Shown here one piece after another: positions 1 through 64,000 of a stretch of 64,000 nucleotides of DNA (positions are counted from its first letter, which is position 1; every line of letters begins with the position of its first letter). The stretch is taken from positions 3,342-67,341 of the forward strand of contig CAYNXY010000001.1 of assembly GCA_964401285.1 (NCBI GenBank). Direction: 5' to 3'. This DNA comes from an uncultured Candidatus Saccharibacteria bacterium. Lineage in GTDB: Bacteria > Patescibacteriota > Minisyncoccia > Minisyncoccales > CAYTKG01. The translations under genes and the position numbers were made by a program. A model generated the notes under the pieces. The model was given only the letters and a program-made list of their open reading frames with translations. It made no database searches and had not been told where the DNA came from.

Positions 1-3000
1 CTCCAGTGGACTACTGCCTCTTCTGCGGAAAAGTTAAACGAGAACTCGTTCTCCACACTCTTTTGGTTTATGAAATCGGGAATCATTTTAGGAATAATTT
101 GTTCGGTGGCAGCACTAAGCAGGAGGAGAGGGATGGTTCCTGTTGTTTTTTCCTCGATGTGGATTTTTTCCCCTGTTTTTGCCTGGTGGGCAAGCAGACC
201 TCGGCAAGAAAAAACTAAACTTAGACGAAAAGATAAAATTAAACTTCGCCGTTTGGCGCGGAAGAATTGGAGATTTTTTGATGATCTCGTTGGAGCGGAA
301 ACCAACTTTTTACCTCTCGACACTTTCCAAAATACTCCGCAAAAGAAAATAGCGTGGAAAACATCTCCTACAAATATCGGACTCTATCTTCTTTCCGCTA
401 TTTCCGCCCATAATCTCGGATACATTTCCACTCTTAAATTCTTAAATCTTTTGGAAAAAACACTTTTTGCCCTGGAAAAGCTTCAAAAATACAAAGGGCA
501 CCTTTACAATTGGTACAATATTAAAAACCTCAAAATCCTGGCTCCTCATTATATATCAAGCGTTGATAGCGGGAACCTATGTGCTTCTTTTATTGTCGTT
601 AAAAACATGCTTGAAGAGCTCATGGAGTCCCCTTTCTCGACAAATAAAATACTACCCGGCTTGAAAGATGAGTTTCAACTTCTTAAAGAAAAAATTGAAA
701 AGATTGAAAACCGGAAAAAAACTTACAAAAAACATTTAGAGCGTTTGAGTTCATCAATCAACAAAACATCCGACTCTTCTTGGCAAGAATACTTAAGAAA
801 CGTAAAACAAGAAATTATTTCCTTTCGAAGTTTCTTAACCCGGGAAATGGAAACAGCTGATACAGAAGGGGCAAGGAAAATAAAAGAGATTTATTATTGG
901 CTGGAAAAATTAAGCTCCCATACGGATGATTTCTATTATGAAAGAAATGGTTTCACAAAAGACCCTAAAAAAGCAACAGAAAGCGCTGCAAGAAGATGTG
1001 AAAACCTCTCCCAAAGATTTGACAAACTCACAGAAGAAATGGACTTTAGCTTTTTATACAACCCGGATAAAAAGCTCTTTTCTTTAGGTTTCAGGGTAGA
1101 TAAAAACGAACTGGATAATATTTATTATAATTTTCTTGGCTCAGAATCACGCCTGGCTAGTTTTGTTGCTATAGCTAAAGGCGATCTCCCTGCCAAACAT
1201 TGGTTTGGGATGGAAAGAACCTTAACCAAACTGAAAAACAAAAAAGCAGTAATTTCCTGGGGAGGATCTCTTTACGAATACCTCCTCCCCAACCTATTTT
1301 TAAAAAATTATCCCGAAACTTTACTTCATGAAACAATCGAGGTAGCTGTTAAAAAACAAATCCAATACGGAGAAAGAAAAGGAATCCCCTGGGGGCTTTC
1401 CGAAAGCGCCTATAATGCCCAAAACAAGGAGGGTTTTTATCATTACAAGGCGTTCGGGGTGCCGGACTTGGGAGTTAAATTTTCTCTGGGCAAGGAACCA
1501 GTAGTAAGCCCTTATTCCACCATGCTTGCTCTCCCCCGCTTTCCTAAAAAAGCAATTAAAAATTTAAAAACACTTAAAAAGGAAGGGCTTGAAGGCGAGT
1601 ATGGTTTTTACGACGCAATAGATTACACTCCTCAAAGAATGCCTGCCGGGAAACGAGGGGTGGTTATCCCCACTTATTATGCCCACCATAAAGGTGCAAG
1701 CTTAATGGCGCTTACCGCTTCTCTTAATGACAATCCTTTTTCCAAGTATCTTTTCCGCGATTCACGTATAAAATCCGTAGAACATTTCTTGGAAGAAAAA
1801 ACTCCAAGGGAAACACCAACCCTTGAACTTCATAAGTTCAAAAAATCAAGAAAACCAAGAATAACGGAGGAAAGATTTGGGTTTTCCACCACCTATATCA
1901 CCGAACCATGTCAAGAAAACCCGAGTTCTTATTTTCTTTCCAACGGCAAATATCAAGTAATGATAGATGAGTCAGGAAGCGGATTTTCTAAATTCCAAGA
2001 TTTTTTCGTAACAAGATTCAGAAAAGACCCCACAAGAAGAGAATCAGGAACATTCTTTTATATTAAAGATCTGGACACGAAAGATATTTGGTCTTCTACT
2101 TTTCAGCCCACCAAAAAGCCACCTAAGAATTATAAAATACTTCAGCACGAAAACAAGGTGGAATTTACAAGAAAAGATGGAGGGATAGAAACCAGAACAG
2201 AAATAGTTGTAGCCCCCCGTGAAAATGCTGAAATAAGGAGGGTGACCCTAACAAACCAAAGCTCAAAAGAAAAAGAGTTAGAGATTACAAGTTACGGCAA
2301 GATAGTTATAAATGGAATGGGGCAGGACCTCACACACCCCGTATTTTCCGATATGCTTGTTTCTTCCGAGTTTCTCTCTGAAAAGAACGCTTTGCTTTTC
2401 TGCCGGCCGGAGGCTGACCAGGACACCCCTCTTTGGGCGACCCACATTATAACTGAACAAGAAGAACCGATTGAATTTTCTGCTGACCGAAAAAGTTTCA
2501 TTGGAAGGGGCAGAACACTTGAAAACCCAAAGGCCTTAGAGCAAAAACTCTCTGGTTCTTCTGGTTACACTCTTGACCCTATAATGAGTTTGAGGACTAC
2601 TGTTAAGCTTGCACCCGGGGAAAAGAAATCATTGGGGTTTACCACTGCTCTCTCTTTTCGTAAGGAAGAGGTTCTTTCTTTAGCAGATAAATATTCAAAA
2701 CTAAGCACTGTTGAGAGAACTATGCGGCTGGGAGAAAACTACGGGCAACTGGAGATGAGACAGCTTACCTTTTCTCCCGAGGAAAGCTTAATCTTCCAAA
2801 AACTTGCTTCTAAACTACTGTGGCCCGGGGAAAAATTAAGAAACACGGAAAAAATTAGAAAAAATAAAAAGAAAAAGGAAGACCTTTGGGGGTATTCCAT
2901 TTCCGGAGACCACCCCATTCTTCTCATCACAACTTCGAGCTTAAACGATTTGGATTACCTTCCTTTAATCCGCCAAACCATAAGAGCTCAGAAGTTCCTG

Positions 3001-5736
3001 CAAAGAAAAGGTTTTATATTTGACCTTGTTGTCTTAAATAAAGAAAGTGGGGGGTATAAAAAAGAACTGGAAGAAAGAATAGGGGCTTTAGGCGGAGACA
3101 AAATGTCAGGCGTATGGGGAGAAGAGCGAGGCGGTATTTTTATCCTAGGATCCGATTTTATACCGGAGGAAAACCAAAACCTTCTTGAAGCAATGGCCTC
3201 CGTCGTACTTGAGGGGAACAAGGGGTCCCTAAAAGAACAACTGGAACAAAAAGAAGAAGAGAGCAAAATTCCGCTTTTTTCTCCACATCAAAAGCAAATT
3301 GAGGCAAAAGTAGAATTAAAAGAACTAGTAAATACCGACGAACTAGCTTTTTACAACAACTTCGGCGGGTTCGACGAAGAAAAAGAAGAATACGTCATAA
3401 CACTGCGTCCAGACCAAAAAACTCCTGTTCCCTGGACAAACGTAATATCTAACCCCAATTTCGGCTTTGTTGTTTCCGAGTCGGGTTCTCAATTCACCTT
3501 TTGTGAAAACAGCAGGGATAACCGGCTCACACCCTGGTTTGGAGACCCCGTTCTGGATAATGCTGGCGAAGCGCTATTCGTGAAAGATGAAGAAACAGGA
3601 AAGAGCTGGTCCCCCCTAGCCTGGCCTAAAAGAGATAAAAACCCTTATCTTATTCGACACGGTAAAGGGTATGTGAAATTCAAACACAAATGTGAAGAAA
3701 TAAGTTCAGACCTTACGCTATTTGTCCCCCGCAGAGACCCGGTAAAAATTGTACGCTTTAAAGTTAAAAATACTTCTTCAAAAGAAAGAAAAGTTTCCAT
3801 CTATTATTTCTTGGAATGGGTGTTGGGAGAACTAAGAAGTAAAACTTGGCCCCACATCGTTACAGAAATTGACGAAAAAAGTAAAGCAATAATTGCCCTC
3901 AACCCGTTAAGTGAAAGTTTTTCGGAAAGAAAAGCTTTTCTTTGGGGAGAAAACCCGACAAGCTTAACGGGAGACAGAAAAGAAATTCTCGGCCCGGGAA
4001 GAGGTTGGAGCACCCCGGCAGGCCTGGACAAAGAAACTCTCTCAGGAAAAGTCGGGGCAGGGTTTGACCCAGGAGCGGGGGTTCAAAGACGCCTCAATCT
4101 AAAACCCGATGAGGAAAAAGAAATAGTGTTTCTTTTGGGAGAAGTAAAAAGCAAAAAAGAAATCCAAGCACTGATTGAGAAATACAAAAATCACGACAAT
4201 ATAGAAAACTCGCTGAAAGAAGTGAAGAGCTATTGGGAAAAAACTACCTCAACCCTAGAGGTTGAAACCCCGGATAAGGCATTGAACGTGTTGTCAAGCT
4301 GGCTTCCTTACCAAATATTAAGCTGCAGAGTGTGGGCTAGATCATCTTTTTACCAACCCGGAGGTGCTTACGGTTTCCGCGACCAGCTGCAAGACGCGAT
4401 GGGGCTTGGGATAAACCACCCTGAAATCCTTAAAAAACACATAATCAGAGCGGCAAAAAGACAATACAGAGACGGCGGGGTTCAACATTGGTGGAAACCA
4501 GTGAGCAATTTAGGCCTGAGAAGTTCTTACACTGACGATCCGCTTTGGCTGGTCTACATTGTCTCCTACTATGTTCAGCTCACAGGAGATTACGAGTTTC
4601 TAGATAGAAGTCTCCCATTTTTGGAAAGCACCAAAGAGGGCTACCCCGAAAGCGAAACAATGGAAACTGCCACGCTATCTTCCGATAAAGCAAGCTTATT
4701 TGAACATTGCATGAGAGCAATAGAAAAAACCTTTGACCTTGGAGCACACGGTCTGCCAAAAATGAAAGGGGGTGACTGGAATGACGGAATGAATAAAGTA
4801 GGAGTAGAAGGACAGGGAGAAAGTATTTGGCTGGCTTGGTTTGAAATAAAAGTGTTGGAAGAGTTCTCCGAGGCAGCAAAGAAAAAAGGAGAAAAAGAAG
4901 CTTGGAGAGAACTAAACTCCAAAATAAAGAAACTCAAAAAAGAAGTGGAAAGAACCGGTTGGGACGGAGAATGGTACAGACGAGCTTATTTTGACGATGG
5001 CACACCTTTGGGCTCAAAAGAAAACAGAGAATGTAAGATCACTCTTACCCCTCAGGCCTGGGCGTTTATCTCCGGCGGTAAAGATAAAAAGCGACTCGAA
5101 GCAGCTCAAGTTTCTTGCGAAAAGTACCTGGTAGATGAAAATGAAAAATTAATTAACCTGCTCTGGCCTCCTTTTAAAAACCCCGAGCGCGACCCCGGCT
5201 ACATTAAAAACTATCCACCAGGCGTTAGAGAAAATGGAGCTTGCTACCTGCACGCAGCAATGTTTTATATTTTAGGCCTCATCAATCAAAAGAAAAAAGA
5301 CAGAGCTTGGGAGCTTTTCAGCTGGTTCAACCCAATAAAAAGAAGTTCTACCTCGAAACAAGTTGAAAAATACAAAGTTGAACCCTACATCTTGCCCAGC
5401 GACATTTATGCTTCTCTATCTCCCGGAGCAGGAGGATGGAGTTGGTATACAGGCACCGCTGCTTGGGTCTGGAGAATAACAGCTGAGTTCATATTAGGTT
5501 TAAAGATACGAGGAGAATACTTTATGGTTGAACCCTGCCTACCTTCTTCTTGGCCGGGATACAAAATGACCCTCAGGCATGGTTCTGATACTTACGAGAT
5601 TACAGTTCAAAATTCGAAAGAAGAGGGCAAAGGAAAAAGAATAAAACTGGACAATAAAAAAATAGAAGGCGAAAGAATCGCCTTCCAAAACGACGGCAAA
5701 CGGCATAAAGTAGAAGTTTTCTTAAAAAAAGAGTAA
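1..5736 (+). CDS. Cyclic beta-1,2-glucan synthase (NdvB/ChvB/Cgs)-like giant protein with tandem GH94 glycoside-phosphorylase modules; 5'-partial. The ORF track starts at 70, but the frame is open to nt 1.
   Basis: The same frame as the 70..5736 ORF has no stop from nt 1, so the gene continues upstream of the window. Motifs match the NdvB post-glycosyltransferase region: WRFFDDLV...NFLPLDTFQ...TSPTNIGLYLLS and SESRLASFVAIAKGDLP. There are two GH94 N-terminal beta-sandwich signatures (GKYQVMIDESGSGFS; PWTNVISNPNFGFVVSESGSQFTFCENSRDNRLTPW). The GH94 catalytic (alpha/alpha)6 motif FYQPGGAYGFRDQLQDAMG is present. A TM helix lies at the start of the visible part. Confidence 0.7.
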   Translation, partial: LQWTTASSAEKLNENSFSTLFWFMKSGIILGIICSVAALSRRRGMVPVVFSSMWIFSPVFAWWASRPRQEKTKLRRKDKIKLRRLARKNWRFFDDLVGAETNFLPLDTFQNTPQKKIAWKTSPTNIGLYLLSAISAHNLGYISTLKFLNLLEKTLFALEKLQKYKGHLYNWYNIKNLKILAPHYISSVDSGNLCASFIVVKNMLEELMESPFSTNKILPGLKDEFQLLKEKIEKIENRKKTYKKHLERLSSSINKTSDSSWQEYLRNVKQEIISFRSFLTREMETADTEGARKIKEIYYWLEKLSSHTDDFYYERNGFTKDPKKATESAARRCENLSQRFDKLTEEMDFSFLYNPDKKLFSLGFRVDKNELDNIYYNFLGSESRLASFVAIAKGDLPAKHWFGMERTLTKLKNKKAVISWGGSLYEYLLPNLFLKNYPETLLHETIEVAVKKQIQYGERKGIPWGLSESAYNAQNKEGFYHYKAFGVPDLGVKFSLGKEPVVSPYSTMLALPRFPKKAIKNLKTLKKEGLEGEYGFYDAIDYTPQRMPAGKRGVVIPTYYAHHKGASLMALTASLNDNPFSKYLFRDSRIKSVEHFLEEKTPRETPTLELHKFKKSRKPRITEERFGFSTTYITEPCQENPSSYFLSNGKYQVMIDESGSGFSKFQDFFVTRFRKDPTRRESGTFFYIKDLDTKDIWSSTFQPTKKPPKNYKILQHENKVEFTRKDGGIETRTEIVVAPRENAEIRRVTLTNQSSKEKELEITSYGKIVINGMGQDLTHPVFSDMLVSSEFLSEKNALLFCRPEADQDTPLWATHIITEQEEPIEFSADRKSFIGRGRTLENPKALEQKLSGSSGYTLDPIMSLRTTVKLAPGEKKSLGFTTALSFRKEEVLSLADKYSKLSTVERTMRLGENYGQLEMRQLTFSPEESLIFQKLASKLLWPGEKLRNTEKIRKNKKKKEDLWGYSISGDHPILLITTSSLNDLDYLPLIRQTIRAQKFLQRKGFIFDLVVLNKESGGYKKELEERIGALGGDKMSGVWGEERGGIFILGSDFIPEENQNLLEAMASVVLEGNKGSLKEQLEQKEEESKIPLFSPHQKQIEAKVELKELVNTDELAFYNNFGGFDEEKEEYVITLRPDQKTPVPWTNVISNPNFGFVVSESGSQFTFCENSRDNRLTPWFGDPVLDNAGEALFVKDEETGKSWSPLAWPKRDKNPYLIRHGKGYVKFKHKCEEISSDLTLFVPRRDPVKIVRFKVKNTSSKERKVSIYYFLEWVLGELRSKTWPHIVTEIDEKSKAIIALNPLSESFSERKAFLWGENPTSLTGDRKEILGPGRGWSTPAGLDKETLSGKVGAGFDPGAGVQRRLNLKPDEEKEIVFLLGEVKSKKEIQALIEKYKNHDNIENSLKEVKSYWEKTTSTLEVETPDKALNVLSSWLPYQILSCRVWARSSFYQPGGAYGFRDQLQDAMGLGINHPEILKKHIIRAAKRQYRDGGVQHWWKPVSNLGLRSSYTDDPLWLVYIVSYYVQLTGDYEFLDRSLPFLESTKEGYPESETMETATLSSDKASLFEHCMRAIEKTFDLGAHGLPKMKGGDWNDGMNKVGVEGQGESIWLAWFEIKVLEEFSEAAKKKGEKEAWRELNSKIKKLKKEVERTGWDGEWYRRAYFDDGTPLGSKENRECKITLTPQAWAFISGGKDKKRLEAAQVSCEKYLVDENEKLINLLWPPFKNPERDPGYIKNYPPGVRENGACYLHAAMFYILGLINQKKKDRAWELFSWFNPIKRSSTSKQVEKYKVEPYILPSDIYASLSPGAGGWSWYTGTAAWVWRITAEFILGLKIRGEYFMVEPCLPSSWPGYKMTLRHGSDTYEITVQNSKEEGKGKRIKLDNKKIEGERIAFQNDGKRHKVEVFLKKE

Positions 5737-5737
5737 C

Positions 5738-7045
5738 TTAAAACTCCTTGAGCTTATCTGCCTCCTCATGCTCGCGCAGTTTTTTCAGGGCGCGAGCTGC
5801 AATCTGACGTATTCTTTCTCTTGTCACCCCGAATTCCTGGCCCACCTCCTCCAAGGTGTGCTTCACCCCGTCTTCCAGGCCAAAACGCATCTCAAGAATC
5901 TTTTGCTCGCGCGGGGTTAGATCTTTCATAAGGTCTGAGAGCCGCTCTTTTAAAAGAGCACGAGTTGCTTCCTGGAGAGGGGTTGTGCTTTCCGTATCCT
6001 CGATGAACTCTTGCAAAAGGGTGTCCTGGTCTTCTCCAACCGGTGTTTCAAGCGAGATAGTACCCTTTATTATCTTTCTTATTTTTCTTACCTTAGATAA
6101 GCTTAAGCCCATCTCGGCAGCCATCTCTTCGGGTAGAGGCTCTCTCCCTAACTGTTTTCTCAACCTTCTTTGTTCTTTTGTATATTTGGAAAGTGTTTCC
6201 ACCATATGAACAGGAATTCTTATGGTCCTCGAATAGTCAGCCAAGGCTCTGGTAATCGCCTGTCTTATCCACCAGGTAGCATAAGTTGAAAATTTGTAAC
6301 CCTTTTTCCAGTCAAACTTTTCAACTGCACGAAACAGGCCCCTGTTCCCTTCTTGAATAAGGTCTAAAAAGCTAAGATAGGGAGAACGACCAATATATCT
6401 TTTAGCAATGGAAACAACCAGCCTCAAGTTCGCTTGAATCATTTTCTTTCTGGCCGCTTCTTTTTCCGCCCTATCGCCATTATTTATTTTTTTTGCAAGT
6501 TCTACCTCTTCCTTGCGAGAAAGAAGCGGGGTGCGCCCGATTTCCTTAAGATACATCTGAACCGGGTCCACCTTTCTCCTCTTCTCAATCGGACCCTCTT
6601 CTTCTTCCATTTCTAAAAATCCTCTTTTTTCTTTTATTTCCACTCCTTCTTCAGCCAACCGGCTGTAAAGCTTCTCCAGGCCTTCAATGTCTTTTTCCAA
6701 ATAAGAAAAGGTATTCAAAATCTCCGCCTCGGTTACAAACCCCCTGGCCCTTCCTCTTTCCACGAAATCTTCCACTTTTTCTTTTCTAAAAACTTTAGAT
6801 TTGGGCATCGAACTACCCGGCAAAGTTAAATCCAGCTCTCCCAGCGCTTCTTTTATCTCCTGCACCGATTTTTCACCAATCCCTTCTTTCTCAAGAAGGG
6901 TTTCTTCTTTTCTTCTTAAAAGTCCGGCCACTGTTTTAATATTGTTGCCCCGCAAAGCATTTTCCGTCCGAGTGGAGAGGCCGAGCTCCGTTACTGTGAT
7001 TGACTTTTTTTCTTCCAAATTCTTTTTATTCATTGATATTTTCAA
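5738..7045 (-). CDS. rpoD: RNA polymerase sigma-70 factor RpoD with an extra N-terminal alpha-CTD-like helix-hairpin-helix domain
   Basis: Region 1.2/2 ([23 protein letters not shown]), region 2.4 ([12 protein letters not shown]) and region 4 ([15 protein letters not shown]...[19 protein letters not shown]) are present. It lies immediately downstream of dnaG, the classical dnaG-rpoD arrangement. Confidence 0.9.
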
Positions 7046-8789
7046 TTTGTTTTGAAAGTTTATTAAAGTTTTCTGTTAACAATTTAACTTTTGACTCATC
7101 CCCCATCCTTTCCGCTTCTTTCAATCTTTTCGAAAGTGCCTTGAGTTCTTCTTTTCTCCTGATGTTTTTAATAACAGCAATACATTTTTTAACTTCATCT
7201 TTAACATTTTCCACCTCACCCATAACCTCTTTTCTTAAAAGAGCCATTTGCACTTTTTGGAACAGAGCTTGAGAAAGTTCTTCTTCAAGCTTCTTCGGAT
7301 CAAGAGCCTCCTTTCTAAAAACGGTGAAAAGCTCAACTGCTTCCGGAGAAAAAAACTCCATATCTTCTTTTTTGATATACTCTGCTGCTTCCGGGTCTTG
7401 AATCAAAAAGTAAAGCAACTCATCCTCCATCATCTCTTCTTTACTTTTTTGTCTTTCTTGCCTGTCTTCGTCTCCCGATTCTACTTCTTGTTTAAAAGTG
7501 GGGGTCTCCTCTTTTATTTTTACTTTTTTAAGCTCCCTTTCTATACTTTCCTCGCTCACCTTAAGCCCTTCCGCTATCTTTTGAATCCAGTGGAACCGCA
7601 CTATCTCGTTGGGAACTCTTTTTATAACCGGAAGTAATGTTTTTGCTATCTTTTTCTTCTCTTGTGCTTTGTCCGGGTCAAACTTCTCAAAAGCGGTTTG
7701 AAAATAATACTCTAAAACACCCTTAGCTTCTTCCACTAACTCTTTCCATTTCCCCGGTTTTTCTTTAATCACGTCAGCCGGGTCATGATTCCCCGACATA
7801 AGAATCACCTCCGTTTCAAAACCTTTCTTTTGAGCAAGTGCAATACCTCTTCTCGTAGCCGCACTACCCGCGCTGTCTGCATCAAAAGAAAATTGAAGAC
7901 GATCTGTATATCTTTTAAGGATACGAAGTTGATAAGATGTCAGCGCCGTACCCGAAGAAGCAACAATGTTTTCAATCCCGACTTGGGAAGAAAGGATAAC
8001 ATCCGTATACCCTTCGGTTACAATACAAGCATCTTTTTCTCTCACCGCAACTTTGGCTTTATTAAGCCCATAAAGCACTTTGCTTTTATTGTAAAGAGGT
8101 GTGTTTGAAGTATTAACATACTTAGCCGTGCTCTCCCCCATTCTCTTAAAAACCCTACCGCCAAACCCGATTACTCGTCCGTGCAGGTCAAAAACAGGAA
8201 ACATAATCCTGCCCCTAAAACGATCGTAATAATTACCTTTTTTATTTAAAACGGAAAGCCCTGTTTTTCTTATCTCTTCCTTTGTAAAACCGCGGGAAGT
8301 TAAAAAACGAGACAAAGAACGCCATTTATCGGGAGAATAACCCAGCCGCCACTTGCGAATTGAATCCTTATTTATCCCTCTTTCTTCAATCAAATACTTG
8401 TTTGCAAGCTGACCAGCTTTACTTTTTTGGAGCTGCTTTTCAAAAAAACGGCTTGCTAAATCACAAATTTCATAAAGCCGTTTCTTCTTACTTCTTGCCT
8501 TGTGGCTAACTTTCTTTAACTCAACCCCGGCCTTCCGGGCCAAGATTTCAAGTGCTTCTCTAAATTCCACCCCTTCAATTTCTTTCACAAATCCGTACAC
8601 ATCCCCTCCTTTGTCACACCCGAAGCATTTCCAAATCTGCTTACTGGGAGAAACAAAAAGAGAAGGTTTTTTATCGGAATGAAAAGGACAACGAGCTCTA
8701 TAATTGGCTCCTGCTTTTTCCAGCTTGATATAATCCTTAATGACATCTACTATGTCCAATCTGTTTTTAATTTCCTCAACCTGGTCCAT
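7026..8789 (-). CDS. dnaG: DNA primase DnaG
   Basis: Zinc-ribbon [25 protein letters not shown] and [16 protein letters not shown]. It overlaps the rpoD start by 20 nt. Confidence 0.9.
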
Positions 8790-8901
8790 TCTTTGTTTTT
8801 AGTTTAACATCAACCCCCGATTTGTCAAAAAAGAAAAGATTTCAATAAATAAACTTGCCTCCAAAACGTGAGGCAGCTTAAAAATAATTTGTACTGACAG
8901 C

Positions 8902-9447
8902 TTACTCGGGGATTCTCGTAATGATATCTATCTTGTGATGAGGAATAAAATAGGTCTTTCCTTCACCGTTTTTTAAGATAGTTCTTCTGAGATTAATATC
9001 TGTCACAGTCCCTTCTTCCCCACCAACAGAAACCTTGTCTCCTACCTTGTACTGGCCGGAAAAAAGTATAAAAATTCCTGAAACATAATCTTCTATCGCC
9101 TTTTTTGAAGCTCTGCCAATCGCAAACGCCACCAGCGCACCACCGGCAAGAAGCGCCTGGATATTAATTCCAAATTCAGGGAGAATAGTCAAAAAAGCAA
9201 ACCCCCACACCAAAGTAGTAAAAATACTGGAAAGAACCCCGTAAAGGGTTTCTTTTCGTTTTTCGTTCGTCTTTGCCACCCTATTTCTTAATTCGAATGT
9301 CTTCTCCAGCAAACGCCTTAATAACCTCTCCCCCAGTTTTTGCGCAATTAAAGAAGCAATAAGAATGCTTACTACTTTTACTCCTGAAGTAAGAATCCAG
9401 CTCGTTAATACCTCGCAATATTTTTTACTCAATAAAATATCAAACAT
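8902..9447 (-). CDS. Small mechanosensitive-channel (MscS)-like membrane protein
   Basis: Two TM helices followed by an MscS beta-domain-like motif GQYKVGDKVSVGGEEGTVTDINLRRTILKNGEGKTYFIPHHKI. Confidence 0.5.
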   Translation of the reverse strand: MFDILLSKKYCEVLTSWILTSGVKVVSILIASLIAQKLGERLLRRLLEKTFELRNRVAKTNEKRKETLYGVLSSIFTTLVWGFAFLTILPEFGINIQALLAGGALVAFAIGRASKKAIEDYVSGIFILFSGQYKVGDKVSVGGEEGTVTDINLRRTILKNGEGKTYFIPHHKIDIITRIPE

Positions 9448-9534
9448 ATTTTTTAACTATTTTACTCTATCTAATTCTAGCATTTTTCCCCGAATTTTCA
9501 AAACAAACGGACCCGCTAAGAATTACACTTACAA

Positions 9535-10230
9535 CTAAAATATTAAAAAACTCCACCAGGGGCTTCCAACCGAAACCACCTTCCCGTTTTGAGCGTTAAT
9601 TTTTACTTTCATCTTCATCTCCATCGGAAAAATAAAAAAGAGCTTAGCTCTTCTACTCCCCTCAACAATGTATAACATCTCTTCTTCCAAGCTGCTCGCA
9701 CCTACAAGCTCAATCTTTTTTATTTCCCCCACACCTGCTCTTCTGGCCCTCCCTGCAACAACCTCCTCTGAAACTTTTTCTTTTTTGCAATCCTTGGGAC
9801 AATTACACTTGTTCTCCCAGGACTCGCAATCACCATTACCACAGTCAGAGCAAATTGAAGGCCGGCCAACCACTTTAACTTCACAATCTTTATCATAAAC
9901 CGAAGCAGGCAGCAACTCAGTAAGGCCGGGGCAGCACTTTGAAACCTGCACCTCCTCCCCCGCTTTTTTACAGGGGAGTTCTTTTCGATATTCTTTCCCG
10001 CACCCTCCTCTATAAAAAGCCCAAGCTTCACAACTCGCCCCGTCCGGAAAAACACATACCCCCTGCTCTCCTCCCTCCGGCCCTTCTTTTATCTTGTGCT
10101 CATACCCCATTTCCTCGCAATAAGTTGCCGCCGGGTTAGCAAGAGCGGCCACTTCCAAAGGGAAAAACCCAAGAAAAATCCCACAAGTCAAAAGAAAGAT
10201 TAATAAGTTTAAAAATATTTTATTTTCCAT
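9535..10230 (-). CDS. Secreted cysteine-rich protein with an N-terminal DUF333 (putative hemolysin-like) domain
   Basis: Signal peptide, then ANPAATYCEEMGYEH...GGEQGVCVFPDGASCEAWAFYRGGCG (DUF333-like pattern). A second Cys-rich block follows (CCPGL...CSDCGNGDCESWENKCNCPKDC). Confidence 0.4.
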   Translation of the reverse strand: MENKIFLNLLIFLLTCGIFLGFFPLEVAALANPAATYCEEMGYEHKIKEGPEGGEQGVCVFPDGASCEAWAFYRGGCGKEYRKELPCKKAGEEVQVSKCCPGLTELLPASVYDKDCEVKVVGRPSICSDCGNGDCESWENKCNCPKDCKKEKVSEEVVAGRARRAGVGEIKKIELVGASSLEEEMLYIVEGSRRAKLFFIFPMEMKMKVKINAQNGKVVSVGSPWWSFLIF

Positions 10231-10415
10231 AATGAATTTCCATCAAATTTTCCTTATTCTTAATTGAAGACCTTTATCTGCTATATACATTATATATTAT
10301 TAAGATTATTCTTAAACCAACTTGCCCACAGATCAAATACTTGACTTAAACACTAATTTGTGCTACTTTATCTTTAAGTTCATTGTATCTTTTACGCTTT
10401 TAAGGAGGAGGAACC

Positions 10416-10961
10416 ATGGATGCAGGAATGGAATATAAAAAAAGCCCCGCCCAAATAGCAGGATGGGGATTTGTTGTCCTGGGGACAATATTAATTTTAT
10501 TTGATCTTTGGGCTGACGCCAGAGGGGTAATAGGAGGGTTAGGAGTCCGAGACATGGACCCATATTACCGATTGGTTGTTAAACTACCTTTTTTCTGCGT
10601 AGCTGCAAGTTTCCCAATAGTTCAACTTGCCTTTTGGGTTAAAATGGAATTTGGTTTCCCATTGGACACCTCGGCAGACAAAATTCCGTGGTTTCTAATA
10701 TATTTCGGGATATCTAATCTCCTCGATATAACCTTCTCCCTTTTAACTTTTTTCCAAGGTAAGATAAAACCTCCATGGCCAGGAGAAAACGCTTTATTCT
10801 GGCTAATGGCACTTATTATATCTTTCCTTGCAGAAAAGTTTCTCGTTTGGGGAGCCGAGCTATTAAATCGGACTGGTAGAGAAGAGAGCTATAGCGGCGG
10901 TGGTGAAGAAGGAGAGTGGGCTAGAACTCGTGGAGGAGGTGAAGGTTTTGGTATGGGATAG
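10416..10961 (+). CDS. Hypothetical multi-pass membrane protein with a Gly/Glu-rich C-terminus
   Basis: About 5 hydrophobic helices and a C-terminal SGGGEEGEWARTRGGGEGFG. It is followed by an intrinsic terminator. Confidence 0.4.
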   Translation: MDAGMEYKKSPAQIAGWGFVVLGTILILFDLWADARGVIGGLGVRDMDPYYRLVVKLPFFCVAASFPIVQLAFWVKMEFGFPLDTSADKIPWFLIYFGISNLLDITFSLLTFFQGKIKPPWPGENALFWLMALIISFLAEKFLVWGAELLNRTGREESYSGGGEEGEWARTRGGGEGFGMG

Positions 10962-10973
10962 CAATTTATTTAG

Positions 10974-11001
10974 AAGCCACTCGCAGCGCGAGTGGCTTTT
11001 T
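10974..11001 (+). terminator. Rho-independent terminator (11-bp stem AAGCCACTCGC/GCGAGTGGCTT plus T-tract)
   Basis: Perfect hairpin followed by TTTTT, 13 nt after the stop of the 10416..10961 CDS. It lies between convergent genes. Confidence 0.7.
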
Positions 11002-11114
11002 CTTTAATTTCTATTAAAATATTATATCGAAACTTCCCCTAAAGAGGCATCGACCCCGAACTCCATCGTGAACGTGCCGTTTATAATTTTATTCAAAAAA
11101 GATAAAAGATTAAC

Positions 11115-11663
11115 TCAAAAAAGTAAGGCGGAACCGAAATAAGCCAGCAAGACATAGCGGCTTATTCTCCCAACCAGGCAGGCGGTTAAAAATTTAATGA
11201 ATGAATAATTGGTTAACCCGGCGACAATGCCCGCCAGGTCAAAAACAGGGTTGGGTAAAAAGGAAAAGAAAACAAAAAACAAAAACCCGTTATTTTTTAT
11301 CATCTGCCTTATTTTAACTAACTTGTTGCTTTCAGAAGAAAGCAGTTGGCCACCGTAACCACTCAAATAACCGGTAACCTCACCCAAAGCTGAACCAAGG
11401 CCGGCCAAAAGTCCAGTTGGAAGCGGCTGCAACACCGCAGCAACTGCCACAACAGAAAGTATCCCGGGGACAGGGAAAATAATCGTAGCACTACTTAAAA
11501 AATTTAATAAAAATATTCCTAGATAACTCCAACCGGCAAAGCCAACCAGGGTTTTGCGATAATACAAAATCAAACCAGTAACAAAAACGGAAAAGAAAAG
11601 GGCAAGAAAACGCCTTATTTTTTTATAATCCCCTTTGGGGCTTATTTTTTTAGCAGCTCTCAT
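11115..11663 (-). CDS. DedA/SNARE-associated (TVP38/TMEM64) family membrane protein
   Basis: Multi-TM protein with a DedA-like C-terminal segment (GLTNYSFIKFLTACLVGRISRYVLLAYFGSAL). Confidence 0.45.
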   Translation of the reverse strand: MRAAKKISPKGDYKKIRRFLALFFSVFVTGLILYYRKTLVGFAGWSYLGIFLLNFLSSATIIFPVPGILSVVAVAAVLQPLPTGLLAGLGSALGEVTGYLSGYGGQLLSSESNKLVKIRQMIKNNGFLFFVFFSFLPNPVFDLAGIVAGLTNYSFIKFLTACLVGRISRYVLLAYFGSALLF

Positions 11664-11669
11664 GTTTTT

Positions 11670-12233
11670 TTAATCTTTACCTTGCCACGGCAGTAAAGCC
11701 GGCCCGATAAAAAGAAGAGCTTTCCGGATAAATATAAGTTCTCTGACGTGGATGTGATATTCCTGAATTAGTTTTAAACCGGCGGCAATAATCAAGGCAT
11801 AAATCACAGTAGGTAATTTTAATAACTCAGGGTTGGTTTTTAAAGCTAAAAGATAAAACCAAAAAAACGCCTCAAAAACATTCGGGCAGTAAAAAAAGAA
11901 CCGTCTGTTGCGAGTAAGAAAAAAAAGGGTGTGCCCGACTAATCGCAAAACGTAAAGTAAGGAAAAAATTACTAGCAAAAGCTTGTTGGGGTAAGAATAA
12001 AAAACATATATCAAAACAAAAGAGTACCAGAATAAGTCAGCCCATTTATCCCAGTATTGATATTTCTTGATATTAAAACCGGCGGTGGCAAATATTAAAC
12101 CGTCAATTATGTCTAGAAGAACAGAAGCAATTACCATTAAAACGGGAGCACGGATTACAAATGGTGCCTGAATAAAACGAAGAATTATAATGCCATAAGC
12201 CGGCAGCTGCTTCTTGCCACCATTTTTAAACAT
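11670..12233 (-). CDS. Integral membrane protein, possibly a divergent CDP-alcohol phosphatidyltransferase-like protein
   Basis: Multiple TM helices. It has a partial D-x2-D-G...D-x3-D pattern (DIIDGLIFATAG...DKWAD) but lacks the canonical AR. Confidence 0.25.
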   Translation of the reverse strand: MFKNGGKKQLPAYGIIILRFIQAPFVIRAPVLMVIASVLLDIIDGLIFATAGFNIKKYQYWDKWADLFWYSFVLIYVFYSYPNKLLLVIFSLLYVLRLVGHTLFFLTRNRRFFFYCPNVFEAFFWFYLLALKTNPELLKLPTVIYALIIAAGLKLIQEYHIHVRELIFIRKALLFIGPALLPWQGKD

Positions 12234-12299
12234 GGTTTCTCCCCTGACCCGCTAAACTAATAAAAAGCATATATACAAGCTTAAAAAAATTAAGAATAA

Positions 12300-13148
12300 T
12301 TAGCTAAAATTTTTAATCAAGTCGCTTACAAACTTGAAATCTCCGTCTCCTTCCAGCACAATGTCAAATCTTTCTTGGTACCTTTTCCTCAACTCATCCT
12401 CGTCAAAGTTTAAAAATCCAATCGTCAATAGATGTTTATGGGGGAAGCCCTCAGCCATTGCCAGATCATCCAAAGCGTCCCCTAAAAGAATAACGTTTTT
12501 TCTTTTTTTTATTGCCCGACGGGCCTCAGGGTTTTTCTTAAGAGAAGTTTCATCTTTATTAAGAGAATGGATAACAGAGCCGCGGATAGAAACCGCCTTC
12601 CCCTCTTCGTCCCAATTGAACCTATTTATCAAATAATAAATATTTGGATAATCTCTCCCCTCTTTTTTAAAGAAAAGCGGGATCGCTTCTCCGCATCCAC
12701 TTGCAGAAAGTATCACTAACGGAATATTTTTTTCATTAAGAAAATCCAAAAATTTGAGAACTCCCTTCCTGAACTCAACATTTCCGTTTTCCACAATGTC
12801 TTTTATGTCCTTCTTAGACAACCCTGATTTAATCAAAAGCTCGTTATGAGATTCCCACCAATTCTGCATTTCTTTTTTCTTTTTCGGGAGAGGGATCTTC
12901 GGATCTATCTCAATGGGGTGGAATTTATCAAATAAAGCATGAGCTTTTTCTGCATAGCCGTCAGTTAAATATTCTCCGTTTCTTAATATAGAAATAAGAG
13001 AAGGGGTTTTAACCCCGTCTCTTACCCCATAAGTAAGAGTTCTGTCAAAATCGGAGAGGATATAAAGATTTTTGTAAGTAGCACTTGCAATTTCAGATTT
13101 TAAATACTCTACTTTTTCAGGGTTAGAAATCAAAATCTTCATTTTCAA
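12300..13148 (-). CDS. HAD-superfamily pyrimidine 5'-nucleotidase of the eukaryote-type cN-III/UMPH-1 family
   Basis: HAD motif I DFDRTLT. It is strongly collinear with cytosolic 5'-nucleotidase III (IEIDP; WWESHNELLIKSGLSKKDIKDIV; PLVILSASGCGEAI; NVILLGDALDDLAMAEG). Confidence 0.7.
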   Translation of the reverse strand: MKMKILISNPEKVEYLKSEIASATYKNLYILSDFDRTLTYGVRDGVKTPSLISILRNGEYLTDGYAEKAHALFDKFHPIEIDPKIPLPKKKKEMQNWWESHNELLIKSGLSKKDIKDIVENGNVEFRKGVLKFLDFLNEKNIPLVILSASGCGEAIPLFFKKEGRDYPNIYYLINRFNWDEEGKAVSIRGSVIHSLNKDETSLKKNPEARRAIKKRKNVILLGDALDDLAMAEGFPHKHLLTIGFLNFDEDELRKRYQERFDIVLEGDGDFKFVSDLIKNFS

Positions 13149-13181
13149 GTAAGTTTTTTGTTATTAACACAAAACTATTTT

Positions 13182-13268
13182 TGGCGGAGGGGGTGGGATT
13201 CGAACCCACGAGACGCAAAGCGTCACGGCACTCCAAGCCGTCCCAATCGGCCACTCTGGCACCCCTCC
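13182..13268 (-). tRNA. tRNA-Ser (anticodon GGA), 87 nt, long variable arm, CCA encoded
   Basis: Reverse complement is GGAGGGG...; anticodon stem ACGGC/GCCGT with loop UUGGAGU; variable-arm hairpin GACGC-UUU-GCGUC; T-arm GUGGG-UUCGAAU-CCCAC; 3' end CCCCUCC-G-CCA. Confidence 0.85.
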
Positions 13269-13304
13269 CCTCTTTTTTAATCTTACCAAAACCCTTTCTA
13301 AAAC

Positions 13305-13328
13305 AAAAGCCCCGAAGCCGGGGCTTTT
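13305..13328 (-). terminator. Rho-independent terminator of groESL (GCCCCGGCTTCGGGGC plus U-tract), potentially bidirectional
   Basis: AAAAGCCCCG-AAGC-CGGGGCTTTTGTT, 23 nt downstream of the groEL stop and flanked by A-run and T-run. Confidence 0.75.
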
Positions 13329-13350
13329 GTTCGTTTAAAGAGGAGGATTT

Positions 13351-15311
<1,961 letters not shown>

Positions 15312-15351
15312 ATAAATTTTTAGAATTAATTTAAATTAATTATTTTGTTAA

Positions 15352-15378
15352 TTAGCACTCGGACCTTTTAATTGCTAA
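15352..15378 (-). promoter_or_regulatory. CIRCE-like inverted repeat (putative HrcA operator) in the groES leader
   Basis: TTAGCACTC-N9-AATTGCTAA against the consensus TTAGCACTC-N9-GAGTGCTAA (perfect left arm, 7/9 right arm). It sits 41-67 bp upstream of the groES start. Confidence 0.45.
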
Positions 15379-15616
15379 TTCTATTGTAAGGACAGGAGCA
15401 CTCCTTGTCAACCCCATTTTTTAGAATTTTCTGGACTAAAAAAGCCACCTAAATTTAGACGGCCCTTGAGTTTGATAAGCATCAGTTACTCCTGCCGGTT
15501 CTTTTCAAAAAATCTTTAAGGCCGGCTTCTTTTTTGGGGAAAAATTCTACTATTCTGGCTGCAGGAAGAATAAACAAGATGTATTCCTCTTAAAACCCAG
15601 CTGCACTCTCAAAAGA

Positions 15617-15645
15617 TTGACGAAAAGCGCTCTTTCTGATATGTT
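15617..15645 (+). promoter_or_regulatory. Candidate sigma-70-type promoter (TTGACG-N17-TATGTT) for the holin-like/secG/SBP operon
   Basis: A -35-like TTGACG and a -10-like TATGTT with 17-nt spacing, about 30 nt upstream of the 15673 start in a 360-bp non-coding region. Confidence 0.3.
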
Positions 15646-15672
15646 ATGTGAAAGGAAGCAACATATGCAATT

Positions 15673-16017
15673 ATGATTATTCATCTTTTTTTTTGCACTT
15701 TAGCTGGGACTTTAGTCCTTTACTTGAGCGACAAATTCATCAAAGGGGTAAGCTTCAACGGGCCTTTTAAAATACTTGTTCTGGCAGGTTTCGTGCTGGG
15801 AGTACTTAACACGCTGCTTAAGCCAATTTTGAAAAAGATAACCTGGCCGTTAAGGATCCTTACTTTGGGGCTTTTCAACTTTGTAATAAATATGATTATT
15901 CTAGAGTTTGTAGATATTATATTCCCGGAGCTTGTTATAAGCGGGTTAGTTCCGCTTTTTATAACTGGTTTAATACTTGCTCTTTCTACATTTCTCTTTC
16001 ATAAAAACTTTTCCTAA
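15673..16017 (+). CDS. Phage-holin-4_2/DUF360 (YvlD-like) small membrane protein
   Basis: 114 aa with 4 TM helices and a pattern typical of DUF360 (GPFKILVLAGFVLGVLNTLLKPIL). Confidence 0.45.
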   Translation: MIIHLFFCTLAGTLVLYLSDKFIKGVSFNGPFKILVLAGFVLGVLNTLLKPILKKITWPLRILTLGLFNFVINMIILEFVDIIFPELVISGLVPLFITGLILALSTFLFHKNFS

Positions 16018-16024
16018 TAAATTT

Positions 16025-16243
16025 ATGGAGACACAACAATTACTTTCCATCGCACAACTTGTCGTTTCGCCCTTTCTTATCGGATTGATTCTTCTTCAGA
16101 AAGGAAAAGGAAGCGGACAACTCATAGGAGAAACCGGTCGTTTTTACAGAAGTTTGCGGGGAGCAGAAAAAAAGGTCTTTTGGGCCACTGCTTTTCTTGG
16201 TTTTTTGTTTATCGGGCTGGGGGTCTTAAACCTCGTTCTTTAA
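16025..16243 (+). CDS. secG: Preprotein translocase subunit SecG (start moved to the internal METQQ)
   Basis: LIGLILLQKGKGSGQ...RG.E motif with two TM helices. The ORF-track start at 15977 would overlap the upstream gene, and the internal ATG at 16025 gives a typical 72-aa SecG. Confidence 0.7.
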   Translation: METQQLLSIAQLVVSPFLIGLILLQKGKGSGQLIGETGRFYRSLRGAEKKVFWATAFLGFLFIGLGVLNLVL

Positions 16244-16259
16244 CCCCGCTTTCTAAAAA

Positions 16260-18263
16260 GTGAGTAAAAATCTAAAAAAAATGCTTAACGGTACGAGAGG
16301 GGCTAAAAGTTGGTTCCAAAAACTACCAACTTTTAATCAGTGGCTGCGGTTGCCTCGAGTACTCTCAAGAGGAGAAAAAATAATATTCTTTATTCTTTTT
16401 TTAGTTTTTCTTTCCTCTGCCTCTTTTCTCCTCCGCTCTTTTTATCTTGCAAGAACAACCATCGGCCCGGCCAAAGGCGGGACACTTGAAGAGGGAATAG
16501 TCGGCCATCCCCGTTTTATAAATCCAATACTTGCCTCAAGCGACCCCGACCGTGACCTGGTGCAGCTCACCTTTTCCGGTCTGATGAAATACAATGAGAA
16601 GGGAGAAATCGTAGAAGATCTAATAGAAGAATATTATCCCCAAGAAGAGAAAGGGATATACGACGTTACACTTCGAAAAGATATTTTCTGGAGTGACGGG
16701 CAGCCAATAACCGCTCACGACGTGGTTTTCACCGTTGAAACCATTAAAAACTCATCTTATAAAAGCCCGGAAAGAACAAACTGGATTGGCGTAAACGTAA
16801 AAGCGCTTTCTGATAAAAGAATAAGGTTTGAACTTCAAAAACCCTATTTCCCCTTTAAAGAACGGCTAACGCTAAAAATAATACCTAAGCACATTTTTGA
16901 AAACGTAACAGCAAAAGAGTTTGCTCTTTCCCCTTACAATTTACAGCAGGTGATTTGCTCCGGCCCCTTTGTTATCAGCCATATTGAACAAGATGAAAAA
17001 GGGAAGATAACCGAATTGGTGCTTGTTAAAAACAAAAAGTTTTATGGGAAGGACCCCTATCTAGACAAGATTCATCTTTCCTTTTTTGATGAAGAAAAAG
17101 AGGCCTGGGATGCTCTTAACAAAGGGGTAATAGAAAGTTTTCTTATCACCGACCCCAGTAAAAATAAAGAAATAACTAAAAAAGGATTGACTATCCATAC
17201 GGCTCGTTCTCCTCGTTACTTCGGAATATTCTTTAATTTGGAAAACAATGAGCTTCTTAAAAAAGAGGGAGTAAGAAAAGCGCTCTTCTCCGTTCTTGAC
17301 AAAAAAGCAGTAAAAGAACAAGCAATCGATGGTTGGGGGGAAACAGTGCTTTCCCCAATCCTCCCTACTCTTTACGAATTTGACCTGCCGGCGCAAGAGG
17401 AGGCAGAAGATGCAATAGCTCTACTGGAAGAAGCAGGGCTTACTAAAGAAGAAGAAAAATGGGTCGTAAAACCCGAACCTGAATTTATTTTTGAAAACCG
17501 TTTAGAAAAGGGAGATGAAGGAGAGGAAGTAGAGTCCTTACAAAAATGTCTCGGTAAATGGGAAGATGTCTACCCCGACAAAGAAGTCACCGGTTACTTT
17601 GGCAGCAAAACGGAAGAGGCGGTGATTAAATTCCAGGAAAAATATAAGGAAGACATTCTAGCTCCCTGGGATTTTACGGAAGGAACAGGAATTGTTTCGG
17701 AGACGACCCGCGAAAAACTCAACGAGCTCTGCAACGAGGAAAAAGGTACTCCTGTTAAATTCACCATCAAGACCCTAAACCAGGATTTCTTGGTAAAAAC
17801 AGCTGAGGCCATAAAAAGCCAATGGGAAGAGTTTGGGGTTGAAGTAGAAGTTGAAAAGTATAAGTTCAGCCAGCTAACACTGGAGGTGATAAACGAAAGA
17901 GATTATGAAATTCTTCTTTTTGGAGAAATGCTCGGCATGATCCCGGACCCCTTCTCCTTTTGGCACTCTTCAAACATTTCTAATTCGGGGCTTAACCTTT
18001 CACTTTATAAAAACGAAGAAACAGACAAATTTTTAGAGGAAGCACGAGCAGCTGATAACTATGAGAAATTCAGAGAACAACTATTTAAATTCCAAGAACA
18101 GTTCACAAAAGACAGACCGGCCATCCTGCTTTTCAGCCCTGAACTTTCCTATGCAGTCGACAACCGAATAAAAGGAGTGGACCTCAACATCGTTGCAGGA
18201 CCTACCCAACGATTCCACAATATTGAAGAGTGGTACATTAACACAAAAAGAAGTTTCAAATAA
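16260..18263 (+). CDS. Solute-binding protein family 5 (OppA/DppA-like) with an inserted peptidoglycan-binding (PG_binding_1-like) domain; GTG start
   Basis: N-terminal signal-anchor helix and an SBP_bac_5 core (GGTLEEGIVGHPRFINPILASSDPDRDLVQLTFSGLMKY...). The inserted segment (GDEGEEVESLQKCLGKWEDVYPDKEVTGYFGSKTEEAVIKFQEKYK) matches the PGBD pattern G-x-V-x-LQ-x-L-x(n)-DG-x-FG-x-T-x-AV-x-FQ. No ABC permease or ATPase is adjacent. Confidence 0.65.
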   Translation: MSKNLKKMLNGTRGAKSWFQKLPTFNQWLRLPRVLSRGEKIIFFILFLVFLSSASFLLRSFYLARTTIGPAKGGTLEEGIVGHPRFINPILASSDPDRDLVQLTFSGLMKYNEKGEIVEDLIEEYYPQEEKGIYDVTLRKDIFWSDGQPITAHDVVFTVETIKNSSYKSPERTNWIGVNVKALSDKRIRFELQKPYFPFKERLTLKIIPKHIFENVTAKEFALSPYNLQQVICSGPFVISHIEQDEKGKITELVLVKNKKFYGKDPYLDKIHLSFFDEEKEAWDALNKGVIESFLITDPSKNKEITKKGLTIHTARSPRYFGIFFNLENNELLKKEGVRKALFSVLDKKAVKEQAIDGWGETVLSPILPTLYEFDLPAQEEAEDAIALLEEAGLTKEEEKWVVKPEPEFIFENRLEKGDEGEEVESLQKCLGKWEDVYPDKEVTGYFGSKTEEAVIKFQEKYKEDILAPWDFTEGTGIVSETTREKLNELCNEEKGTPVKFTIKTLNQDFLVKTAEAIKSQWEEFGVEVEVEKYKFSQLTLEVINERDYEILLFGEMLGMIPDPFSFWHSSNISNSGLNLSLYKNEETDKFLEEARAADNYEKFREQLFKFQEQFTKDRPAILLFSPELSYAVDNRIKGVDLNIVAGPTQRFHNIEEWYINTKRSFK

Positions 18264-18264
18264 T

Positions 18265-18858
18265 ATGAAGCAAAAAACAAAAAAACCAAGTGTGAGGTTG
18301 CTAAAAGAGATGAAAAAAGTTGTTTACGATAAAAGTTTTGCGGGCAAGAATAAAAATCTTAAGCTTTATGAAGTTTATCGAAACTTGAAAAAAGACGGCA
18401 ACTTGCGCTACGATATAACGATCGTGAAACCCCAAATGCTCGGAGAAGAATTCGTAAGAACCAAAGGAAACTGCAACACCGAAGGATTCCAAGAATTATA
18501 CACCGTGCTTGAAGGAGAAGCGATATTTTTCTTGCAAAAATTCAAAAATAAAAAAGTAGAAGACGCCCTGGCTGTCAAAGTAAAGGAAGGACAATGGGTT
18601 ATTATCCCTCCCTATTATTGGGTAGTTCTCATCAACCCTTCTCGAGAAAAAACTTTGGAAACAGGGAACTGGGTTTCCAATAAAACAGAAAATAAATACA
18701 AGGAATTGGAAAAAATGGGTGGACAATGTTATTTCTACACAAAAGACGGTTGGGTAAAAAACAAAAATTATGAAAAAATTCCGGAACTAAGAACCGAGGG
18801 AGCGCTGGATAATAGACCGGAATCACTCGATTTCTTAAGAGGAGGTATTGGAAAATAA
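18265..18858 (+). CDS. Cupin-type glucose-6-phosphate isomerase (archaeal cPGI) homolog with substituted metal ligands (start moved to the internal ATG at 18265)
   Basis: Collinear with Pyrococcus cPGI. TKGNCNTEGFQELYTVLEG matches TKGHFH...AEVYVAL, and IIPPYYWVVLINPS matches YVPPYWAHRTVNIGD. The His ligands are replaced by N, N and V. The ATG at 18265 follows the upstream stop directly. Confidence 0.5.
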   Translation: MKQKTKKPSVRLLKEMKKVVYDKSFAGKNKNLKLYEVYRNLKKDGNLRYDITIVKPQMLGEEFVRTKGNCNTEGFQELYTVLEGEAIFFLQKFKNKKVEDALAVKVKEGQWVIIPPYYWVVLINPSREKTLETGNWVSNKTENKYKELEKMGGQCYFYTKDGWVKNKNYEKIPELRTEGALDNRPESLDFLRGGIGK

Positions 18859-18864
18859 ATTTAG

Positions 18865-18948
18865 GCCGCGGTGGTGGAACCGGCAGACACGTAGCGTTCA
18901 GAGCGCTATGAGCTTTGGCTCATGAGGGTTCAAATCCCTCCCGCGGCA
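18865..18948 (+). tRNA. tRNA-Leu (anticodon CAG), 84 nt, long variable arm, CCA not encoded
   Basis: Acceptor GCCGCGG/CCGCGGC plus discriminator A; anticodon stem UAGCG/CGCUA with loop UUCAGAG; T-arm GAGGG-UUCAAAU-CCCUC. Confidence 0.8.
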
Positions 18949-18973
18949 CATTAATTAACAAATAATATTAAAT

Positions 18974-20647
18974 ATGAGTAACAAAGAAAAGTTGAAAATC
19001 ATTCCTCTCGGAGGATTGGAAGAAGTAGGAATTAATATGACCCTGTTTGAATACAAGGGGCAGATTTTAATTGTGGACATGGGGCTTATGTTCCCGGAAG
19101 AGACAACCCCGGGTATTGATTTTATCATCCCCAATGTCTCCTACCTTGAAGGCAAGGAAAAAAATATATCAGGAGCGGTGATAACACACGGCCATTATGA
19201 CCATATCGGTGCTATCCCCTATCTTACAAGCAAGCTGGGTTATTCTTTCCCTTTTTACACGGGAGAGCTAGCTAAAGAAATCATTATCAACCGTCAAAAA
19301 GAGTTCCCTCAAAAAGAAAAACTGGACATCAAAACAGTGGTAGACGGCCAAAAAGAAAAAATAGGACCTTTCGAGCTAGAATTTGTAAGGGTCAACCACA
19401 ACATTCCGGATAGTTTCGGGGTAAAGATTAAAACCCCGATAGGGAACATCTTTCACACCGGAGACTTTAAAATTGACCCCACTCCCGTTTTTGACGAACC
19501 AATCGATCTTGACCACATTAAAAAAATCGGAGAAGAGGGAGTTCTTCTTCTTATGTCCGACTCCACACGAGCTGAGGAAAGCGGTCATTCCCTTTCCGAA
19601 AAGGAAATTATGGAAAACCTGGATAAGGTTTTCCAGAGCGCAAAAGGCAGAATCATTGCTTCCACTTTCGCCTCGCTCTTAAACCGTGTACAGCAGCTTA
19701 TCGTACTTTCCGAAAAACACGGACGAAAAGTTGCTATTAACGGTCGTTCAATGGAAACAAATGTTGAGATTGCTCAAAAACTGGGCTACTTAAAGATTAA
19801 AAAAGGAACCCGGATAAAAACTAAACATATCCACAGATACTCCGACGATAAAGTAACAGTAATCTGCACCGGAGCCCAGGGCGAAGAAAAAGCCGCTCTC
19901 TCCCGTGTGGCAAGCAACGAACATAGACATCTGCATCTTAAGCCCAACGACACCGTTATTTTTTCTTCTTCCATCGTACCGGGAAACGAACGAAGCGTGC
20001 AGCAACTCAAAGACGCCATTCTTAAGAAAACAAAAAATATTTACCACTATGAAATGATGGATATCCATGCCGGCGGGCATGCCAAACCGGAAGAGTTGAG
20101 GCAGATGATAAACCTTATAAAACCTCGCTTCTTCCTGCCTATTGAAGGTGAGTACTCAATGAGAGTAGCTCACAGTAAAATTGCTCAGGAAGAAGGCATT
20201 CCCGAAGAAAACATCATTCTCGGAGAAGACGGGGATATTATAAACTTATCCGAAAATAGTTTTTCCCTTAAAAAGGATGGTGCTAAAACCGGCTATGTAT
20301 TGGTAGACGGATTAGGAGTGGGAGATGTGGGGAAAATTGTCCTAAGAGACCGGGAAAGATTAGCGGAAGATGGAATTTTTGTTGTAATTGCCGTGATTGA
20401 CAAAAAAACAGGTAAAATTCAAAACTCACCGGACATCATATCCAGGGGGTTTGTTTATCTGCGTGAATCAAAAAACCTATTAGCGGAAACAAGGAAAAAA
20501 GTAAAAAACATAGTAAGAGGATCTTCCAAGGGGCGAGTAATTGACGAAGATGCCTTGAAAAAAGAGATGAGAGAAAAAATCGCAAGCTACCTTTACTCTA
20601 AAACAAAAAGAAGGCCAATGGTTTTACCTGTTATAATAACAGTGTAA
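18974..20647 (+). CDS. rnj: Ribonuclease J (metallo-beta-lactamase/beta-CASP family)
   Basis: HGHYDHIGAIPYL motif, beta-CASP region and C-terminal domain; 557 aa. Confidence 0.9.
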   Translation: MSNKEKLKIIPLGGLEEVGINMTLFEYKGQILIVDMGLMFPEETTPGIDFIIPNVSYLEGKEKNISGAVITHGHYDHIGAIPYLTSKLGYSFPFYTGELAKEIIINRQKEFPQKEKLDIKTVVDGQKEKIGPFELEFVRVNHNIPDSFGVKIKTPIGNIFHTGDFKIDPTPVFDEPIDLDHIKKIGEEGVLLLMSDSTRAEESGHSLSEKEIMENLDKVFQSAKGRIIASTFASLLNRVQQLIVLSEKHGRKVAINGRSMETNVEIAQKLGYLKIKKGTRIKTKHIHRYSDDKVTVICTGAQGEEKAALSRVASNEHRHLHLKPNDTVIFSSSIVPGNERSVQQLKDAILKKTKNIYHYEMMDIHAGGHAKPEELRQMINLIKPRFFLPIEGEYSMRVAHSKIAQEEGIPEENIILGEDGDIINLSENSFSLKKDGAKTGYVLVDGLGVGDVGKIVLRDRERLAEDGIFVVIAVIDKKTGKIQNSPDIISRGFVYLRESKNLLAETRKKVKNIVRGSSKGRVIDEDALKKEMREKIASYLYSKTKRRPMVLPVIITV

Positions 20648-20678
20648 ATATCCATTATTACACTTAACTTCTTTAAGT

Positions 20679-21656
20679 ATGAAAGTTTTCAGCGGAGTCC
20701 GGCCCACAGGTAATATACACATCGGAAATTACCTTGGGGCCATAAAAAACTGGGTTGAGCTTCAAAAAAAACACGACTGTGTATTTTGCATTGTTGATTG
20801 GCATGCTCTTACGACCCCCTACGACCCGGAAAAACTGGACGATTATATCGAAGAGACAGCCCTGGCTTATCTGGGAGCCGGGATCAACCCTGAAAAAAGC
20901 ATCTTTTTCCTTCAATCCCAAGTTAAAGAACATTTAGAGCTCACTTGGCTTTTAGGCACGATCACTCCTGTTGGGGAACTTACAAGAATGACTCAGTACA
21001 AAGAGAAATCAGAAGAACTTGAAAGCCCGAAAGCAGGGCTTCTGAATTACCCCGTTCTCATGGCGGCTGACATTCTTCTCTACGACGCGGAAGGAGTACC
21101 TGTTGGAGAAGACCAGGTTCAACACGTAGAACTGACTAGAACTCTGGCCCGCAAGTTCAACAGTAGGTTCGGGAAAACACTTAGAGTCCCCAAGGCGCTC
21201 ACTCCCGAAATAGGAGCAAGGATTATGTCTCTTTCGAACCCTGAAAAAAAGATGTCCAAAAGCGGTGACCCTAAGGGCTGCATCGGTCTTTTTGAAAAAC
21301 CCGACTCCATCAAAGAAAAAGTTATGAGTGCAGTAACAGACCCCGGGCGGGAAATAAAATACAACCCAGAGAAAAAACCGGGCATCTCCAACCTAATTAC
21401 AATCTATGCCCTATTCAATAATGAAAAAATTGAAGGGGTGGAGAAAAAATTCCAAAAAGCAAACTACTCTGAATTCAAAGAAAGCTTAAACACTCTTCTT
21501 GTTGATTCTCTTGCCAAATTCAGAAAAATAAAAGAAGAAACAACAACGGAAGAAATAAAAAACACCCTCAGAAAGGGTGGCAAAAAAGCTCGCACTCTAG
21601 CCCAAAATAAAATGAGGGAAGTAAAGGGTAAAATGGGGCTTACTTGGCCTTCTTAA
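20679..21656 (+). CDS. trpS: Tryptophan--tRNA ligase
   Basis: Class I HIGH-like (TGNIHIGNYLG) and KMSKS (KMSKSGDPKG); 325 aa. Confidence 0.9.
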   Translation: MKVFSGVRPTGNIHIGNYLGAIKNWVELQKKHDCVFCIVDWHALTTPYDPEKLDDYIEETALAYLGAGINPEKSIFFLQSQVKEHLELTWLLGTITPVGELTRMTQYKEKSEELESPKAGLLNYPVLMAADILLYDAEGVPVGEDQVQHVELTRTLARKFNSRFGKTLRVPKALTPEIGARIMSLSNPEKKMSKSGDPKGCIGLFEKPDSIKEKVMSAVTDPGREIKYNPEKKPGISNLITIYALFNNEKIEGVEKKFQKANYSEFKESLNTLLVDSLAKFRKIKEETTTEEIKNTLRKGGKKARTLAQNKMREVKGKMGLTWPS

Positions 21657-23001
21657 TAAGAGTACTTACTTCTTCTTTTTTCTCTTCTAGTAATTCTTGA
21701 GATTTGGCTTCCATATTCAGACGAAGCAACGGCTCAGATTGGGAGGGACGAAGATTAAAGTGCCACTTCGGGAAGGAGACGCTTAACCCGTCTATTTTTT
21801 CTATTTTGCAGTCCTTATTTTTATAAAAATCTTCCACCGCCCCTAGAATAACTTTAGCTTCTTTTTTCCCATCAATCTCGAAGTTAGTTTCAGGAAGAAT
21901 ACAATATTCTTTTCTCAACCTGTCTAAATATTCTTCCAGCGGCTCCTCCATCTCTTCTATCGCTTCTAAAAAGTAAAGAGAAGCCAAGAGGCCGTCGTCA
22001 AGATAATAAAAGTCCCTGAACACGTAGTGGCCGGAGGTTTCACTTCCAAATACAGCATCCACCTCTTTCATCTTCTTTTTGATCTCGGGGTGCCATGTTT
22101 TCGACTTCACTACCTCTCCTCCCGCTTTTTTAATCTCGTCATCAACAACCCCCGATGTTCTTATATCTACCACAATCCTTTTCTCTTTCTTCTTTTTTAA
22201 AAGATGCTTCCCAATGATAAGAGAAATAAAACTGGGGTCGATCACCTCACCTTTGCTGTCCAGGGCATAAAACCGGTCTCCATCACCATCCCATAAAAAC
22301 CCAAGGTCTGCCTTTTCCTCTTTAACACTGGCTACAGCAAACCTTCTATTTTCTTTAATCTTCGGGTTTGCTTCGTGGTTCGGGAAAGAGCAATCCGTTT
22401 CCCAAAAAAGAGGTATTTTTTTAATTTCACTATCCTTAAAAATTTCTTCAAGATAAAGCCCCGTCATACCATTACCTGCGTCCATCACCACCTTCACGTC
22501 GGGCAATACGTTTACTTTACCTTTAAGCTCTTTGATGTAAGGAGCACGGACTTCTTTCTCGACTACCTCCCCTTCCTCTTTGCGGAAATCAACCTTTCCG
22601 TTTTCGATCATTTCTTTAATCTTATCGAGTACCTCTTTTCTGCCAAGAGGAACTGCCTTCTCGCCTACAATCTTTAATCCGTTATACTCTTCAGAAAGAT
22701 GAGAAGCAGTAACAAAAATTCCACCGTCACATTTAAAATGAACAACAGAAAAATAAAAAGCGGGGGTTGAAGCAAGGTCAATATCAATAACCTTCTTTCC
22801 GGTTTCCTTAAGCCCCCGCACCAGGGACTCTTTAAGGCCAGAGGAAGAAGATCGGGCATCCCTTCCTACAACTATCTTTTTCTTATCTTTGTAAAACAAA
22901 CCGAAAGCACGGGCCACAAGATAAACCGTTCTTTCATTTATGTCTTGAGGAAAATGCCCTCTTACATCGTATTTTTTAAATATATCCGGATTTATTCTCA
23001 T
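21640..23001 (-). CDS. Phosphomannomutase/phosphoglucomutase (alpha-D-phosphohexomutase family). The start is trimmed to the internal Met, since the ORF-track start at 23076 would overlap ychF divergently by 34 nt.
   Basis: Active-site loop TASHLSEEYNGLK (a variant of TASHNP.EYNG), metal-binding DGDGDR and sugar-binding GSETSGHYVF. The MRINPDIFKKYDVRG start matches the family N-terminus. Confidence 0.8.
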   Translation of the reverse strand: MRINPDIFKKYDVRGHFPQDINERTVYLVARAFGLFYKDKKKIVVGRDARSSSSGLKESLVRGLKETGKKVIDIDLASTPAFYFSVVHFKCDGGIFVTASHLSEEYNGLKIVGEKAVPLGRKEVLDKIKEMIENGKVDFRKEEGEVVEKEVRAPYIKELKGKVNVLPDVKVVMDAGNGMTGLYLEEIFKDSEIKKIPLFWETDCSFPNHEANPKIKENRRFAVASVKEEKADLGFLWDGDGDRFYALDSKGEVIDPSFISLIIGKHLLKKKKEKRIVVDIRTSGVVDDEIKKAGGEVVKSKTWHPEIKKKMKEVDAVFGSETSGHYVFRDFYYLDDGLLASLYFLEAIEEMEEPLEEYLDRLRKEYCILPETNFEIDGKKEAKVILGAVEDFYKNKDCKIEKIDGLSVSFPKWHFNLRPSQSEPLLRLNMEAKSQELLEEKKEEVSTLIKKAK

Positions 23002-23042
23002 TTCTACTTGAATTAGTAACAAGTTTATTATAGCATAATTTA

Positions 23043-24071
23043 ATGGCTTTTTCAGTTGGTTTAATTGGCTTTCCAAATGCTGGAAAGTCCACTTTATTTA
23101 AAGCGCTCACCAAAAGAGAGGTCCGCATTGAACCTCGGCCTTTTAGTACAGTGGAGCCAAACGTCGGGGTTGTCCCCGTACCGGACGAGCGTTTTGAAAG
23201 AATTACAAAAATCGTAAACCCGGGGAAGAAAACCCCGGCCACAATAGAATTTTGGGATATTGCCGGCTTGGTAAAAGAAGCGCACAAAGGCGAAGGGTTG
23301 GGAAACCAGTTCCTTGCTCAAATAAGAAACTGTTCCGCTTTGGTAGAAGTTATAAGATGTTTTGAAAGCAAAAACGTAGCCCACGTTGAAACAAGCGTTG
23401 ACCCCGAAAGAGACCTGGAAATCATAAAAACTGAACTTGTCATGAAGGACTTACAAACCGTAAACAACGCTTTATCCAAAATAGAGAACGAAAAAAGCAA
23501 TAAAAAAAATCCAGAAAGAAAAGCCATTCTTAAAAAAATCCAAAACACCTTAGAGAGAGGAAAAAGTATTTCCGAGATAAAGATTGAAAACAAAGAGCTT
23601 ATAAAAGAATATCAATTCCTTACTCAAAAACCGATTGTCTATCTTTTAAACACTGACGATGAAAACGCGGTTTTTAGAAAAAAGGTATCTCCAGTTCTTC
23701 GAGCCAATTTGCAGATTGAAGCAGAAATGACAGAGCTTTCTCCAAAAGAAAAGGAAGAACTGGGGCTTAAAAGTATTTTGCCCAAACTCATTACCTCTTG
23801 CCACAAAGTATTAGATTTGATAACATTTTACACGATAAAAGGAGGGGAAGAAGCACGAGCTTGGCCTCTAAAAAAGGGACAAACAGTAATTGAGGCCGCG
23901 GATAAGGTTCATTCTGACTTTAAAGAAAACTTCATACGGGCCGAGGTTATAAGTGGAGAAAAGTTAATAGCGCTCGGCGGGTGGACAGAAGCAAAAAATG
24001 AAGGTCAGATTAAAACTGCCGGTCGGGATTATATTGTAAAAGACGGAGACATAATAGAATTTAAAATATGA
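23043..24071 (+). CDS. ychF: Ribosome-binding ATPase YchF (Obg family GTPase with TGS domain)
   Basis: G1 GLIGFPNAGKSTLF, G3 DIAGLV and a C-terminal TGS (FYTIKGGEEARAWPLKKGQTVIEAADKVHSDFKENFIRAEVI). Confidence 0.9.
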   Translation: MAFSVGLIGFPNAGKSTLFKALTKREVRIEPRPFSTVEPNVGVVPVPDERFERITKIVNPGKKTPATIEFWDIAGLVKEAHKGEGLGNQFLAQIRNCSALVEVIRCFESKNVAHVETSVDPERDLEIIKTELVMKDLQTVNNALSKIENEKSNKKNPERKAILKKIQNTLERGKSISEIKIENKELIKEYQFLTQKPIVYLLNTDDENAVFRKKVSPVLRANLQIEAEMTELSPKEKEELGLKSILPKLITSCHKVLDLITFYTIKGGEEARAWPLKKGQTVIEAADKVHSDFKENFIRAEVISGEKLIALGGWTEAKNEGQIKTAGRDYIVKDGDIIEFKI

Positions 24072-24484
24072 AACTATACAAACTAAACTATCTAGCGCCA
24101 TCCAGTTTAAAAACCAAAAAGGTACAACAGTTATCCTTAGAAATTGAGTCACTCATCCAGGAGCAGGGCGGGATTCTTACCCAGGAAAGGAAAAAAGAAA
24201 AAATAAATTTAGGACAACCGATTGAAGAAAAGAAGGATGCTCTTCTTTTTACCCTTAAATTCCAAATAGACCCGAAGGCTGTAAATTCTATCCGTGAAAA
24301 AGTAGAAGAAATGCCTGATGTTTTAAGAGTAATGCTAGAAAAAGCAAAAACAAGAAAAACCAGGAAAAAAAGAAAATCTTTCAAGAAAAAGACTACTCCA
24401 ACTAAAAAAGAAGAAAGTAAAGCAAAGGTCGAGTTGAAAAAAATAGAAGAAAAACTAGACCAAATACTCGACGAAGAAGATTAA
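24068..24484 (+). CDS. rpsF: 30S ribosomal protein S6 with a Lys-rich C-terminal extension
   Basis: It occupies the first position of the conserved rpsF-ssb-rpsR cluster. The S6-like core (MKLYKLNYL...VLRVMLEK) is followed by a KKRK-rich tail. Confidence 0.65.
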   Translation: MKLYKLNYLAPSSLKTKKVQQLSLEIESLIQEQGGILTQERKKEKINLGQPIEEKKDALLFTLKFQIDPKAVNSIREKVEEMPDVLRVMLEKAKTRKTRKKRKSFKKKTTPTKKEESKAKVELKKIEEKLDQILDEED

Positions 24485-24485
24485 T

Positions 24486-24956
24486 ATGAATTTCAATAAG
24501 GTCATCATTTTAGGGCGTCTTACTCAAGAGCCGGAACTGCGGAATACTTCTTCCGGTACTCCTGTCTGCTCTTTCGGAGTAGCCACCAACAGGGTCTGGA
24601 AAGACAGAGAAAGCGGTGAACAAGAAAGAAGCACCGAGTTTCACAATGTAGTCGCCTGGCGTAACTTAGCAGAAATAGTTTCTCGTTACCTTAAAAAAGG
24701 TTCCTTGATATTGGTAGAAGGCCGGCTGCAAACAAGAAGTTGGGAGGACTCTTCAGGCAACCAAAGAAAAACAACTGAAATCGTAGCAGAAAACATACAG
24801 CTTCCGCCTAAAAACATGAATCAGGGTAAAGCCCGGCCAACCCGGAAACCACAACGGCAAAAAAGCACGCGGGAACAAGACATCCCGGTTATCGAAGAAG
24901 AAGAAATTGAAGAAGGAGATGAAGAGGAAATAAAAGTGGAAGATATACCTTTCTAG
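24486..24956 (+). CDS. ssb: Single-stranded DNA-binding protein
   Basis: OB-fold (KVIILGRLTQEPELRNTSSGTPVCSFGVATNRVWKDRESGE...FHNVVAWRNLAEIV), an acidic C-terminal tail and a final DIPF. Confidence 0.9.
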   Translation: MNFNKVIILGRLTQEPELRNTSSGTPVCSFGVATNRVWKDRESGEQERSTEFHNVVAWRNLAEIVSRYLKKGSLILVEGRLQTRSWEDSSGNQRKTTEIVAENIQLPPKNMNQGKARPTRKPQRQKSTREQDIPVIEEEEIEEGDEEEIKVEDIPF

Positions 24957-25082
24957 CTAACGCTTGGAAGTATTTAATTAAAATAAACTACCCTCTTTCG
25001 CTAAAACTACGGAGGAGATTCTTTTTTATGCTCAATTATTTTCAAGGCATCATCCGTAGTTCTTAAGCGAAGTGGAAAAAGA

Positions 25083-25292
25083 ATGGATTGTTATTTTTGC
25101 AAAAGAAACATAAATGAAGTCGACTGGGAAAATGTAGACCTGTTACGCAGGTTTATTACCAGCTTGGGTAAAATCAGAAAAAGGGAAAAAACAGGGCTTT
25201 GCGCCAAACATCAACGCCGAGCAAGCAAAGCTATAAAGAGAGCCCGGCACATGGGGCTCCTCTCCCCTACTTCAAAGTACCCGGAAGAATAA
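25083..25292 (+). CDS. rpsR: 30S ribosomal protein S18
   Basis: CYFCK...VDWENVDLLRRFITSLGKIRKREKTGLCAKHQRRASKAIKRARHMGLL. Confidence 0.9.
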   Translation: MDCYFCKRNINEVDWENVDLLRRFITSLGKIRKREKTGLCAKHQRRASKAIKRARHMGLLSPTSKYPEE

Positions 25293-25302
25293 AGAATTAA
25301 AA

Positions 25303-25330
25303 AATCCGCCGTCCGGCGGTTTTTTTATTT
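25303..25330 (+). terminator. Rho-independent terminator after rpsR (CCGCCGTCCGGCGG plus T-tract)
   Basis: AAAAAATCCGCCG-TC-CGGCGGTTTTTTTATTTTT. It is flanked by A-run and T-run, so it may act bidirectionally. Confidence 0.8.
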
Positions 25331-25365
25331 TTATTTAATAGCGTATTGCTCTCGCTTTTATCTTT

Positions 25366-25390
25366 AAAAACCCGTCCTAAACGGGTTTTC
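25366..25390 (-). terminator. Rho-independent terminator of recA
   Basis: Minus-strand reading AACCCGT-TTAGG-ACGGGTT plus TTTTTAAAG, 14 nt downstream of the recA stop. Confidence 0.65.
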
Positions 25391-25403
25391 CAAATAAAAA
25401 GGT

Positions 25404-26444
25404 TTAATCTTCTTCGTCTTCTTCGTCTTCTTCGTCTTCTCTTTTTTCTTTTTCTTTTACTTCCTCCATTATCTTCTTTCTTATGGTCTTTCGCATCTTT
25501 TCATTCTTTCTTAATTTATTTTTTGCTTTTTCCATGCCTTGACCCAGTTTTTCTTCACCGAAGTAATACCAAGCACCTTTTCTCTCCACTACCCCCTGGT
25601 CCGCCCCCGCTCTTATAAGGTCCGCTTCTTCAGAAATACCTTCATTGTAATAAATATCAAACTCAGCTGTTTTAAAAGGGGCAGCAACCTTGTTTTTAAC
25701 AACTTTGGCTTTTACTCTATTGCCGATAATTCTATCTTTCGACTTGATCTTGGCTCTCCTGCCTAATCTGATTCTTACCGAAGAATAAAATTTAAGAGCA
25801 ACTCCACCTGAAGTTGTTTCTGGGTTACCATAAGAGGAAACTTTCATCCGGGTTTGGTTAAGAAAAATAACAGAGGTGTTTTGCTTAGAAACAATACTGG
25901 CTAGTTTACGCAGCGCCTGGCTCATCATTCTTGCTTGAAGACCAATTTGGAAATTACCTATTTCCCCTTCTATCTCCCCCTTGGGGGTTAGAGCCGCCAC
26001 CGAGTCAATTGCTATAACATCCACCCCGCCCGATTTGGTCAAGGTTTCTACAATCTGGAGCGCTTCGTCTCCTGAGCTCGGTTGGGAAATAAAAAGATCA
26101 TCTACATTAACCCCTATCTTTTTAGCATAAGCAGGGTCTAAGGCGTGTTCTGCGTCCACAAAAGCGGCTGTACCGCCTTCTTTTTGTGCCTCTGCCACAA
26201 TATGAAGTGCCAATGTAGTTTTTCCCGTTGCTTCCGGGCCATAAATTTCTATCACTCTCCCGCGAGGCACCCCTCCAACTCCTAAAGCAAGGTCCAGCGA
26301 GATAGAACCGGTAGAAATTGCATCAACATCAGAAGCTCTGGCTTCCTTAAGTTTCATTATAGCTCCCTCTCCGAACCTTTCCTTTATCTGGTCAATTGTT
26401 TCCTTGAGTTTTTCGTCTTTTTCCGTCTTCTTTTTCTTAGCCAT
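25404..26444 (-). CDS. recA: Recombinase RecA
   Basis: Walker [14 protein letters not shown]1/L2 loops and an acidic C-terminus [11 protein letters not shown]. Confidence 0.95.
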
Positions 26445-26550
26445 GTTATTTCATTTTAACACAATCTCTTCTTTATATCTATACTCCTTTTTCTCCCAAG
26501 TATTTTTCCACAGGTTTTCCACAACCCCAATAAATTTTTGAACCTAAACG

Positions 26551-26579
26551 AGATGTGCAATACCAGGTGTTGCACATCT
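26551..26579. repeat. Dispersed palindromic element, copy 1 (AGATGTGCAATACCAGGTGTTGCACATCT)
   Basis: 10-bp perfect inverted arms AGATGTGCAA/TTGCACATCT around TACCAGGTG. It lies between ftsK (stop 26590) and recA (start 26444). Closely related copies are at 39441-39465 and 61434-61458. Confidence 0.8.
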
Positions 26580-26589
26580 TTGCATATTT

Positions 26590-28764
26590 TTATTCGTTGT
26601 TGTCAGGAGGATCGTAAGTGCGAGGGTCATCAATATCACTCAAGTCATCGAGCTCTTCTTCATCCGCTAACACCCTGCGCGCCTTTGAATCACGAGAAGG
26701 CCCTACAATACCCTCAGCTTCTAACATATCAAGGATACGGGCTGCTCTAACATACCCAATCCTCAAGCGACGCTGGAGAAGAGAAGCAGAGCCCTTTTGA
26801 TTGCGAAGCACTATCTTTCTTGCTTTTTCGTAAAGGGGGTCTTTTTTCATCCCGTCTATTGTTTCCACTCCGCTTTCCGTATCTTCCAAAAATTCTTTAA
26901 GTCGCAGTGAAATATCATCTCCGCTGGGAATCGATTCTGCCATTTCCTTTTCTATCCATCCGGCTACTCCTTCCACTTCCCCTTCAGATACAAAAGCACC
27001 CTGGATTCTTCTGGGTTTAACTCTTCTTGGAGAGATAAAAAGCATATCCCCCGCCCCCAAGAGTTTTTCCGCACCGGACATGTCTAAAACTGTTCTTGAG
27101 TCCGTCTGAGTAGGAAGCTGAAAACTAATCCTGGTGGTAATGTTGGCTTTGATAAGCCCCGTAATAACCTCCACCGAAGGCCTTTGAGTCGCTACTACCA
27201 GATGGATGCCCACTGCTCTGGCCATCTGAGCGATACGCACAATTTTATTTTCCAATTCTTTTCCTCGAGCAACCATAAGGTCAGCCAACTCGTCGATAAC
27301 AAGAACAATATAAGGGATCGGTTTTTCTTCTTCGGAGCCCCTCACTTTCTCATTATAAGAATATATATTACGTGAGCCATTGGTAGAAAGAATCTTAAAC
27401 CGTCGTTCCATCTCCTCCACCAGCCAAGTCAAAGTGCCGACCGTCTCCTCCGCATCGGATATAACCGGACACAAAAGATGAGGCAGCCCCTTAAAAACCG
27501 AAAACTCTACTCTCTTGGGGTCTACCAGAATAAAACGAAGTTTATCAGGGCCGCTTTGGTACAAAAGCGATACAATAAAAGAATTGAGAAAAACTGTTTT
27601 CCCTGTTCCGGTTGCTCCGGCCACCAAAAGATGAGGAAGTCGTGCCAAATCATTAAAAACCGGCCGGCCGGCCACGTCTTCTCCCAGAGGAAACCCCAAA
27701 TTATAACCTCCCTCTTTAAATTCTTTCTCCGCTAAAAGTCCTCTAAGCCGCACCAATCCCCTCTTTTTATTGGGTACCTCCACACCAACAAGAGAACGAC
27801 CCGGAATGGGAGCTTCAATACGAACGGGGTGGGCAGCTAAAGCCAAAGCTAGATTATTGGAAAGACCCGTAATTTTTGAAAGGCGCACTCCTTTTGGAGG
27901 CTTGAGGGTATACTGAGTAACCGTCGGCCCTATATTAACCCCCACCATTTTAACGTCGATTTCAAAGTTGTCAAACGTTTTCTTAATTGTTTTCCGCCCC
28001 TTTTCAATATCCCCTGAATCAGGCTCTTGTTTTCTTTCATCCAATAAATCCAAAGGTGGGAGTGAAGGTTGTAAGCTTCCGGTAGAAACCTTAACTTCTT
28101 CTTCCTCCTTTTTCCTTTTTTTCTCTTTTCTTTCTTTTTTTCTTTCAGCTTTATGCTTTTTAGGTTCTACCTCAAGCACTTTGAATTTAGAAGGAGAGAA
28201 AACCCCCTTGAATCTTTCCCTGAAACCTTTTACCTCTTCTTCCTCAAAAAGTGAAATTTCAAAAACATACCAAAGAACAGCCACACATAAGAAAAGTCCA
28301 ATAAGAAAAGAAAGAAAGGCAACAAGCTCTCCAAAAAAGACAACTACCGGTTCCGATATCATCTCACCAAACTCTCCTCCAGTAATGCCCGGAGCTCTCA
28401 TAATAGTTATAATCGCGGAAATACTGCTGATAAAAACAAACCCGAAAAGAACAGCAAGCCATAAAAACCGTTTGGGAGACCAAAGAAAAAACAACCCCCA
28501 CACAGCAAGAAGAAGGGGCAAAAGATATGAGCCGTAACCGAATTGTCGGAATAAAAAAGTATTTAATCTTTCCCCTCCTTTCCCCGCTAGATTAAAAAAC
28601 CCTAAAAACACAATAAGAGCCAAAAGGAATAAAAAGGAACTTATAATGTTCCTTTTAATACGCCCGGGAATATTTAAAAGAGCTTGAAAAAAATTGGAGA
28701 TCAAAACCTTCGCTCCTTTAAAAGCTACAGAGAGAATACTATTTTTCTTTTTTTTGCGTCCCAT
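26590..28764 (-). CDS. ftsK: DNA translocase FtsK/SpoIIIE
   Basis: N-terminal TM helices, Walker A GATGTGKTVFLNS and a winged-helix gamma domain (LYEKARKIVLRNQKGSASLLQRRLRIGYVRAARILDMLE). Confidence 0.9.
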   Translation of the reverse strand: MGRKKKKNSILSVAFKGAKVLISNFFQALLNIPGRIKRNIISSFLFLLALIVFLGFFNLAGKGGERLNTFLFRQFGYGSYLLPLLLAVWGLFFLWSPKRFLWLAVLFGFVFISSISAIITIMRAPGITGGEFGEMISEPVVVFFGELVAFLSFLIGLFLCVAVLWYVFEISLFEEEEVKGFRERFKGVFSPSKFKVLEVEPKKHKAERKKERKEKKRKKEEEEVKVSTGSLQPSLPPLDLLDERKQEPDSGDIEKGRKTIKKTFDNFEIDVKMVGVNIGPTVTQYTLKPPKGVRLSKITGLSNNLALALAAHPVRIEAPIPGRSLVGVEVPNKKRGLVRLRGLLAEKEFKEGGYNLGFPLGEDVAGRPVFNDLARLPHLLVAGATGTGKTVFLNSFIVSLLYQSGPDKLRFILVDPKRVEFSVFKGLPHLLCPVISDAEETVGTLTWLVEEMERRFKILSTNGSRNIYSYNEKVRGSEEEKPIPYIVLVIDELADLMVARGKELENKIVRIAQMARAVGIHLVVATQRPSVEVITGLIKANITTRISFQLPTQTDSRTVLDMSGAEKLLGAGDMLFISPRRVKPRRIQGAFVSEGEVEGVAGWIEKEMAESIPSGDDISLRLKEFLEDTESGVETIDGMKKDPLYEKARKIVLRNQKGSASLLQRRLRIGYVRAARILDMLEAEGIVGPSRDSKARRVLADEEELDDLSDIDDPRTYDPPDNNE

Positions 28765-28770
28765 ATTTTT

Positions 28771-31700
28771 TTACCCCTCATTTTTTTGGAACCCTGTACC
28801 TGCCGGGACTAACTTTCCTACAATTACGTTTTCTTTCAGGCCGCGTAAAGGATCTTTCTGGTTCCGGAGGGCCGCTTCAATGAGCACCTTGGAGGTTCGC
28901 TGGAAAGATGCAGCAGAAAGAAAACTGTCCGCACTGAGAGAAACTTTGGAAATACCAAGCAGTAGCCGTTCAGCCTCCGCCTCTTTCCCTCCAGAATCCT
29001 TAACTTTTCTGTTTTCTTCTAAAAACCTATCCCGAGTAACAGTCTCGCCGGGAAGAAAAGGAGTATCCCCCGGAGTAGTCACCTTCACCCGGGAAAACAT
29101 TCTATTGATAATAACCTCGAAGTTCTTATCATGGATTTTAACTCCTTGAGAAACATATATTCTTTGCAGTTCGGAAAGGAAATAGCGCTGAGTATACTTT
29201 TTACCGCGCAGTCGAAAAAGCTCATTCAAATCAATGCTTCCTTCACAAAGACGCTGTCCTTTTTCTACTTCATCGCCTTTTTTAACCAATATTGGCTGGC
29301 TTTGTTTAATCTTATACTCTTTAATATCGGGTTTGGTTGCCTTTTTCTTGGAAGTGGGCTTTGGTCTTATCTTCACAACATCGTTTTTAACAGCAACCAC
29401 TTTCCCGAATACTTTGGAAACAACTGCTTTTCCTTTCGGTTTTCTTATTTCAAAAAGCTCTTCAGCGCGCGGCAGACCACGGGTGATGTCCGCCTCGCCT
29501 GCAACCCCGCCTGTGTGGAATGTCCTCATCGTAAGCTGAGTCCCCGGCTCTCCAATACTTTGAGCAGCCATTATACCAACCGCCTGACCCACATCAACCA
29601 ATTTGTTATAACCCAAATCCCAACCATAACACTTCCGGCAAACCCCCCATAAACTCTTACACGTAAGAGGTGAGCGGATTTTAACTTTCTCTATCCCTGC
29701 CTCCTCCATTTTATTTGCTTTTTTCCAACCTATCATTTCACCCTTTTTAACAATTACCTTGCCGTTCTCTCCTTTAACCTCTTCTAAAGAAATACGACCG
29801 GCAACCTTCTGACCCCAATCCTGGCCTAAATCCTCAGCGTCTTTGAAGTAAACATCCACCCCCTCCTCATCACCGCAATCTTCCTCCACTACCATTACGT
29901 CATGAGCTGCGTCCGCTAAACGCCGGGTAAGATATCCTGCCTCAGCAGTACCTAATGCCTTGTCCGAAATACCTTTCCGAGAGCCGTGCGTGGAGATGAA
30001 GTACTCAAGCACACTAAGCCCTTCTTTGAAACTACTTTTGACCGGCAACTCTACAACACGTCCGGAGGGGTCAACCATAAGCCCCCTCATTCCTCCAATC
30101 TGAATCGGCTGACTCCAAGAACCTCTACAACCGGAGTCGGCCATAATGAAAACAGGGTCATGCTGGGAAAGCTTTTGCGGAACAATCTCCTCCACTTTGT
30201 TTTTCGCTTCAGTCCAGGCCTTGATGGTTCTTTCGCTTTTTTCCTCTTCTGAAAGTAAACCCTTTTCATAAAGCCCTCTTACTTCATCCGTCTCTTTTTC
30301 TGCTTCTTCTAAAATCTCCTGCTTTTCTTCAAGAATAATAAAATCATCCACACCGAGAGAGATACCGCTTTTGGTGGCCCATAAAAACCCAATATCTTTG
30401 ATGCGGCTCACATATTCTGCCGCTTTTCGAGAACCATACTCTTCTATAATTCTCCAGGTTATATCTTCCAACCGACCGGAATCAAGCCGTTCATTATAAT
30501 AAGGAAAACGGTCCGGTAAAATATCATTAAACATAATCCTTCCTACTGAAGTTTCAGTAAGCTTATCCTTCTTTGACTCCTTCACTCCTCTCACTTTTAT
30601 TTTCGCCTGGACATGAACCAATCCCCTCTCAAAAGCAGCCAGGGCTTCACGCGGGCTGGAAAAGGTTTTCCCTTCACCGGAAACTCCTTCTCTCAGAGTG
30701 GTAAGCCAATAGGAACCCATAATCATATCCTGAGAAGGGTTGATAATTGGTTTCCCGTGAGCCGGCTTGAGTAGATTCAAACTAGAAAGCATTATCTCTT
30801 TTGCTTCTTTTTGTGCTTCCTCGGAAAGCGGGAGGTGCATCGCCATCTGGTCACCATCAAAGTCAGCATTGTAAGCAGGGCAGACAAGAGGCGGTATCTG
30901 AATTGCCTTTCCTTCTATAAGGGTTGGTTCAAAGGCCTGGATAGAAAGCCGGTGCAGAGTGGGAGCTCTGTTCAAAAGAACATATTGTCCCTCCACTACA
31001 TCTTCCAAGGCAGCCCAAACCTCATCCGTTTTTTGGTCAATCATCTCTTTTGCGCTGCGTACATTGTAGGCCTCTTCTTTTTCTAAAAGCTCTTTGATTA
31101 CAAACGGTTTAAAAACTTCAAGGGCCATCTCCTTAGGAATCCCCGCCTTATGAAGGGGCAGATCTGGGCCGACAACAATTACCGCCCGGCCTGAATAATC
31201 AACTCTTTTTCCTAAAAGATTCCTTCTGAATCGACCCTTTTTACCCTTAAGCATATCGGCTAAACTTTTAAGCGGTCTTCTCCCGCCGGCAGCTGGGCGA
31301 GTAACTGTGCTGGAGCGCATACCATTGTCCACCAAAGCATCAACCGCTTCCTGAAGCATTCGTTTTTCATTCCGGACAATAACTTCCGGAGCTGAAATCT
31401 CAAGAAGGTATTTAAGCCGGTTGTTGCGGTTTATCACCCGCCGGTAAAGATCATTAAGATCAGAAGAAGCGTATCTCCCTCCATCCAACTGGACCATCGG
31501 TCTGAGCCCGGGAGGGAGAACAGGTAAAACCTTAAAAAACATCCATTCCGGACGCACGTCAGCTCTTTCCAGCCCTTCAAAAAACTTTAAACGGCGCAGA
31601 ACTTTTTTTCTCCTCGAGGAAGGTGCCTCTTCGTATTCATGACGGAGTTTCTCAATCTCTTCTTCAACATCAATGCTTTCAAATATTTCATAGAGAGCCT

Positions 31701-32361
31701 CCGCTCCTGTTTTTGCTTCAAAAACTTCTCCGTATTTCAAACTAAGACGCCTGTATTCAATCTCAGAGATAACATTGTGTCTTTTTATCATTGAAAGCTG
31801 ATCAACCGCCTTACTCCGGGCAAGACGTAGTTCCCGCAAAGCATTTTTAAGCTTTTCCTCGTCCTCTATTTCACTTTTCTTTTGCTTCACTTCGTTTTTG
31901 TACTCCTCATCTATTTCCTCCAACACCCTTTCCTTCCCTTCGTCCGATACGGAGGTGATTATATAAGAAACAAAATAAACAACGTTAGAAAGGTCACGCC
32001 GGGAAACACCAAGCACCATTCCCATTCTTGACGGGATGCCGCGTAAAAACCAAATATGAGCTACCGGCGCTGCCAAATCAATATGGCCCATCCTCTCCCT
32101 TCTTACTTTACTGCTTGTCACCTCCACCCCGCACCTGTCACATACGATTCCTTTGTACTGACGGCCTCTGTATTTTCCGCAATAGCATTGGTAATCCTTA
32201 GTCGGACCAAATATTTTTTCGCAGAACAAACCGTCTTTTTCCGGCTTGAGAGTGCGGTAGTTTATAGTTTCCGGCTCCAACACCTCCCCGTGAGACCAGG
32301 AAAAGATTTCCTCAGGAGAGGCAAGCTTGATACGAATACTTTCAAAGTCTTTTATTTCCAT
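28771..32361 (-). CDS. rpoC: DNA-directed RNA polymerase subunit beta'
   Basis: Zn-finger CDRCGVEV, the [14 protein letters not shown] catalytic motif and 1196 aa. Confidence 0.95.
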
Positions 32362-32375
32362 AAAAATATAAGAAT

Positions 32376-35300
32376 TTAATCTTCCTCGATTATTATGTTG
32401 AGTCCCAATGACTTCATTTCGTTTACTAAAAGTGTGAAAGAAGCAGGTATGGTCGGTGTCTTGATCTTTTTCCCCTGAAGAATGGATTTATAGGCCTGAG
32501 CACGACCCACAACATCGTCTGATTTAATGGTTAACATCTCCTGCAAGCTATAAGCAGCGCCATACCCTTCCAAAGACCAAACCTCCATCTCACCAAATCG
32601 CTGTCCTCCAAATTGAGCTTTCCCACCCAAGGGCTGCTGGGTGATAAGAGAATAAGGCCCAATTGACCTCATGTGCAGCTTGTCTTCAGCCATGTGGTCG
32701 AGTTTTAACATATACATATATCCCACCGCCACCTTGTCGTAAAACGGTTCTCCTGTCCGACCGTCATAGAGTTTCATTTTCCCATCTTCCGGGAGATCAG
32801 CCTTTTTAAGTTCTTCCTTAATCTCAGTCGTTGTCGCCCCGGAAAACGAAGGGCTCAAAGCCCGATATCCGAGTTTAGAGGCGGCGAAACCCAAATGCGC
32901 CTCCAAAACCTGACCGATGTTCATTCTCTTAATAATCCCTGTAGGGTTGAGAATAACATCAATCGGGGTCCCGTCCTCCAAAAAAGGCATATCCTCTTCG
33001 GGTAAAATTTTAGTAATAACACCCTTGTTCCCGTGTCTGTTAGCAAGTTTATCACCTACTGTTAATTTCCTGATTTGGGCCACCTCGACGTCAATCTGCT
33101 TAATAACACCAGCATCAAGACGGTGCCCCTTTTCCCGGGAAAATGTCTTAATATCCATCACCGTCCCCCTCTCTCCGTGTTTAAGAGTAAGCGAGGTATT
33201 CTTCACCTGTTTTGCTTTTTCACCAAAAATGGCCTTCAAAAGACGTTCTTCGGCTGTGAGAGTTTCTTTCTCCCGCGGGGAAACCTTGCCCACCAAAATA
33301 TCATTGGAGTCCACCCTGGAACCAATTCTTATTACCCCCTCTTCATCAAGATTGGAAAGTTTCTCCTTGCTCACATTGGGGATATCGTATGTAGTTTGCT
33401 CCGGCCCCACTTTAGTGTCTCTCACCTGACAAGAAAAACTTCTAACCCTTATTGAACTGAGATCGTCGTCTTTTAAAAGGCGTTCGGAAACAAGAATGGC
33501 ATCCTCGTAATTAGCTCCACCCCAGGACATGATGGCAACCAGCATATTCTTTCCTATTGAGACCTTGCCGTCTTTTATGGCTCCTCCCTCAGCCAAAACT
33601 TCTCCTTTTTCGACCTCCTGTCCTTTTTCCACAACTGGCTTTTGATGAAAACAAGAGTTTTTATTGGTCTGAGCAAAAGTTCTTAACGGATAATTCTTTT
33701 CTACTTTTTTGCCCTTAGCACCTTCAACTTCCAGCTTGACATGTTCTCCGTCAACCTCTATTACTTTACCTTTCTTTCCAGCTCTGATTTGAAGCCCGGA
33801 ATCGCGGGCCACTCTTTCTTCCAACCCACTCAAAACAAGAGGAACATCGGGCTGGATCAAAGGAAGCGACTGTCTCTGCATGTTGGAGCCCATAAGAGCC
33901 CTGTTGGCGTCATTATTTTGCTGGAAAGGAACTGATGCGGGAGCAACAGATAATATCTGCTCCGGGGAAACATCTACGAAGTCAAGCTCCTCTCTATCTG
34001 CAATACCCGGCTCTCCATTGATCCGTGCCTCTACTTCTTTTTCTAAAATTTTTCCTTTTTTATTGGTTTCTATGAGCCCGGAGCCGATAATCTTTTCTTC
34101 TTCTTCAAAAGCATTAAGATAAACAATTTCGTCGGTAACACGCCCGTTTTCAACACGAAAGTAAGGGGTTTCTATAAAACCAAGCTCATTTACACGGGCA
34201 TAAAGAGAAAGATGCACAATAAGACCGACATTTTGTCCTTCGGGTGTTTGGATAGGACAAACCCGGCCGTAATGAGACGGTTGCACGTCTCTTACCTCAA
34301 AACCAGCTCTTTCACTGGTCAATCCCTGCGGCCCCTTGGCTGTCAATTCTCTTTTGTGTTCAATCTCAGCCACCGGATTCTCGTTGTCCATAAACTGGCT
34401 CATTTGGCCGGTAGCAAAAAAGGATTGCACGCGGGCTTCATAAACTCGCGGGTTTATGATGTCAGAAGCTCTAATGTCAGTAATATCACGGGAAGCCATT
34501 CTATCCTTGGCAACTCTTTCCAATCTTCTCATCCCCACTCGCAGCGAGTTAAGAAGAAGTTCCGTGAAAACACGCACTCTTCTGTTCCCCAAGTGGTCAA
34601 TCTTGTCCGGTTTAGCCCCCGGGGTGTTGTTGAGACGAATAATTTCCTCCGTAACAGCAAAAACATCCTCGGGCTTTAAAGCCCTGTCTTCTCTTTCTAT
34701 TTTTTCAATTAAGTTGTCTCCTTTGGGAGCTGTTTTAGGAAGACGCTGCCATATTTTCCAACGGCCCACATCACCAAAGTCATAACGTTTGGGATTAAAA
34801 AACATGTCTTCCACAAACTCTTGAGCCACCTCTACCGTTCCTCTTTCTCCGGGCCTTAAGCGGCTGTAGATTTCAAGAAAGGCCTCTTTTTTGTTCCCTG
34901 TAGGGTCTTTCTTCAATGTTTTTTCAATATAATCCTCCTCTCCCTGGCTTATAACTTCCTTGTAGTATTCCTTAATCTCTTCCTCCTTCCCCATACCCAA
35001 AGCCCGCAGCAAGGTAGTAACCGGGACATTGCGCCTTCTATTTATTTTCACCGCAAGAGAACCACTCCAGTGAGTCAAGAACCGAAGCCAGGCGCCTCGA
35101 TCCGGGATTATTTTGGCTCCAAAAACCTGCTTACCCCTCACTTTCCTTGCTGTAAAAAATACGCCCGGAGAGCGTATCAATTGAGAAATAGCAACCCTTT
35201 CCACGCCTTCAATAATAAAAGTTCCCCTCTCTGTAAGAAGGGGGAAGTTAGCCAAACGAACATCCTGTTTCCTTTCCTTTCCTGTTTTAAGGTTGACTAG

Positions 35301-35564
35301 TTTGGTTTTTATCTTAAGAGGAGCTTCGTAGGAAGCGTTATTCTGCCGCGCCTCTTCCCTGCTCTTGTATTTGGGTTCATCCAAATAATAATCAAGGATG
35401 TGAAGCTCCAGCTTTTTGCCGGTGTAGTCCTTTATTGGTGAAAACTCTTGGAAAAGAGCACCCATGTCCTGCTCCCAAAACTTTTCCCAACTCCTTTTTT
35501 GTAGAGTCAAAAGGTTCCCTACTGGCAAATTATATTTGCTTTTAGAAAAATCTTTAATTCTCAT
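32376..35564 (-). CDS. rpoB: DNA-directed RNA polymerase subunit beta
   Basis: Rif region, [15 protein letters not shown], 1062 aa. It lies directly upstream of rpoC with a 14-nt gap. Confidence 0.95.
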
Positions 35565-35716
35565 GCCGAGATGCCAAAATAAGTTTTAGAGATTTATAAA
35601 AAAAAGATACCCTAAATAAAACCCGCCCTCTCCATGCGGTCAGGGTGTAAGGTCCTCTTCAATTGAAATTCTTAATCTGAATACGCTTACTATTGTAATC
35701 CACTTCCATTTTTTTG

Positions 35717-38098
35717 TCAACCCTCTTCTTGCTCCTCAGATAACGCCACGATGGTTTTCATCACTACGTCAGGATTAAGAGAAATAGAATCAATCCCCTC
35801 TTTCACTAGAAACCGGGCGAATTCGGGGAAATCACTCGGCGCCTGCCCGCAGATGCCCGAATATTTTCCTCTTTTTTTACATTCCTGCACCGCCCTTGCC
35901 ACCATTTTTTTTACTGCCTCGTTTCTCTCGTCCGCTTTCTCGGCCAGTTTGGTATTATCCCTGTCTATCCCCAGCGTCAACTGCGTCAAATCATTGGACC
36001 CGATGGAATAACCGTCAAATGTCTCTAAAAAACGAGCTGCCGACTCCACATTGGAAGGGATTTCACACATCAAATAAACATTCAACTCATTTTCACCCCG
36101 TTTCAAACCAAAACCTGCCATAAGTTCCAAAACCTCTCTCCCCTCTTCCACCGTACGACAAAAAGGAATCATTACCGATATATTCTTTAACCCGAAAACA
36201 TCACGAGCCCTTTTAATCGCCTCACATTCCATTTCAAAAGCGGGTTGAAAACTTTCATCAAGATAGCGTGCAGCACCCCTAAACCCCAACATGGGGTTGG
36301 ATTCCTGGTCTTCAAAAAGCTCTCCACCTATCAAGTTTTCATACTCATTAGTTTTGAAATCGGAAAAACGAACAATCACCTCGCGCGGGTAAAAGGCGGC
36401 TCCAATCTGAGCCATTCCTTCAGCCAGTTCTTTAACAAAATATTCTTTCTTGTCCTTATGCTCTACGGTTAGCTCTTTTATTTTTTCTTTTACTTCCTGG
36501 TCCTCAAGTTCTTCGTAATGGTAAAGCGCCAAGGGGTGAACCCTTATCTTTTCTGCGATTATAAACTCCTCGCGGGCCAACCCTACCCCGCTTACAGGCA
36601 GAAAAGAGGTGTGGAAAGCAACCTCGGGGGCCCCGATATTAACCATAATTTTTGTCTCAAGCTCTGGAATTTTTTCCAAATTATACTCTTCCACTTCGTA
36701 AGAAACCTCTCCTTTAAAAATCCGACCGGAAAGCCCCTGAGTGCAATCCACCGTTACTTCGTCCCCCGTTTTAAGCATCTCTGTCCCTTTTCTCGTCCCC
36801 ACAATGCAGGGAACACCCAGTTCTCTTGAAACAATTGCCGCATGGCATGTTTTGCTGCCTTCATTCGTAATGATAGCCGAAGCCATTCTCATCACCGGTA
36901 CCCAGTCGGGGTCCGTCATCTCCGTTACCAAAACCTCCCCTTTCTTAAACTGAGAAATCTTGGAAACGTCAGAAATAACATGCACCTTACCCTGTCCAAT
37001 TTTGTTGCCGATGGCAATTCCTTCTAAAATCGGGTCTTCGCTGGTTTGAAGGTGGTATTCCTTGTAGGACCTTCCCTTTTTGGGGGCGTGAACGGTTTCC
37101 GGTCTTGACTGAACGATGAAAAGCTTCCCTGTTTCTCCATCCTTCGCCCATTCCACGTCCTGCGGACGGCCGTAACGCTCTTCAATAGCCATCCCCCAGC
37201 GCGCTAAGGTTAAGGCCTCTTCGTCGGTTAATGAAAACTCTCTTTCTTTCTCCCCCGACACCCCCACTTCTTTCAATCCGCCTTTTTTAGCATAAACAAG
37301 CTTTTTGTCTTTGCGACCCAAATCTTTACGAATAATACTTTTATACCCTTCTTCCAATGTGGGTTTAAAAACATAAAACTCGTCCGCCGTTATCTTCCCC
37401 TTGACAATCATTTCTCCAACCCCCCAGATGGAATTAATAAGAACCACATTGCTAAACCCCGTTTCCGTATCTATCGTGAACATCACCCCGGAAGAAGCAA
37501 GATCCGAACGAACCATTTTTTGCACACCGATAGAAAGGGCAAACTCCAAGTGGTCAATGCCTTTTTCTTCTCTGTAAGCTATTACCCTGTCTCCAAAAGA
37601 AGAAGCAAGACATTCTTTAAGAGCTTTCAAAAGCTCTTTTTTGCCCGAAACATTTAAAAACGTCTCAAACTGGCCGGCAAAAGAATCCTCGGGAGCATCC
37701 TCAGCCACCCCGGAGGAGCGAACAGCAACACTGACTTCTTTTTTCCCGTATCTTTCACTCAGCTCTTCATAATATTCTCCCACCTGCTCTTTTAATTCTT
37801 CCGGAAACTTTGCTTTACTTATAAGACGGCGGGCTTTCTTGCCGACGATCTGCAAACTTTTTATGCTGTCCGGGTTAAAATCTTTAAAAACTTTTTCCAA
37901 CTTCGGAGCAAGCTCGTTTTCTTTTATAAAAAACCAGTATGCTTTGGTGGTTAAGGCAAATCCTCCCGGAACGGAGACCCCCTTACTGGAAAGAGCGGCA
38001 ATCATTTCCCCTAAAGAAGCGTTCTTACCCCCCACAAGAGGAATGTCTTTTTTATCAACCTCGCCAAATTTTAAAACGTATTTATCTTTCTTACTCAT
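35717..38098 (-). CDS. ppsA: Phosphoenolpyruvate synthase (pyruvate, water dikinase)
   Basis: 793 aa with an N-terminal PPDK_N nucleotide-binding domain, a phospho-His domain (GSKTCHAAIVSRELGVPCIVG) and a C-terminal PEP-utilising TIM barrel. Confidence 0.85.
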   Translation of the reverse strand: MSKKDKYVLKFGEVDKKDIPLVGGKNASLGEMIAALSSKGVSVPGGFALTTKAYWFFIKENELAPKLEKVFKDFNPDSIKSLQIVGKKARRLISKAKFPEELKEQVGEYYEELSERYGKKEVSVAVRSSGVAEDAPEDSFAGQFETFLNVSGKKELLKALKECLASSFGDRVIAYREEKGIDHLEFALSIGVQKMVRSDLASSGVMFTIDTETGFSNVVLINSIWGVGEMIVKGKITADEFYVFKPTLEEGYKSIIRKDLGRKDKKLVYAKKGGLKEVGVSGEKEREFSLTDEEALTLARWGMAIEERYGRPQDVEWAKDGETGKLFIVQSRPETVHAPKKGRSYKEYHLQTSEDPILEGIAIGNKIGQGKVHVISDVSKISQFKKGEVLVTEMTDPDWVPVMRMASAIITNEGSKTCHAAIVSRELGVPCIVGTRKGTEMLKTGDEVTVDCTQGLSGRIFKGEVSYEVEEYNLEKIPELETKIMVNIGAPEVAFHTSFLPVSGVGLAREEFIIAEKIRVHPLALYHYEELEDQEVKEKIKELTVEHKDKKEYFVKELAEGMAQIGAAFYPREVIVRFSDFKTNEYENLIGGELFEDQESNPMLGFRGAARYLDESFQPAFEMECEAIKRARDVFGLKNISVMIPFCRTVEEGREVLELMAGFGLKRGENELNVYLMCEIPSNVESAARFLETFDGYSIGSNDLTQLTLGIDRDNTKLAEKADERNEAVKKMVARAVQECKKRGKYSGICGQAPSDFPEFARFLVKEGIDSISLNPDVVMKTIVALSEEQEEG

Positions 38099-39434
38099 TT
38101 TTTTGTAAGGCCTTTAAAGCCAACGCTGCTTCGCGCGGCTCGCTGTAATTAGGTATATTATTTTCTTCTAAAATTTTTACGGATTCTTGAGTCAGCTTCC
38201 CGCCCATAAAGCAACCGATAACGGGTTTATCCGGGTGTCTTTCCCCCGCCTTTGCTACCACCTTAGCATTTTGAGCTGCTTTTGTCATTATTTGAAGGGT
38301 TTGGATCACAATAAGGGCCCCCACGTTTTCGTCATTTAAAAGTGTGTTTAAGGCCTCCTCGTAAGTTTGAGGAGAGGCATCGCCTACCACATCAAGAGGA
38401 TTAGCAAAAGAAGAAGCGGGATGAAGCGCGGGAGAATCTTTTAACTTTTCAATAGTGTCTTTTTTAAGGGAAGCCATTTCTAAACCCAACTCACTGCAGT
38501 AGTCAACCGTGAGAGCCCCCGGACCGCCGGCATTGGTAACAATCCCCACTTTTCCCTTAAAACGCGGGCACCAAGCTAAAGCTTTACTTACATTCAAGAG
38601 TTCTGTTATGGTTTCTACTTCAAAAACACCCGTCTCTTTAAAAACTGCCGAGTATATTTCTCTTTGCCCGGCCAAAGAGCCGGTGTGAGAAGAAACAGCT
38701 TTTGTCCCCGCCTCAGTTTTCCCAGCTTTAAGAGCAACCACCGGCTTTGAAAGGCTCTTCAAGGTTTTTAAAAGGAGCCGGCCGTCATTTACTCCTTCAA
38801 GGTAAATAGCTGCATTTTTTGTTTCCCCGTCCCCGTCAAGCCATTTTAAAAAATCGGAAAGGCCGAGTCCTGCCGAGTTTCCCAAAGAAATAATACTTGA
38901 GAATCCGTAATTTTCCGTAAGAGATGCATCGATGATAGAATCGATAAGGGCGCCTGATTGAGAAATCAAGGCAATATTCCCCGGCTGAGGCGAAGCCGGC
39001 GCGAAAGAAGCATTCAGTTTTTTTGCAGGACGCAAAACTCCCAGACAATTCGGCCCCAAAAAAGGAATACCCGCTTTTTCCAAAACATCTTTCACCTTTC
39101 TCTCCCGCATCGCCCCTTCTTTTCCCGTTTCAGAAAAACCAGCAGAGATAATAATTACCCCTCCCACCTTTTTCTCTGCCGTCTCTTTTGCCACCTGAGG
39201 CACAATCTCTGCCGGGACAGCAATTATTGCTAAATCAACTTCCCCCTTAATATCAGTAATCTTATCGTAAGCTTTATTCTCCAAAATCTCTTTTTTATTG
39301 GGGTTTACAAAATAAATCTTTCTCTGTTTTTCTCCTTCCAAAAGATTTTTGCAAAGCCCCAAACCAACCGATCCCGGCCGGTCCGTTGCTCCAATAACAG
39401 CTACAGATTTTGGATCAAATATCTTCTCCATAAT
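38091..39434 (-). CDS. ADP-forming acetyl-CoA synthetase (NDP-forming acyl-CoA synthetase) alpha subunit (start moved to MEKIFD)
   Basis: Collinear with archaeal ACD alpha (KSVAVIGATDRPGSVG...VDLAIIAVPAEIVPQV...GFSETGKEG...GPNCLG). The ORF-track start at 39473 would translate through the palindromic repeat. The internal ATG has a GAGGGGG Shine-Dalgarno sequence. Confidence 0.8.
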   Translation of the reverse strand: MMEKIFDPKSVAVIGATDRPGSVGLGLCKNLLEGEKQRKIYFVNPNKKEILENKAYDKITDIKGEVDLAIIAVPAEIVPQVAKETAEKKVGGVIIISAGFSETGKEGAMRERKVKDVLEKAGIPFLGPNCLGVLRPAKKLNASFAPASPQPGNIALISQSGALIDSIIDASLTENYGFSSIISLGNSAGLGLSDFLKWLDGDGETKNAAIYLEGVNDGRLLLKTLKSLSKPVVALKAGKTEAGTKAVSSHTGSLAGQREIYSAVFKETGVFEVETITELLNVSKALAWCPRFKGKVGIVTNAGGPGALTVDYCSELGLEMASLKKDTIEKLKDSPALHPASSFANPLDVVGDASPQTYEEALNTLLNDENVGALIVIQTLQIMTKAAQNAKVVAKAGERHPDKPVIGCFMGGKLTQESVKILEENNIPNYSEPREAALALKALQKNE

Positions 39435-39440
39435 CCCCCT

Positions 39441-39465
39441 CTGTGCAATACCTGGTATTGCACAG
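39441..39465. repeat. Dispersed palindromic element, copy 2 (CTGTGCAATACCTGGTATTGCACAG), followed by a tandem GCACAGTTA duplication
   Basis: 12-bp perfect arms around a single central T. It lies 7 nt upstream of the ACD-alpha start and 30 nt downstream of ACD-beta. Confidence 0.8.
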
Positions 39466-39494
39466 TTATGCACAGTTACACGCAGGTTAAAAAG

Positions 39495-40115
39495 TTATTT
39501 CGTTAATATTTTAGCATCTACTACAAGTGCCTTTTTCGAATTCGCAATGACAGGGTTGAAATCAATCTCCTCAACCTCTTCTTGTTCGAGAGAAAACCTT
39601 GAAAGATTCACCAGGATATCCACTAACTCTTCTATTTTTACCTCTTCTTTTTCTCTAAAACCTTGAAGCACCTTAAAACTCTTAATCTCCCTCATCATTC
39701 TTCCTGCTTCCTTTCTGTTGATCGGAGCCACCCGGAAAGAAACATCTTTAAGAACCTCTGTAAATATACCGCCCAGTCCGAACATGATCACGGGCCCGAA
39801 CTGCTCGTCCCGTTTCATCCCCATTATAATTTCAGTCCCTTCAATATGCTTTTGAACAATAACTTTCCCGCCGAGAGCTGAAACACTTTTCCATCCTTTT
39901 TCAAAGTCCTGTCTGTTACGAATGTCAACCACCACCCCGCCTTTTTCAGTGCGGTGAAGCACTTCGGGCGAAGCAGTTTTTAAAACGATAGGCCAACCGA
40001 GATTTTCCGCTTTGTTAAGACCCTCTTTTTTAGAGTCAACTAAAAAGTTCTTTACATAAGGAATGCCGTACTTTTTTAAAAGCTTTTTTGTTTTTTCAAA
40101 GCTTAATCTTTCCAT
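39495..40115 (-). CDS. ADP-forming acetyl-CoA synthetase beta subunit (ATP-grasp domain)
   Basis: ATP-grasp_5-like (GWPIVLKTASPEVLHRTEKGGVVVDIRN...GTEIIMGMKRDEQFGPVIMFGLGGIFTEVLKD); 206 aa. It lies upstream of the alpha subunit. Confidence 0.75.
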   Translation of the reverse strand: MERLSFEKTKKLLKKYGIPYVKNFLVDSKKEGLNKAENLGWPIVLKTASPEVLHRTEKGGVVVDIRNRQDFEKGWKSVSALGGKVIVQKHIEGTEIIMGMKRDEQFGPVIMFGLGGIFTEVLKDVSFRVAPINRKEAGRMMREIKSFKVLQGFREKEEVKIEELVDILVNLSRFSLEQEEVEEIDFNPVIANSKKALVVDAKILTK

Positions 40116-40204
40116 TTAGATATTATACCTTATGAGAACCTAAAACAAAAACTGAAATTAGTGAAAAATAACTCTCCTTTAAATAAAGGGCTGACTCCTA
40201 AGAA

Positions 40205-40990
40205 TCAGCCCTTCTCCCCGAGATATCTCCTCAGCCACTCTAATATAAAAAGGGTTAGAGCAATCCGAGCCCCCCTACTTTCAAGAGAATGATAAGCATT
40301 TTCAATTATTCTCATCTCCTTATCCGGACTCCCAAGCAATTGGAATACTTCCCGGGCAAACCTCTCAGGTATCTCTTCGTCCTTTTCTCCGTGGATTACC
40401 AAAGTTGGCACTTCGATACGAGATACTACTTCTAACCAATTTCTACTTTCGGCCTCAATCAAATAACGAAGGCCGACTCTTCCTTTCGGGGTATCAAGAT
40501 ACCCCTCTTTCTTCCACAGGCGAAGCTCTTTTGTTCCAAACCATTGTCTGATTAATCGTCTTTGGGCCAAGGCCGGAGAAGCTAAAGCCAAAGCCTTCGC
40601 TTTCTTTAATCTTGCCTGGAATAAAACTCCAATAAGAGCCCCCAGGCTGTGACCTAGAATTGCCACTCTCGTTTCATCGATTCCTCTCTCCTTTACCAAG
40701 AAATTATAGGCGACCTCCAGGTCTGCCACCTCTCTTTCGATACTCATCTCTTGCAATCTACCTTCCGATTCGCCACACCCCGAAAAGTCGAAACGAAAGG
40801 TTGCAAATCCCGCTCTAGCCAAAAATCTGGCCATCTCCACGAACTTTCTTCGAGATTTGCTCTCGCTAAACCCATGGCAGACCAGCAGAACAGGACTCTT
40901 TGTATCTCCCTCTGGTAAACTCAGTACTCCCCACAATTTCTTTCCGTCAAAATTGGGAAAAACAACATGCTCCTCTATTACCCCCTTCAC
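40205..40990 (-). CDS. Alpha/beta-hydrolase fold protein (esterase/lipase-like)
   Basis: Nucleophile elbow GHSLGA, Asp and His later (IHGEKDEEIP...YHSLE); 261 aa. Confidence 0.6.
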   Translation of the reverse strand: MKGVIEEHVVFPNFDGKKLWGVLSLPEGDTKSPVLLVCHGFSESKSRRKFVEMARFLARAGFATFRFDFSGCGESEGRLQEMSIEREVADLEVAYNFLVKERGIDETRVAILGHSLGALIGVLFQARLKKAKALALASPALAQRRLIRQWFGTKELRLWKKEGYLDTPKGRVGLRYLIEAESRNWLEVVSRIEVPTLVIHGEKDEEIPERFAREVFQLLGSPDKEMRIIENAYHSLESRGARIALTLFILEWLRRYLGEKG

Positions 40991-41115
40991 ACCATCCCCC
41001 TTTCAAATATTGAGTATTCTTAAGATCTATATAAAGCCTAACAGAAAAGAATTTAAATTTGAAGTCAATTCCCAAACTTAAAATAGTTTGGAGAACAGAA
41101 CAAGCTACGGTAACC

Positions 41116-42447
41116 TCAATCGACTTCTGGTCTTTTTACCCACAAAAAACTGGTATAATTTTCCTTCAGGTCCTGAAGAGACCGGTCAATAATCTCAAGG
41201 TTGAATTTATCCGCACAAACCTCCGCCGCCAAGACAGCGTAGTTTTTCGGAAGCTCCCCCCTACTCAATGCCCGGGCGCAGTTGGCTTGGTCAATTAAGT
41301 CACCTTCCCCGGAAATTTTTTCAACCCCCGGGTATTTTTGCTCAAGAGTTTTTCGGCACTGAGCCAATGCTTGAGGATGAGAAATAATCGCATTAATATC
41401 CTTTTTCTCGACTTCAGGGTGGACCATAAGACAGTGGTCAATAATTATCTTAAACTGGTCAACAATCCGGCACCGATAACCGCTCAGGGCCTCAATTGTT
41501 TCCTGAACTACCCCGCCGGCAGCGTTTTCCACGGCAAACTGTCCCCTATCAATCTCTCCCTTGTAAAGTTCATCAAGAACTCTTTTGGAAGTAAAAAGGT
41601 ATTTTGTTTTTACGTTTTTAATTTTTTCTCCTTCGCAGTATTCTCTTAAGGCCTGTTCATTAAAACTTCCTTCCCCGCCTTGGATTCCTACCGTAAGATA
41701 ACCAGGGTCCACTCTTTCGGGTAGAAGCTTATTAAAAATCCTGTTTTGCGCTTTACCTACCTCGACCCGCATTTTTTTCGTAAAAGGATTAAAGGTCTGA
41801 AGGTCCCGGAACAACTCCCACGTGTCATTACAAGTTTGTTCCACGATTTCAAGCAACTTCTCATATCCTAAAGTCCCGATAGGGGTGGATTTTAAATCCA
41901 GCTCACCTAAAACTCGCCCGACGTAGTGAGTAATGCCCTGGGAAAATGCAGCTTCCCGGTCGTGCTCTTCCGGGCTCATCTCCACTACCTCAAGCCCCAA
42001 ATCAGAAAAATACTTTTTCCAAAAATTATACTTCTCAGAAGAAACTCTTGTTTTATGCATTACTATCGGTAATCCCTCGAGCCCGCCTTTGGCGCTGTCC
42101 GGGCCGAACATGGGATGGGTATTCATAATTTCCACGTCTTCGGGTAAATTTTTAACCATCTCTCCCGCGGGAAACTTTTTAACAGAAGCAACATCCACTA
42201 CTAAGGTCCCCCCTTTAAGACGTGCAGCAATATTTTTAGTTACCTCCGGGAAAGAAGAAATGGGAACGCACAAAAACAAAGTATCAGCATCAAATAACTT
42301 TTCAAAGTCAACCCAGCTTGCCCCCAAATCCTCTGCCTTCTCTTCTAAATCTTTCTTATCGTAAACTTTAACTTCAAAATCCCGGGCTAAAATCCTAGCC
42401 CACAGGCCGCCAAACCGCCCTAATCCTAAAATAGATACCTTTTTCAT
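41116..42447 (-). CDS. Fusion of prephenate/arogenate dehydrogenase (TyrA) and prephenate dehydratase (PDT) catalytic domains with no ACT or chorismate-mutase domain
   Basis: N-terminal Rossmann GLGRFGGLWARIL plus HPMFGP and SPEEHDREAAFSQGITH (TyrA). The C-terminal half has the PDT pattern GIQGGEGSFNEQALREY...ENYTSFLWV (cf. LGPEGTFS...NxTRFLVL). The protein ends about 10 aa after it. Confidence 0.6.
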   Translation of the reverse strand: MKKVSILGLGRFGGLWARILARDFEVKVYDKKDLEEKAEDLGASWVDFEKLFDADTLFLCVPISSFPEVTKNIAARLKGGTLVVDVASVKKFPAGEMVKNLPEDVEIMNTHPMFGPDSAKGGLEGLPIVMHKTRVSSEKYNFWKKYFSDLGLEVVEMSPEEHDREAAFSQGITHYVGRVLGELDLKSTPIGTLGYEKLLEIVEQTCNDTWELFRDLQTFNPFTKKMRVEVGKAQNRIFNKLLPERVDPGYLTVGIQGGEGSFNEQALREYCEGEKIKNVKTKYLFTSKRVLDELYKGEIDRGQFAVENAAGGVVQETIEALSGYRCRIVDQFKIIIDHCLMVHPEVEKKDINAIISHPQALAQCRKTLEQKYPGVEKISGEGDLIDQANCARALSRGELPKNYAVLAAEVCADKFNLEIIDRSLQDLKENYTSFLWVKRPEVD

Positions 42448-42551
42448 CTTAATTGTTATGCCTCTTGCCTGGAAAGATAATCTTTAAAATAAAAGCAGCC
42501 CGAACGGACCGCTTCATAAAATATTACTTAAGCTAGCATTGATATCTTTTC

Positions 42552-43577
42552 TTATAACCTCCCGCCAATGTATTCAGCAAACCGAGCCAACCTGTAACCG
42601 TAAGCGTATTCATTATCATACCAGGCAATCACCTTAACCAGGTTTTCGTCCTTAACCTCAGGCAGGTCTATCGCTTCGGTGGAGGGAAGATCAACTATCG
42701 CCCCCTCCGTAGTACCAATAATATCGCTTGATACCAAAGGTTCCTCTGTTGCCTTGAGAGTTCCTTTCAGGGTGCCCCTTGAGGCGCTGCGGAAAACGTC
42801 ATTCACCTCCCGGGCTGGAACCTCTTTTTCCAAGCTTGCCACCACCTCAAGAATAGAGCCACAAATTACAGGAACTCGTACTGCAGAAGCAGAAATCCGA
42901 CCTCGAAGTCCGGATAAAATTCTTACCACGGCTTTATCAGACCCGGTGGTAGTAGGAAGAGAATTGACAAGTGCTGAACGAGCACGCCTTAAATCCTTGT
43001 GTGCCCCATCCACTAGATTCTGGCTGGCCGTTACAGCATGCACAGTAAGCATATGGGCCTTAAGCAGACCAAAGGCCTCATCTAAAACACTAACAACCGG
43101 AACAGCACAATTCGTAGTGCAAGAACACATAGCGCTCACCTTGTCTTTTTCCGGGTCAAAATCTTTTTCGTTGACACCCAGCACAAAATGAGGGATGGTT
43201 TCTTCCTTCCCGTTGGCTGAGATAACAGCAAGTTTTGCGCCGGCCTCGATATGTTTTTCTGCATCTTTTTTATGCCTAAAAACTCCAGTGCATTCCAATG
43301 TAACATCAACCCCCATCTTCTCCCAAGGCAGTTCTTCCGGATTTTTTTCTGATAAAAGTTTTATCTCATCCCCCTCGATTAAAAAAGAACCATCTTTTAA
43401 TTCAACCTTCCTTCCAAACGGTCCAAAAGCAGAATCATACCTTAAAAGGTGAGCCAATACCCCGGGGTCGGCCAAGTCATTAATCGCCACAACTTGAACC
43501 CCTAAATCATGCTCATAAATTGCTCTCAAGGTGGCGCGGCCTATCCGCCCAAACCCGTTAATAGCTACTTTCACCAT
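42552..43577 (-). CDS. gap: Glyceraldehyde-3-phosphate dehydrogenase
   Basis: INGFGRIGR, catalytic SCTTNC; 341 aa. Confidence 0.9.
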   Translation of the reverse strand: MVKVAINGFGRIGRATLRAIYEHDLGVQVVAINDLADPGVLAHLLRYDSAFGPFGRKVELKDGSFLIEGDEIKLLSEKNPEELPWEKMGVDVTLECTGVFRHKKDAEKHIEAGAKLAVISANGKEETIPHFVLGVNEKDFDPEKDKVSAMCSCTTNCAVPVVSVLDEAFGLLKAHMLTVHAVTASQNLVDGAHKDLRRARSALVNSLPTTTGSDKAVVRILSGLRGRISASAVRVPVICGSILEVVASLEKEVPAREVNDVFRSASRGTLKGTLKATEEPLVSSDIIGTTEGAIVDLPSTEAIDLPEVKDENLVKVIAWYDNEYAYGYRLARFAEYIGGRL

Positions 43578-43580
43578 GTT

Positions 43581-43823
43581 TTATTCGTTTAAGTTAAGAA
43601 GCTTTTTAATCTTTTTCCGGTCAAAACCGATTACAATTTCACCATCAATATCCACCACCGGAACTCCGCTCTGACCTGATTTTTCTATCATATCCCGTGC
43701 CGCTTCTTTATCACGACCCACATCAACCTCCTCAAATTCTATCCCCTCTTCTTTTAAAAAATTCTTAAGGGTTACACAATAGGGGCAAAATTCAGTAGAA
43801 TAAACAATTATCCTTTTAGCCAT
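43581..43823 (-). CDS. Glutaredoxin (CPYC active site)
   Basis: VYSTEFCPYCVTLKNFL...GVPVVDIDGEIVIGFDRKKIKKLL; 80 aa. Confidence 0.8.
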   Translation of the reverse strand: MAKRIIVYSTEFCPYCVTLKNFLKEEGIEFEEVDVGRDKEAARDMIEKSGQSGVPVVDIDGEIVIGFDRKKIKKLLNLNE

Positions 43824-43847
43824 TGTTTTGTTTTGTAAATACTTAAC

Positions 43848-44936
43848 TTATCCTTCACAACCTCCCCCGCTCGAAGATCCTGAAGCATTCTCCCCGCCAA
43901 AAGAGGGCGCCGGTGCCTCATCAGAAAGTTCTTCCTCGCATTCATCGGGTGCTTCTTCAAAAGCGGAACACAGTACATTCTTAATTGATTCAGGAGTTCT
44001 ATTAAACTCCGGGTTGACGAAACAACTAGCTTCATCTGGACACTGTCCCTTGCTGGAAACGACCCTTACTCCGTTGACCACCAGGGTCGGTGAGCCACTT
44101 ATGTCAAATTGCTCATTAAGTTCGGAGTGGACCTGAAAACGAGGATATCTGTCGTTCAGCCATTTTTCTTTGTTTTCGTAATTCTCTGTCACTTGAAACT
44201 CCTGGTCAGCGCTTTCCGTGCAAGAATCCAATTGACCCGTATCAACTTCAGCCAAAGCTAAACAAGGGCCACTTTCACCGGCTTGCACAAAACAACCAAG
44301 GTAAGAAGCTATTTTATCAGATTGTTCTTTTTGGATACAATATTGCCTCAAGTTTTCATCGATTTCTTTTTTCTCGTGCATCGCATAGTCCACAAAATAA
44401 ATTCCCATATCCATTTTATCCCCTAAAAGATCCCAAACAGGCAACATGGCCTTTTCCACCTGTAGTCCATAAGGGCAATAAGACATCGTGAAAAGTTTAA
44501 CATCCGGAGTTTCCGACTGAGGCAGTTCGGACAAAGCTCCATCTTCTTCTCCTTCTTCCTCCCCCTCCGACTCCGCAGTTTGAGTCACAAACTCATTAAG
44601 GTCCACCCCAGAAGGGAAAAGAAATCGGCCGTCCAAGGTGACATAAGAGGTGAATTCTTGCCCTCCCACGTCCAACTCAAGCTCAAATATACTTTGTTTG
44701 TTTAATTTCTTAACACTATTTACAGAAGCAGGAGTTTCAGGCAATGTTTCCTCAATGTATGCTAGAACCCTTTCTTTTATTTTCTCTTTTGAGAGCTCAT
44801 TCGAGGCGGAAAGTTTAGTCCATGCGAACCACCCGCCGGCAACAAGAGAAACAAAAATTAAAATTACAGGCACGATAAACTTCCAATCCCCTCCTCCTAT
44901 CTGTTTTATTTTTTTCATATTTCTTTTCATCCACAT
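43848..44936 (-). CDS. Membrane-anchored DsbA-like thiol:disulfide oxidoreductase (thioredoxin fold, CPYG)
   Basis: N-terminal TM anchor and a C-terminal DSBA-like domain (FTMSYCPYGLQVEK...GSPTLVVNG); Cys- and Gly-rich tail. Confidence 0.55.
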   Translation of the reverse strand: MWMKRNMKKIKQIGGGDWKFIVPVILIFVSLVAGGWFAWTKLSASNELSKEKIKERVLAYIEETLPETPASVNSVKKLNKQSIFELELDVGGQEFTSYVTLDGRFLFPSGVDLNEFVTQTAESEGEEEGEEDGALSELPQSETPDVKLFTMSYCPYGLQVEKAMLPVWDLLGDKMDMGIYFVDYAMHEKKEIDENLRQYCIQKEQSDKIASYLGCFVQAGESGPCLALAEVDTGQLDSCTESADQEFQVTENYENKEKWLNDRYPRFQVHSELNEQFDISGSPTLVVNGVRVVSSKGQCPDEASCFVNPEFNRTPESIKNVLCSAFEEAPDECEEELSDEAPAPSFGGENASGSSSGGGCEG

Positions 44937-44987
44937 CTAATTAATTAACGACAGTTTCCCCTATTATAAGAGGAATTTTTCCTCTAA

Positions 44988-46214
44988 TCAAGCGCGCTTT
45001 AAAATATTTTCCATAAGCTTCATTTGAGGGAACTTTCCCAATCCTCCGCGCAGGCATGCTTTTTCGGAAAAAACAGAAACCTCATCCTTTCGCCCGCCCC
45101 AAAAAAGAACCGGGCAAGGCTGAGCACAATGCCTTTTCTTAATCGAGCAGGTCGAATGATCACAGGTAATAACAATAAAAATGTCTTGAGGGTTGTTGAA
45201 CTTTTTAATCTCCCAATCAATTTTTTCAATAAAATCTCTTTTCCTTTCATAATCACCGTCTTCGGCTAAACTATCCGTAGCTTTAATGTGAAGAAAAACA
45301 AAATCTTTTCCCCGCAAGGCCTTTTGAGCCTTTTCCACCTTCCCCGCTAAATTCGTATCAATATGTCCGTTTGCCCCCGTCACTTCCAAGACTTCCATCT
45401 TCAAACTATTAGCAACCTCTTTGTAAAGGGTTTTCCCCGCCACACAGGAAGCATCAAGCCCCCATTTTTCTTTAAAAGAAGTTATTTCCCTGCACGAAGA
45501 AGCCCCTCGCAATAAAATACAATTGGCAGGAGGGAGCCCTTCCTTTTTTCTTTTCTCGTTGAGCGAATGGTCTTCTAATAAACTACCCGTTTTTTGCAAA
45601 AATTCATTTAGAACACGGGCGGTCTTTTCCGCTTCAGAAGAGTTTTCAAGCGGTTCAATCTTTTCAAATTTTTGGGAAAGTTTGGAATAAAAAGGGTCGC
45701 CGTCTGAAACCTGCGGGCTCAGCCCCTCTCCTCGTACCACAATCCCCAACCTGTGATCGGAAGCACTTTCAATCAAAAACTCAGCTCCTTCCACTTCAAC
45801 TTTTCTTAGATCATCAATAAACTTTTTAGCATCTTTTGTTTTTATCCTCCCGGCCCTTCTATCCACCACCTCCCCCTTCTCGTTAAGCGTTCCAAAATTA
45901 CCCCGTAATGCCACATCATCTCTTTTTGTTTCAATCCCCGCCCCGCGAGCAGTAAAAAACCCTCTGCGCACACCTAGTTTTTGGGCGTCATACCCAAAAA
46001 GACCAAGATGCCCCTCTTCAGAGGTTGGCAAAGCACCACTAAAAGAAACATCCAAAAGCCCGCACTCGCCCTCCTCTGCCAAATCGTTCATAAATGGGGT
46101 GTGTGCTTCCTCAAGTGGAGTATTCCCTTGAAAATCCGGAATAGGTTCGTCACCCAACCCATCCAAAACAATAAAAAGTATCTTTTTCATTTTTTTATGT
46201 GCAATATCTACCAA
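44988..46214 (-). CDS. apgM: 2,3-bisphosphoglycerate-independent phosphoglycerate mutase, archaeal type (ApgM). The true start is probably the ATG at 46190, as the ORF track begins at a TTG.
   Basis: MKKILFIVLDGLGDEP metalloenzyme N-terminus and the ApgM-type domain order; 400-408 aa. Confidence 0.8.
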   Translation of the reverse strand: MVDIAHKKMKKILFIVLDGLGDEPIPDFQGNTPLEEAHTPFMNDLAEEGECGLLDVSFSGALPTSEEGHLGLFGYDAQKLGVRRGFFTARGAGIETKRDDVALRGNFGTLNEKGEVVDRRAGRIKTKDAKKFIDDLRKVEVEGAEFLIESASDHRLGIVVRGEGLSPQVSDGDPFYSKLSQKFEKIEPLENSSEAEKTARVLNEFLQKTGSLLEDHSLNEKRKKEGLPPANCILLRGASSCREITSFKEKWGLDASCVAGKTLYKEVANSLKMEVLEVTGANGHIDTNLAGKVEKAQKALRGKDFVFLHIKATDSLAEDGDYERKRDFIEKIDWEIKKFNNPQDIFIVITCDHSTCSIKKRHCAQPCPVLFWGGRKDEVSVFSEKACLRGGLGKFPQMKLMENILKRA

Positions 46215-46271
46215 AGCACATTTTATTTAGGTTCAATTTTTAAATCACTTGTGGAAAAGTTGTGGAAAACT

Positions 46272-47435
46272 TTAACTTGGTGCTTCAAAGCTCAAGCTCA
46301 CTGCAAGAAGACGGTTATATTTAGCCACCCTTTCCCCTCTCGCCGGCGCCCCACTCATAATATATTCTGCTCCGACTCCGACCGCTAAATCAGCAATAAA
46401 AGCATCGTTCGTTTCTCCTGACCGGTGCTTGACAAAAACAGTTAAATCATTTTCTTTACCCGCCCGTACTGCCTTTAAAGTTTCCGTTACAGTGCCGATT
46501 TGGTTGGGCTTCGCCACAACTCCCCGAATAAGCTTCCCCCGGGCTGCTTTTCTTATCTTCTCGGGGTTTGTAACAGTCAAGTCATCTCCTATTTTAAAAA
46601 CCCCGGAAGCTTCTTTCCACCCCTCTTCATCTTTTTCCCCAAAAGGGTCTTCCAGAGCCCAAACGGAAAGTTCTTTATAAAAATCAGCCAGCTCCTCTCT
46701 TTTTAGTTTTTGGCCTTCGAAATCGTAAACTCCTTCCCCTTTGTAAAAATGTGAAGCAGCAACATCCAAAATAATTTTATCTTCTTTCCGAGTAAAGGCA
46801 TTAATAACCTCCAACAACTCCTCTGTGCTTCGAGCCGCCGGCGTCATTCCTCCTTCCATCCCCACATTAACCGCACGGGGACCGTATTCTTTTTTTAACC
46901 CGTCGGCCAAATCATTATAAATTTTTATCCCTCTTGCCAACTGCTCCTTAAAATCTTTCCCGGACGGTGCAACCATAAACTCTTGCGTATCCACCTCGCC
47001 ACCACCATGAAGTCCGCCTTCCACAAGTAGTAAAACGGGAGCAGGAAACCTCGGCTCACTTCCACTTATTTTTGCCAAATACTGCCAAAGCTCCATTTTT
47101 TCCTGCTCGGCAAAAGCTCGAGCAAAAGCCATGGAAACAGGTAAAAGAGCATTAGCTCCAAGTCGAGATTTATTTTTTGTCCCGTCCAGCTCTATCAAAA
47201 ATTCATCAACCTCTTCTTGGTCCGATATCTTTTCTTTCTCTAATTTTGAAGCTATTTCTTCATTAACCTTTTCAACTGCATCCTTTCTTTCCACTGCTTC
47301 TTCTTCTCCCCGGGATGTACCCGAAGGACAACTGGCCACAAATTCTCCGCTTTCCGTTAAAAACCGCACTTCAACCGTCCATTCACCCTTGGAGTTTAAA
47401 ATTTTTCTAGCTTTTATCTTTTTAACCTCAATCAT
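46272..47435 (-). CDS. eno: Enolase (phosphopyruvate hydratase), compact 387-aa form
   Basis: SGETNDAFIADLAVGVGAEYI (cf. SGETEDTTIADLAVA). The N-terminal loop diverges (SGTSRGEEEAVE). Confidence 0.8.
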   Translation of the reverse strand: MIEVKKIKARKILNSKGEWTVEVRFLTESGEFVASCPSGTSRGEEEAVERKDAVEKVNEEIASKLEKEKISDQEEVDEFLIELDGTKNKSRLGANALLPVSMAFARAFAEQEKMELWQYLAKISGSEPRFPAPVLLLVEGGLHGGGEVDTQEFMVAPSGKDFKEQLARGIKIYNDLADGLKKEYGPRAVNVGMEGGMTPAARSTEELLEVINAFTRKEDKIILDVAASHFYKGEGVYDFEGQKLKREELADFYKELSVWALEDPFGEKDEEGWKEASGVFKIGDDLTVTNPEKIRKAARGKLIRGVVAKPNQIGTVTETLKAVRAGKENDLTVFVKHRSGETNDAFIADLAVGVGAEYIMSGAPARGERVAKYNRLLAVSLSFEAPS

Positions 47436-47460
47436 TAAAAACTAATGTTACTTTAAAATG

Positions 47461-48375
47461 CTAATCTTCCTCTTTTAAATACTTATAAGCAGCAAGAGCT
47501 GCTTTACTCCCCTCCCCTGCCGCAACAACAATCTGTTTATAAGAAACGTCGGTTACATCTCCCGCAGCAAAAAGCCCTTCTGTTTTTGTCATATTGTTCT
47601 CGGGGTTTATAACAACCTCATCCCAATCATTAAACTCCACTAAATCTTTCAAAAACCCGGTAGCGGGGGTATAACCAATTCCTATAAAAACTCCGGCTAC
47701 TTCAAGCTCCTTCTCTTCCCCCTCCGCCAAATCTTCATAAACTATGGAAGAAACCTTTTCCTCTCCCTTTATCTCTTTTGTTTTGGCTTGCACGAAAAGG
47801 TCAATGTTTTCCCTTTTGCGCACCTTACCTTGAAGAAGTTCGTCCCCCACCGGTTCTTCTCTTATCTCCAGCACATAAACATGTTCGCAATAAGTGCTAA
47901 GCTCCAAAGCGGCTTCCAGCCCGGAATTACCGGCCCCCACCACCGCCACTTTTTTCCCAGAAAAAAGAGGCCCGTCACAAGTAACACAATACCCTACACC
48001 ATGGCCCAAAAGACGTTTTTCACCCGGCACTTCAAGAGGCCTCGGGTCCCGCCCTGTAGCAACAATAACCGCCCCTGCTTTGAACTCATCCCCCTCTTCT
48101 GTTTTCACCCCAAACGTATCTCCTTCTTTTTGAACCCGGCTCACCTTGCGCTCCTCAACCTCTACCTCAAATTCTTGCATGTGTTCCTTGAAGCGGGCGA
48201 TAAGCTCTACTCCCCTTATCTTTTTAAAGCCCGGGTAGTTGCTAACATCAAAGGCCTTCCCAACTTGTCCGACAAAATCTTTGGTAAGAAGCAAAGTTTT
48301 CAATTTTTTGCGAGCCGCATAAATCGCTGCAGTAATACCTGCCGGCCCGCCGCCAATAATAATAAGATCAAACAT
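47461..48375 (-). CDS. trxB: Thioredoxin-disulfide reductase
   Basis: FAD GGGPAGITAAIYAARK, redox CVTCDG and NADPH GAGNSGLEAALEL. Confidence 0.9.
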   Translation of the reverse strand: MFDLIIIGGGPAGITAAIYAARKKLKTLLLTKDFVGQVGKAFDVSNYPGFKKIRGVELIARFKEHMQEFEVEVEERKVSRVQKEGDTFGVKTEEGDEFKAGAVIVATGRDPRPLEVPGEKRLLGHGVGYCVTCDGPLFSGKKVAVVGAGNSGLEAALELSTYCEHVYVLEIREEPVGDELLQGKVRKRENIDLFVQAKTKEIKGEEKVSSIVYEDLAEGEEKELEVAGVFIGIGYTPATGFLKDLVEFNDWDEVVINPENNMTKTEGLFAAGDVTDVSYKQIVVAAGEGSKAALAAYKYLKEED

Positions 48376-49240
48376 GTTCTTTTATCACCTCAGGGATAGT
48401 ACTAATAATATCTGTTGCCGCAAGACCGTCATAAAGCCTTGAAGCAGCACTCCTGCCCGCTTTACCCAAGATGTAAGCCCCCAATTCCCCCGCTTCCAAA
48501 GGCGGAACCCCTCGGCTGATAAGAGCAGCGCAAACCCCCGCCAAACTGTCACCCGTACCGGCAACAGACATATAAGGAGACCCCATTTGAGTCAACACAG
48601 TTTCTTCCCCGTCCGAGATAATGTCGGGTTTCCCTTTAAGTAGAATATTAGCTTTCATCTCTGCCGCTTTCTTTTCCACCAACTCTTGTTTTTCTTCTAA
48701 AGAAAGCCCGTCAACCTTTTCACCAGTTAAAACATAAAACTCGTAAGCATGAGGAGTGATTAAAAAATCTTTCCCGCCAAAAGCATCCTCCCCTCCTTGT
48801 AGTGCATAAATAGCATCCGCATCAATCACTGCACTCACGTCCATCTCAGAAAGATAAGTAAGCAAAGCCTTTTTTGTCTCCTCTGAACGACCAGCTCCTC
48901 CACCGATGACAACACAAATATTCCCTTTTGAAACTTTTTTACCCGCCTCTGTGCGAGCTAAAAGCAAAGGGACATGGTCTTCGGTAAACCAATCTCCCTC
49001 AAGCGGATAAGCTGCTAAATCCGGTGAGAAAGAGGCAATAATATCAGCCGCCCGCTGAGGCGCAAAAACCTGCGCCATATCAGCTCCTGTCCGCAGAGCT
49101 GCCATAGCTGACAGAGCTGGAGACCCAGAATAAAACTGGCCGCCCCCGATAACCATCACCAGTCCGTAATCATATTTAGGGTGGTACTCCCCTTCAACTC
49201 TTTTTTTAAAATATTTTTGAAACAGCTCTTTTTTCTCCAT
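48368..49240 (-). CDS. nnrD: ADP-dependent (S)-NAD(P)H-hydrate dehydratase (YjeF C-terminal / carbohydrate-kinase-like domain)
   Basis: GGGQFYSGSPALSAMAALRTGADMAQV...GTGDSLAGVCAALISRG. Confidence 0.75.
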   Translation of the reverse strand: MEKKELFQKYFKKRVEGEYHPKYDYGLVMVIGGGQFYSGSPALSAMAALRTGADMAQVFAPQRAADIIASFSPDLAAYPLEGDWFTEDHVPLLLARTEAGKKVSKGNICVVIGGGAGRSEETKKALLTYLSEMDVSAVIDADAIYALQGGEDAFGGKDFLITPHAYEFYVLTGEKVDGLSLEEKQELVEKKAAEMKANILLKGKPDIISDGEETVLTQMGSPYMSVAGTGDSLAGVCAALISRGVPPLEAGELGAYILGKAGRSAASRLYDGLAATDIISTIPEVIKEHV

Positions 49241-49293
49241 AATGAGGTTTTTAACTTATTAAATTACACCTCTTCCCTTTTGCAGCTTAAACA

Positions 49294-50190
49294 TTAAATC
49301 TGCTCCCGCAAGAAATCTTTAAGTTCGGGACCGAACCGCGGGTCTTTAAGGGAGAGAAATAAATGAGATTTGAGCCAGTTGAGTTTATTGCCGCAGCGCA
49401 ACCACTCCCCCTTCATTTCATAACCGTAAAACACTTTACCGGCTGTAAGTGCAGCAGCAATCGCCTCGGCAAGAACTATCTCCCCTGTCTCCTCCATCAT
49501 CTTCCCCGCTTTTCTTATCTCGTCCGGATTTTGCAAAAATTCAAATATGGAAGGCAATAAAACATATTTCCCCACCACTGCCAAGTTTGAGGGGGCTTCT
49601 TCCGGCTCCGGTTTCTCCACTATTTTTTTGATTTTATAAAATCGGTTCGCTATGTTTTCTTTTTCCACTACCCCAAAACTTGAAATCTCTTCCCGAGGGA
49701 CAGAATAAAGAGCTACAAGAGAACGTTCGGAACTTTTAAAAAGGTCAATAAGCTGTTTTAACGCAGGTGTTTTAGAGTAGATAAGGTCGTCACCGAAAAG
49801 AAGAGCAAACGGCTCATCTCCTATCTCTTTCTGGGCCTGAAGAAGCGCATGTCCGTCGCCTAACGGCTCTTCTTGAATCACGCGGGTAAAAGAAAATTCT
49901 TTTTTCAACCCCTCTATCTCCTTCACCTCCCCTAAAAGATCTGTCTTCTCCCGTTCTTTCAAAATCTCCTCCAAGGAACCATCTTTCTCAAGATAAGAAA
50001 GCGTTAAGTTTTCCCCGGGAGGGGTTACGAAAATAACCTCCTCGATCCCCGCTCCCTGAAGCTCTTGCAACAAATAGTGGATAACCGGCTTATCCACTAA
50101 AGGCCATAACTCTTTAGGTAAAACTTTTGACAGAGGCAAAAATCTAGTACCTAATCCCCCCAAAAGAACCACCGCTTTTTTAACACTCAT
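49294..50190 (-). CDS. galU: UTP--glucose-1-phosphate uridylyltransferase
   Basis: KAVVLLGGLGTRFLPLSKVLPKELWPLVDKPVIHYLLQE. Confidence 0.8.
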   Translation of the reverse strand: MSVKKAVVLLGGLGTRFLPLSKVLPKELWPLVDKPVIHYLLQELQGAGIEEVIFVTPPGENLTLSYLEKDGSLEEILKEREKTDLLGEVKEIEGLKKEFSFTRVIQEEPLGDGHALLQAQKEIGDEPFALLFGDDLIYSKTPALKQLIDLFKSSERSLVALYSVPREEISSFGVVEKENIANRFYKIKKIVEKPEPEEAPSNLAVVGKYVLLPSIFEFLQNPDEIRKAGKMMEETGEIVLAEAIAAALTAGKVFYGYEMKGEWLRCGNKLNWLKSHLFLSLKDPRFGPELKDFLREQI

Positions 50191-50217
50191 GCTAAATTTA
50201 ACTTACTTTTTAATGTT

Positions 50218-51507
50218 TTACTCTTTTTTCCTTAAAAACGCCGGGCTTTCCCAGCGCTTTTCTCTCTTCAAAAGCTCTTTTTCAATTTCTTTAAGGTCTT
50301 TTTGTACTTCAAGTGCGTTTTTTCTTACTTTTTCCTTATCCTCCTCTTCTTCCTTTTTTTCTTTCTGATTTTTCTTCTGGGCCACGCTTACTTTTTTCTT
50401 CTCCGGCTCTTTCTTCTCCGGCTCTTTCTTCTCCGACATTCTTTTTTTTTCTTCTTCTTTTTGCCCAACACCACCTTTTATCTCACCTTGGCTGGGTTCT
50501 AAAAACAATCCCTCCATCCAACATCCGACTGACAAGAGGGTAACATCAAGCTGGTTTTTACCTCGAACCAGGTCCACTCCAAAGATAACTCGAGAGTCTT
50601 CTTCTTTAGTTTGTTTAGCAATCGTCTCCGAAATCTCTGCTACCTCAGAAAGCGAAAGATTTTCCGGAGCACTGATATTAAAAAGTATTCTGTCCGCGCT
50701 TGAGATATCGTAAGGGTAAAGCGGATTTTCAAGTAAGTTCCTAAGCACAGCTTTCACTCTACCTTTTCCCCCAGCCTGAGCCCTCGTAAGGTAAGAAAGC
50801 GAGCGTTCTCCTCGTAAAATAGTTTCCAAGTCGGCAAAATCAATATTTATAAGGCCGGGGCTGTGAATCATTTCTATCAACCCTTCCAAACTGTTCCCTA
50901 TTGAGTAATTTATGCTTGAAAGAGCTTTCTTGATGGGCACCTTCTCATCCACAACCTGAAACACTCTTTGATTAGGGATAACCGCTAAAGCGTGAAGTAA
51001 AAATTGAAGTTTGCTCAAAGACATCTTAGCGGTTTTTAACTTTTTCTCTCTCTCAAACTCAAAGGGTAAAGTAAAAAATCCATAACTTAGCATTTCTAAA
51101 TCTTGAGCGATCTCAGCAAAAACAGGCATAGCACCAGAACCGGTACCACCACCAAGGCAAGAAACAAAAATACACAAATCAGCCCCTTCCAGGGCTTCTT
51201 TTATTTTCTCACTGTTTTCTTCTGCTGCTTTTCGACCCATCTCCACATCCATCCCCGTTCCCATTCCTTGAGTAGTTTCTTCTCCGAAACGAATGGTCTC
51301 AATTCTTTTTTTACGACTAAACTGAGAAAGAGCCGACTGGTCCGTGTCAGCGATATAAAAATCAGTTCGTTTATACTTAGCTGCAATGTCCCTGATAATG
51401 GAACCTGCACCTCCTCCCACGCCAACAACCTTAACCTTGATTTTATGAATAGGGAAATCCTCCTTCTTCTGTTTTTTTGCTTTTTCTTTCTTTTTATTTT
51501 TAGCCAT
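50218..51507 (-). CDS. ftsZ: Cell division protein FtsZ with a long Lys/Glu-rich C-terminal extension
   Basis: GVGGGAGSIIRDI, tubulin signature SCLGGGTGSGAMPVFAEIA and a C-terminal low-complexity EKKEPEKKEPEKKK. Confidence 0.9.
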   Translation of the reverse strand: MAKNKKKEKAKKQKKEDFPIHKIKVKVVGVGGGAGSIIRDIAAKYKRTDFYIADTDQSALSQFSRKKRIETIRFGEETTQGMGTGMDVEMGRKAAEENSEKIKEALEGADLCIFVSCLGGGTGSGAMPVFAEIAQDLEMLSYGFFTLPFEFEREKKLKTAKMSLSKLQFLLHALAVIPNQRVFQVVDEKVPIKKALSSINYSIGNSLEGLIEMIHSPGLINIDFADLETILRGERSLSYLTRAQAGGKGRVKAVLRNLLENPLYPYDISSADRILFNISAPENLSLSEVAEISETIAKQTKEEDSRVIFGVDLVRGKNQLDVTLLSVGCWMEGLFLEPSQGEIKGGVGQKEEEKKRMSEKKEPEKKEPEKKKVSVAQKKNQKEKKEEEEDKEKVRKNALEVQKDLKEIEKELLKREKRWESPAFLRKKE

Positions 51508-51985
51508 ATTTTTTAATAATAAGGGTTTTTAAAAAAGTTTGCAATAAATATTCTTCTAAAACCAAAGTAACCGGTCCACTATTCACAAGCTCGACTTCCA
51601 TGTAAGCACCGAATTCCCCCGTTTCCACGTTCAGCCCGGTCCTTTCAAGCTCTTCTACAAAGTTCTCGTACACCCTCTGGGCTTTTTCCGGTTGAGCCGC
51701 CTTGTTAAAACTCGGTCTCCGTCCCTTGCTTGTATCAGCGTGAAGAGTAAACTGAGGCACTACTAGAACCTCCCCGTCTGTCTCCAGAAGAGAAAGATTC
51801 ATCTTCCCTTCTCCATCCTCCATAATACGCAACTGGCTGATTTGTTCGGCCATCGATTTTGCCTGAGAACTCCCGTCTTTTTGTCCTATACCTACTAAAA
51901 CTAAAAACCCCTCCTTTATTTTAGCCCGGGGATCTTTTTTAATATAAACGCACGCCCTTTTAACCCTTTGGATAACTGCCTTCAT
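51500..51985 (-). CDS. dtd: D-aminoacyl-tRNA deacylase
   Basis: MKAVIQRV...FLVLVGIGQKDG...SQFTLHADTSKGRRPSF...GEFGAYMEVELVNSGPVT. Confidence 0.85.
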   Translation of the reverse strand: MKAVIQRVKRACVYIKKDPRAKIKEGFLVLVGIGQKDGSSQAKSMAEQISQLRIMEDGEGKMNLSLLETDGEVLVVPQFTLHADTSKGRRPSFNKAAQPEKAQRVYENFVEELERTGLNVETGEFGAYMEVELVNSGPVTLVLEEYLLQTFLKTLIIKKYG

Positions 51986-51987
51986 AA

Positions 51988-52065
51988 TTTGTCCTACCTT
52001 CTAAAATTTTTGTCCTACCCCTGACAATTTTTCCTTAGTTTTGTCAGTAGGCCAGTTAGGACAAA
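51988..52065. promoter_or_regulatory. Repeat cluster upstream of dtd: two direct TTTGCCTACC copies 21 bp apart, an inverted copy, and a nested CTGACAA/TTGTCAG inverted repeat
   Basis: TTTGTCCTACC at 51988-51998 and 52009-52019, and an inverted TTAGGACAAA at 52056-52065. CTGACAA (52021-27) and TTGTCAG (52041-47) lie between them. The cluster sits between the response-regulator stop and the dtd start. Confidence 0.5.
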
Positions 52066-52436
52066 TATTTTTCAACCTCCTCTACTAAAGCGTTGGGTGT
52101 GAAATTAGCTTTCATAAGATAGGCCTCAACACCCAATTCATTGGCCCTCACTTTTTCATCAGCTGCATCGTAATTAGAAAGGATCACCACCGGTATATCT
52201 TTAAGTTTCTCATCCCCTCTCACCTTTTGCAGAAAACTAAGCCCGTTTTCTTCAGGCAAGAGAATATCAAGAAGAATTATATCCGGAACCCTCTCCTGCA
52301 CATTCTCCCAGGCCTCTTCAGCGGTAAGAACGTCTTCCACCTCGAAGCCGGCTCTTTGGAACACACGACGATACATTTCCACCATCCTTTTTTCGTCTTC
52401 AACAAGAAGTATCTTTTTTTCGGAGCCCTCAACCAT
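52056..52436 (-). CDS. Stand-alone response-regulator receiver domain (CheY-like)
   Basis: ILLVEDEKRMVEMY...DIILLDILLPEENGLSFLQKVR...IPVVILSNY...K; 126 aa with no output domain. Confidence 0.85.
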   Translation of the reverse strand: MVEGSEKKILLVEDEKRMVEMYRRVFQRAGFEVEDVLTAEEAWENVQERVPDIILLDILLPEENGLSFLQKVRGDEKLKDIPVVILSNYDAADEKVRANELGVEAYLMKANFTPNALVEEVEKYLS

Positions 52437-52444
52437 ATTAACTA

Positions 52445-54079
52445 TTAATTATTTTTATCTTCTCCTCCGTTTTCCGTCTTTTTTTCTGCTTTTTTAGGGA
52501 TTTCCACATAAAAAGTGCTTCCTTTTCCTTTGCCTTTACTTTTCGCCCATATCTCCCCTCCATGAAGCTCTACGTATTTCTTATTAAGATACAAACCAAG
52601 CCCGGTCCCTTCCACAAAACGGTTCACCCCGGCTTCACCTCTTATAAAACGAGCGAATATTTTCGTAAGCTCTTCCTCGCTCATCCCTTCCCCTGTGTCT
52701 TGTACTTTCAACCTAACCTTGGAATCAACGGATTCTAAGGTTATAGTTATGCTACCCTCATTAGTATATCTTATAGCATTGTCTAGTAAGTTGAATACAA
52801 CTTGCCTCATCTTAACCGGGTCCACCCTTAGTTTATCAAAATCTTTCGGTTTACGCCACTTAATCTTTAAACCCTTCTTCTCTGCTCTACGGGATAACTC
52901 GTTTACAACACTTTCCACCACCTCACCCATATCCGTTTCCTCAAGCTCAAGTTCAAGCCGCCCTAAATCTGCCTTGGAAATATTTAAAAGATCGTTAACC
53001 ACATTCACCAATCTCTCGTTTGATTCAAATATATCTTTAAGCGGAGGGCGAGCGTCCTCGGGGACCTCCCCGTATTCACCTTCAAGTATCATCGAAGAAA
53101 GCCCCTTAACAATGGTAATAGGCGTTCGGAGCTGATGGGAAGCCATAGCCACAAACTCACTTTTTGCTTCATCTATTCTTTTAAGTTCATCATATGCCTC
53201 CCTGAGATTATCCGCCATCTCTTCCATCTCCTCTCGCCGCTTTATCTCCTTTAATACACTCTTAATGAGGGTCCATCCGAGGTAAATGAAGGCAATGAGA
53301 ATCAAACCTTTAAATATAACCTTGCTTGCTCCCTGCGCCAACAATAACTCTATAAAAAGAACTAAACTGACTAATCCAACAAGTAATTCAGTAGCTATAA
53401 CCCTGATATTAAACAAATGGTGCTTGGTAATAGCGTAGGCTATAAAAATAACCATAGCTAAGGTCCACATCGGTCCAATTTGATAATATCTAAAATTTCC
53501 GACCGTTGGCAATAATAGATTAAATACGGTCGCGAAAAAAACAGTAACAAAAAAACCTACTAGTATATACTTAATCTGTCTTTTTAGGTTTCTTTTTGCC
53601 TTTTTATACTTGGCAACTAATAACCAAAATCCTAGAAAAAAATAGAAAGAAATATAAAAGAAATATAACGGATACAAAGAACCAAAAGAAATTATTCGCT
53701 CTTTGTTAAAAACCTTAAACCCAGTAATAATATAGTCTGCATGTATTAAGTAAACAAAAAGAGAAAACGGTATCCAGAGAATAAAACTAATCCACTTTGG
53801 GAAGAAAGGCTTATTTTCAGGAAAATAAAGACAAAAATATAAGAAAAACAAAGCTGAAAGCGCTGCGGCTGAATAAGCCACCTTACTCAATAACAAGGCT
53901 GTTTCTGGAATATTAGTATAATAATAAACAAATAAGGGAGCAGACCACAATATTACACTTCCTAAGAGTAATAGATAAAAGAGGATTGATTTCGTAATCT
54001 TAGTACTAAAATATATAAAAACGACCAAAGCTAAATTCACTAAAATAGTCACTAATAAAATAGCAGAAGTTATAGCCAT
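52445..54079 (-). CDS. Sensor histidine kinase with a large N-terminal multi-pass membrane sensor domain
   Basis: About 8 TM helices, a coiled linker, H-box ASHQLRTPITIVKG and HATPase_c N/G1/G2 boxes (DNAIRYT...QDTGEGM...GTGLGLY). Confidence 0.85.
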   Translation of the reverse strand: MAITSAILLVTILVNLALVVFIYFSTKITKSILFYLLLLGSVILWSAPLFVYYYTNIPETALLLSKVAYSAAALSALFFLYFCLYFPENKPFFPKWISFILWIPFSLFVYLIHADYIITGFKVFNKERIISFGSLYPLYFFYISFYFFLGFWLLVAKYKKAKRNLKRQIKYILVGFFVTVFFATVFNLLLPTVGNFRYYQIGPMWTLAMVIFIAYAITKHHLFNIRVIATELLVGLVSLVLFIELLLAQGASKVIFKGLILIAFIYLGWTLIKSVLKEIKRREEMEEMADNLREAYDELKRIDEAKSEFVAMASHQLRTPITIVKGLSSMILEGEYGEVPEDARPPLKDIFESNERLVNVVNDLLNISKADLGRLELELEETDMGEVVESVVNELSRRAEKKGLKIKWRKPKDFDKLRVDPVKMRQVVFNLLDNAIRYTNEGSITITLESVDSKVRLKVQDTGEGMSEEELTKIFARFIRGEAGVNRFVEGTGLGLYLNKKYVELHGGEIWAKSKGKGKGSTFYVEIPKKAEKKTENGGEDKNN

Positions 54080-54867
54080 AACAATATTTTTGCTTTAATT
54101 GCCTTCAAAGACCTTCTCAAAGAATAAATAAACTTAACAACTATTGCGTTTTTAAATAAAAAAATATTTTCTCCTAATTTTTTGAACAAAAGCTTATTAT
54201 TAAGAATAGAATCGACATAATTCTCCACTTCTTCTCTTAGATAATATATTAAATAAACTGGTCTGTTCGGGTCGTTGAAAAAATTAGAAAGAGGATCGTG
54301 CGATTTTTCTGGATCATAAATTAACTCTTTCTTATTAATAACATGTACAGGAAGACCTAGTTCTAGTATGCTTTTTAGAGCCTTTCCCTTAATCGTACCA
54401 TAACCAGCTTTAATATTGTTTTCTCTAGAAAAATCTAGCATAGAAGAAATCAATCCTAATAAAATCAAATGCCTTGGTAAATACACCTTTTCAGAATATT
54501 TAATAGAAATTAGCCTCCCAATCTCACAGACTTCATCAGAAGACATTTTTTTAATCTCTGAAGGTTCTTTAAACTCATAATACTCTGTTCTTGTGGGCGG
54601 AGGGGAAATTGTTATTATGCGGGCGCTACCAATTATTTTTCCGTCAATCTCAGCAATAAAGTAATGGCACTTATTGATTCTATCGTATTCGTCAATCTCT
54701 CTCTCCTCTAAACTTTCGTCGTCTGGTATATATGCTTCTTTTTTGACATAAACCTTATATCTGAGCTCATACATCTTGTCCAGCTCTTCTTCACTGTTAG
54801 GCATTCCAAATAATATAGTTTTCAATTCCCCACGGAGATTGATTTTAATGCTCTTATACGCCTTCAT
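54070..54867 (-). CDS. GNAT-fold N-acyltransferase of the autoinducer-synthase-like (LuxI / FeeM N-acyl amino acid synthase) type
   Basis: MYELRYKVYVKKEAYIPDDESLEEREIDEYDRINKCHYFIAEIDGKIIGSARI matches the LuxI/FeeM pattern R-x2-VF-x(n)-E-x-D-x-YD-x(n)-G-x3-G-x-RL. The 265-aa length is in range. Confidence 0.45.
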   Translation of the reverse strand: MKAYKSIKINLRGELKTILFGMPNSEEELDKMYELRYKVYVKKEAYIPDDESLEEREIDEYDRINKCHYFIAEIDGKIIGSARIITISPPPTRTEYYEFKEPSEIKKMSSDEVCEIGRLISIKYSEKVYLPRHLILLGLISSMLDFSRENNIKAGYGTIKGKALKSILELGLPVHVINKKELIYDPEKSHDPLSNFFNDPNRPVYLIYYLREEVENYVDSILNNKLLFKKLGENIFLFKNAIVVKFIYSLRRSLKAIKAKILLWL

Positions 54868-54870
54868 GAT

Positions 54871-55569
54871 TCACAATTTTCTCCCTGAATTCAAAATCGA
54901 CTGATCAGCGTAAACTGAAAAGTCGTTAGATACATCAGAAAAGCCTACTTCTTGTAACAAAACTTTTTGTTCTCCTTTTTCAAAAAAATAGTACTCATTT
55001 TCCTGAGTGATAAAGTGGTTGTAGTAAAGAATCTTTATAGCTGGTTTGATAAGAAGAGTTACTTTAACTAAACTTTTTAAAAACCCTTGCTCTTTAAAAT
55101 TAAGCTTTAACCCTTCTAAATATATTTTAAAGGGACTCCAGCCCTTTTTAGGGTTAGCTATCACTACCTTCCCGTTCGGTTTTAACACTCTTATGAATTC
55201 TTTTAAAACTTCTTTGTGTTTTTTTTTCGGAATCGCGTATAAGACATTGTTACAGGTAATTTTATCAAAGTGCTCATTTGGAAAAGGTAACTTTTCTCTT
55301 AGGTCAGAAAGGACTAACTCAAGCACTGGATTTTTACTCCTACAAATATCGAGAGCTGCTTGTGAATTATCGAGCCCCACTACCTCTGCTCCTCTTTCTT
55401 CCAGCTTCAAAGCTAAATTACAAGTACCACAACCAGCTTCTAAAACCTTATCTCCCTCTTTAACGTCCAACTCATCACAAATAGTATTTAAAAGTTTTTG
55501 ATAAGGAATCAAAAGATTTAACACGTCATAAACTTCAAAATATTTTCTCCAGAAATCTGCACTAAGCAT
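54871..55569 (-). CDS. Class I SAM-dependent methyltransferase
   Basis: Motif I VLEAGCGTCNLALKL, motif post-I VVGLDNS and motif II ITCNNVLYAI. Confidence 0.8.
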   Translation of the reverse strand: MLSADFWRKYFEVYDVLNLLIPYQKLLNTICDELDVKEGDKVLEAGCGTCNLALKLEERGAEVVGLDNSQAALDICRSKNPVLELVLSDLREKLPFPNEHFDKITCNNVLYAIPKKKHKEVLKEFIRVLKPNGKVVIANPKKGWSPFKIYLEGLKLNFKEQGFLKSLVKVTLLIKPAIKILYYNHFITQENEYYFFEKGEQKVLLQEVGFSDVSNDFSVYADQSILNSGRKL

Positions 55570-55715
55570 TTTAACAATTTCTTCTATTTTACCTCAATTT
55601 CCTTAAAAATCAAAAAGAGGACGGGAACTCCCACTCCCCTTCAAGGTGTTAAAATTTAATACAACAAAACATTTAATTTTTCCCTTTTTTAGGGCTAAAC
55701 ATTACCTTGCTATCT

Positions 55716-56069
55716 TTAAAAATACGGTAAAAAGATTATGAGACCAATGATTAAGGCGCCTAACGCGGCAACTAAAACCCCCGCGGCCATTGTGTCTTTT
55801 ACAACTCGAACTTGAGGGCGGAACTCCGGCTCAACTATATCAAGCATTTTTTCAGCGGTGGTATTAATAAGCTCGAGAGATAAAACCAAAAAAACCATAA
55901 TTAAAATAATAGTTTTTTCCAGAGCGGTAATACCAAAATAAAACATTAAAAAGGTCACAAATAAAGCTGTTAGCAACTGAATGCGAAAACTCTGCTCCTC
56001 GTAAAAAGCGTATTTTAAACCGCTAAAAGCGTAGCGCAAACTCTGGACAAATTCTTGAAAAGAAAACAT
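55716..56069 (-). CDS. dgkA: Diacylglycerol kinase / undecaprenol kinase (prokaryotic DagK family)
   Basis: 117 aa with 3 TM helices and the conserved ELINTTAEK (cf. ELLNTAIE). Confidence 0.8.
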   Translation of the reverse strand: MFSFQEFVQSLRYAFSGLKYAFYEEQSFRIQLLTALFVTFLMFYFGITALEKTIILIMVFLVLSLELINTTAEKMLDIVEPEFRPQVRVVKDTMAAGVLVAALGALIIGLIIFLPYF

Positions 56070-56225
56070 TTCCCTTGGATTTATTTTGACCTATCACTCT
56101 TATTCTAACTTAACTTTCCCCAGAATCAAAAAAAGAAATTGGCTGAAGGCACTCAATTCGATTTCTTTCTCCCTTCTTTTTATTCTGTTATGCTAGAGAA
56201 GGGACTGAAATAAAAATCATATTCT

Positions 56226-57383
56226 ATGAGGGAAAAACATTTAAAGATTAAAAATTGGAGCAAGGGGTTTGCGGGGTGCCTGCATTTTCCTTTTCCCCAT
56301 TTTCTTACTCGATTTTTGGAAAAAACAAAAATAATTGAAAAATGCTTTGTTTTTTTTGGCCTGCTCAGACCCGTGAAAGATTTCAAGCTTTGCGAGGTTC
56401 CTCCCAGAACGGCTGTTTTAATAAAGGAGGGGAGAAAAAAAGGAATAACTTTTAGGGCCCTTAAAAGCCCTGCGGGGTTTACCAGTTATTTTTTGATGAA
56501 AATCGACGAAAAATCTTTTTTAATCGAAGGGCTGCCAAGAGCGGAATTTTTAAGCGGGCCCGCCTACGAGCTGGTAGACGACAAATACAAGGTTAAAAAA
56601 ACGTTAGAAGAAAAAGGGCTGCCCACGCTAAAAGGAGAGTCATTCTGGTGGTTTCAAAAAAAGAAGGCCCTTAACTTCAGCTCTCGCCTAGGGTTTCCCT
56701 TGGTGGTCAAGCCGAGAACCGGCTCTCTGGGAAAAAAGGTTTTTACCAATTTAAAAAACCAAGAGGAGGTAGACGCGGCCATAGAAGAAGCAAGCAAGTT
56801 TTCCCCTGCTTTTTTAATAGAAAAGTTTTTACCTGACGTTTCAGATTTTAGGGTAACAATAGTGGATTTTGAAAAAGTTTTTTGTTTTAAAAGAATTACC
56901 GCCCAAGTAATTGGAGACGGAACTCATACTATTTCCCAACTTATCCAAAAAGAAAACCAGAACCCAAAACGAGGCAAAACCCGTACCATTAAAACCCCTT
57001 TTTACAAGTTAGTAACAAACAAGGAAACAGAAAAGATATTAAAAGAGCAAGGTTTCTCTTTTTCAGATGTCCCCCAAAAAGAAGAAATCGTAAAGCTACA
57101 AAAAGACCCTTTCCTAAGGTTGGGAGGAACCACCACAAACAAAGTAGAAGTAGCACCTGAAAACATTCAACTTTTTAAAAAAATAGCCAGAACTTTTGAA
57201 GCAAGGGTAGTGGGAATTGATTTTTTAGCCGAAGACATCTCGGTTCCCTGGCAAAAACAAACTTGTGCTGTTTTAGAGCTCAACAGCTTGCCGGGGATCA
57301 TCGGCCACCATTTCCCCTCTTCCGGCTCCCCCCAAAATGTTGCCGGCGCGATAATCGAGATGGTTTTAAAATACTACAAGTAA
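56226..57383 (+). CDS. Stand-alone cyanophycin-synthetase-like ATP-grasp ligase (CphA N-terminal ATP-grasp module without the Mur-ligase domain)
   Basis: Collinear with the CphA ATP-grasp region: VIGDGTHTISQLIQKENQNPKRG; LRLGGTTTNKVEVAPEN...ARVVGIDFLAEDISVPW...AVLELNSLPGI; SGSPQNVAGAIIEMV. The protein ends there. Confidence 0.65.
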   Translation: MREKHLKIKNWSKGFAGCLHFPFPHFLTRFLEKTKIIEKCFVFFGLLRPVKDFKLCEVPPRTAVLIKEGRKKGITFRALKSPAGFTSYFLMKIDEKSFLIEGLPRAEFLSGPAYELVDDKYKVKKTLEEKGLPTLKGESFWWFQKKKALNFSSRLGFPLVVKPRTGSLGKKVFTNLKNQEEVDAAIEEASKFSPAFLIEKFLPDVSDFRVTIVDFEKVFCFKRITAQVIGDGTHTISQLIQKENQNPKRGKTRTIKTPFYKLVTNKETEKILKEQGFSFSDVPQKEEIVKLQKDPFLRLGGTTTNKVEVAPENIQLFKKIARTFEARVVGIDFLAEDISVPWQKQTCAVLELNSLPGIIGHHFPSSGSPQNVAGAIIEMVLKYYK

Positions 57384-57417
57384 AAACTGAATGTCTTTTG
57401 TCGGTTAAAAATTTAAA

Positions 57418-57442
57418 ACAGGCACAAAAGTGCCCGTTTTTT
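57418..57442 (+). terminator. Rho-independent terminator (GGCAC-AAAA-GTGCC plus CGTTTTTT) between convergent genes
   Basis: Hairpin plus T-tract, 35 nt after the ATP-grasp stop. Confidence 0.65.
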
Positions 57443-57460
57443 AGTTAAGCAACAAGATTT

Positions 57461-59185
57461 TTATTCTTTAACAGAACCCGATTCTTTTTCTTTTAAAACG
57501 TAATGCAAGGTTTTACCCAGGTGGGATTTAGGGATTTCGGAGATTTTTTCAATCTTTTTAGGAAGTTTATAGTAAGTAAGGTGTTTTCGACAGAAATCAA
57601 GAAGTTCCTCTTCCTCTACCCCATTTTTGCTCACCACAAAGGCCTTGGGCGCCTCACCTGTTTTTTCATCCTCTACTTTTATGACCGCTGCTTCTTTTAC
57701 TGCAGGGTGCTTGGACAAAACCTCTTCTATTTCCCGAGGCCAAACCTTCTGACCACTTATATTTATCATATCATCCAACCGTCCCTGGATGTAAAAATAG
57801 CCGTCTGCATCCATTAAAGCAATATCCTTGGTATGAAACCAACCGTCTTCATCAAACATTTCTTTTGTCAACCCCGGCTCATTCCAATACCCTCTAAAAA
57901 GTTGAGGGCCTTTAATCATAAGTTCTCCTGAATGTAGAGCCGGCAGTTCTTCTCCGCTTTCGGGATGTACGATTTTAACTTTTGTCCCCGGCAGAGGAAT
58001 ACCGATGCTTCCTACCTTCTGCTTCCCTAAAGGCGGGTTCATGTGAGTAATGGGAGAGCTTTCAGTTAAACCGTAGGCCTCTATTATCGGCTCCCCCGTT
58101 ATTTTTTTTACCTTTCTTAAAACTTCAGCCGGGCAGGAAGCAGCACCGCTTCCACAGAAACGAATGGAAGAAATGTCAAAACATTCCGGGTCCTTTTCAA
58201 TAAGCCCCATAATAGCGGAGAAAATAGCAGGCACCCCTGCCACAATAGTAATCCCATACTCTTCTATTGCTTCACAGGCCGGTTTAGTATGAAATTCGGG
58301 GAAAAGAACCACAGTCCACCCTTCCCGCATAGAATAGTTAAGCACAAAAGTCAGCCCGTAAATATGAAAAAAGGGCAAGGCGCCGAACTGCACTTCCTTG
58401 CCCGGCCACGTTGCCTTACCTATGAGAGCACTAATCTGGTCAAGGTTGGCAGTAACATTAAAATGGGTAAGTGGAACACCCTTGGGATCCCCCGTAGTAC
58501 CACTGGTATACATCAGAAGAGCCAAATCGTTTTTTGCTTCAATAGAAACCTTCTCGGGCTCCGAAGAAGAGTTCTCAATAAGCTCTTCAAAATCCAAGGC
58601 GCCGTTGTTTTTCAGTTTAGCTCTTTTAGTCGCCTGAAATACTCTTTTAGGCAAATTCTTAATGCTATTTAAAACTCCAAGGTGAGAAGGCAGATAAGCA
58701 CCAATATCCGTTAAAATAATATTATCAATTTCCAGTTTGTCTTGAATCTCAGCCACGCGACCCGAAAATATTTTAAGAGCCACAATCGTGCGGGAGCCGG
58801 AATCTTTCATGACTTGTAATAATTCTTTTTTAGTATAAAGGGGGTTAAGAGGTGAAACCACCGCTCCCACTTTTAAAGCCCCGTAAAAAGCAATAACGAA
58901 AGACGGGCAGTTGGGAAGAAAAAGAGTTACTATATCTCCTTTTTTAACACCCATCTTTTGCAGAGCAGAAGCAAAACGATCCGACTTTCCTTCAAGCTCC
59001 TTAAAAGAATGAGTTTGTCCGTAAAATACGAGGGCTTCTTTATCCGGATAATCCTTAGCCGAGGCGGACAAAACCTCCTGGAGTGGATAAGATTCAGGTT
59101 CCAATTCTCTCCCTGCCCCTTCAGGGTAGTTTTCCAACCACACCCCATCCATATCCTTTGCCTTTTTGTTTAAAAAATCATTCAT
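57461..59185 (-). CDS. Acyl-CoA ligase (AMP-binding / long-chain fatty-acid--CoA ligase family). The real start is possibly the internal Met at about 59152.
   Basis: AMP-binding motif LMYTSGTTGDPKGV, hinge/A8 GYGLTE and a C-terminal lid; 563-574 aa. Confidence 0.85.
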   Translation of the reverse strand: MNDFLNKKAKDMDGVWLENYPEGAGRELEPESYPLQEVLSASAKDYPDKEALVFYGQTHSFKELEGKSDRFASALQKMGVKKGDIVTLFLPNCPSFVIAFYGALKVGAVVSPLNPLYTKKELLQVMKDSGSRTIVALKIFSGRVAEIQDKLEIDNIILTDIGAYLPSHLGVLNSIKNLPKRVFQATKRAKLKNNGALDFEELIENSSSEPEKVSIEAKNDLALLMYTSGTTGDPKGVPLTHFNVTANLDQISALIGKATWPGKEVQFGALPFFHIYGLTFVLNYSMREGWTVVLFPEFHTKPACEAIEEYGITIVAGVPAIFSAIMGLIEKDPECFDISSIRFCGSGAASCPAEVLRKVKKITGEPIIEAYGLTESSPITHMNPPLGKQKVGSIGIPLPGTKVKIVHPESGEELPALHSGELMIKGPQLFRGYWNEPGLTKEMFDEDGWFHTKDIALMDADGYFYIQGRLDDMINISGQKVWPREIEEVLSKHPAVKEAAVIKVEDEKTGEAPKAFVVSKNGVEEEELLDFCRKHLTYYKLPKKIEKISEIPKSHLGKTLHYVLKEKESGSVKE

Positions 59186-59195
59186 ATTTTAGAAT

Positions 59196-59224
59196 AAAAA
59201 AACCAACATCTCTGTTGGTTTTAA
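59196..59224 (-). terminator. Hairpin (AACCAACA-GAGA-TGTTGGTT plus U-tract) between the C45 gene and the acyl-CoA ligase
   Basis: Perfect 8-bp stem with T-tract and A-tract on either side. It lies 160 nt downstream of the C45 gene and 11 nt upstream of the ORF-track ligase start. Confidence 0.5.
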
Positions 59225-59383
59225 AAGCAATAAATAATAATGCTAGGTGAAACAAAATAGCTTAACTTCCTCCTTTCACAAAATGTAGTTTTGAAGGTAG
59301 GTAAAAGTGTCATCCCCTCTTGTTAACAATTTTTAAATTTTAAACGATATCTTTTCTCATTATCCTACAAGAAAATAATAATG

Positions 59384-60529
59384 TCAAGAAGTGCTAAAAA
59401 TCTCATCCAGGAAGAATTCCTGCCATTCCCCATTAAAAGTAACAGGAACCTTGTTGCCTGCGGGAAAAAGGATTTTTCTCTCTTGAGGAATATAAATAAA
59501 CCCCTGCACGGTGCCATTATTGGAAACAGAACCGCGGCGCGGACTGAACGTTTTCTCATGGATTTTCATTATTTTTATCGCCTCCTCAGTCGAACTCACT
59601 CCGTCTTTTATTTCTTTTTTAATGTTTTCCCCCCTTTTAAGAGTAGCATTATATTCTTTATGATTTTCATAGTTTTTCACGTACCATTTGTTCTTCATCT
59701 CCTCAGAAACAAAGTGGTTGGTGTTAACCAAAACCCCGTTCATTCTTTCCACAAAATAGTCACCCTGACACATCTCCACAAGAAAAGTATTTTGCCTCTC
59801 GCCGTCTGAGACGAGACAGGCAAAGGGACGGATGGAACTTACTTTTTTCAATGCTTTAAGCCAAATGCGGGAGTTTGAAGCAAGCTTAGTGAGCCCCCAA
59901 GCAATAGAAACAATGGGTGTGTTGTCAAAATCAAACCCCTTGTGGGCCCCGCCTCCGTCATTAACCGCAAAAAGAGTTCCTTTTTTTGTGATAACGGAAT
60001 CTGTTATGAGAAGACCCGGCAAAGAAGGAGCAATAAATTTATTTTGCAACTCATTATTATCATAAACAGCAATAAATCTTCTTTTACTTATAAACTCAGT
60101 TACTTTTTTTTCAAAATAAAGGTCAGTTGTTTTTCCGATTAAAACATTTTCCGTTTTTTTAAACGGTGCAGCAAAAAAGGAACACCCTACAAAAGTGTTC
60201 CTGAAGGCAATGGCTATCTCGTAAATTGAATTAAAAAGCAATACCCATTCCAAAGCTACCCCGCTCCCCTCAGAAATCCCTTTCATTTCTTCTATCTCGT
60301 CAGTAGTGTACTCTTTTTTAAGATTATTCGTCTTTCTAAACACTATCTTCATAAAAAACTTGGCAGAAGCCCACCCCAGTTTGTTCTGAACATAGTGAGT
60401 GATAAAATCCGTTTCGTCCTCTATCTCCTCTCTTAAAAAAGACCCATGAGCAAAACCCCGCTTATACGGATCTTTTTCTCTTAAAAACAAAAAATTTACG
60501 CCTCTTATTTTTTTAAAATCTGATTCCAT
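59384..60529 (-). CDS. Ntn-hydrolase of the peptidase C45 / acyl-CoA:6-aminopenicillanic-acid acyltransferase-like family
   Basis: 381 aa with a candidate autoproteolytic nucleophile in VGCSFFAAP (Gly-Cys-Ser) followed by LIGKTTD. The length and pattern fit the C45/AAT family but are not diagnostic. Confidence 0.35.
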   Translation of the reverse strand: MESDFKKIRGVNFLFLREKDPYKRGFAHGSFLREEIEDETDFITHYVQNKLGWASAKFFMKIVFRKTNNLKKEYTTDEIEEMKGISEGSGVALEWVLLFNSIYEIAIAFRNTFVGCSFFAAPFKKTENVLIGKTTDLYFEKKVTEFISKRRFIAVYDNNELQNKFIAPSLPGLLITDSVITKKGTLFAVNDGGGAHKGFDFDNTPIVSIAWGLTKLASNSRIWLKALKKVSSIRPFACLVSDGERQNTFLVEMCQGDYFVERMNGVLVNTNHFVSEEMKNKWYVKNYENHKEYNATLKRGENIKKEIKDGVSSTEEAIKIMKIHEKTFSPRRGSVSNNGTVQGFIYIPQERKILFPAGNKVPVTFNGEWQEFFLDEIFSTS

Positions 60530-60583
60530 AAACTGGAAAACAATAAAAACATCCTCTTTCTTGCTTTTACCCTAGCACAAAAA

Positions 60584-61366
60584 CTACTTCTTTGTCCTAA
60601 ATTCTTTGATTAATAAGCAGGAAGCAAAAAATAAACCGGCAAAAACAATCATCAAGGGCCCTGCCGGAGCACCGGTAAATTCATAGCTCACTACCCCGCC
60701 CATGCAGGAAAGAGAACCGAAAAGAACACTAAAAAGAATATAAGGGCGAAAGGAGTTGGTAATGTTTCTTGAAGAGGCAGCGGGGATGACAAAAAGCGCA
60801 GCAGTTAAAAGAATACCTAAAAGTTTTACTTCTAAAGAAACCGTTAAAGCAATAAGTAAAAGGTAGAAAAAAGAGATTTTTCTCTCTTTAATACCTTTAC
60901 CTAAGGCAAGCTCTCTTGACAAAGAAAGAAGCACGAGAGGCGCTGATATTTTTCGAAGAGCGGTAAACACCAAAACGGTAAGCCCTGCACTCAAAAGAAG
61001 GTCAACAACCCCCACCCGAGTTATATTCCCCACCACCGCCTCCTCCGCTTGCTCCAAAGGAAGCAAAAGAAACCCCAGCGCGACCCCAACGGCAAAAACC
61101 AATCCAGTTACAGTTTCAATAGGAAGGTCTGTTCTCTGTTCTATCATCCAGATAAGAAGCATTCCGCAAAGAATGGTTAAAAGGGCGCCGATAAAAATAT
61201 TAAAACTAAAACTCAAAGCTAAAGCTACTCCAGGAAGAGCAAGATGACCAAGAGGCCCGCCAATAAGAGACATTCTCTTAGAAACCATAAGGGCGCCCAG
61301 CCCGCCGGCTGTTGCACCTATAAGCCCCGCCGTTATTAAACTAATTACAAATTCCATATATGCCAA
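60584..61366 (-). CDS. Metal (Zn/Mn) ABC transporter permease, ABC-3 family (ZnuB/MntB-like)
   Basis: 8 TM helices and the ABC-3 signature SKRMSLIGGPLGHLALPGVALA. Confidence 0.8.
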   Translation of the reverse strand: MAYMEFVISLITAGLIGATAGGLGALMVSKRMSLIGGPLGHLALPGVALALSFSFNIFIGALLTILCGMLLIWMIEQRTDLPIETVTGLVFAVGVALGFLLLPLEQAEEAVVGNITRVGVVDLLLSAGLTVLVFTALRKISAPLVLLSLSRELALGKGIKERKISFFYLLLIALTVSLEVKLLGILLTAALFVIPAASSRNITNSFRPYILFSVLFGSLSCMGGVVSYEFTGAPAGPLMIVFAGLFFASCLLIKEFRTKK

Positions 61367-61433
61367 CCTGTGGATAAATGTTTAACACCAGGGATTGAAC
61401 ATCCGCTTTAGGTTCATAGAGAGTTGTGTGCAA

Positions 61434-61458
61434 CTGTGCAATACCAGGTGTTGCACAG
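61434..61458. repeat. Dispersed palindromic element, copy 3 (CTGTGCAATACCAGGTGTTGCACAG), preceded by a partial TTGTGTGCAA
   Basis: The 25-bp core is identical to copy 1. It lies between the ABC ATPase stop (61460) and the permease start (61366). Confidence 0.8.
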
Positions 61459-61459
61459 T

Positions 61460-62140
61460 TTAATGTTGGTAGAATTTTAATTTGTGACCGTATATCTCTC
61501 TTAAGTTTTCGGGGGTAAGCATTTCTTTTGGTTTCCCATAACATAATTTTTCTCGAGAGAGGCAGAGCACGTTAGTAGAATAAGCGAAAACAACGTTTAT
61601 CTCGTGGGTTACAAGGATAATTGTTAACTCTCTCTCCTGCCAAAACTTGTAAAGGAGAGAATAAATGGTTTCCCGGCCCCCAACATCAATCCCGCCCATT
61701 GGCTCATCAAAAATAAGTACATCCGGTTCCGGAGCCAGCGCCCACCCGACAAGCATTCTCCTGAATTCTCCGGAAGAAAGACAAGCGGGGTTTCTTTTTA
61801 AAAACTCCGGGGAAAGCCCCACGGAGGTAAGTATCTTTTCCGCCTTTTTAGGGGGGATATCGCCTAAATTAAAAAAATCTTTTACCGTAAGAGGGAAAAG
61901 GGAAAAATTCTCTCTTTTAAGCTGTTCCGGAAGATAACTCAACTCGAGGCCTTCCTCCCAAAAAATTTTACCCTCATAATCCAAAATATTAAGCAGGGCC
62001 TGGAGAAGAGTGCTTTTCCCCGCCCCGTTAGGACCAAGGATAGTTAAAAACTCTCCCTTGTCCACACTAAAAGACAAATCGGTTACCACCTCCTCTCCTC
62101 TTCTTTTAACATTTAAGTTTTTAACTTTTAGGGCCTTCAT
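61460..62140 (-). CDS. Metal ABC transporter ATP-binding protein (ZnuC-like). The start is trimmed to MKALKV, sharing ATGA with the upstream gene.
   Basis: Walker A GPNGAGKST, signature LSSGEFRRM and Walker B LIFDEP. Confidence 0.8.
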   Translation of the reverse strand: MKALKVKNLNVKRRGEEVVTDLSFSVDKGEFLTILGPNGAGKSTLLQALLNILDYEGKIFWEEGLELSYLPEQLKRENFSLFPLTVKDFFNLGDIPPKKAEKILTSVGLSPEFLKRNPACLSSGEFRRMLVGWALAPEPDVLIFDEPMGGIDVGGRETIYSLLYKFWQERELTIILVTHEINVVFAYSTNVLCLSREKLCYGKPKEMLTPENLREIYGHKLKFYQH

Positions 62141-63279
62141 TAAAGACCAATAAGATAAAAGGCGCTTAGACCAAAAAGAATAATGGACTGCACAAGGGTC
62201 ACCCATGTGGTAAACTTCGGAGAACTCATCCAAATATCCATTTTCCACACAGCTACTCCGAATACTATAAGTTCATCAAGCATATAAAACAAAACAAAGA
62301 AAGCGATGTAAAGAATAAAAGCTAGAGAAGGTAAATCCGCCTCCGCTAAAACCCCGGCATAAACCACTGGCACCGCGGCAGAACAGGGAAACTCCACAAC
62401 GGTAAGAACACCGGCAAAAAGCAAAATACTAAAGGCAAGAGCTAAAGGATTAACATTTTCATCAGAAATTGAGTCCTTAACATTCTCCAAAAGGCCCTTA
62501 CCGATCTGGGCACCATTGCTTTCACAAGCCGGTCCGTATTTTCTAAATTTCATAAATTCTTTTAAAAAATAAATGCCGCCGAAGAAAGCAAGAGCTCCTA
62601 TCAAGACCTCCATCGCTCTAAGATAATTGGACAGCAAGGAGAATAAGCGATACCAAAGAACAATCAAAATGCCGTAGATAACAGCTGTTATCAAAACAAA
62701 AAGTCCGCCGTAAATCAAAATCTTACCCCTTGATTTAAGGTTAAGAACCAACCCCAGAATAAGAACGAGCGCCCCCAAAGAACAAACATTAAAGCCATCC
62801 AGAACCCCCATAAGAACAGTAAGGGCCGGCAAAGAATACTTACCAACATCTATCTCACCCACAAAAGGCAGATTAACAGATTCGCGTAAAGAATCAGCAC
62901 ACTCTTCATCGTTTTCCAGCTCACCGTGGGCCGCTTTTCTTATAAGCTCTCCCGTTCCTCCTTCTCCACTGAACCCAATAAAATAATGCTCACCCACAAA
63001 AGTAGCAGGAACTAGCCCCCTTTCCTGCTTTTCAACCCCATGCTCCTCGTAAAAACTAGTTATGAGTTCCTGGCTCTCAGGGTCACTTATAAGATGCCTT
63101 TCAATCTGCAAATAAGCGCATTCTTCTTTAAGTCCGTCCAAGAAACTGGCTTCAGCCGCACAATGAGGACAAGTTTTAGAATAGAAAAAATGGATTACCG
63201 GTTCATTCTGAGCTGACACCGGAAGCGCGATCCCTAAAAAAGTAAGAAATACAAGAAAGAATAGTAATTTATTATCCAT
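62140..63279 (-). CDS. Extracytoplasmic thioredoxin-like domain (CPHC) fused to a CcdA/DsbD-family transmembrane electron-conduit domain
   Basis: Signal peptide and Trx-fold FFYSKTCPHCAAEASFL. The DsbD_2-like TM domain has conserved Cys in FNVCSLGALVL and EFPCSAAVPVVY. Confidence 0.65.
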   Translation of the reverse strand: MDNKLLFFLVFLTFLGIALPVSAQNEPVIHFFYSKTCPHCAAEASFLDGLKEECAYLQIERHLISDPESQELITSFYEEHGVEKQERGLVPATFVGEHYFIGFSGEGGTGELIRKAAHGELENDEECADSLRESVNLPFVGEIDVGKYSLPALTVLMGVLDGFNVCSLGALVLILGLVLNLKSRGKILIYGGLFVLITAVIYGILIVLWYRLFSLLSNYLRAMEVLIGALAFFGGIYFLKEFMKFRKYGPACESNGAQIGKGLLENVKDSISDENVNPLALAFSILLFAGVLTVVEFPCSAAVPVVYAGVLAEADLPSLAFILYIAFFVLFYMLDELIVFGVAVWKMDIWMSSPKFTTWVTLVQSIILFGLSAFYLIGL

Positions 63280-63362
63280 CTAACCTGCAATAATTAAATT
63301 TATAAGATAAAACCAACTGAGGTTTCAACCAATTATAAACGTTTTTCATCAAACTTAAAAAT

Positions 63363-63674
63363 CTAGGATTTAAGAATCTTAATCGCTTTGCCCTCTACTA
63401 AAGCCCTGCTCACCTTCTCGTAGGCAGAAGCAAGAATCCTTTGAAAAGTGCTTTGAGAAGTATCCATCTTCTTTGCCGCCTCAATTTGAGTCAACCCCTC
63501 AATGTTTTTGAGGCGCAACGTTTCCACCTCTTCCTTCGTAAGTTCAACAGCTTCAAGCGACCGAAGAGGTAACCCCCTCGGTTTAAAATAAGTGACTTCC
63601 GGGTCAAATCTAACTCTTCTTTTTTTATTGGGTCTTACCATTTGAAAGTAAAAAATGTCCGTGTTATTATTCAA
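63363..63674 (-). CDS. DUF134 (UPF0251) family predicted DNA-binding protein (sigma-70 region-4-like HTH)
   Basis: RVRFDPEVTYFKPRGLPLRSLEAVELTKEEVETLRLKNIEGLTQIEAAKKMDTSQSTFQRILASAYEKVSRALVEGKAI matches the DUF134 consensus. Confidence 0.7.
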   Translation of the reverse strand: MNNNTDIFYFQMVRPNKKRRVRFDPEVTYFKPRGLPLRSLEAVELTKEEVETLRLKNIEGLTQIEAAKKMDTSQSTFQRILASAYEKVSRALVEGKAIKILKS

Positions 63675-63725
63675 AAAAGGCCTCTCCGGCCCCTCTCTTG
63701 TTGGGGCCGGACCACGGGCCTTTTT

Positions 63726-63959
63726 TTATTCTCCAAGCTCCTTTAGGCGATTTTGCACTGTTTCAAGTTCTTCTTCCAGATATTCTTTTTCTTGAGTTAA
63801 GGCCTCCTTTTCATTCTGGGGAGCACTTCTGAACCCGAAAAACCTTGCAAAACCTCTTCCTCTCCCCCATCTGCGCGATAGACCTCTTCCACAAGGTCCC
63901 ATACCGCGCCCGGTAAGAGATCCTTGACCTAAAGGGCCGGTCCCATCAAATCTAGGCAT
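63726..63959 (-). CDS. DUF5320-like small Gly/Arg-rich protein with a C-terminal coiled coil (usual partner of DUF134)
   Basis: MPRFDGTGPLGQGSLTGRGMGPCGRG...RGRGF, then a KE-rich helix. It lies immediately upstream of, and co-directional with, the DUF134 gene. Confidence 0.55.
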   Translation of the reverse strand: MPRFDGTGPLGQGSLTGRGMGPCGRGLSRRWGRGRGFARFFGFRSAPQNEKEALTQEKEYLEEELETVQNRLKELGE

Positions 63960-64000
63960 GGTAGTAAATCTTAGGTTAAATAACTAATCTCTCGGCCTTT

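Follow-up and report, generated by a model that had tools for sequence, protein, structure and literature searches.

An RNA polymerase alpha-CTD ahead of region 1.1 in a SigA-type primary sigma factor

Background

Bacterial RNA polymerase reads promoters with two parts, the C-terminal domain of the alpha subunit (alpha-CTD) and the sigma factor, which normally belong to separate subunits. In RpoA, the alpha-CTD (PF03118) is a fold of approximately 60 residues with two helix-hairpin-helix (HhH) motifs, which is placed at the C-terminus behind the alpha N-terminal domain (alpha-NTD) and a long flexible linker. Activators, and regulators such as Spx, classically act on the alpha-CTD. Region 1.1 is the hallmark of group 1 sigma factors; in known holoenzymes it occupies the channel for downstream DNA, a long way from the UP-element site, and the sigma N-terminus near region 1.1 is not the seat of alpha's own CTDs.

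Actinobacterial SigA/HrdB proteins carry lineage-specific N-terminal extensions (PMC11888270), and most of the related CPR SigA proteins examined here carry Lys/Arg-rich tails; both are N-terminal to region 1.1 and variable among lineages. Loss of the alpha-CTD in Parcubacteria has been reported (PMC8321222, citing PMC4508563). The words 'polymerase', 'rpoA' and 'CTD' are absent from the main text of PMC4508563, and many RpoA proteins labelled Patescibacteria or one of its candidate lineages keep their CTD. No description of a fusion between an alpha-CTD and a sigma factor was found in the literature searched.

In this study, a primary sigma factor gene in a 64-kb stretch of DNA (hereafter the window) was analysed using profile, structure and homologue searches. 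An earlier note on this DNA had proposed that the N-terminal region of the encoded protein is an alpha-CTD-like HhH domain that replaces region 1.1, and that it would bring UP-element binding and activator contact to sigma and may make up for a small repertoire of transcription factors. Our analysis presents the domain composition, recurrence and probable origin of this protein, and weighs the roles that its additional domain may play.

Results

The rpoD/sigA-type gene (5738..7045, minus strand; ORF list, Pfam and NCBIfam) is an unbroken frame that encodes 435 amino acids from a TTG at 7045, or 431 amino acids (P0001) from an ATG at 7033, which is the start used in public gene calls. The primase gene dnaG (7026..8789, minus strand) was located directly upstream in the ORF list; with ATG 7033 as the start codon of the sigma gene, the 3' end of dnaG reaches 8 nt into that gene. 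The dnaG-rpoD order was accompanied by Pfam primase domains at loci L001/L002, L008-L010, L011 and L067-L069 and at the non-fusion locus L007, and it was present at every related locus examined; this operon context is conserved. Homologues with names were assigned to Patescibacteria, Nealsonbacteria, Paceibacterota and Minisyncoccales, and these names, together with the gene content of the window, indicate that the host is probably a small-genome bacterium of the CPR/Patescibacteria. No rRNA was found in the 64-kb window. The rpoA gene was absent from the window, and was not found within 10 kb of the sigma gene on long contigs of two related groups (clades B and C, described below).

The N-terminal segment (bases 6800-7045, residues 1-82) contains an alpha-CTD with two HhH motifs at residues 8-76 (6818..7024, minus strand), as determined by Pfam, phmmer against the PDB, AlphaFold2 (AF2) and Foldseek. 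Its folded core covers approximately residues 14-76 and follows a short Lys-rich N-terminal arm. PF03118 (RNA_pol_A_CTD) matched residues 8-69 with 55.5 bits (E 4.6e-15; gathering score 23.8) over profile positions 5-66 of 67, and the N-terminal 102 amino acids alone scored 58.4 bits. A generic HhH family was rejected, with HHH_5 and RAD51D_N both scoring under their cut-offs. All 47 matches of residues 1-84 among PDB sequences were RpoA alpha-CTDs, the top one being B. subtilis 3ihq_B (1.7e-7), and E. coli RpoA residues 257-314 were aligned with query residues 18-75. The identity to the E. coli alpha-CTD was 35% over a 60-residue core without gaps.

The AF2 model reached a pLDDT of 90-94 across the alpha-CTD, with helices at residues 18-21, 25-33, 39-43, 47-51 and 58-70. 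RpoA alpha subunits made up 50 of the 50 Foldseek matches listed against the PDB (rmsd 0.7-0.9 Å over 60-66 columns), and the alpha-CTD chains of E. coli and B. subtilis gave target TM scores of 0.86-0.94. Pfam detected no alpha-NTD (PF01000/PF01193) in the sigma protein. The alpha-CTD match is far above chance level, and in this respect the earlier proposal of an alpha-CTD HhH domain was borne out.

The replacement of region 1.1 was not. Region 1.1 was detected at residues 87-145 (6611..6787, minus strand; PF03979, 33.4 bits; cut-off 22.5), and residues 84-143 were aligned with the N-terminal region 1.1 of the PDB SigA chains 7l7b_F, 8x6f_E and 7ckq_F. An acidic disordered linker (residues 146-159; 6569..6610, minus strand) joins regions 1.1 and 1.2, where pLDDT fell below 50 at residues 142-156/160 in both AF2 models. 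The rest of the protein, encoded on the same strand, consists of region 1.2 (residues 160-193; 6467..6568, minus; PF00140, 61.7 bits), region 2 (residues 202-273; 6227..6442, minus; PF04542, 73.8 bits), region 3 (residues 283-357; 5975..6199, minus; PF04539, 84.6 bits) and region 4 (residues 373-425; 5771..5929, minus; PF04545, 69.5 bits). All five regions were above the Pfam cut-offs and in order.

Positions 9-368 of the NCBIfam model PRK09210 (RpoD, 370 positions) correspond to residues 84-435, so that this part of the protein matches the model end to end and, with the dnaG-rpoD operon, resembles the Firmicutes-type short form of group 1 RpoD/SigA. It differs from that form in having a further folded domain, some 80 residues long, before region 1.1, and in NCBIfam scores under the equivalog cut-offs. 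The top NCBIfam models were RpoD equivalogs, all under cut-off (NF004208, 436.5 vs 555; NF006666, 429 vs 572), and the RpoD equivalog TIGR02393 scored 338 against a cut-off of 354; we take these scores to reflect divergence of the phylum rather than membership of another sigma group. Because region 1.1 is found at residues 87-145, the alpha-CTD is an 80-residue addition before a complete SigA (regions 1.1-4).

The two parts are joined by a short linker (residues 77-86; 6788..6817, minus strand) that contains Met80 (codon 6806-6808). Met80 lines up with the initiator Met of the closest sigma factors that have no alpha-CTD (P0013, P0014 and P0022; MPR(Y/K/P)KKVF). The closest relative without the fusion, which itself begins at the residue facing Met80, shares the MS-channel/dnaG/rpoD gene order. 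The fusion junction, downstream of dnaG, thus coincides with the start codon of the ancestral rpoD. The linker from the alpha-CTD to region 1.1 is conserved and about 10 residues long (PKSKVF) in the fusion proteins of clade A, and low-complexity and 25-45 residues long in clades B and C and in P0012, being acidic in clade B and basic in clade C.

The 431-residue product was identical in two independent SRA assemblies, and an orthologue was found in NCBI assembly GCA_964501525.1. An alpha-CTD was present in 18 of the 119 closest sigma homologues, and these 18 fell into three groups (clades A, B and C); clade B was found on 18 contigs and clade C on eight, one of 605,647 bp. Each of the 18 fusions had an open frame and kept region 1.1 after the alpha-CTD. 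In NJ analysis with 100 bootstraps, clades A, B and C received 89, 100 and 99, and a group of all fusions received 0; clade A joined with non-fusion sigma factors, to the exclusion of clades B and C, in 100/100 bootstraps. As judged from these trees, the fusion is shown to recur in at least three sigma lineages that together make up no single clade. It is not unique to one assembly, and a chimeric assembly was rejected on the presence of the fusion in many independent assemblies and samples.

A homologue search with residues 9-87 alone gave no match, as none of the candidates had three 5-residue words in common with the query. A combined alpha-CTD and region 1.1 profile searched against 5.8 billion proteins returned fragments, sigma factors without an alpha-CTD and RpoA, with full-length fusions not among the results; against 1.84 billion representatives, no fusion sigma factor was among the 150 matches listed, probably because non-fusion sigma factors stand for the fusions at the 50% clustering level. 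Tandem alpha-CTD arrays dominated these 150 matches. Tandem alpha-CTD-like domains, in some cases together with Sigma70_r4, were present in metagenomic proteins such as P0121, P0130, P0145, P0151 and P0179. They resemble the window protein in using the alpha-CTD outside RpoA, joined to sigma-type DNA-binding domains, and differ from it in having 3-12 copies, in lacking regions 1.1, 1.2, 2 and 3, and in not being RpoD orthologues. A scan of genome contigs with a single region 1.1 pattern gave four loci, one of them a fusion (L003, from a MAG labelled Saccharibacteria). An alpha-CTD motif scan of metagenome contigs gave 55 loci, in 50 of which an RpoA N-terminal domain immediately precedes the alpha-CTD; the other five begin at the alpha-CTD, with the upstream part outside the view. 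Sigma regions stood beside the alpha-CTD at none of the 55 loci, which is no measure of the rarity of the fusion, the scan covering only 175 stretches that match the pattern across the whole collection.

The core of the sigma-borne domain shares 62-64% identity with genuine RpoA CTDs, some of them labelled Patescibacteria, and nests among them; in the search of 5.8 billion proteins, RpoA CTDs matched at 60-65% identity, and several of them carried the names of Patescibacteria lineages. The closest likeness being to the RpoA CTDs of CPR-type bacteria, the domain most likely originated as a copy of part of an rpoA, whose duplicated 3' end would have been inserted between dnaG and rpoD and then read through into rpoD. 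Compared with the orthologue P0002, pN was lowest in regions 1.2-4 (0.043), followed by the alpha-CTD (0.095) and region 1.1 (0.139), and pS was saturated at 0.75-0.85 (0.75 in the alpha-CTD). By these estimates, the alpha-CTD is under purifying selection that is stronger than that on region 1.1.

The window residues R26, N29, G57, K59 and S60 correspond to the E. coli DNA-contact residues R265, N268, G296, K298 and S299, and all five are intact. Among 14 non-redundant fusion proteins, the equivalent of R265 was kept in 10 and that of K298 in nine, compared with 20/20 and 19/20 in CPR RpoA proteins. Both equivalents were lost in P0004 and P0009, and are K and A in clade C. At the position of the alpha-CTD, 77 of 101 non-fusion homologues have tails longer than 20 residues, with a mean K+R content of 0.60 and D+E content of 0.03; an AT-hook-like motif ([RKG]G[RK]P) was present in 11 of these 77. 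Most of the sister sigma factors have a Lys/Arg-rich tail of 20-100 residues. These strongly basic and in some cases AT-hook-like CPR tails plausibly bind DNA.

Discussion

The domain described here belongs to the RpoA alpha-CTD in family, fold and sequence, and differs from the RpoA copies in three ways. It stands at a sigma N-terminus rather than at the C-terminus of alpha; each holoenzyme has a single copy of it, next to alpha's own pair if that pair is kept; and some members of the sigma-borne family have relaxed DNA-contact residues. The CPR tails and actinobacterial extensions are of low complexity or disordered, whereas this addition is a folded domain from another RNA polymerase subunit.

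The best explanation as a whole, to which we assign a probability of roughly one half, is that the protein is a SigA with an rpoA-derived alpha-CTD that acts as an extra DNA-binding module. The sigma-borne domain would be tethered and largely sequence-tolerant, with a preference for the AT-rich minor groove, and would raise the affinity of the holoenzyme for promoters or DNA, in effect as a third alpha-CTD. It would also correspond, in folded form, to the Lys/Arg-rich and in some cases AT-hook-like tails of the sister sigma factors, a parallel that is argued from position and not from mechanism. In favour of DNA binding are the five intact contact residues of the window protein, these tails, and the metagenomic proteins that combine alpha-CTDs with Sigma70_r4. 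The candidate site of the domain on the promoter would lie either upstream or near the downstream duplex, in the neighbourhood of region 1.1. A classical UP-element role should not be taken for granted, since the sigma N-terminus differs from the site of alpha's CTDs. Against the DNA-binding reading, the contact residues are less well kept in the sigma-borne than in the RpoA copies, the domain is attached beside region 1.1, and the linkers of clades B and C differ greatly. A broader view is more speculative: the N-terminus of CPR sigma factors may be a general site for minor-groove add-ons, either polybasic tails or an alpha-CTD captured from rpoA in at least two independent events, with the alpha-CTD reading an AT-rich element and sigma providing UP-like strength where activators are few.

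Relaxation of DNA-contact residues in several fusions while the fold is kept would also fit a role without DNA. The alpha-CTD on sigma may then be mainly a platform for protein docking, offering regulators a handle only in the holoenzyme that contains such a sigma factor, and complexes of the alpha-CTD with CAP, Spx, AfsR, RpaA and ToxR/TcpP have been solved (fold and sequence searches). We consider this unlikely: the window protein keeps all of its DNA-contact residues, the surface that matches the 287 determinant of E. coli varies among the fusion proteins, and the partner is hypothetical, with zero matches to transcription-factor families among the window ORFs scanned with Pfam.

Alternatively, the alpha-CTD and region 1.1 may form one unit that reads no upstream element, with possible roles in DNA channel gating, sigma autoinhibition, sigma release, open-complex kinetics or capture of the downstream duplex during loading. 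The conserved clade A linker and the retention of region 1.1 in every fusion agree with this arrangement, as does the AF2 model of the 163-residue N-terminal fragment, in which the junction has a pLDDT of 85-89 (pTM 0.66). That model is based on a shallow alignment of 12 sequences and was judged by pLDDT and pTM, and the long linkers of clades B and C and of P0012 oppose a fixed two-domain rule. The short linker and the confidently predicted unit would fit a role related to region 1.1 as well as they fit a free DNA-binding arm, and the one-unit arrangement is in our view doubtful to a similar degree as docking.

An artefact or mis-annotation, either a chimeric assembly or a true start at Met80 with the alpha-CTD stretch as a decaying remnant, is very improbable and already largely refuted: the alignment of Met80 with the starts of non-fusion relatives makes a short isoform of the window gene possible, but Met80 as the sole start was rejected, since clade A members have M, I, L or P at this site, mostly one of the last three, and an internal start is therefore not conserved, the alpha-CTD is under the purifying selection described above, the reading frame is uninterrupted in each of the 18 homologues, the fusion occurs in many independent assemblies and samples, and a separate upstream gene has no room because dnaG ends 5-8 nt past the upstream start.

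Conclusions

The domain fusion is real, selected, recurrent and so far undescribed. It provides a natural sigma factor with its own alpha-CTD, which is conserved under selection and has arisen more than once. If the rpoA of the fusion genomes had lost its own CTD, the fusion would represent relocation of a domain between subunits and would be considerably more striking. The alpha-CTD fills the position that is occupied by polybasic tails in sister lineages, and the fusion and the tails together point to a so far undescribed way in which the strongly reduced, uncultivated CPR bacteria tune affinity for promoters or DNA.

Identity and domain order of the sigma factor

The sigma gene occupies 5738-7045 on the reverse strand and encodes 435 aa from a TTG start, with 6800-7045 at its 5' end; public gene calls place the start at ATG 7033, four codons downstream, which gives a protein of 431 aa (P0001). 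The earlier note had proposed that an RpoA alpha-CTD-like domain opens this sigma factor and replaces region 1.1. The first part of this proposal was borne out. In Pfam, RNA_pol_A_CTD (PF03118) matched residues 8-69 at 55.5 bits (gathering score 23.8, E 4.6e-15), and the generic HhH families HHH_5 and RAD51D_N were rejected for this domain with scores under their own cut-offs. When residues 1-84 were searched by sequence against all PDB chains, each of the 47 matches was an alpha subunit of RNA polymerase or an alpha-CTD on its own. The AlphaFold2 model of residues 1-163 had pLDDT values of 90-94 across the domain, and all 50 Foldseek matches listed from the PDB were likewise alpha subunits (whole chains in some cases, isolated alpha-CTDs in others), with rmsd values of 0.7-0.9 Å over 60-66 columns and target-normalised TM scores of 0.86-0.94. 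The 60-residue core was aligned without gaps to the alpha-CTD of E. coli, B. subtilis and T. thermophilus. The N-terminal domain is thus confirmed as an alpha-CTD.

The proposed replacement of region 1.1 did not hold, since Sigma70_r1_1 is present at residues 87-145 (33.4 bits, cut-off 22.5). Residues 84-143 were aligned to the N-terminal region 1.1 of the SigA chains 7l7b_F, 8x6f_E and 7ckq_F in the PDB, and positions 9-368 of the RpoD model PRK09210 (370 positions) were aligned to residues 84-435. What follows the approximately 80 extra N-terminal residues is therefore a complete SigA of the short form. From the N-terminus, a Lys-rich arm leads to the alpha-CTD (residues ~14-76), and a linker of 10 residues joins this to region 1.1; next come a linker at 146-159 that is acidic and disordered (pLDDT <50) and regions 1.2, 2, 3 and 4.

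Genomic neighbourhood and source organism

The primase gene dnaG (7026-8789, reverse strand) lies directly upstream of the sigma gene and overlaps its start; dnaG followed by rpoD is a classical arrangement. This overlap was found in every locus checked, measuring 8 nt in clades A and B of the fusion sigmas, 11 nt in clade C and 41 nt in the non-fusion locus L007, which suggests that primase and sigma may be translationally coupled. Clades A and C share with the nearest non-fusion lineage the order small MS-channel gene, dnaG, rpoD (L001/L002, L007, L008-L010 and window 7026-9447); in clade B (L067/L068), other genes separate dnaG from the MS-channel gene, which lies ~5.5 kb further upstream. 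On the other side, a convergent ORF of 1888 aa (70-5736, forward strand), whose stop codon is separated from that of the sigma gene by one base, encodes two GH94 supersandwich domains, a GH94 catalytic domain and a glucoamylase-like domain. This protein resembles cyclic beta-1,2-glucan synthase or glycan phosphorylase and is unusually large for a small-genome bacterium. The genes rpoB (32376-35564) and rpoC (28771-32361) are located elsewhere in the window; rpoA and a second alpha-CTD-like sequence were absent from the 64 kb.

The window has a GC content of 41.7% and encodes FtsZ, RecA and FtsK. Among its other products are a glucose-6-phosphate isomerase of the cupin type (PF06560) and a cofactor-independent, PF10143-type phosphoglycerate mutase. 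A pair of genes with CoA-ligase and ATP-grasp domains is read as a putative split ADP-forming acetyl-CoA synthetase; a PEP-utilising enzyme belongs to the pyruvate phosphate dikinase/PEP synthase type. The unusual central-metabolism ORFs jointly occupy 18193-18858 (+), 44988-46214 (-), 38091-40115 (-) and 35717-38098 (-), and we take these enzymes to be archaeal-type variants that are typical of CPR-type bacteria living by fermentation. The named close homologues of the sigma factor belong to Patescibacteria lineages, and together with the gene content they fit a CPR bacterium as the probable source. No transcription-factor family was matched among the window ORFs scanned with Pfam. The ORF at 12300-13148 (-) matched UMPH-1 (pyrimidine 5'-nucleotidase, PF05822) with 200 bits; this family is mostly eukaryotic, and its presence here is therefore odd.

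Recurrence, selection and distribution of the fusion

The fusion was not confined to one assembly. Independent assemblies of two sequencing runs (SRR31818007 and SRR14492187) both contained an identical 431-aa sigma with dnaG upstream, and an orthologue with 90% identity was found in the NCBI assembly GCA_964501525.1. Eight contigs, including one JGI contig of 605,647 bp, carry more distant fusion sigmas, as do 18 contigs from numerous samples. A comparison of the window gene with the GCA_964501525.1 orthologue gave saturated synonymous sites (pS 0.75-0.85) and pN values of 0.095 (alpha-CTD), 0.139 (region 1.1) and 0.043 (regions 1.2-4); purifying selection on the alpha-CTD is thus at least as strong as on region 1.1. 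An assembly artefact was rejected on the basis of this selection and of the recurrence across independent assemblies. The alpha-CTD-sigma fusion is real, conserved and recurrent.

Among the 119 closest sigma homologues, 18 carry the alpha-CTD, which a tree of the common sigma body resolves into three groups: A (the window protein and P0002-P0012), B (P0052, P0078 and P0391, labelled Minisyncoccales; locus L003, listed with this group, is labelled a Saccharibacteria MAG) and C (P0030, P0033 and P0392). Neighbour-joining bootstraps (n = 100) were 89, 100 and 99 for A, B and C, respectively, and 0 for all fusions as one clade; group A joined the non-fusion proteins P0013, P0014 and P0018, excluding B and C, in 100 of 100. 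Accordingly, either the fusion arose more than once, or an early gain was followed by many losses; a tree of the 60-residue domain does not decide between the two.

Origin of the domain

Sigma-borne alpha-CTDs share up to 62-64% identity with the CTDs of CPR-type RpoA, equal to the likeness between the sigma-borne groups, and the signature IKTV(A/G)GL is common to both. A metagenome scan with the alpha-CTD signature yielded 55 loci, of which 50 have the RpoA N-terminal domain ahead of the alpha-CTD and five begin at the alpha-CTD itself; sigma regions adjoined it in none of the 55. P0014 (locus L007), the nearest non-fusion relative, shares the MS-channel/dnaG/rpoD synteny of the window, and its start (MPRKKKVF) aligns with Met80-PKSKVF of the window protein, so the fusion junction corresponds to the ancestral rpoD start codon. 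The in-frame Met80 codon (6806-6808) is a footprint of that start. A short isoform may begin at this ATG in the window gene; across group A the position is M, I, L or P, and an internal start is thus not conserved there. The CTD of RpoA ends at the C-terminus of the protein. In the simplest history that we infer, a copy of the rpoA 3' end would have landed between dnaG and rpoD and lost its stop codon, allowing read-through into rpoD.

The alpha-CTD and group 1 sigma factors, taken singly, are textbook knowledge. Full-text literature searches found no description of their fusion, and Pfam annotations precomputed for public proteins do show the architecture; as far as can be told, it is in the databases but unremarked. 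Loss of the alpha-CTD in Parcubacteria has been asserted (PMC8321222, citing PMC4508563); a word search of the main text of PMC4508563 returned none of 'polymerase', 'rpoA' and 'CTD'. Patescibacteria or one of its candidate lineages is the label of many RpoA proteins that clearly keep the CTD.

Putative function of the sigma-borne alpha-CTD

We favour the reading of the domain as a putative minor-groove DNA-binding add-on, on three grounds. The E. coli DNA-contact residues R265, N268, G296, K298 and S299 are all kept in the window protein (R26, N29, G57, K59 and S60). Second, in 77 of 101 non-fusion homologues, region 1.1 is preceded by an N-terminal tail of >20 aa, reaching 98 aa, with a mean composition of 0.60 K+R and 0.03 D+E (n = 77) and an AT-hook-like [RKG]G[RK]P motif in 11 of the 77, so the same position is usually filled by something seemingly made for DNA binding; a short Lys-rich arm also opens every fusion protein. 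Third, the module is promiscuous: a profile search of 1.84 billion representatives revealed, among the matches listed, tandem arrays of up to 10-12 alpha-CTD-like copies, metagenome proteins carry 3-12 tandem PF03118 domains (P0121, P0124, P0126, P0127 and P0131), and the module occurs with Sigma70_r4 in P0130, P0145, P0151 and P0179. P0130 additionally has a HARE-HTH domain, and P0145 begins with a signal-peptide-like segment. Tailed non-fusion SigA proteins (alignment A3), many of which are labelled Patescibacteria, include P0075, P0117, P0058, P0086, P0071, P0097, P0088 and P0081, and no paper describing such Lys/Arg-rich tails was found.

Several points call for caution. The R265 and K298 equivalents are relaxed, being kept in 10 and 9 of 14 non-redundant fusion proteins against 20 and 19 of 20 CPR RpoA proteins, respectively, and both are lost in P0004 and P0009. 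In known holoenzymes, region 1.1 sits in the downstream DNA channel and is displaced upon open-complex formation; the sigma-borne domain is attached to this region, whereas alpha's own CTDs bind UP elements elsewhere. The group A linker is short and conserved, with pLDDT of 85-89 across the junction and a fragment pTM of 0.66 in AlphaFold2, hinting that alpha-CTD and region 1.1 may form a two-domain unit there; the 25-45 residues of the linkers in groups B and C are of low complexity, with an acidic character in B and a basic one in C. As rivals to DNA binding, the domain could modify the function of region 1.1 or could serve as a docking site for regulators. Under the favoured DNA-binding reading, the sigma-borne alpha-CTD would bind the minor groove and thereby raise affinity for promoters or DNA.

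What the first reader, a model, noticed from the sequence alone, without database searches (positions are those of the whole stretch)
18265..18858. Archaeal cupin-type phosphoglucose isomerase homolog with all three metal-binding histidines substituted
The protein is collinear with Pyrococcus/Thermococcus cPGI through both cupin motifs. However, the H-x-H of motif 1 is N-C-N (TKGNCNTEG) and the His of motif 2 is Val (PPYYWVVLINPS), while the Glu ligand is retained (QELY). This is either a metal-independent or neofunctionalised enzyme, or a non-catalytic sugar-phosphate-binding protein. It sits between an orphan peptidoglycan-binding SBP and a tRNA gene.
Basis: partly seen in the sequence, partly recalled or inferred. 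Interest (0 to 1): 0.55.

Follow-up and report, generated by a model that had tools for sequence, protein, structure and literature searches.

The report
Histidine-less cupin phosphoglucose isomerase clade
A small gene in a Patescibacteria (CPR) genome belongs to a conserved clade of cupin-type phosphoglucose isomerases that replaced all three metal-holding histidines (Asn, Asn, Val) but kept the catalytic glutamate and the other active-site residues, so it is probably a His-free, possibly metal-free, version of a normally metal-dependent sugar-phosphate isomerase.

Summary
ORF 18265..18858 (+, 197 aa) matches PF06560 (cupin PGI) at 92.6 bits. Its AlphaFold model (pLDDT 95) superposes on Pyrococcus furiosus PGI (TM 0.73-0.77). 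His88, His90 and His136 (P. furiosus numbering) are Asn69, Asn71 and Val120. Glu97, which is both a metal ligand and the catalytic base, is kept as Glu77.

This is not a one-off. 85 distinct sequences, from at least 20 GTDB species of Patescibacteria, all carry N-x-N plus V/I/A/L. They form one clade when the ligand columns are masked. Both Asn codons are in use, and constraint matches that of the 90 H-x-H…H relatives.

The His-less and His-bearing forms occupy the same syntenic slot: SecG, SBP5, cPGI, (GalU), tRNA-Leu, RNase J, TrpRS, PGM/PMM. They are therefore positional orthologues, linked to glucose-phosphate and UDP-glucose genes.

The best reading (about 0.5) is a still-active G6P/F6P isomerase that works without the His3 transition-metal site, with the Asn amides plus Glu77 doing the job. 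The rivals are a hard-cation site, a changed substrate, and a non-catalytic binder. Activity, metal content and the presence of a second PGI in these genomes could not be tested here. I found no paper describing this variant. I rate it a new variant of a known kind, of moderate interest.

The parts
18265..18858 (+). cPGI-like ORF, 197 aa plus stop codon (His-less cupin phosphoglucose isomerase homologue)
   Evidence: ORF and sequence. PF06560 at 92.6 bits. PDB cPGI hits. AlphaFold2 pLDDT 95.3. Foldseek top hits are PfPGI and TlPGI, TM 0.73-0.77. The ATG at 18265 is supported by the conserved N-terminus KPxIRxLxEM in homologues. The NCBI gene call P0001 starts 15 codons later.
18469..18477 (+). 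Codons Asn69-Cys70-Asn71 (AAC TGC AAC), replacing the H-x-H of cupin motif 1 (Pf His88, His90)
   Evidence: Both positions are N in 85 of 85 clade members. Both AAC and AAT are used at each position among 20 loci.
18493..18495 (+). Codon Glu77 (GAA), equivalent to Pf Glu97, the retained metal ligand and proposed catalytic base
   Evidence: E in 85 of 85 His-less and 90 of 90 His-bearing sequences.
18622..18624 (+). Codon Val120 (GTA), replacing the motif-2 histidine (Pf His136)
   Evidence: In the His-less clade the position is V53, I18, A11, L2, E1. In the sister group it is H in 90 of 90.
16260..18263 (+). Upstream gene: orphan family-5 solute-binding protein with an inserted peptidoglycan-binding domain. 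Its stop codon ends 1 nt before the cPGI ATG.
   Evidence: Pfam SBP_bac_5 at 2e-57 and PG_binding_1 at 1.8e-7. It lies directly upstream of the cPGI in 73 of the 80 related loci and the window.
18865..18949 (+). tRNA-Leu(CAG) directly downstream, part of the conserved block
   Evidence: ARAGORN. The same tRNA lies downstream of the cPGI, or of cPGI plus GalU, in nearly all related loci.
21640..23076 (-). Phosphoglucomutase/phosphomannomutase, three protein-coding genes downstream. It acts on the PGI product G6P, interconverting it with G1P.
   Evidence: Pfam PGM_PMM_I-IV. NCBIfam PMM/PGM at 2e-106, below the equivalog cut-off. Present in the block in 45 loci.
49294..50190 (-). GalU-like sugar-1-phosphate nucleotidyltransferase. 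In other genomes the GalU gene sits immediately after the cPGI.
   Evidence: Pfam NTP_transferase. 35% identity, E = 2e-57, to the GalU of L008, which scores 322 bits on TIGR01099 galU.

Best explanation
The gene encodes a functional sugar-phosphate aldose-ketose isomerase, most likely still interconverting glucose-6-P and fructose-6-P. It descends in place from a metal-dependent cupin PGI and no longer uses the His3-Glu transition-metal site. What is shown: the cupin PGI fold and family membership; replacement of His88, His90 and His136 by Asn, Asn and Val; retention of Glu97 and the other family-invariant active-site residues; fixation of this state in a whole Patescibacteria clade under undiminished purifying selection; positional orthology with His-bearing cPGIs; and linkage to PGM/PMM and GalU. 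What is inferred: Glu77 still abstracts the C1/C2 proton to form a cis-enediol(ate). The two strictly conserved Asn carboxamides, perhaps through a water, take over the metal's role of polarising and stabilising O1/O2 of the intermediate. This is how metal-free phosphosugar isomerases work (conventional PGI; triosephosphate isomerase with its Glu base plus Asn, His and Lys). A hydrophobic residue at 136, together with co-varying bulky residues (Trp111; Ala/Trp/Tyr119), fills the vacated metal pocket. Physiologically the enzyme would link F6P to G6P, then G1P (PGM), then UDP-glucose (GalU), or work in the reverse direction from glucan-derived G1P into glycolysis.
For: Family and fold.

Clade-wide fixation: N88 and N90 in 85 of 85 sequences, and V/I/A/L at 136 in 84 of 85, against H/H/H in 90 of 90 sister sequences. 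At least 20 GTDB species representatives carry the state. With the three ligand columns masked, an NJ tree puts all 85 in one clade, with one His-bearing sequence, P0036, among them.

Selection: AAC and AAT are both used at each Asn position. Mean column entropy is 1.23 in the His-less clade against 1.27 in the His-bearing group. There are 22 against 18 invariant columns. The per-site conservation profiles correlate at rho = 0.74.

Residues invariant in both groups: E77 (Pf E97), Y35 (Y52), T52 (T71), T66 (T85), G68, Y79 (Y99), N124 (N140), Y145 (Y160), Q91 and W136.

Orthology and context: the block GroEL/ES ... SecG-SBP5-cPGI-(GalU)-tRNA-Leu-RNase J-TrpRS-PGM/PMM-YchF-S6-SSB-RecA is the same for both forms. 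GalU lies directly after the cPGI in 5 His-less loci and 13 His-bearing Patescibacteria loci. In four Dehalococcoidia loci a glucose-1-P nucleotidyltransferase follows the cPGI, with trehalose-6-P synthase annotated next in L055.

The window also encodes a GH94 glucan phosphorylase-like protein, PGM/PMM, a GalU-like protein and lower glycolysis genes, but no PF00342-type PGI in any ORF of at least 100 aa that gave a Pfam match (four such ORFs had no match).

Jaffe et al. 2020 report that only about 2% of CPR genomes have more than one PGI type, and that about 15 genomes, mostly Nealsonbacteria, have only the cupin type. Nealsonbacteria MAGs are among the His-less loci (L015, L025).
Against: There is no biochemical evidence at all. 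In characterised cPGIs the metal binds the substrate oxygens (PMC6627849). From my memory of Hansen et al. 2005, which I could not read here, alanine mutants of the ligands lose activity. A simple loss of the histidines would therefore be expected to cripple catalysis unless something compensates.

The proposed role of the Asn residues is inference. I had no model coordinates to check the geometry. Asn is roughly 2 Å shorter than an Nε2-ligating His (general knowledge).

I could not check whether the genomes carrying the His-less form also carry a conventional PGI. Redundancy, and hence freedom to change function, is therefore not excluded.

About ten further positions co-vary with the switch (q65, 70, 72, 80, 111, 119, 133, 141, 143, 144). 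That would fit a change of substrate equally well.

Gene-neighbourhood conservation in these streamlined genomes is largely housekeeping synteny and is weak functional evidence.
Confidence: 0.5

Rival explanations
1. It is still a metal-dependent PGI, but the site has switched from a soft His3-Glu site (Fe, Ni, Mn, Zn) to a hard-cation site. Mg2+, Mn2+ or Ca2+ would be held by the two Asn side-chain oxygens, Glu77, waters and the substrate.
For: Both Asn residues are strictly conserved rather than replaced by arbitrary residues, and Glu77, a carboxylate ligand, is kept. Amide side chains do ligate metals in related folds. From memory, the Zn site of type I phosphomannose isomerase includes a Gln, and Asn/Ser/Glu triads bind Mg2+ in terpene cyclases. 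The wider cPGI family also contains lineages with only partial ligand loss (HHE-M/I/V/F, H-N-E-V), which suggests the site tolerates changes in ligand set.
Against: The third ligand becomes a non-ligating hydrophobic residue (V/I/A/L). Bulky residues co-appear around it (W111; A/W/Y119), which looks like filling a pocket rather than rebuilding a coordination sphere. Asn is shorter than His bound through Nε2, so the two amides would not reach the original metal position (general geometry; not tested on a structure).
Confidence: 0.15
2. It is a neofunctionalised enzyme. The cupin scaffold and the Glu base are retained, but it acts on a different sugar phosphate (for example mannose-6-P, a hexosamine-6-P or a pentose phosphate) or catalyses a different proton-transfer reaction such as an epimerisation.
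For: About ten positions co-vary with the histidine loss. One is the position equivalent to Pf His158, which is N in 85 of 85 His-less sequences but S or N in the sister group. Neighbouring positions 141 and 144 also switch. The neighbouring mutase scores as PMM/PGM without resolving its specificity. Metal-free cupin sugar epimerases and ketoisomerases exist (RmlC, FdtA; from memory).
Against: The His-less and His-bearing forms are positional orthologues, not paralogues, with no duplicate in the held loci. The stem divergence is small: identity is 0.54 between groups and 0.59-0.60 within groups. The conservation profiles of the two groups correlate strongly. GalU, which is glucose-specific, sits next to both forms at similar frequency. 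A neofunctionalised orthologue would leave the genome without a PGI unless another type is present, and that was not testable.
Confidence: 0.18
3. It is a non-catalytic protein (pseudoenzyme) that binds a sugar phosphate and acts as a sensor, regulator or structural partner, as the AraC sugar-binding cupin domain does.
For: Three of the four metal ligands of a metalloenzyme are lost. Cupins have repeatedly become non-enzymatic binders (general knowledge). The tight, conserved coupling to an orphan SBP5/PG-binding protein (stop-to-start gap of 1 nt; 73 loci) might hint at a non-metabolic role.
Against: The coupling to the SBP is just as conserved for the His-bearing orthologues, so it does not set the His-less form apart. 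The catalytic base Glu and the other family-invariant residues are 100% conserved. There is no relaxation of constraint relative to the His-bearing group. No DNA-binding or other output domain is attached; the protein is 197 aa with a single domain.
Confidence: 0.14
4. It is an artefact or decay: a misaligned motif, a sequencing error, or a pseudogene drifting after loss of function.
For: None beyond the bare loss of the histidines.
Against: HMMER, MAFFT and the structure-based match all give the same alignment register. The ORF is intact in 85 distinct sequences from independent assemblies, with synonymous codon turnover at the Asn positions and constraint equal to the His-bearing group.
Confidence: 0.02

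Closest known systems
Cupin-type phosphoglucose isomerase (cPGI, PF06560, EC 5.3.1.9) of Pyrococcus furiosus and Thermococcus litoralis (PDB 1x82, 1qxj, 2gc0, 1j3p)
   Same: The fold is the same (TM 0.73-0.77 over about 178 columns) and so is the Pfam family. Both cupin motifs are collinear. The Glu base and ligand is retained, as are the equivalents of Tyr52, Thr71, Thr85, Gly87, Tyr99, Asn140 and Tyr160.
   Different: Sequence identity is only 23-25%. His88, His90 and His136 are Asn, Asn and Val, so the defining His3-Glu metal site is absent. The spacer between motif 1 and the Glu is one residue shorter, and there is a C-terminal extension of about 25 residues; both features are shared with the bacterial His-bearing orthologues. 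The equivalent of Pf His158 is Asn.
His-bearing cPGI orthologues of Patescibacteria (for example L009-L011, L020, P0054, P0036) and of Dehalococcoidia (L055-L057)
   Same: Identity is 45-65%, the length is the same, and the gene sits in the same syntenic slot between the SBP5 gene and tRNA-Leu/RNase J, with the same occasional GalU neighbour. These are the family that Jaffe et al. 2020 counted as the cupin PGI of CPR.
   Different: They keep H-x-H…H. About ten further positions differ systematically (K65R, E/Y70R/C, I80T, V111W, G119A/W/Y, M133T, C141N/T, S143N, D144I). P0036 is His-bearing but otherwise resembles the His-less clade. It may be the closest surviving metal-binding relative, or a reversion.
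Metal-independent phosphosugar isomerases: conventional PGI (PF00342) and triosephosphate isomerase
   Same: This is a functional analogy only, inferred and drawn from textbook knowledge. These enzymes use a Glu base that forms a cis-enediol(ate), stabilised by neutral or cationic hydrogen-bond donors rather than by a metal (Asn10, His95 and Lys12 in TIM).
   Different: The folds are unrelated and there is no homology. The analogy concerns how the protein might work, not family membership.
Type I phosphomannose isomerase (cupin, Zn2+)
   Same: It is a cupin aldose-ketose isomerase acting on a hexose 6-phosphate. From memory, its metal site includes a carboxamide (Gln) ligand, which shows that amides can sit in such sites.
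   Different: It is a different cupin family and is not detected by Pfam for this protein. It still has two His ligands and binds Zn.
Metal-free cupins: RmlC/FdtA sugar-nucleotide epimerases and ketoisomerases, and the AraC arabinose-binding domain
   Same: They are precedents (from memory) showing that cupin barrels can catalyse sugar proton transfers, or simply bind sugars, without a metal.
   Different: There is no detectable sequence relationship. Their substrates are NDP-sugars or free sugars, not hexose 6-phosphates.

Membership tests
Cupin-type phosphoglucose isomerase (cPGI, PF06560) | Sequence match to the family profile above the curated threshold | tested here: met
   92.6 bits against a cut-off of 20.7, E = 2.4e-26, covering profile positions 25-181 of 182.
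Cupin-type phosphoglucose isomerase (cPGI, PF06560) | Single-domain cupin beta-barrel that superposes on solved cPGI structures | tested here: met
   AlphaFold2 pLDDT 95.3, pTM 0.91. The top 12 Foldseek PDB hits are all PfPGI or TlPGI entries or an engineered derivative, with E down to 1.7e-13 and TM 0.70-0.77. The next hits (vicilins) have TM of about 0.4.
Cupin-type phosphoglucose isomerase (cPGI, PF06560) | cPGI signature patterns TX3PX3GXEX3TXGHXH…EXY and PPX3HX3N (Hansen et al. 2005, quoted from memory) | tested here: not met
   Every specified residue except the three His is present: T52, P56, G60, E62, T66, G68, E77-x-Y79, P115-P116 and N124. The three His are N69, N71 and V120.
Cupin-type phosphoglucose isomerase (cPGI, PF06560) | His3-Glu metal-binding site (Pf His88, His90, Glu97, His136; ligands as stated in PMC6627849) | tested here: not met
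   Only the Glu is retained. The His positions are Asn, Asn and Val, and this state is fixed in 85 of 85 clade members.
Cupin-type phosphoglucose isomerase (cPGI, PF06560) | Catalytic base Glu97 | tested here: met
   Glu77 aligns with Glu97 and is invariant in all 175 patescibacterial and related sequences compared.
Cupin-type phosphoglucose isomerase (cPGI, PF06560) | G6P/F6P isomerase activity that depends on a divalent transition metal | not testable with these tools
   This needs recombinant protein, assays with and without EDTA and metals, and metal analysis.
Cupin-type phosphoglucose isomerase (cPGI, PF06560) | Sole PGI of the genome (physiological PGI role) | tested here: inconclusive
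   No PF00342 or SIS-type PGI was found among the window ORFs of at least 100 aa that gave a Pfam match. No PROSITE PGI signature was found in the window or in the 1.2 Mb of held related loci. Whole genomes could not be scanned. Jaffe et al. report that multiple PGI types are rare in CPR, about 2% of genomes.
Conventional PGI superfamily (PF00342 / SIS-type PGI-PMI) | Sequence or fold membership | tested here: not met
   There is no Pfam or NCBIfam match to these families, and the fold is a cupin.

The most novel reading that the evidence does not exclude
A lineage of Patescibacteria converted its only phosphoglucose isomerase from a transition-metal-dependent cupin enzyme into a cofactor-free one on the same scaffold. 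Two asparagines would take over the metal's job of stabilising the enediolate, giving a TIM-like chemical solution inside a cupin barrel. This would be a natural, clade-wide example of a metalloenzyme becoming metal-independent. It might be an adaptation of ultra-small symbionts to metal scarcity or to oxidative inactivation of Fe(II) enzymes.
Probability: 0.35. Interest if true: 0.7.

Novelty: new variant of a known kind. Interest (0 to 1): 0.55.

Why it matters
There are three reasons.

1. Metabolic reconstructions of CPR/Patescibacteria count any PF06560 hit as PGI (Jaffe et al. 2020 used a 30.2-bit threshold). About half of the close patescibacterial homologues recovered here lack the metal site that defines the characterised enzymes. 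Whether those genomes can interconvert G6P and F6P is therefore an open question, and it affects the predicted carbon flow between glucan/UDP-glucose metabolism and glycolysis.

2. If the protein is active, the clade is a ready-made natural experiment in how a metalloenzyme can shed its metal. It offers 85 His-less sequences, 90 His-bearing orthologues, a defined set of about ten co-varying positions, and a candidate intermediate (P0036).

3. If the protein is inactive or repurposed, it is a conserved pseudoenzyme sitting in a housekeeping gene block of minimal genomes, and that would itself need explaining.

Tried and rejected
- **Misalignment of the His positions.** Rejected: HMMER, two MAFFT runs and the fold match all agree.
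- **A single aberrant or decaying gene.** Rejected by clade-wide fixation, synonymous Asn codon turnover and unchanged constraint.
- **A paralogue next to a canonical copy.** Each held locus has a single cPGI hit, in the same slot.
- **Searching for a canonical PGI.** I scanned all window ORFs of at least 100 aa with Pfam and found none. A PROSITE-pattern scan of the window and all 80 loci also found none. This covers only a small part of each genome, so it decides nothing.
- **Jaffe et al. supplements.** I looked for a per-genome PGI table that would say which genomes have only the cupin type. None is held.
- **Literature searches.** I found no paper describing a His-less or metal-independent cupin PGI. 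Hansen et al. 2005 (PMC1063998) is not held, so its mutagenesis data and signature patterns are quoted from memory.
- **First NJ/bootstrap script.** It did not return, so I reran it with my own NJ code. The clade is recovered (mean Jaccard 0.96 over 100 bootstraps), but strict monophyly excluding P0036 is not. A proper ML tree was not possible with the installed software.
- **dN/dS.** Not attempted. At 50-75% amino-acid identity, synonymous sites are saturated.
- **Active-site geometry of the Asn residues.** Not examined, because model coordinates are not exposed.
Full report
**The observation**

The window has an ORF at 18265..18858 (+), with an ATG start, 197 codons and a stop. Its product matches Pfam PF06560, the cupin-type glucose-6-phosphate isomerase family. 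The score is 92.6 bits against a curated cut-off of 20.7, and almost the whole profile is covered. No NCBIfam model matches meaningfully.

Against the sequences of solved structures it finds only cupin PGIs from Thermococcus litoralis and Pyrococcus furiosus, at E of about 1e-6 to 1e-7. In those alignments TKGNCN sits on TKGH(Y/F)H, and PPYYWVVLIN sits on PPYWAHRT(I/V)N. Two MAFFT alignments that include my recalled PfPGI sequence give the same register. The numbering of that recalled sequence reproduces the literature positions, and its residues 21-140 agree with the alignment printed. In P. furiosus numbering:

- His88 is Asn69.
- His90 is Asn71.
- Glu97 is Glu77.
- His136 is Val120.

PMC6627849 states that His88, His90, His136 and one carboxylate oxygen of Glu97 are the four protein ligands of the catalytic Mn/Fe ion. 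The remaining coordination positions are taken by substrate oxygens or water.

An AlphaFold2 model built on a 40-sequence alignment is very confident (mean pLDDT 95.3, pTM 0.91). Its best PDB matches are all cPGI entries (E down to 1.7e-13, TM 0.70-0.77, about 178 aligned columns). Other cupins follow far behind, with TM of about 0.4.

Upstream is an SBP_bac_5 protein with a PG_binding_1 insertion, ending 1 nt before the ATG. tRNA-Leu(CAG) begins 7 nt after the stop.

**How widespread the histidine loss is**

A search of 5.8 billion clustered proteins returned 107 homologues. An exhaustive HMMER search of 1.84 billion representatives returned 713 at E ≤ 1e-3. A scan of GTDB species representatives returned 80 loci.

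I classified the ligand columns. The close homologues fall into two groups with perfect co-variation. In the combined set of 175 distinct sequences of about 190-200 aa:

- 85 have Asn at 88 and Asn at 90, with V (53), I (18), A (11), L (2) or E (1) at 136.
- 90 have His at all three positions.

At least 20 species representatives carry the His-less state, including MAGs named Nealsonbacteria, Parcubacteria and 'Patescibacteria group'.

With the three ligand columns masked, a neighbour-joining tree places all 85 His-less sequences in one clade, together with a single His-bearing sequence, P0036. Mean Jaccard overlap with the His-less set over 100 bootstraps is 0.96. P0036 otherwise carries several His-less-type residues. 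It may mark the transition, or it may be a reversion.

Elsewhere in the family, scattered lineages show partial erosion of the site (H-H-E with M/I/V/F/S at 136; H-N-E-V; Y-N-E-V; R-C-E-Y). None is as complete or as populous as this clade.

**Evidence that the protein is maintained by selection**

- Among the window and 19 His-less genome loci, both Asn codons are used at each position (AAC 11 / AAT 9 at position 88; AAC 7 / AAT 13 at position 90). The amino acid has therefore been held through synonymous turnover. The His-bearing loci use CAT/CAC, so each His-to-Asn change is a single C-to-A step. The position-136 change needs two steps, which fits the V/I/A/L variety.
- Constraint has not relaxed. 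Mean column entropy is 1.23 bits in the His-less clade against 1.27 in the His-bearing group. There are 22 against 18 invariant columns. The two per-site conservation profiles correlate with Spearman rho 0.74.
- Mean identity is 0.60 within the His-less clade, 0.59 within the His-bearing group and 0.54 between them, so the stem separating them is short.
- The columns that are at least 95% conserved in the His-bearing group are nearly all kept in the His-less clade: Glu77 (the base), Tyr35, Arg39, Thr52, Glu62, Thr66, Gly68, Tyr79, Gln91, Asn124, Trp136, Tyr145 and others.
- Apart from the three His, the columns that change or relax include Thr122, which lies two residues after the lost His on the same strand.
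- About ten further positions switch along with the histidines: K65R, E/Y/F70 to R/C, I80T, V/S111W, G119 to A/W/Y, M133T, C141 to N/T, S/N143 to N (100%), and D144I.

**Orthology and context**

I clustered the neighbouring ORFs of the window and the 80 loci. This shows one conserved block: GroEL, GroES, a holin-4-like membrane protein, SecG, the SBP5/PG-binding protein, cPGI, tRNA-Leu(CAG), RNase J, TrpRS, PGM/PMM (opposite strand), YchF, S6, SSB, RecA. The block is the same whether the cPGI is His-less or His-bearing. The two forms are therefore positional orthologues. The histidines were lost in place, not in a spare paralogue.

In 5 His-less loci and 13 His-bearing Patescibacteria loci, a GalU gene is inserted directly after the cPGI. 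It scores 322 bits on TIGR01099 (cut-off 326.8). A sugar-nucleotide epimerase/dehydratase sometimes follows it.

In four of the five Dehalococcoidia loci, which lack the patescibacterial block, the His-bearing cPGI is followed by a glucose-1-phosphate nucleotidyltransferase. In L055 this is annotated at 441 bits on the long-form RmlA model, above its cut-off, and a trehalose-6-phosphate synthase comes next.

Across two phyla, then, the family keeps company with enzymes that consume G6P, G1P or NDP-glucose. That fits a PGI feeding G6P into sugar-nucleotide synthesis.

The window itself also encodes:

- a 1888-aa GH94 glucan phosphorylase/synthase-like protein;
- a GalU-like transferase (35% identical to the L008 GalU);
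- PGM/PMM;
- GAPDH, archaeal-type phosphoglycerate mutase, enolase and PEP synthase.

It has no conventional or SIS-type PGI in any ORF of at least 100 aa that gave a Pfam match; four such ORFs had no match.

**What it most likely is**

Taken together, the evidence points to a protein that still does a job needing the cPGI substrate pocket and the catalytic glutamate, but not the His3 transition-metal site.

My preferred mechanism is inference, not demonstration:

- Glu77 still performs the C1/C2 proton transfer through a cis-enediol(ate). This is the mechanism favoured for PfPGI (my recollection of Berrisford et al. 2006; the Glu97 ligand role is).
- The two invariant Asn carboxamides, directly or through water, polarise and stabilise O1 and O2 in place of the metal.
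- A hydrophobic residue at 136, with the co-appearing bulky residues at 111 and 119, fills the emptied pocket.

Metal-free phosphosugar isomerases with a Glu base and neutral hydrogen-bond donors are the rule rather than the exception (conventional PGI, TIM, RpiA; textbook knowledge). The chemistry is therefore plausible. I put this at about 0.5.

**Rivals**

- **Hard-cation site, about 0.15.** Asn2-Glu plus waters would hold Mg2+, Mn2+ or Ca2+. The strict conservation of Asn specifically supports this. The non-ligating residue at 136 and the pocket-filling co-substitutions argue against it.
- **Changed substrate or reaction, about 0.18.** The roughly ten co-varying positions support this, among them the equivalent of Pf His158. 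Orthology, the short stem, the correlated constraint profiles and the shared GalU neighbour argue against it.
- **Non-catalytic sugar-phosphate binder, about 0.14.** The invariant catalytic Glu, the unrelaxed constraint and the absence of any output domain argue against it.
- **Decay or artefact.** Excluded.

**What could not be tested**

Enzyme activity, metal content and active-site geometry could not be tested. Nor could the key genomic question: whether genomes with the His-less form also carry another PGI. Jaffe et al. 2020 report three PGI types scattered across CPR, with only about 2% of genomes carrying more than one. About 15 genomes, mostly Nealsonbacteria, have only the cupin type. 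Their supplements hold no per-genome table that would let me connect this to the His-less state.

**Comparison with what is known, and novelty**

By sequence and fold the protein belongs to PF06560. It fails the feature that gave the family its published description as a 'metal-dependent PGI family': the H-x-H and PPX3H histidines. I therefore do not file it as a canonical cPGI. I file it as a His-less variant clade within that family.

Cupin PGIs in CPR were already known. Four full-text searches found no description of a His-less or metal-independent cupin PGI. The library lacks many subscription papers, so the absence is not proof.

I rate it a new variant of a known kind and of moderate interest (0.55). 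It is a clean, well-supported natural case of a central-metabolism metalloenzyme losing its metal site under continued selection. It bears directly on how PGI is scored in CPR metabolic reconstructions, but its function remains untested.

Noticed in passing
window 70..5736 (+): An ORF of 1888 aa with two GH94 supersandwich domains, a GH94 catalytic domain and a glucoamylase-like domain. It is a cyclic/linear beta-glucan phosphorylase- or synthase-like giant protein. That is unusual for a small CPR genome, and it is a possible source or sink of glucose-1-phosphate for the PGM/cPGI route.
   Followed up: no
window 5738..7045 (-): A sigma-70 factor (regions 1.1, 1.2, 2, 3, 4) with an N-terminal domain that matches the RNA polymerase alpha-subunit C-terminal domain (PF03118, E = 4.6e-15). 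This is an unusual fusion.
   Followed up: no
window 16260..18263 (+), and cluster C1 in L001-L080: An orphan family-5 solute-binding protein with an inserted peptidoglycan-binding domain and no adjacent permease or ATPase. It lies directly upstream of the cPGI in 73 of the 80 related loci and the window, and here its stop codon is 1 nt from the cPGI start. The reason for this tight, conserved coupling is unexplained. It holds for both the His-less and the His-bearing forms.
   Followed up: partly
window 18265 versus 18310: The public NCBI gene call for this protein (P0001, 182 aa) starts at Met16. The conserved N-terminal stretch KPxIRxLxEM in homologues supports the ATG at 18265, as does an identical 197-aa call from another assembly (P0257).
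   Followed up: yes
window 41116..42447 (-): A fusion of a prephenate dehydrogenase N-terminal domain with prephenate dehydratase. This is an aromatic amino-acid biosynthesis enzyme in a lineage usually described as lacking most biosynthesis.
   Followed up: no
window 12300..13148 (-): A strong match (E = 5.6e-59) to UMPH-1, the eukaryote-type pyrimidine 5'-nucleotidase family PF05822.
   Followed up: no
window 35717..47435 (-): A cluster of lower-glycolysis and gluconeogenesis genes and archaeal-style energy genes: PEP synthase/PPDK-like, the two parts of an ADP-forming acetyl-CoA synthetase, GAPDH, archaeal-type cofactor-independent phosphoglycerate mutase, and enolase.
   Followed up: no
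window 60584..62248 (-): An ABC-3 family (Mn/Zn/Fe-chelate type) permease and its ATPase. The organism does seem to import transition metals, which is relevant background for any 'metal economy' explanation of the His-less enzyme.
   Followed up: no
L055 9983..13377, with L056, L057 and L062: In four of the five Dehalococcoidia MAG loci, a His-bearing cPGI 47-48% identical to the query is followed by a glucose-1-phosphate nucleotidyltransferase. In L055, the only one annotated, a trehalose-6-phosphate synthase (OtsA) comes next. This suggests a dedicated F6P to G6P to NDP-glucose/trehalose module, and possibly transfer between Patescibacteria and Chloroflexota.
   Followed up: partly
proteins P0160, P0163, P0189, P0190, P0198, P0205, P0225, P0236, P0243, P0226, P0127: Other, more distant PF06560 lineages show partial loss of the metal ligands. 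Some keep H-x-H but have M/V/I/F/S at 136. Others are H-x-N…V/Y, Y-x-N…V or R-x-C…Y. Erosion of the cPGI metal site seems to have happened more than once.
   Followed up: partly
protein P0036: This sequence is His-bearing (H-Y-H…H), yet it groups inside the His-less clade when the ligand columns are masked. It shares several clade-specific residues (R65, W111) while keeping Cys141. It is a candidate transitional form or a reversion.
   Followed up: partly

What the first reader, a model, noticed from the sequence alone, without database searches (positions are those of the whole stretch)
26551..26579. Three-copy dispersed palindrome CTGTGCAATACC-N-GGTRTTGCACAG, always wedged between co-directional genes
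Copy 1 (26551-26579, ftsK|recA), copy 2 (39441-39465, ACD-beta|ACD-alpha) and copy 3 (61434-61458, ABC ATPase|ABC permease) share an identical or near-identical 25-bp core. In a low-GC genome of this size, a 25-mer recurring three times by chance is essentially impossible. Each copy is a near-perfect palindrome with 12-bp arms and sits in a very short gap between two minus-strand genes that are likely co-transcribed. Copy 1 lies about 107 bp upstream of recA. No gene features explain the element. It could be a REP-like intra-operonic RNA stabiliser or processing hairpin, the operator of a global dimeric regulator, or a miniature remnant of a mobile element. Two copies carry extra partial repeats (GCACAGTTA duplicated at copy 2, TTGTGTGCAA before copy 3), suggesting replication-slippage or insertion scars.
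Basis: seen in the sequence. Interest (0 to 1): 0.75.

Follow-up and report, generated by a model that had tools for sequence, protein, structure and literature searches.

The report
REP-like palindrome of CPR bacteria
The repeated 23-25 bp palindrome is real and is a small mobile hairpin repeat (REP-like) that, in related ultra-small "candidate phyla radiation" bacteria, brackets a single-copy tyrosine (HUH/Y1) transposase gene; this is a known kind of element, apparently not yet described in this group.

Summary

An exact-match scan of 185,579 species genomes found the 21-mer in 50 loci from 22 assemblies. All but one are CPR/Patescibacteria MAGs. In five of those loci, two copies bracket a 222-aa gene with a Y1/HUH transposase domain. 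Its predicted fold is closest to the E. coli REP-associated tyrosine transposase (RAYT) bound to its REP hairpin.

I then started from seven transposase homologues chosen without regard to the palindrome. Six are bracketed by 23-nt palindromes of the same design, and the stems differ by compensatory changes that track transposase divergence.

Copy 1 sits in a ~105-nt module that is absent from the ftsK|recA spacer of the three closest relatives, so it is an insertion, not a recA operator. About 14 of 62 copies elsewhere lie in frame inside real genes, because no reading frame of the palindrome contains a stop codon.

Verdict: a REP/RAYT-type repeat, a new member of a known kind. No transposase gene lies in this window, and any effect on the mRNAs is inferred only.

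The parts
26551..26579 (.). Copy 1 of the palindrome: 14-nt arms with one T-G position; the 23-nt core is 26554-26576.
   Evidence: I13. It folds as a hairpin at -13.5 kcal/mol as RNA on the mRNA-sense strand and -10.7 kcal/mol as DNA on the + strand.
26485..26589 (+). The ~105-nt module that contains copy 1 (type-B composite): TTTTCCACA at 26504-26512 and 26515-26523, TGAACCTAAA at 26539-26548, then the palindrome. It lies between the ftsK stop (26590) and the conserved recA promoter-like sequence.
   Evidence: It is absent from the orthologous ftsK|recA spacer (45, 46 and 8 nt) in L057, L058 and L059. The same composite is seen in L023, L016 and L032.
39441..39465 (.). Copy 2: a perfect 25-bp palindrome with no accessory motifs. 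It ends directly before the AGGGGGA ribosome-binding site and the ATG (39431) of the ACD-alpha-like gene.
   Evidence: (I19). RNA hairpin about -15 kcal/mol.
39459..39478 (+). Tandem duplication of the last 10 nt of copy 2's right arm and flank (TGCACAGTTA x2).
   Evidence: Read directly from the sequence. Similar arm duplications occur next to copies in L005, L010 and L052.
61434..61458 (.). Copy 3, starting 1 nt after the stop codon (61460-61462) of the ABC ATPase gene.
   Evidence: I14. RNA hairpin -13.5 kcal/mol.
61369..61433 (-). The rest of the copy-3 doublet (type-A composite): decayed partner palindrome 61379-61401 (TGTTTAACACCAGGGATTGAACA), TTTAGGTTCA at 61407-61416, TGTGGATAA at 61369-61377, and a partial arm TTGTGTGCAA at 61424-61433.
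   Evidence: The same ~56-bp doublet layout is seen in L012, L035, L037, L043 and L022.
46197..46269 (-). Fourth element, decayed: palindrome remnant 46197-46221 (ATGTGCAATATCTACCAAAGCACAT), TTTAGGTTCA at 46226-46235, and TGTGGAAAA at 46250-46258 and 46261-46269. It lies between enolase and phosphoglycerate mutase.
   Evidence: It is orthologous to the intact copy at L023:7070 in the closest relative. The accessory motifs are identical in both genomes.

Best explanation
The palindrome is a REP-type (repetitive extragenic palindrome) element of a CPR/Patescibacteria bacterium. It is a 23-nt hairpin-forming repeat and the cognate DNA of a CPR-specific clade of HUH/Y1 tyrosine transposases (RAYT-like).

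In related genomes, a single gene for that transposase is bracketed by two copies of the very palindrome that is scattered elsewhere in the same genome. The enzyme presumably recognises the hairpin on single-stranded DNA, cuts and rejoins next to it, and so spreads or maintains the copies. This step is inferred from homology.

The window's copies are non-autonomous dispersed copies: three intact and two decaying. Copy 2 is a bare palindrome. Copy 1 and the decayed copy at 46197 are type-B composites, and copy 3 is a type-A doublet. The composites carry the accessory motifs TGAACCTAAA and TTWTCCACA.

The copies lie in short spacers between co-transcribed genes because that is where insertions are tolerated in a tightly packed genome. 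The same family also survives inside genes, because no frame of the palindrome has a stop codon.

Once transcribed, each copy forms a -13 to -15 kcal/mol hairpin inside a polycistronic mRNA. It could then act as a 3' exonuclease barrier or an attenuator, as E. coli REPs do. That effect is inference only.
For: Shown here:

1. The repeat is far beyond chance and very sharply defined. Across 415 kb of loci plus the window there are 62 exact 21-mers, 2 with one mismatch and 2 with two mismatches, and the last two are compensatory.

2. The exact 21-mer occurs in 50 loci from 22 assemblies. All but one are CPR MAGs. It is absent from 2.9 million viral contigs.

3. In L027, L041, L047, L050 and L014, a 222-aa gene has one palindrome about 28 nt before its ATG and another 4-12 nt after its stop.

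4. That protein scores 36 bits against Pfam Y1_Tnp (cut-off 23). Its only NCBIfam hit is REP_Tyr_transpos. It has invariant N-H-x-H and Y-x-H-x-N motifs. An AlphaFold model (pLDDT 88) has as its best PDB match 4ER8, the E. coli RAYT bound to a REP hairpin (E = 1e-5, TM-score 0.65 normalised by target length), followed by the ISDra2, IS608 and IS200 TnpA structures.

5. Unbiased test from the protein side: of seven homologues (52-70% identity) fetched by protein sequence alone, six are bracketed on both sides by 23-nt palindromes of the same design. The variants are TGTCCAAC..GTTGGACA, TGGCCAAC..GTTGGCCA, TGTTCAAAGCC..GGCTTTGAACA, TGTTAAACACCGAGTGTTTAACA, TGTGCAAAACCGAGCTTTGCACA and TGTTTAACACCGAGTGTTGAACA.

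6. Stem positions covary. Pair 7-23 is GC 12, UA 7, CG 2 and never unpaired, and 0 of 500 shuffles reach the observed covariation score.

7. In three MAGs (JBAYHD01, CAYIMJ01, JAJXUR01), the dispersed copies have the same core as the copies flanking the transposase gene.

8. The Y1 gene is the most recurrent gene family within 1.5 kb of palindromes. Each 90%-identity cluster is on one or a few contigs. The order SMC - transposase - RNase R is shared by three MAGs.

9. Mobility and decay are visible. The copy-1 module is absent at the orthologous site in three relatives. The 46197 copy is decayed where the relative keeps an intact one. In an epimerase family, 7 of the 120 database homologues, plus the orthologue in locus L011, carry the palindrome as a net +5-aa insertion.
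Against: - No transposase homologue lies in the 64-kb window.
- None was found in the loci captured from the two MAGs richest in copies: CAZCSI01, the closest relative with 19 exact copies, and JBASFO01 with 8. Both are incomplete MAGs, so this is not decisive.
- The window's T variant (GTGCAATACC) has not been seen flanking any transposase gene.
- The protein is below NCBI's equivalog cut-off for RAYT (30 versus 80 bits) and is not found by a sequence profile against the PDB.
- The repeat lacks the GTAG/CGTC tag at the hairpin foot that most described REPs carry.
- Dyad-symmetric covariation alone cannot separate a hairpin from a symmetric duplex site.
- No binding, cleavage or transcript data exist.
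Confidence: 0.8

Rival explanations
1. It is a miniature derivative (MITE/PATE) of an active, selfish IS200/IS605-type insertion sequence. The transposase gene plus its two flanking palindromes would be the autonomous element, not a domesticated single-copy RAYT with a long-lived REP population.
For: The fold also matches IS608, ISDra2 and IS200 TnpA. The transposase gene sits in different neighbourhoods in distant genomes. The composite forms, with conserved sequence at a fixed 5-6 nt from the hairpin, resemble IS200/IS605 ends.
Against: Only one transposase copy was seen per MAG among the captured loci. Each protein cluster lies on one or a few contigs. Synteny is conserved among three relatives. 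The palindrome is far more numerous than the gene. The best structural match is RAYT rather than an IS TnpA. No TnpB-like second gene is adjacent.
Confidence: 0.1
2. It is the operator of a dimeric transcription factor, for example an SOS/LexA-like or global regulator, and the copies mark a regulon.
For: It is a perfect dyad reaching the centre. Copy 1 lies upstream of recA. The core is strongly conserved across genomes.
Against: The copy-1 module is absent upstream of recA in three close relatives, whereas the promoter-like TTGTGATAAAAT next to the ATG is conserved. About 14 copies are in frame inside genes. Copies lie after stops, before starts and between convergent genes with no fixed spacing. 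Single half-sites and degenerate sites are almost absent. The palindrome brackets a transposase gene and covaries with it.
Confidence: 0.04
3. It is primarily an RNA-level device, an intercistronic terminator, attenuator or stabiliser hairpin selected by the host, and its link to the transposase is incidental.
For: The hairpins have -13.5 to -15.4 kcal/mol on the mRNA-sense strand. They sit 1-30 nt after stop codons in the window.
Against: There is no U-tract on the mRNA-sense strand; the only terminator-like call is on the antisense strand of copy 1. In copies 1 and 3 the mRNA-sense strand carries the C-A mismatch and the opposite strand the G-T pair. Host hairpins do not need an identical 23-nt sequence across genomes. 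Copies also occur inside genes and flanking the transposase gene.
Confidence: 0.04
4. It is a DNA-uptake-signal-like or other host 'signature' sequence that accumulates by biased uptake or repair. CPR bacteria depend on DNA uptake.
For: It is shared by many related genomes. It occurs in coding regions at permissive positions without a simple length change in RsmI and MnmA.
Against: Density is low, about one per 15-20 kb in the window, against roughly one per kb for known uptake signals (own knowledge). Single 11-nt half-sites are not enriched. Only full palindromes occur. The epimerase case is a net insertion.
Confidence: 0.02

Closest known systems
REP / REPIN elements with their RAYT (TnpA_REP) transposase, as in E. 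coli and Pseudomonas (PMC3479197, PMC3116915, PMC5581495)
   Same: It is a short hairpin-forming repeat dispersed in intergenic spacers. The same repeat brackets a single Y1/HUH transposase gene. Repeat and transposase co-vary between lineages. Doublets with a ~33-nt linker recall REPINs and BIMEs. The best structural match of the protein is the E. coli RAYT-REP complex 4ER8.
   Different: The host is a CPR bacterium with a tiny genome and few copies per genome (3 to about 20 exact copies per MAG). The stem is a perfect 23-nt palindrome with a 3-nt apex and no bulges. There is no GTAG/CGTC foot tag. The protein is too distant for sequence detection against the E. coli RAYT. About a fifth of copies lie in frame inside genes.
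IS200/IS605 insertion sequences (IS608, ISDra2) and their miniature derivatives (PATEs)
   Same: The transposase has the Y1 HUH fold. Recognition would be of subterminal hairpins on single-stranded DNA, with conserved sequence at a fixed short distance from the hairpin.
   Different: The gene is not seen in multiple copies, and no TnpB-like partner gene is adjacent in the called genes. Both ends carry the same palindrome rather than distinct left and right ends.
Rickettsia palindromic elements (RPEs; own knowledge, Ogata et al. 2000)
   Same: Palindromic repeats are found in frame inside conserved protein genes at permissive surface or linker positions.
   Different: RPEs are 100-150 bp and have no associated transposase. 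Here the unit is 23 nt and adds about 5 residues.
E. coli BIMEs (REP - linker - REP, some linkers bind IHF; own knowledge)
   Same: Two palindromes are separated by a conserved ~33-nt linker that carries its own motifs.
   Different: The linker motifs here are TGAACCTAAA and TTWTCCACA. The second matches the DnaA-box consensus. No binding protein is known for either.

Membership tests
REP / REPIN | Short (20-40 nt) palindrome able to form a stable stem-loop | tested here: met
   Arms are 12-14 nt. Folding energy is -13.5 to -15.4 kcal/mol as RNA and -9.4 to -11.2 kcal/mol as DNA, better than most or all shuffles.
REP / REPIN | Many dispersed copies in one genome, mainly extragenic | tested here: inconclusive
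   There are 3 intact and 2 decayed copies in 64 kb. MAG CAZCSI01 has 19 exact copies and JBASFO01 has 8. The window's full genome is not available, and about 14 of 62 copies in relatives are genic.
REP / REPIN | The same repeat flanks a RAYT gene in the same genome | tested here: inconclusive
   Met in related genomes: 5 loci found through the palindrome and 6 of 7 found through the protein. In three MAGs the dispersed and flanking copies are identical. Not shown for the window's own lineage: there is no Y1 gene in the window or in the captured CAZCSI01 loci.
REP / REPIN | Conserved tetranucleotide (GTAG or CGTC) at the foot of the hairpin (PMC3733652, PMC6006769) | tested here: not met
   Only T at -1 and A at +1 are conserved. 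GTAG/CTAC/CGTC/GACG lies within 12 nt of a foot in 6 of 61 copies.
REP / REPIN | Doublets of two REPs in inverted orientation (REPIN) | tested here: inconclusive
   Doublets with a 54-56 bp period exist (L006, L012, L015, L035, L037, and window copy 3 with its decayed partner). The central base usually differs (A versus T). Because the unit is itself a perfect palindrome, orientation cannot be established, and the linker reads as a direct 56-bp unit.
RAYT (REP-associated tyrosine transposase) | Y1 HUH fold with an HUH motif and a catalytic tyrosine | tested here: met
   Pfam PF01797 at 36 bits, above the cut-off of 23. N91-H92-x-H94 and Y152-x-H154-x-N156 are invariant. The top Foldseek hit is 4ER8_A.
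RAYT (REP-associated tyrosine transposase) | Reaches NCBIfam's equivalog cut-off for REP_Tyr_transpos (NF047646) | tested here: not met
   30 bits against a cut-off of 80. A profile of the family finds no PDB sequence.
RAYT (REP-associated tyrosine transposase) | Single copy per genome, inherited vertically (PMC5581495) | tested here: inconclusive
   One copy per MAG among the captured loci. Clusters lie on one or a few contigs. The order SMC - gene - RNase R is shared by three MAGs. No complete genomes or gene-versus-species trees were examined.
RAYT (REP-associated tyrosine transposase) | Binds and cleaves its REP as single-stranded DNA | not testable with these tools
   Needs purified protein and oligonucleotides.
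Transcription-factor operator (including an SOS/LexA box) | Conserved at orthologous promoters, at a fixed position relative to regulated genes, with degenerate variants, and not inside genes | tested here: not met
   It is absent upstream of recA in three relatives. Positions are variable. Copies are genic and in frame. Degenerate sites are almost absent.
Intrinsic terminator | G+C-rich stem followed by a U-run on the transcribed strand | tested here: not met
   No U-run follows any of the three hairpins on the mRNA-sense (minus) strand. The only consensus match is on the antisense strand at copy 1.
Known RNA families (Rfam 15) | A match at the family's gathering score | tested here: not met
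   Only two tRNAs are found in the window.

The most novel reading that the evidence does not exclude
CPR bacteria carry an old REP-RAYT partnership in which the palindrome has been recruited by the host.

Three observations are compatible with this:
- Copies are kept identical at the nucleotide level at orthologous sites, even inside essential genes: 0 of 21 core differences against about 27% in the flanks between the epimerase orthologues.
- A second, unrelated palindrome has entered the same protein loop.
- Composite forms carry pairs of DnaA-box-consensus motifs one helical turn apart.

The copies might therefore act in chromosome biology, for example by titrating DnaA, structuring the nucleoid or marking sites for single-strand processing, rather than being mere passengers.
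Probability: 0.1. Interest if true: 0.75.

Novelty: new member of a known kind. Interest (0 to 1): 0.42.

Why it matters
CPR/Patescibacteria have some of the smallest and most tightly packed bacterial genomes, and repeats are not expected to persist there. A REP-RAYT pair in this group matters in three ways:

- It extends this class of long-lived intragenomic replicators to a major uncultivated lineage.
- It gives a clean natural series of compensatory stem changes matched to transposase divergence, which is useful for working out how these enzymes read their hairpins.
- It shows that such repeats can be written into protein-coding genes, because the palindrome is free of stop codons in all six frames.

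Practically, it flags a 23-mer that can break assemblies and mislead motif or operator searches in CPR MAGs, for example by looking like an SOS box upstream of recA.

Tried and rejected
1. SOS/LexA box because of recA. Rejected: the whole module is missing from the ftsK|recA spacer of L057, L058 and L059, and a conserved promoter-like sequence lies between the module and the ATG. The paper on Patescibacteria LexA motifs is not in the library.

2. Replication origin or DnaA-box cluster because of TTTTCCACA/TTATCCACA. GC skew is monotonic across the window. The flanking genes are glycolytic, recA and transporter genes. The motif is enriched only inside the elements: 5 of 8 window hits, and none in 20 kb of syntenic DNA from the relative. 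It is kept only as a side note.

3. Promoter reading of TTWTCCACA...TGAACCTAAA. The hexamer spacing does not fit a sigma-70 type promoter, and the module occurs in both orientations relative to downstream genes.

4. Known RNA family. None found.

5. Phage or plasmid vehicle. There were 0 matches in viral contigs.

6. Metagenome scan for the T variant, aiming to find its transposase. The one hit (L056) is a permease gene encoding AIPGIAL, which is a coding coincidence. L013 (Acidimicrobiaceae, ribulose-phosphate epimerase-like GATPGVALNP) also looks like a coincidence. About two chance matches are expected in 596 Gb by my own estimate.

7. Exact look-up of the window's RecA to locate the source genome. 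It is not on record.

8. Genic copies as simple 24-nt insertions. This does not hold. RsmI is 2 residues shorter than its relatives at that spot, MnmA has no gap, and DprA has +4 residues. Only the epimerase family, with close homologues, shows a clear net +5 residues.

9. Sequence-profile search of the transposase family against the PDB. It found nothing, so a structure prediction was needed.

Full report
**Observation.**
- Copy 1: 26553-26577, ATGTGCAATACCAGGTGTTGCACAT.
- Copy 2: 39441-39465, CTGTGCAATACCTGGTATTGCACAG.
- Copy 3: 61434-61458, CTGTGCAATACCAGGTGTTGCACAG.

With up to three mismatches allowed, no match is expected in shuffled sequence. The shared core is the 23-mer TGTGCAAYACC-W-GGTRTTGCACA. 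Pfam confirms the neighbouring genes: FtsK|RecA, ATP-grasp_5|CoA-ligase alpha-like, and ABC ATPase|ABC-3 permease, all on the minus strand. Rfam finds only two tRNAs in the window.

Two further, decayed copies were missed. One is at 61379-61401, 56 bp from copy 3. The other is at 46198-46220, between enolase and phosphoglycerate mutase.

**Distribution.** I scanned one genome per species (185,579 species) for GTGCAAYACCNGGTRTTGCAC. It returned 50 loci from 22 assemblies. All but one are MAGs labelled Saccharibacteria, Parcubacteria, Paceibacterota, Nomurabacteria, Minisyncoccia or simply 'bacterium'. In the current NCBI taxonomy these names all fall under one phylum, Minisyncoccota. I therefore do not claim spread across classes.

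- The exception (L013, Acidimicrobiaceae) and the single metagenome hit (L056) are protein-coding coincidences.
- Viral contigs hold no copy.
- The window is syntenic at about 70% nucleotide identity with contig 13 of MAG CAZCSI01 (L023). Its RecA is 88% identical to that MAG's RecA. The source is therefore a CPR bacterium close to CAZCSI01.
- Over 415 kb of loci plus the window, the match spectrum is extremely sharp: 62 exact, 2 with one mismatch, and 2 with two mismatches that compensate each other.

**The link to a transposase.** In L027, L041, L047 and L050 two palindromes lie about 727 bp apart and enclose one gene. L014 has the same layout with a compensated variant, GTTCAAC...GTTGAAC. 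The upstream copy lies about 28 nt before the ATG, and the downstream copy 4-12 nt after the stop.

The 222-aa product has these properties:
- It matches Pfam Y1_Tnp above the gathering score.
- Its only NCBIfam hit is REP_Tyr_transpos, although below the cut-off.
- It has invariant HUH (N-H-x-H) and Y-x-H-x-N motifs.
- A profile of the family finds nothing in the PDB by sequence.
- An AlphaFold model (pLDDT 88) has as its best solved match 4ER8, the E. coli REP-associated tyrosine transposase bound to a REP hairpin. The ISDra2, IS608 and IS200 transposases follow.
- It is the most recurrent gene family within 1.5 kb of palindromes.

**Unbiased test from the protein side.** The family has 574 database homologues. 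All the named ones come from CPR organisms, and most clusters are on a single contig. I fetched seven homologues by protein sequence only, at 52-70% identity to the L027 protein. Six are bracketed on both sides by 23-nt palindromes of the same design. The seventh has one hairpin upstream only.

| Identity to L027 protein | Flanking palindrome |
|---|---|
| 76-100% | TGTGCAACACCWGGTGTTGCACA |
| 70% | TGTCCAACACCTGGTGTTGGACA |
| 68% | TGGCCAACACCTGGTGTTGGCCA |
| 64% | TGTTCAAAGCCWGGCTTTGAACA |
| 55% | TGTTAAACACCGAGTGTTTAACA |
| 53% | TGTGCAAAACCGAGCTTTGCACA |
| 52% | TGTTTAACACCGAGTGTTGAACA |

On an alignment of 21 such copies, stem pair 7-23 is GC 12, UA 7, CG 2 and never unpaired. Pairs 11-19 and 12-18 also change on both sides. 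No shuffle out of 500 reaches the observed covariation score, and slid registers collapse it.

Outside the core, the first flanking pair is T..A in 57 of 62 copies. The next three positions are complementary in 42-52% of copies, with all four pair types represented.

In three MAGs (JBAYHD01, CAYIMJ01, JAJXUR01), the dispersed copies have the same core as the copies that flank the gene. This is the defining architecture of REP/RAYT systems as described in PMC3479197, PMC3116915 and PMC5581495.

**Mobility and decay.** The ftsK|recA spacer is 45, 46 and 8 nt in the three closest relatives (L057 = CAZCSI01, L058, L059), against 145 nt in the window. The extra ~105 nt is exactly the copy-1 module. 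A promoter-like TTGTGATAAAAT next to the recA ATG is conserved in all four. This rules out a conserved recA operator and shows an insertion.

The opposite case is the element between enolase and phosphoglycerate mutase. It is intact in CAZCSI01 (L023:7070) but has a scrambled centre in the window, while its accessory motifs are unchanged. Twenty kilobases of syntenic CAZCSI01 DNA contain neither the palindrome nor the accessory motifs.

**Anatomy in this lineage.** In the window and CAZCSI01 the palindrome occurs bare (copy 2) or in two composite forms.
- Type A is a doublet: palindrome - TTWTCCACA - N6 - TATGAACCTAAA - N6 - palindrome, with a period of about 56 bp. Window copy 3 with its decayed partner is of this type.
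- Type B is TTTTCCACA-NN-TTTTCCACA - N15 - TGAACCTAAA - N4-6 - palindrome. Window copy 1, the 46197 copy, L023, L016 and L032 are of this type.

Every intergenic TGAACCTAAA in the window and in the CAZCSI01 loci sits next to a palindrome or a remnant of one. The module occurs in both orientations relative to downstream genes, and hexamer spacings do not fit a promoter. There is no GTAG/CGTC tag at the hairpin foot.

**Genic copies.** None of the six reading frames of the palindrome contains a stop codon. About 14 of the 62 copies in relatives lie in frame inside genes confirmed by Pfam. They read CATPGVA(Q/H) or VQHQVLH. The genes are an ABC ATPase, four orthologous reverse transcriptases, two epimerases, DprA, MnmA, a Mur ligase, a glycerate-kinase-like protein and two RsmI genes.

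- Comparison with distant homologues does not show a simple 24-nt insertion.
- Among 120 close epimerase homologues, 7, plus the orthologue in locus L011, carry Y/H-CATPGVAQ-K in place of K-S-DKH. That is a net gain of five residues, and one of them is already decayed (YRATPSVAQ).
- Between the two epimerase loci held as DNA (L011, L026), the 21-nt core has 0 differences against about 27% in the 60 flanking bases (my count). The core is therefore kept at the DNA level.
- In three other homologues, the same loop carries a clean six-residue insertion, LPAQAG. This is a different perfect 20-bp palindrome, GCCTGCCTGCGCAGGCAGGC.

**How it most likely works.**

*Shown:*
- The repeat family, its restriction to CPR genomes and its bracketing of a Y1/HUH gene.
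- Stem covariation with that gene.
- Insertion polymorphism and decay.
- Tolerance inside genes.

*Inferred from homology to the E. coli RAYT and IS608-type enzymes:*
- The transposase recognises the hairpin on single-stranded DNA.
- It catalyses cleavage and joining next to the hairpin, which disperses or maintains the copies.

*Inferred only, about the host effect:*
- On the mRNA-sense strand the copies fold at -13.5 to -15.4 kcal/mol, with no U-tract. They are more likely exonuclease barriers or attenuators than terminators.
- Copy 2 ends directly before the ribosome-binding site of the ACD-alpha-like gene, and copy 3 starts 1 nt after a stop codon. Effects on translation or decay are therefore possible.
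- In copies 1 and 3 the G-T pair is on the non-coding strand and a C-A mismatch is on the mRNA strand. This does not favour an RNA-selected hairpin.

**Weak points.**
- No transposase gene lies in the window or in the captured loci of CAZCSI01 and JBASFO01.
- The T variant has not been seen next to a transposase gene.
- All genomes involved are incomplete MAGs.
- Whether the gene is a domesticated RAYT or an active insertion sequence is not settled.

**Literature.** Searches found no paper linking REP, REPIN or RAYT to CPR, Patescibacteria or Saccharibacteria.

**Verdict.** This is a genuine, non-random repeat, best explained as a REP/RAYT-type element in a CPR bacterium. That makes it a new member of a known kind. 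Its unusual traits are a perfect tag-less palindrome, in-frame genic copies and composite forms carrying DnaA-box-like motifs.

Noticed in passing
window 26504-26523, 46250-46269, 61369-61377; also L023, L016, L012, L035, L037: The accessory motif TTWTCCACA equals the DnaA-box consensus (TTATCCACA in some copies). In type-B composites two copies are direct repeats 11 bp apart. In the window the motif is enriched only inside the elements (5 of 8 hits).
   Followed up: partly
L064:1494-1513 (epimerase gene); proteins P0132, P0134, P0146: A second, unrelated perfect 20-bp palindrome, GCCTGCCTGCGCAGGCAGGC, is inserted in frame (+6 residues, LPAQAG). It sits in exactly the protein loop where other homologues carry the main palindrome (CATPGVAQ). 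The loop is either a hot spot or simply tolerant of palindrome insertion.
   Followed up: partly
window 26448-26484 (minus strand); L057:9270-9303; L058; L059: A promoter-like sequence with an extended -10 (TTGTGATAAAAT; TTGTGTTAAAAT in the window) ends about 10 nt before the recA ATG. It is conserved in four relatives, which suggests a very short recA leader.
   Followed up: no
window 39459-39478 and 61424-61433; L005:4690-4716; L010:5635-5655; L052:10727-10755: Partial direct duplications of one arm lie immediately next to the palindrome in several genomes, with nested shorter repeats in L052. These look like slippage at the hairpin or abortive processing products.
   Followed up: no
L004, L019, L034, L048 (reverse transcriptase genes); L051:12312-13686: Four orthologous RVT_1 reverse transcriptases carry the palindrome in frame just before their GLPLGNLTSQ motif, which from memory is the signature of diversity-generating retroelements. 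In L051 a bAvd + RVT_1 pair lies 1.6 kb from the transposase gene.
   Followed up: no
L001:5398-6099, L029:6972-7574, L045:7532-7993: A second, distant group of Y1 transposase homologues (30-37% identity to the main family) lies near palindrome copies in three MAGs. Their own flanks were not examined.
   Followed up: no
L013:436-456 and L056:3940-3960: These exact 21-mer matches outside CPR genomes lie in a ribulose-phosphate-epimerase-like gene (GATPGVALNP) and a permease gene (AIPGIAL). They look like coding coincidences and show that the motif can arise from ordinary Gly/Ala/Pro-rich protein segments.
   Followed up: partly
window 1-64000: GC skew is negative almost throughout, and most long genes, including all those flanking the elements, are on the minus strand. 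The window therefore lies within one replichore with genes co-oriented with replication. The region includes rpoC (28771-32361), a probable rpoB next to it (by synteny with L057), a PPDK-like gene, the ACD genes, enolase and phosphoglycerate mutase.
   Followed up: no
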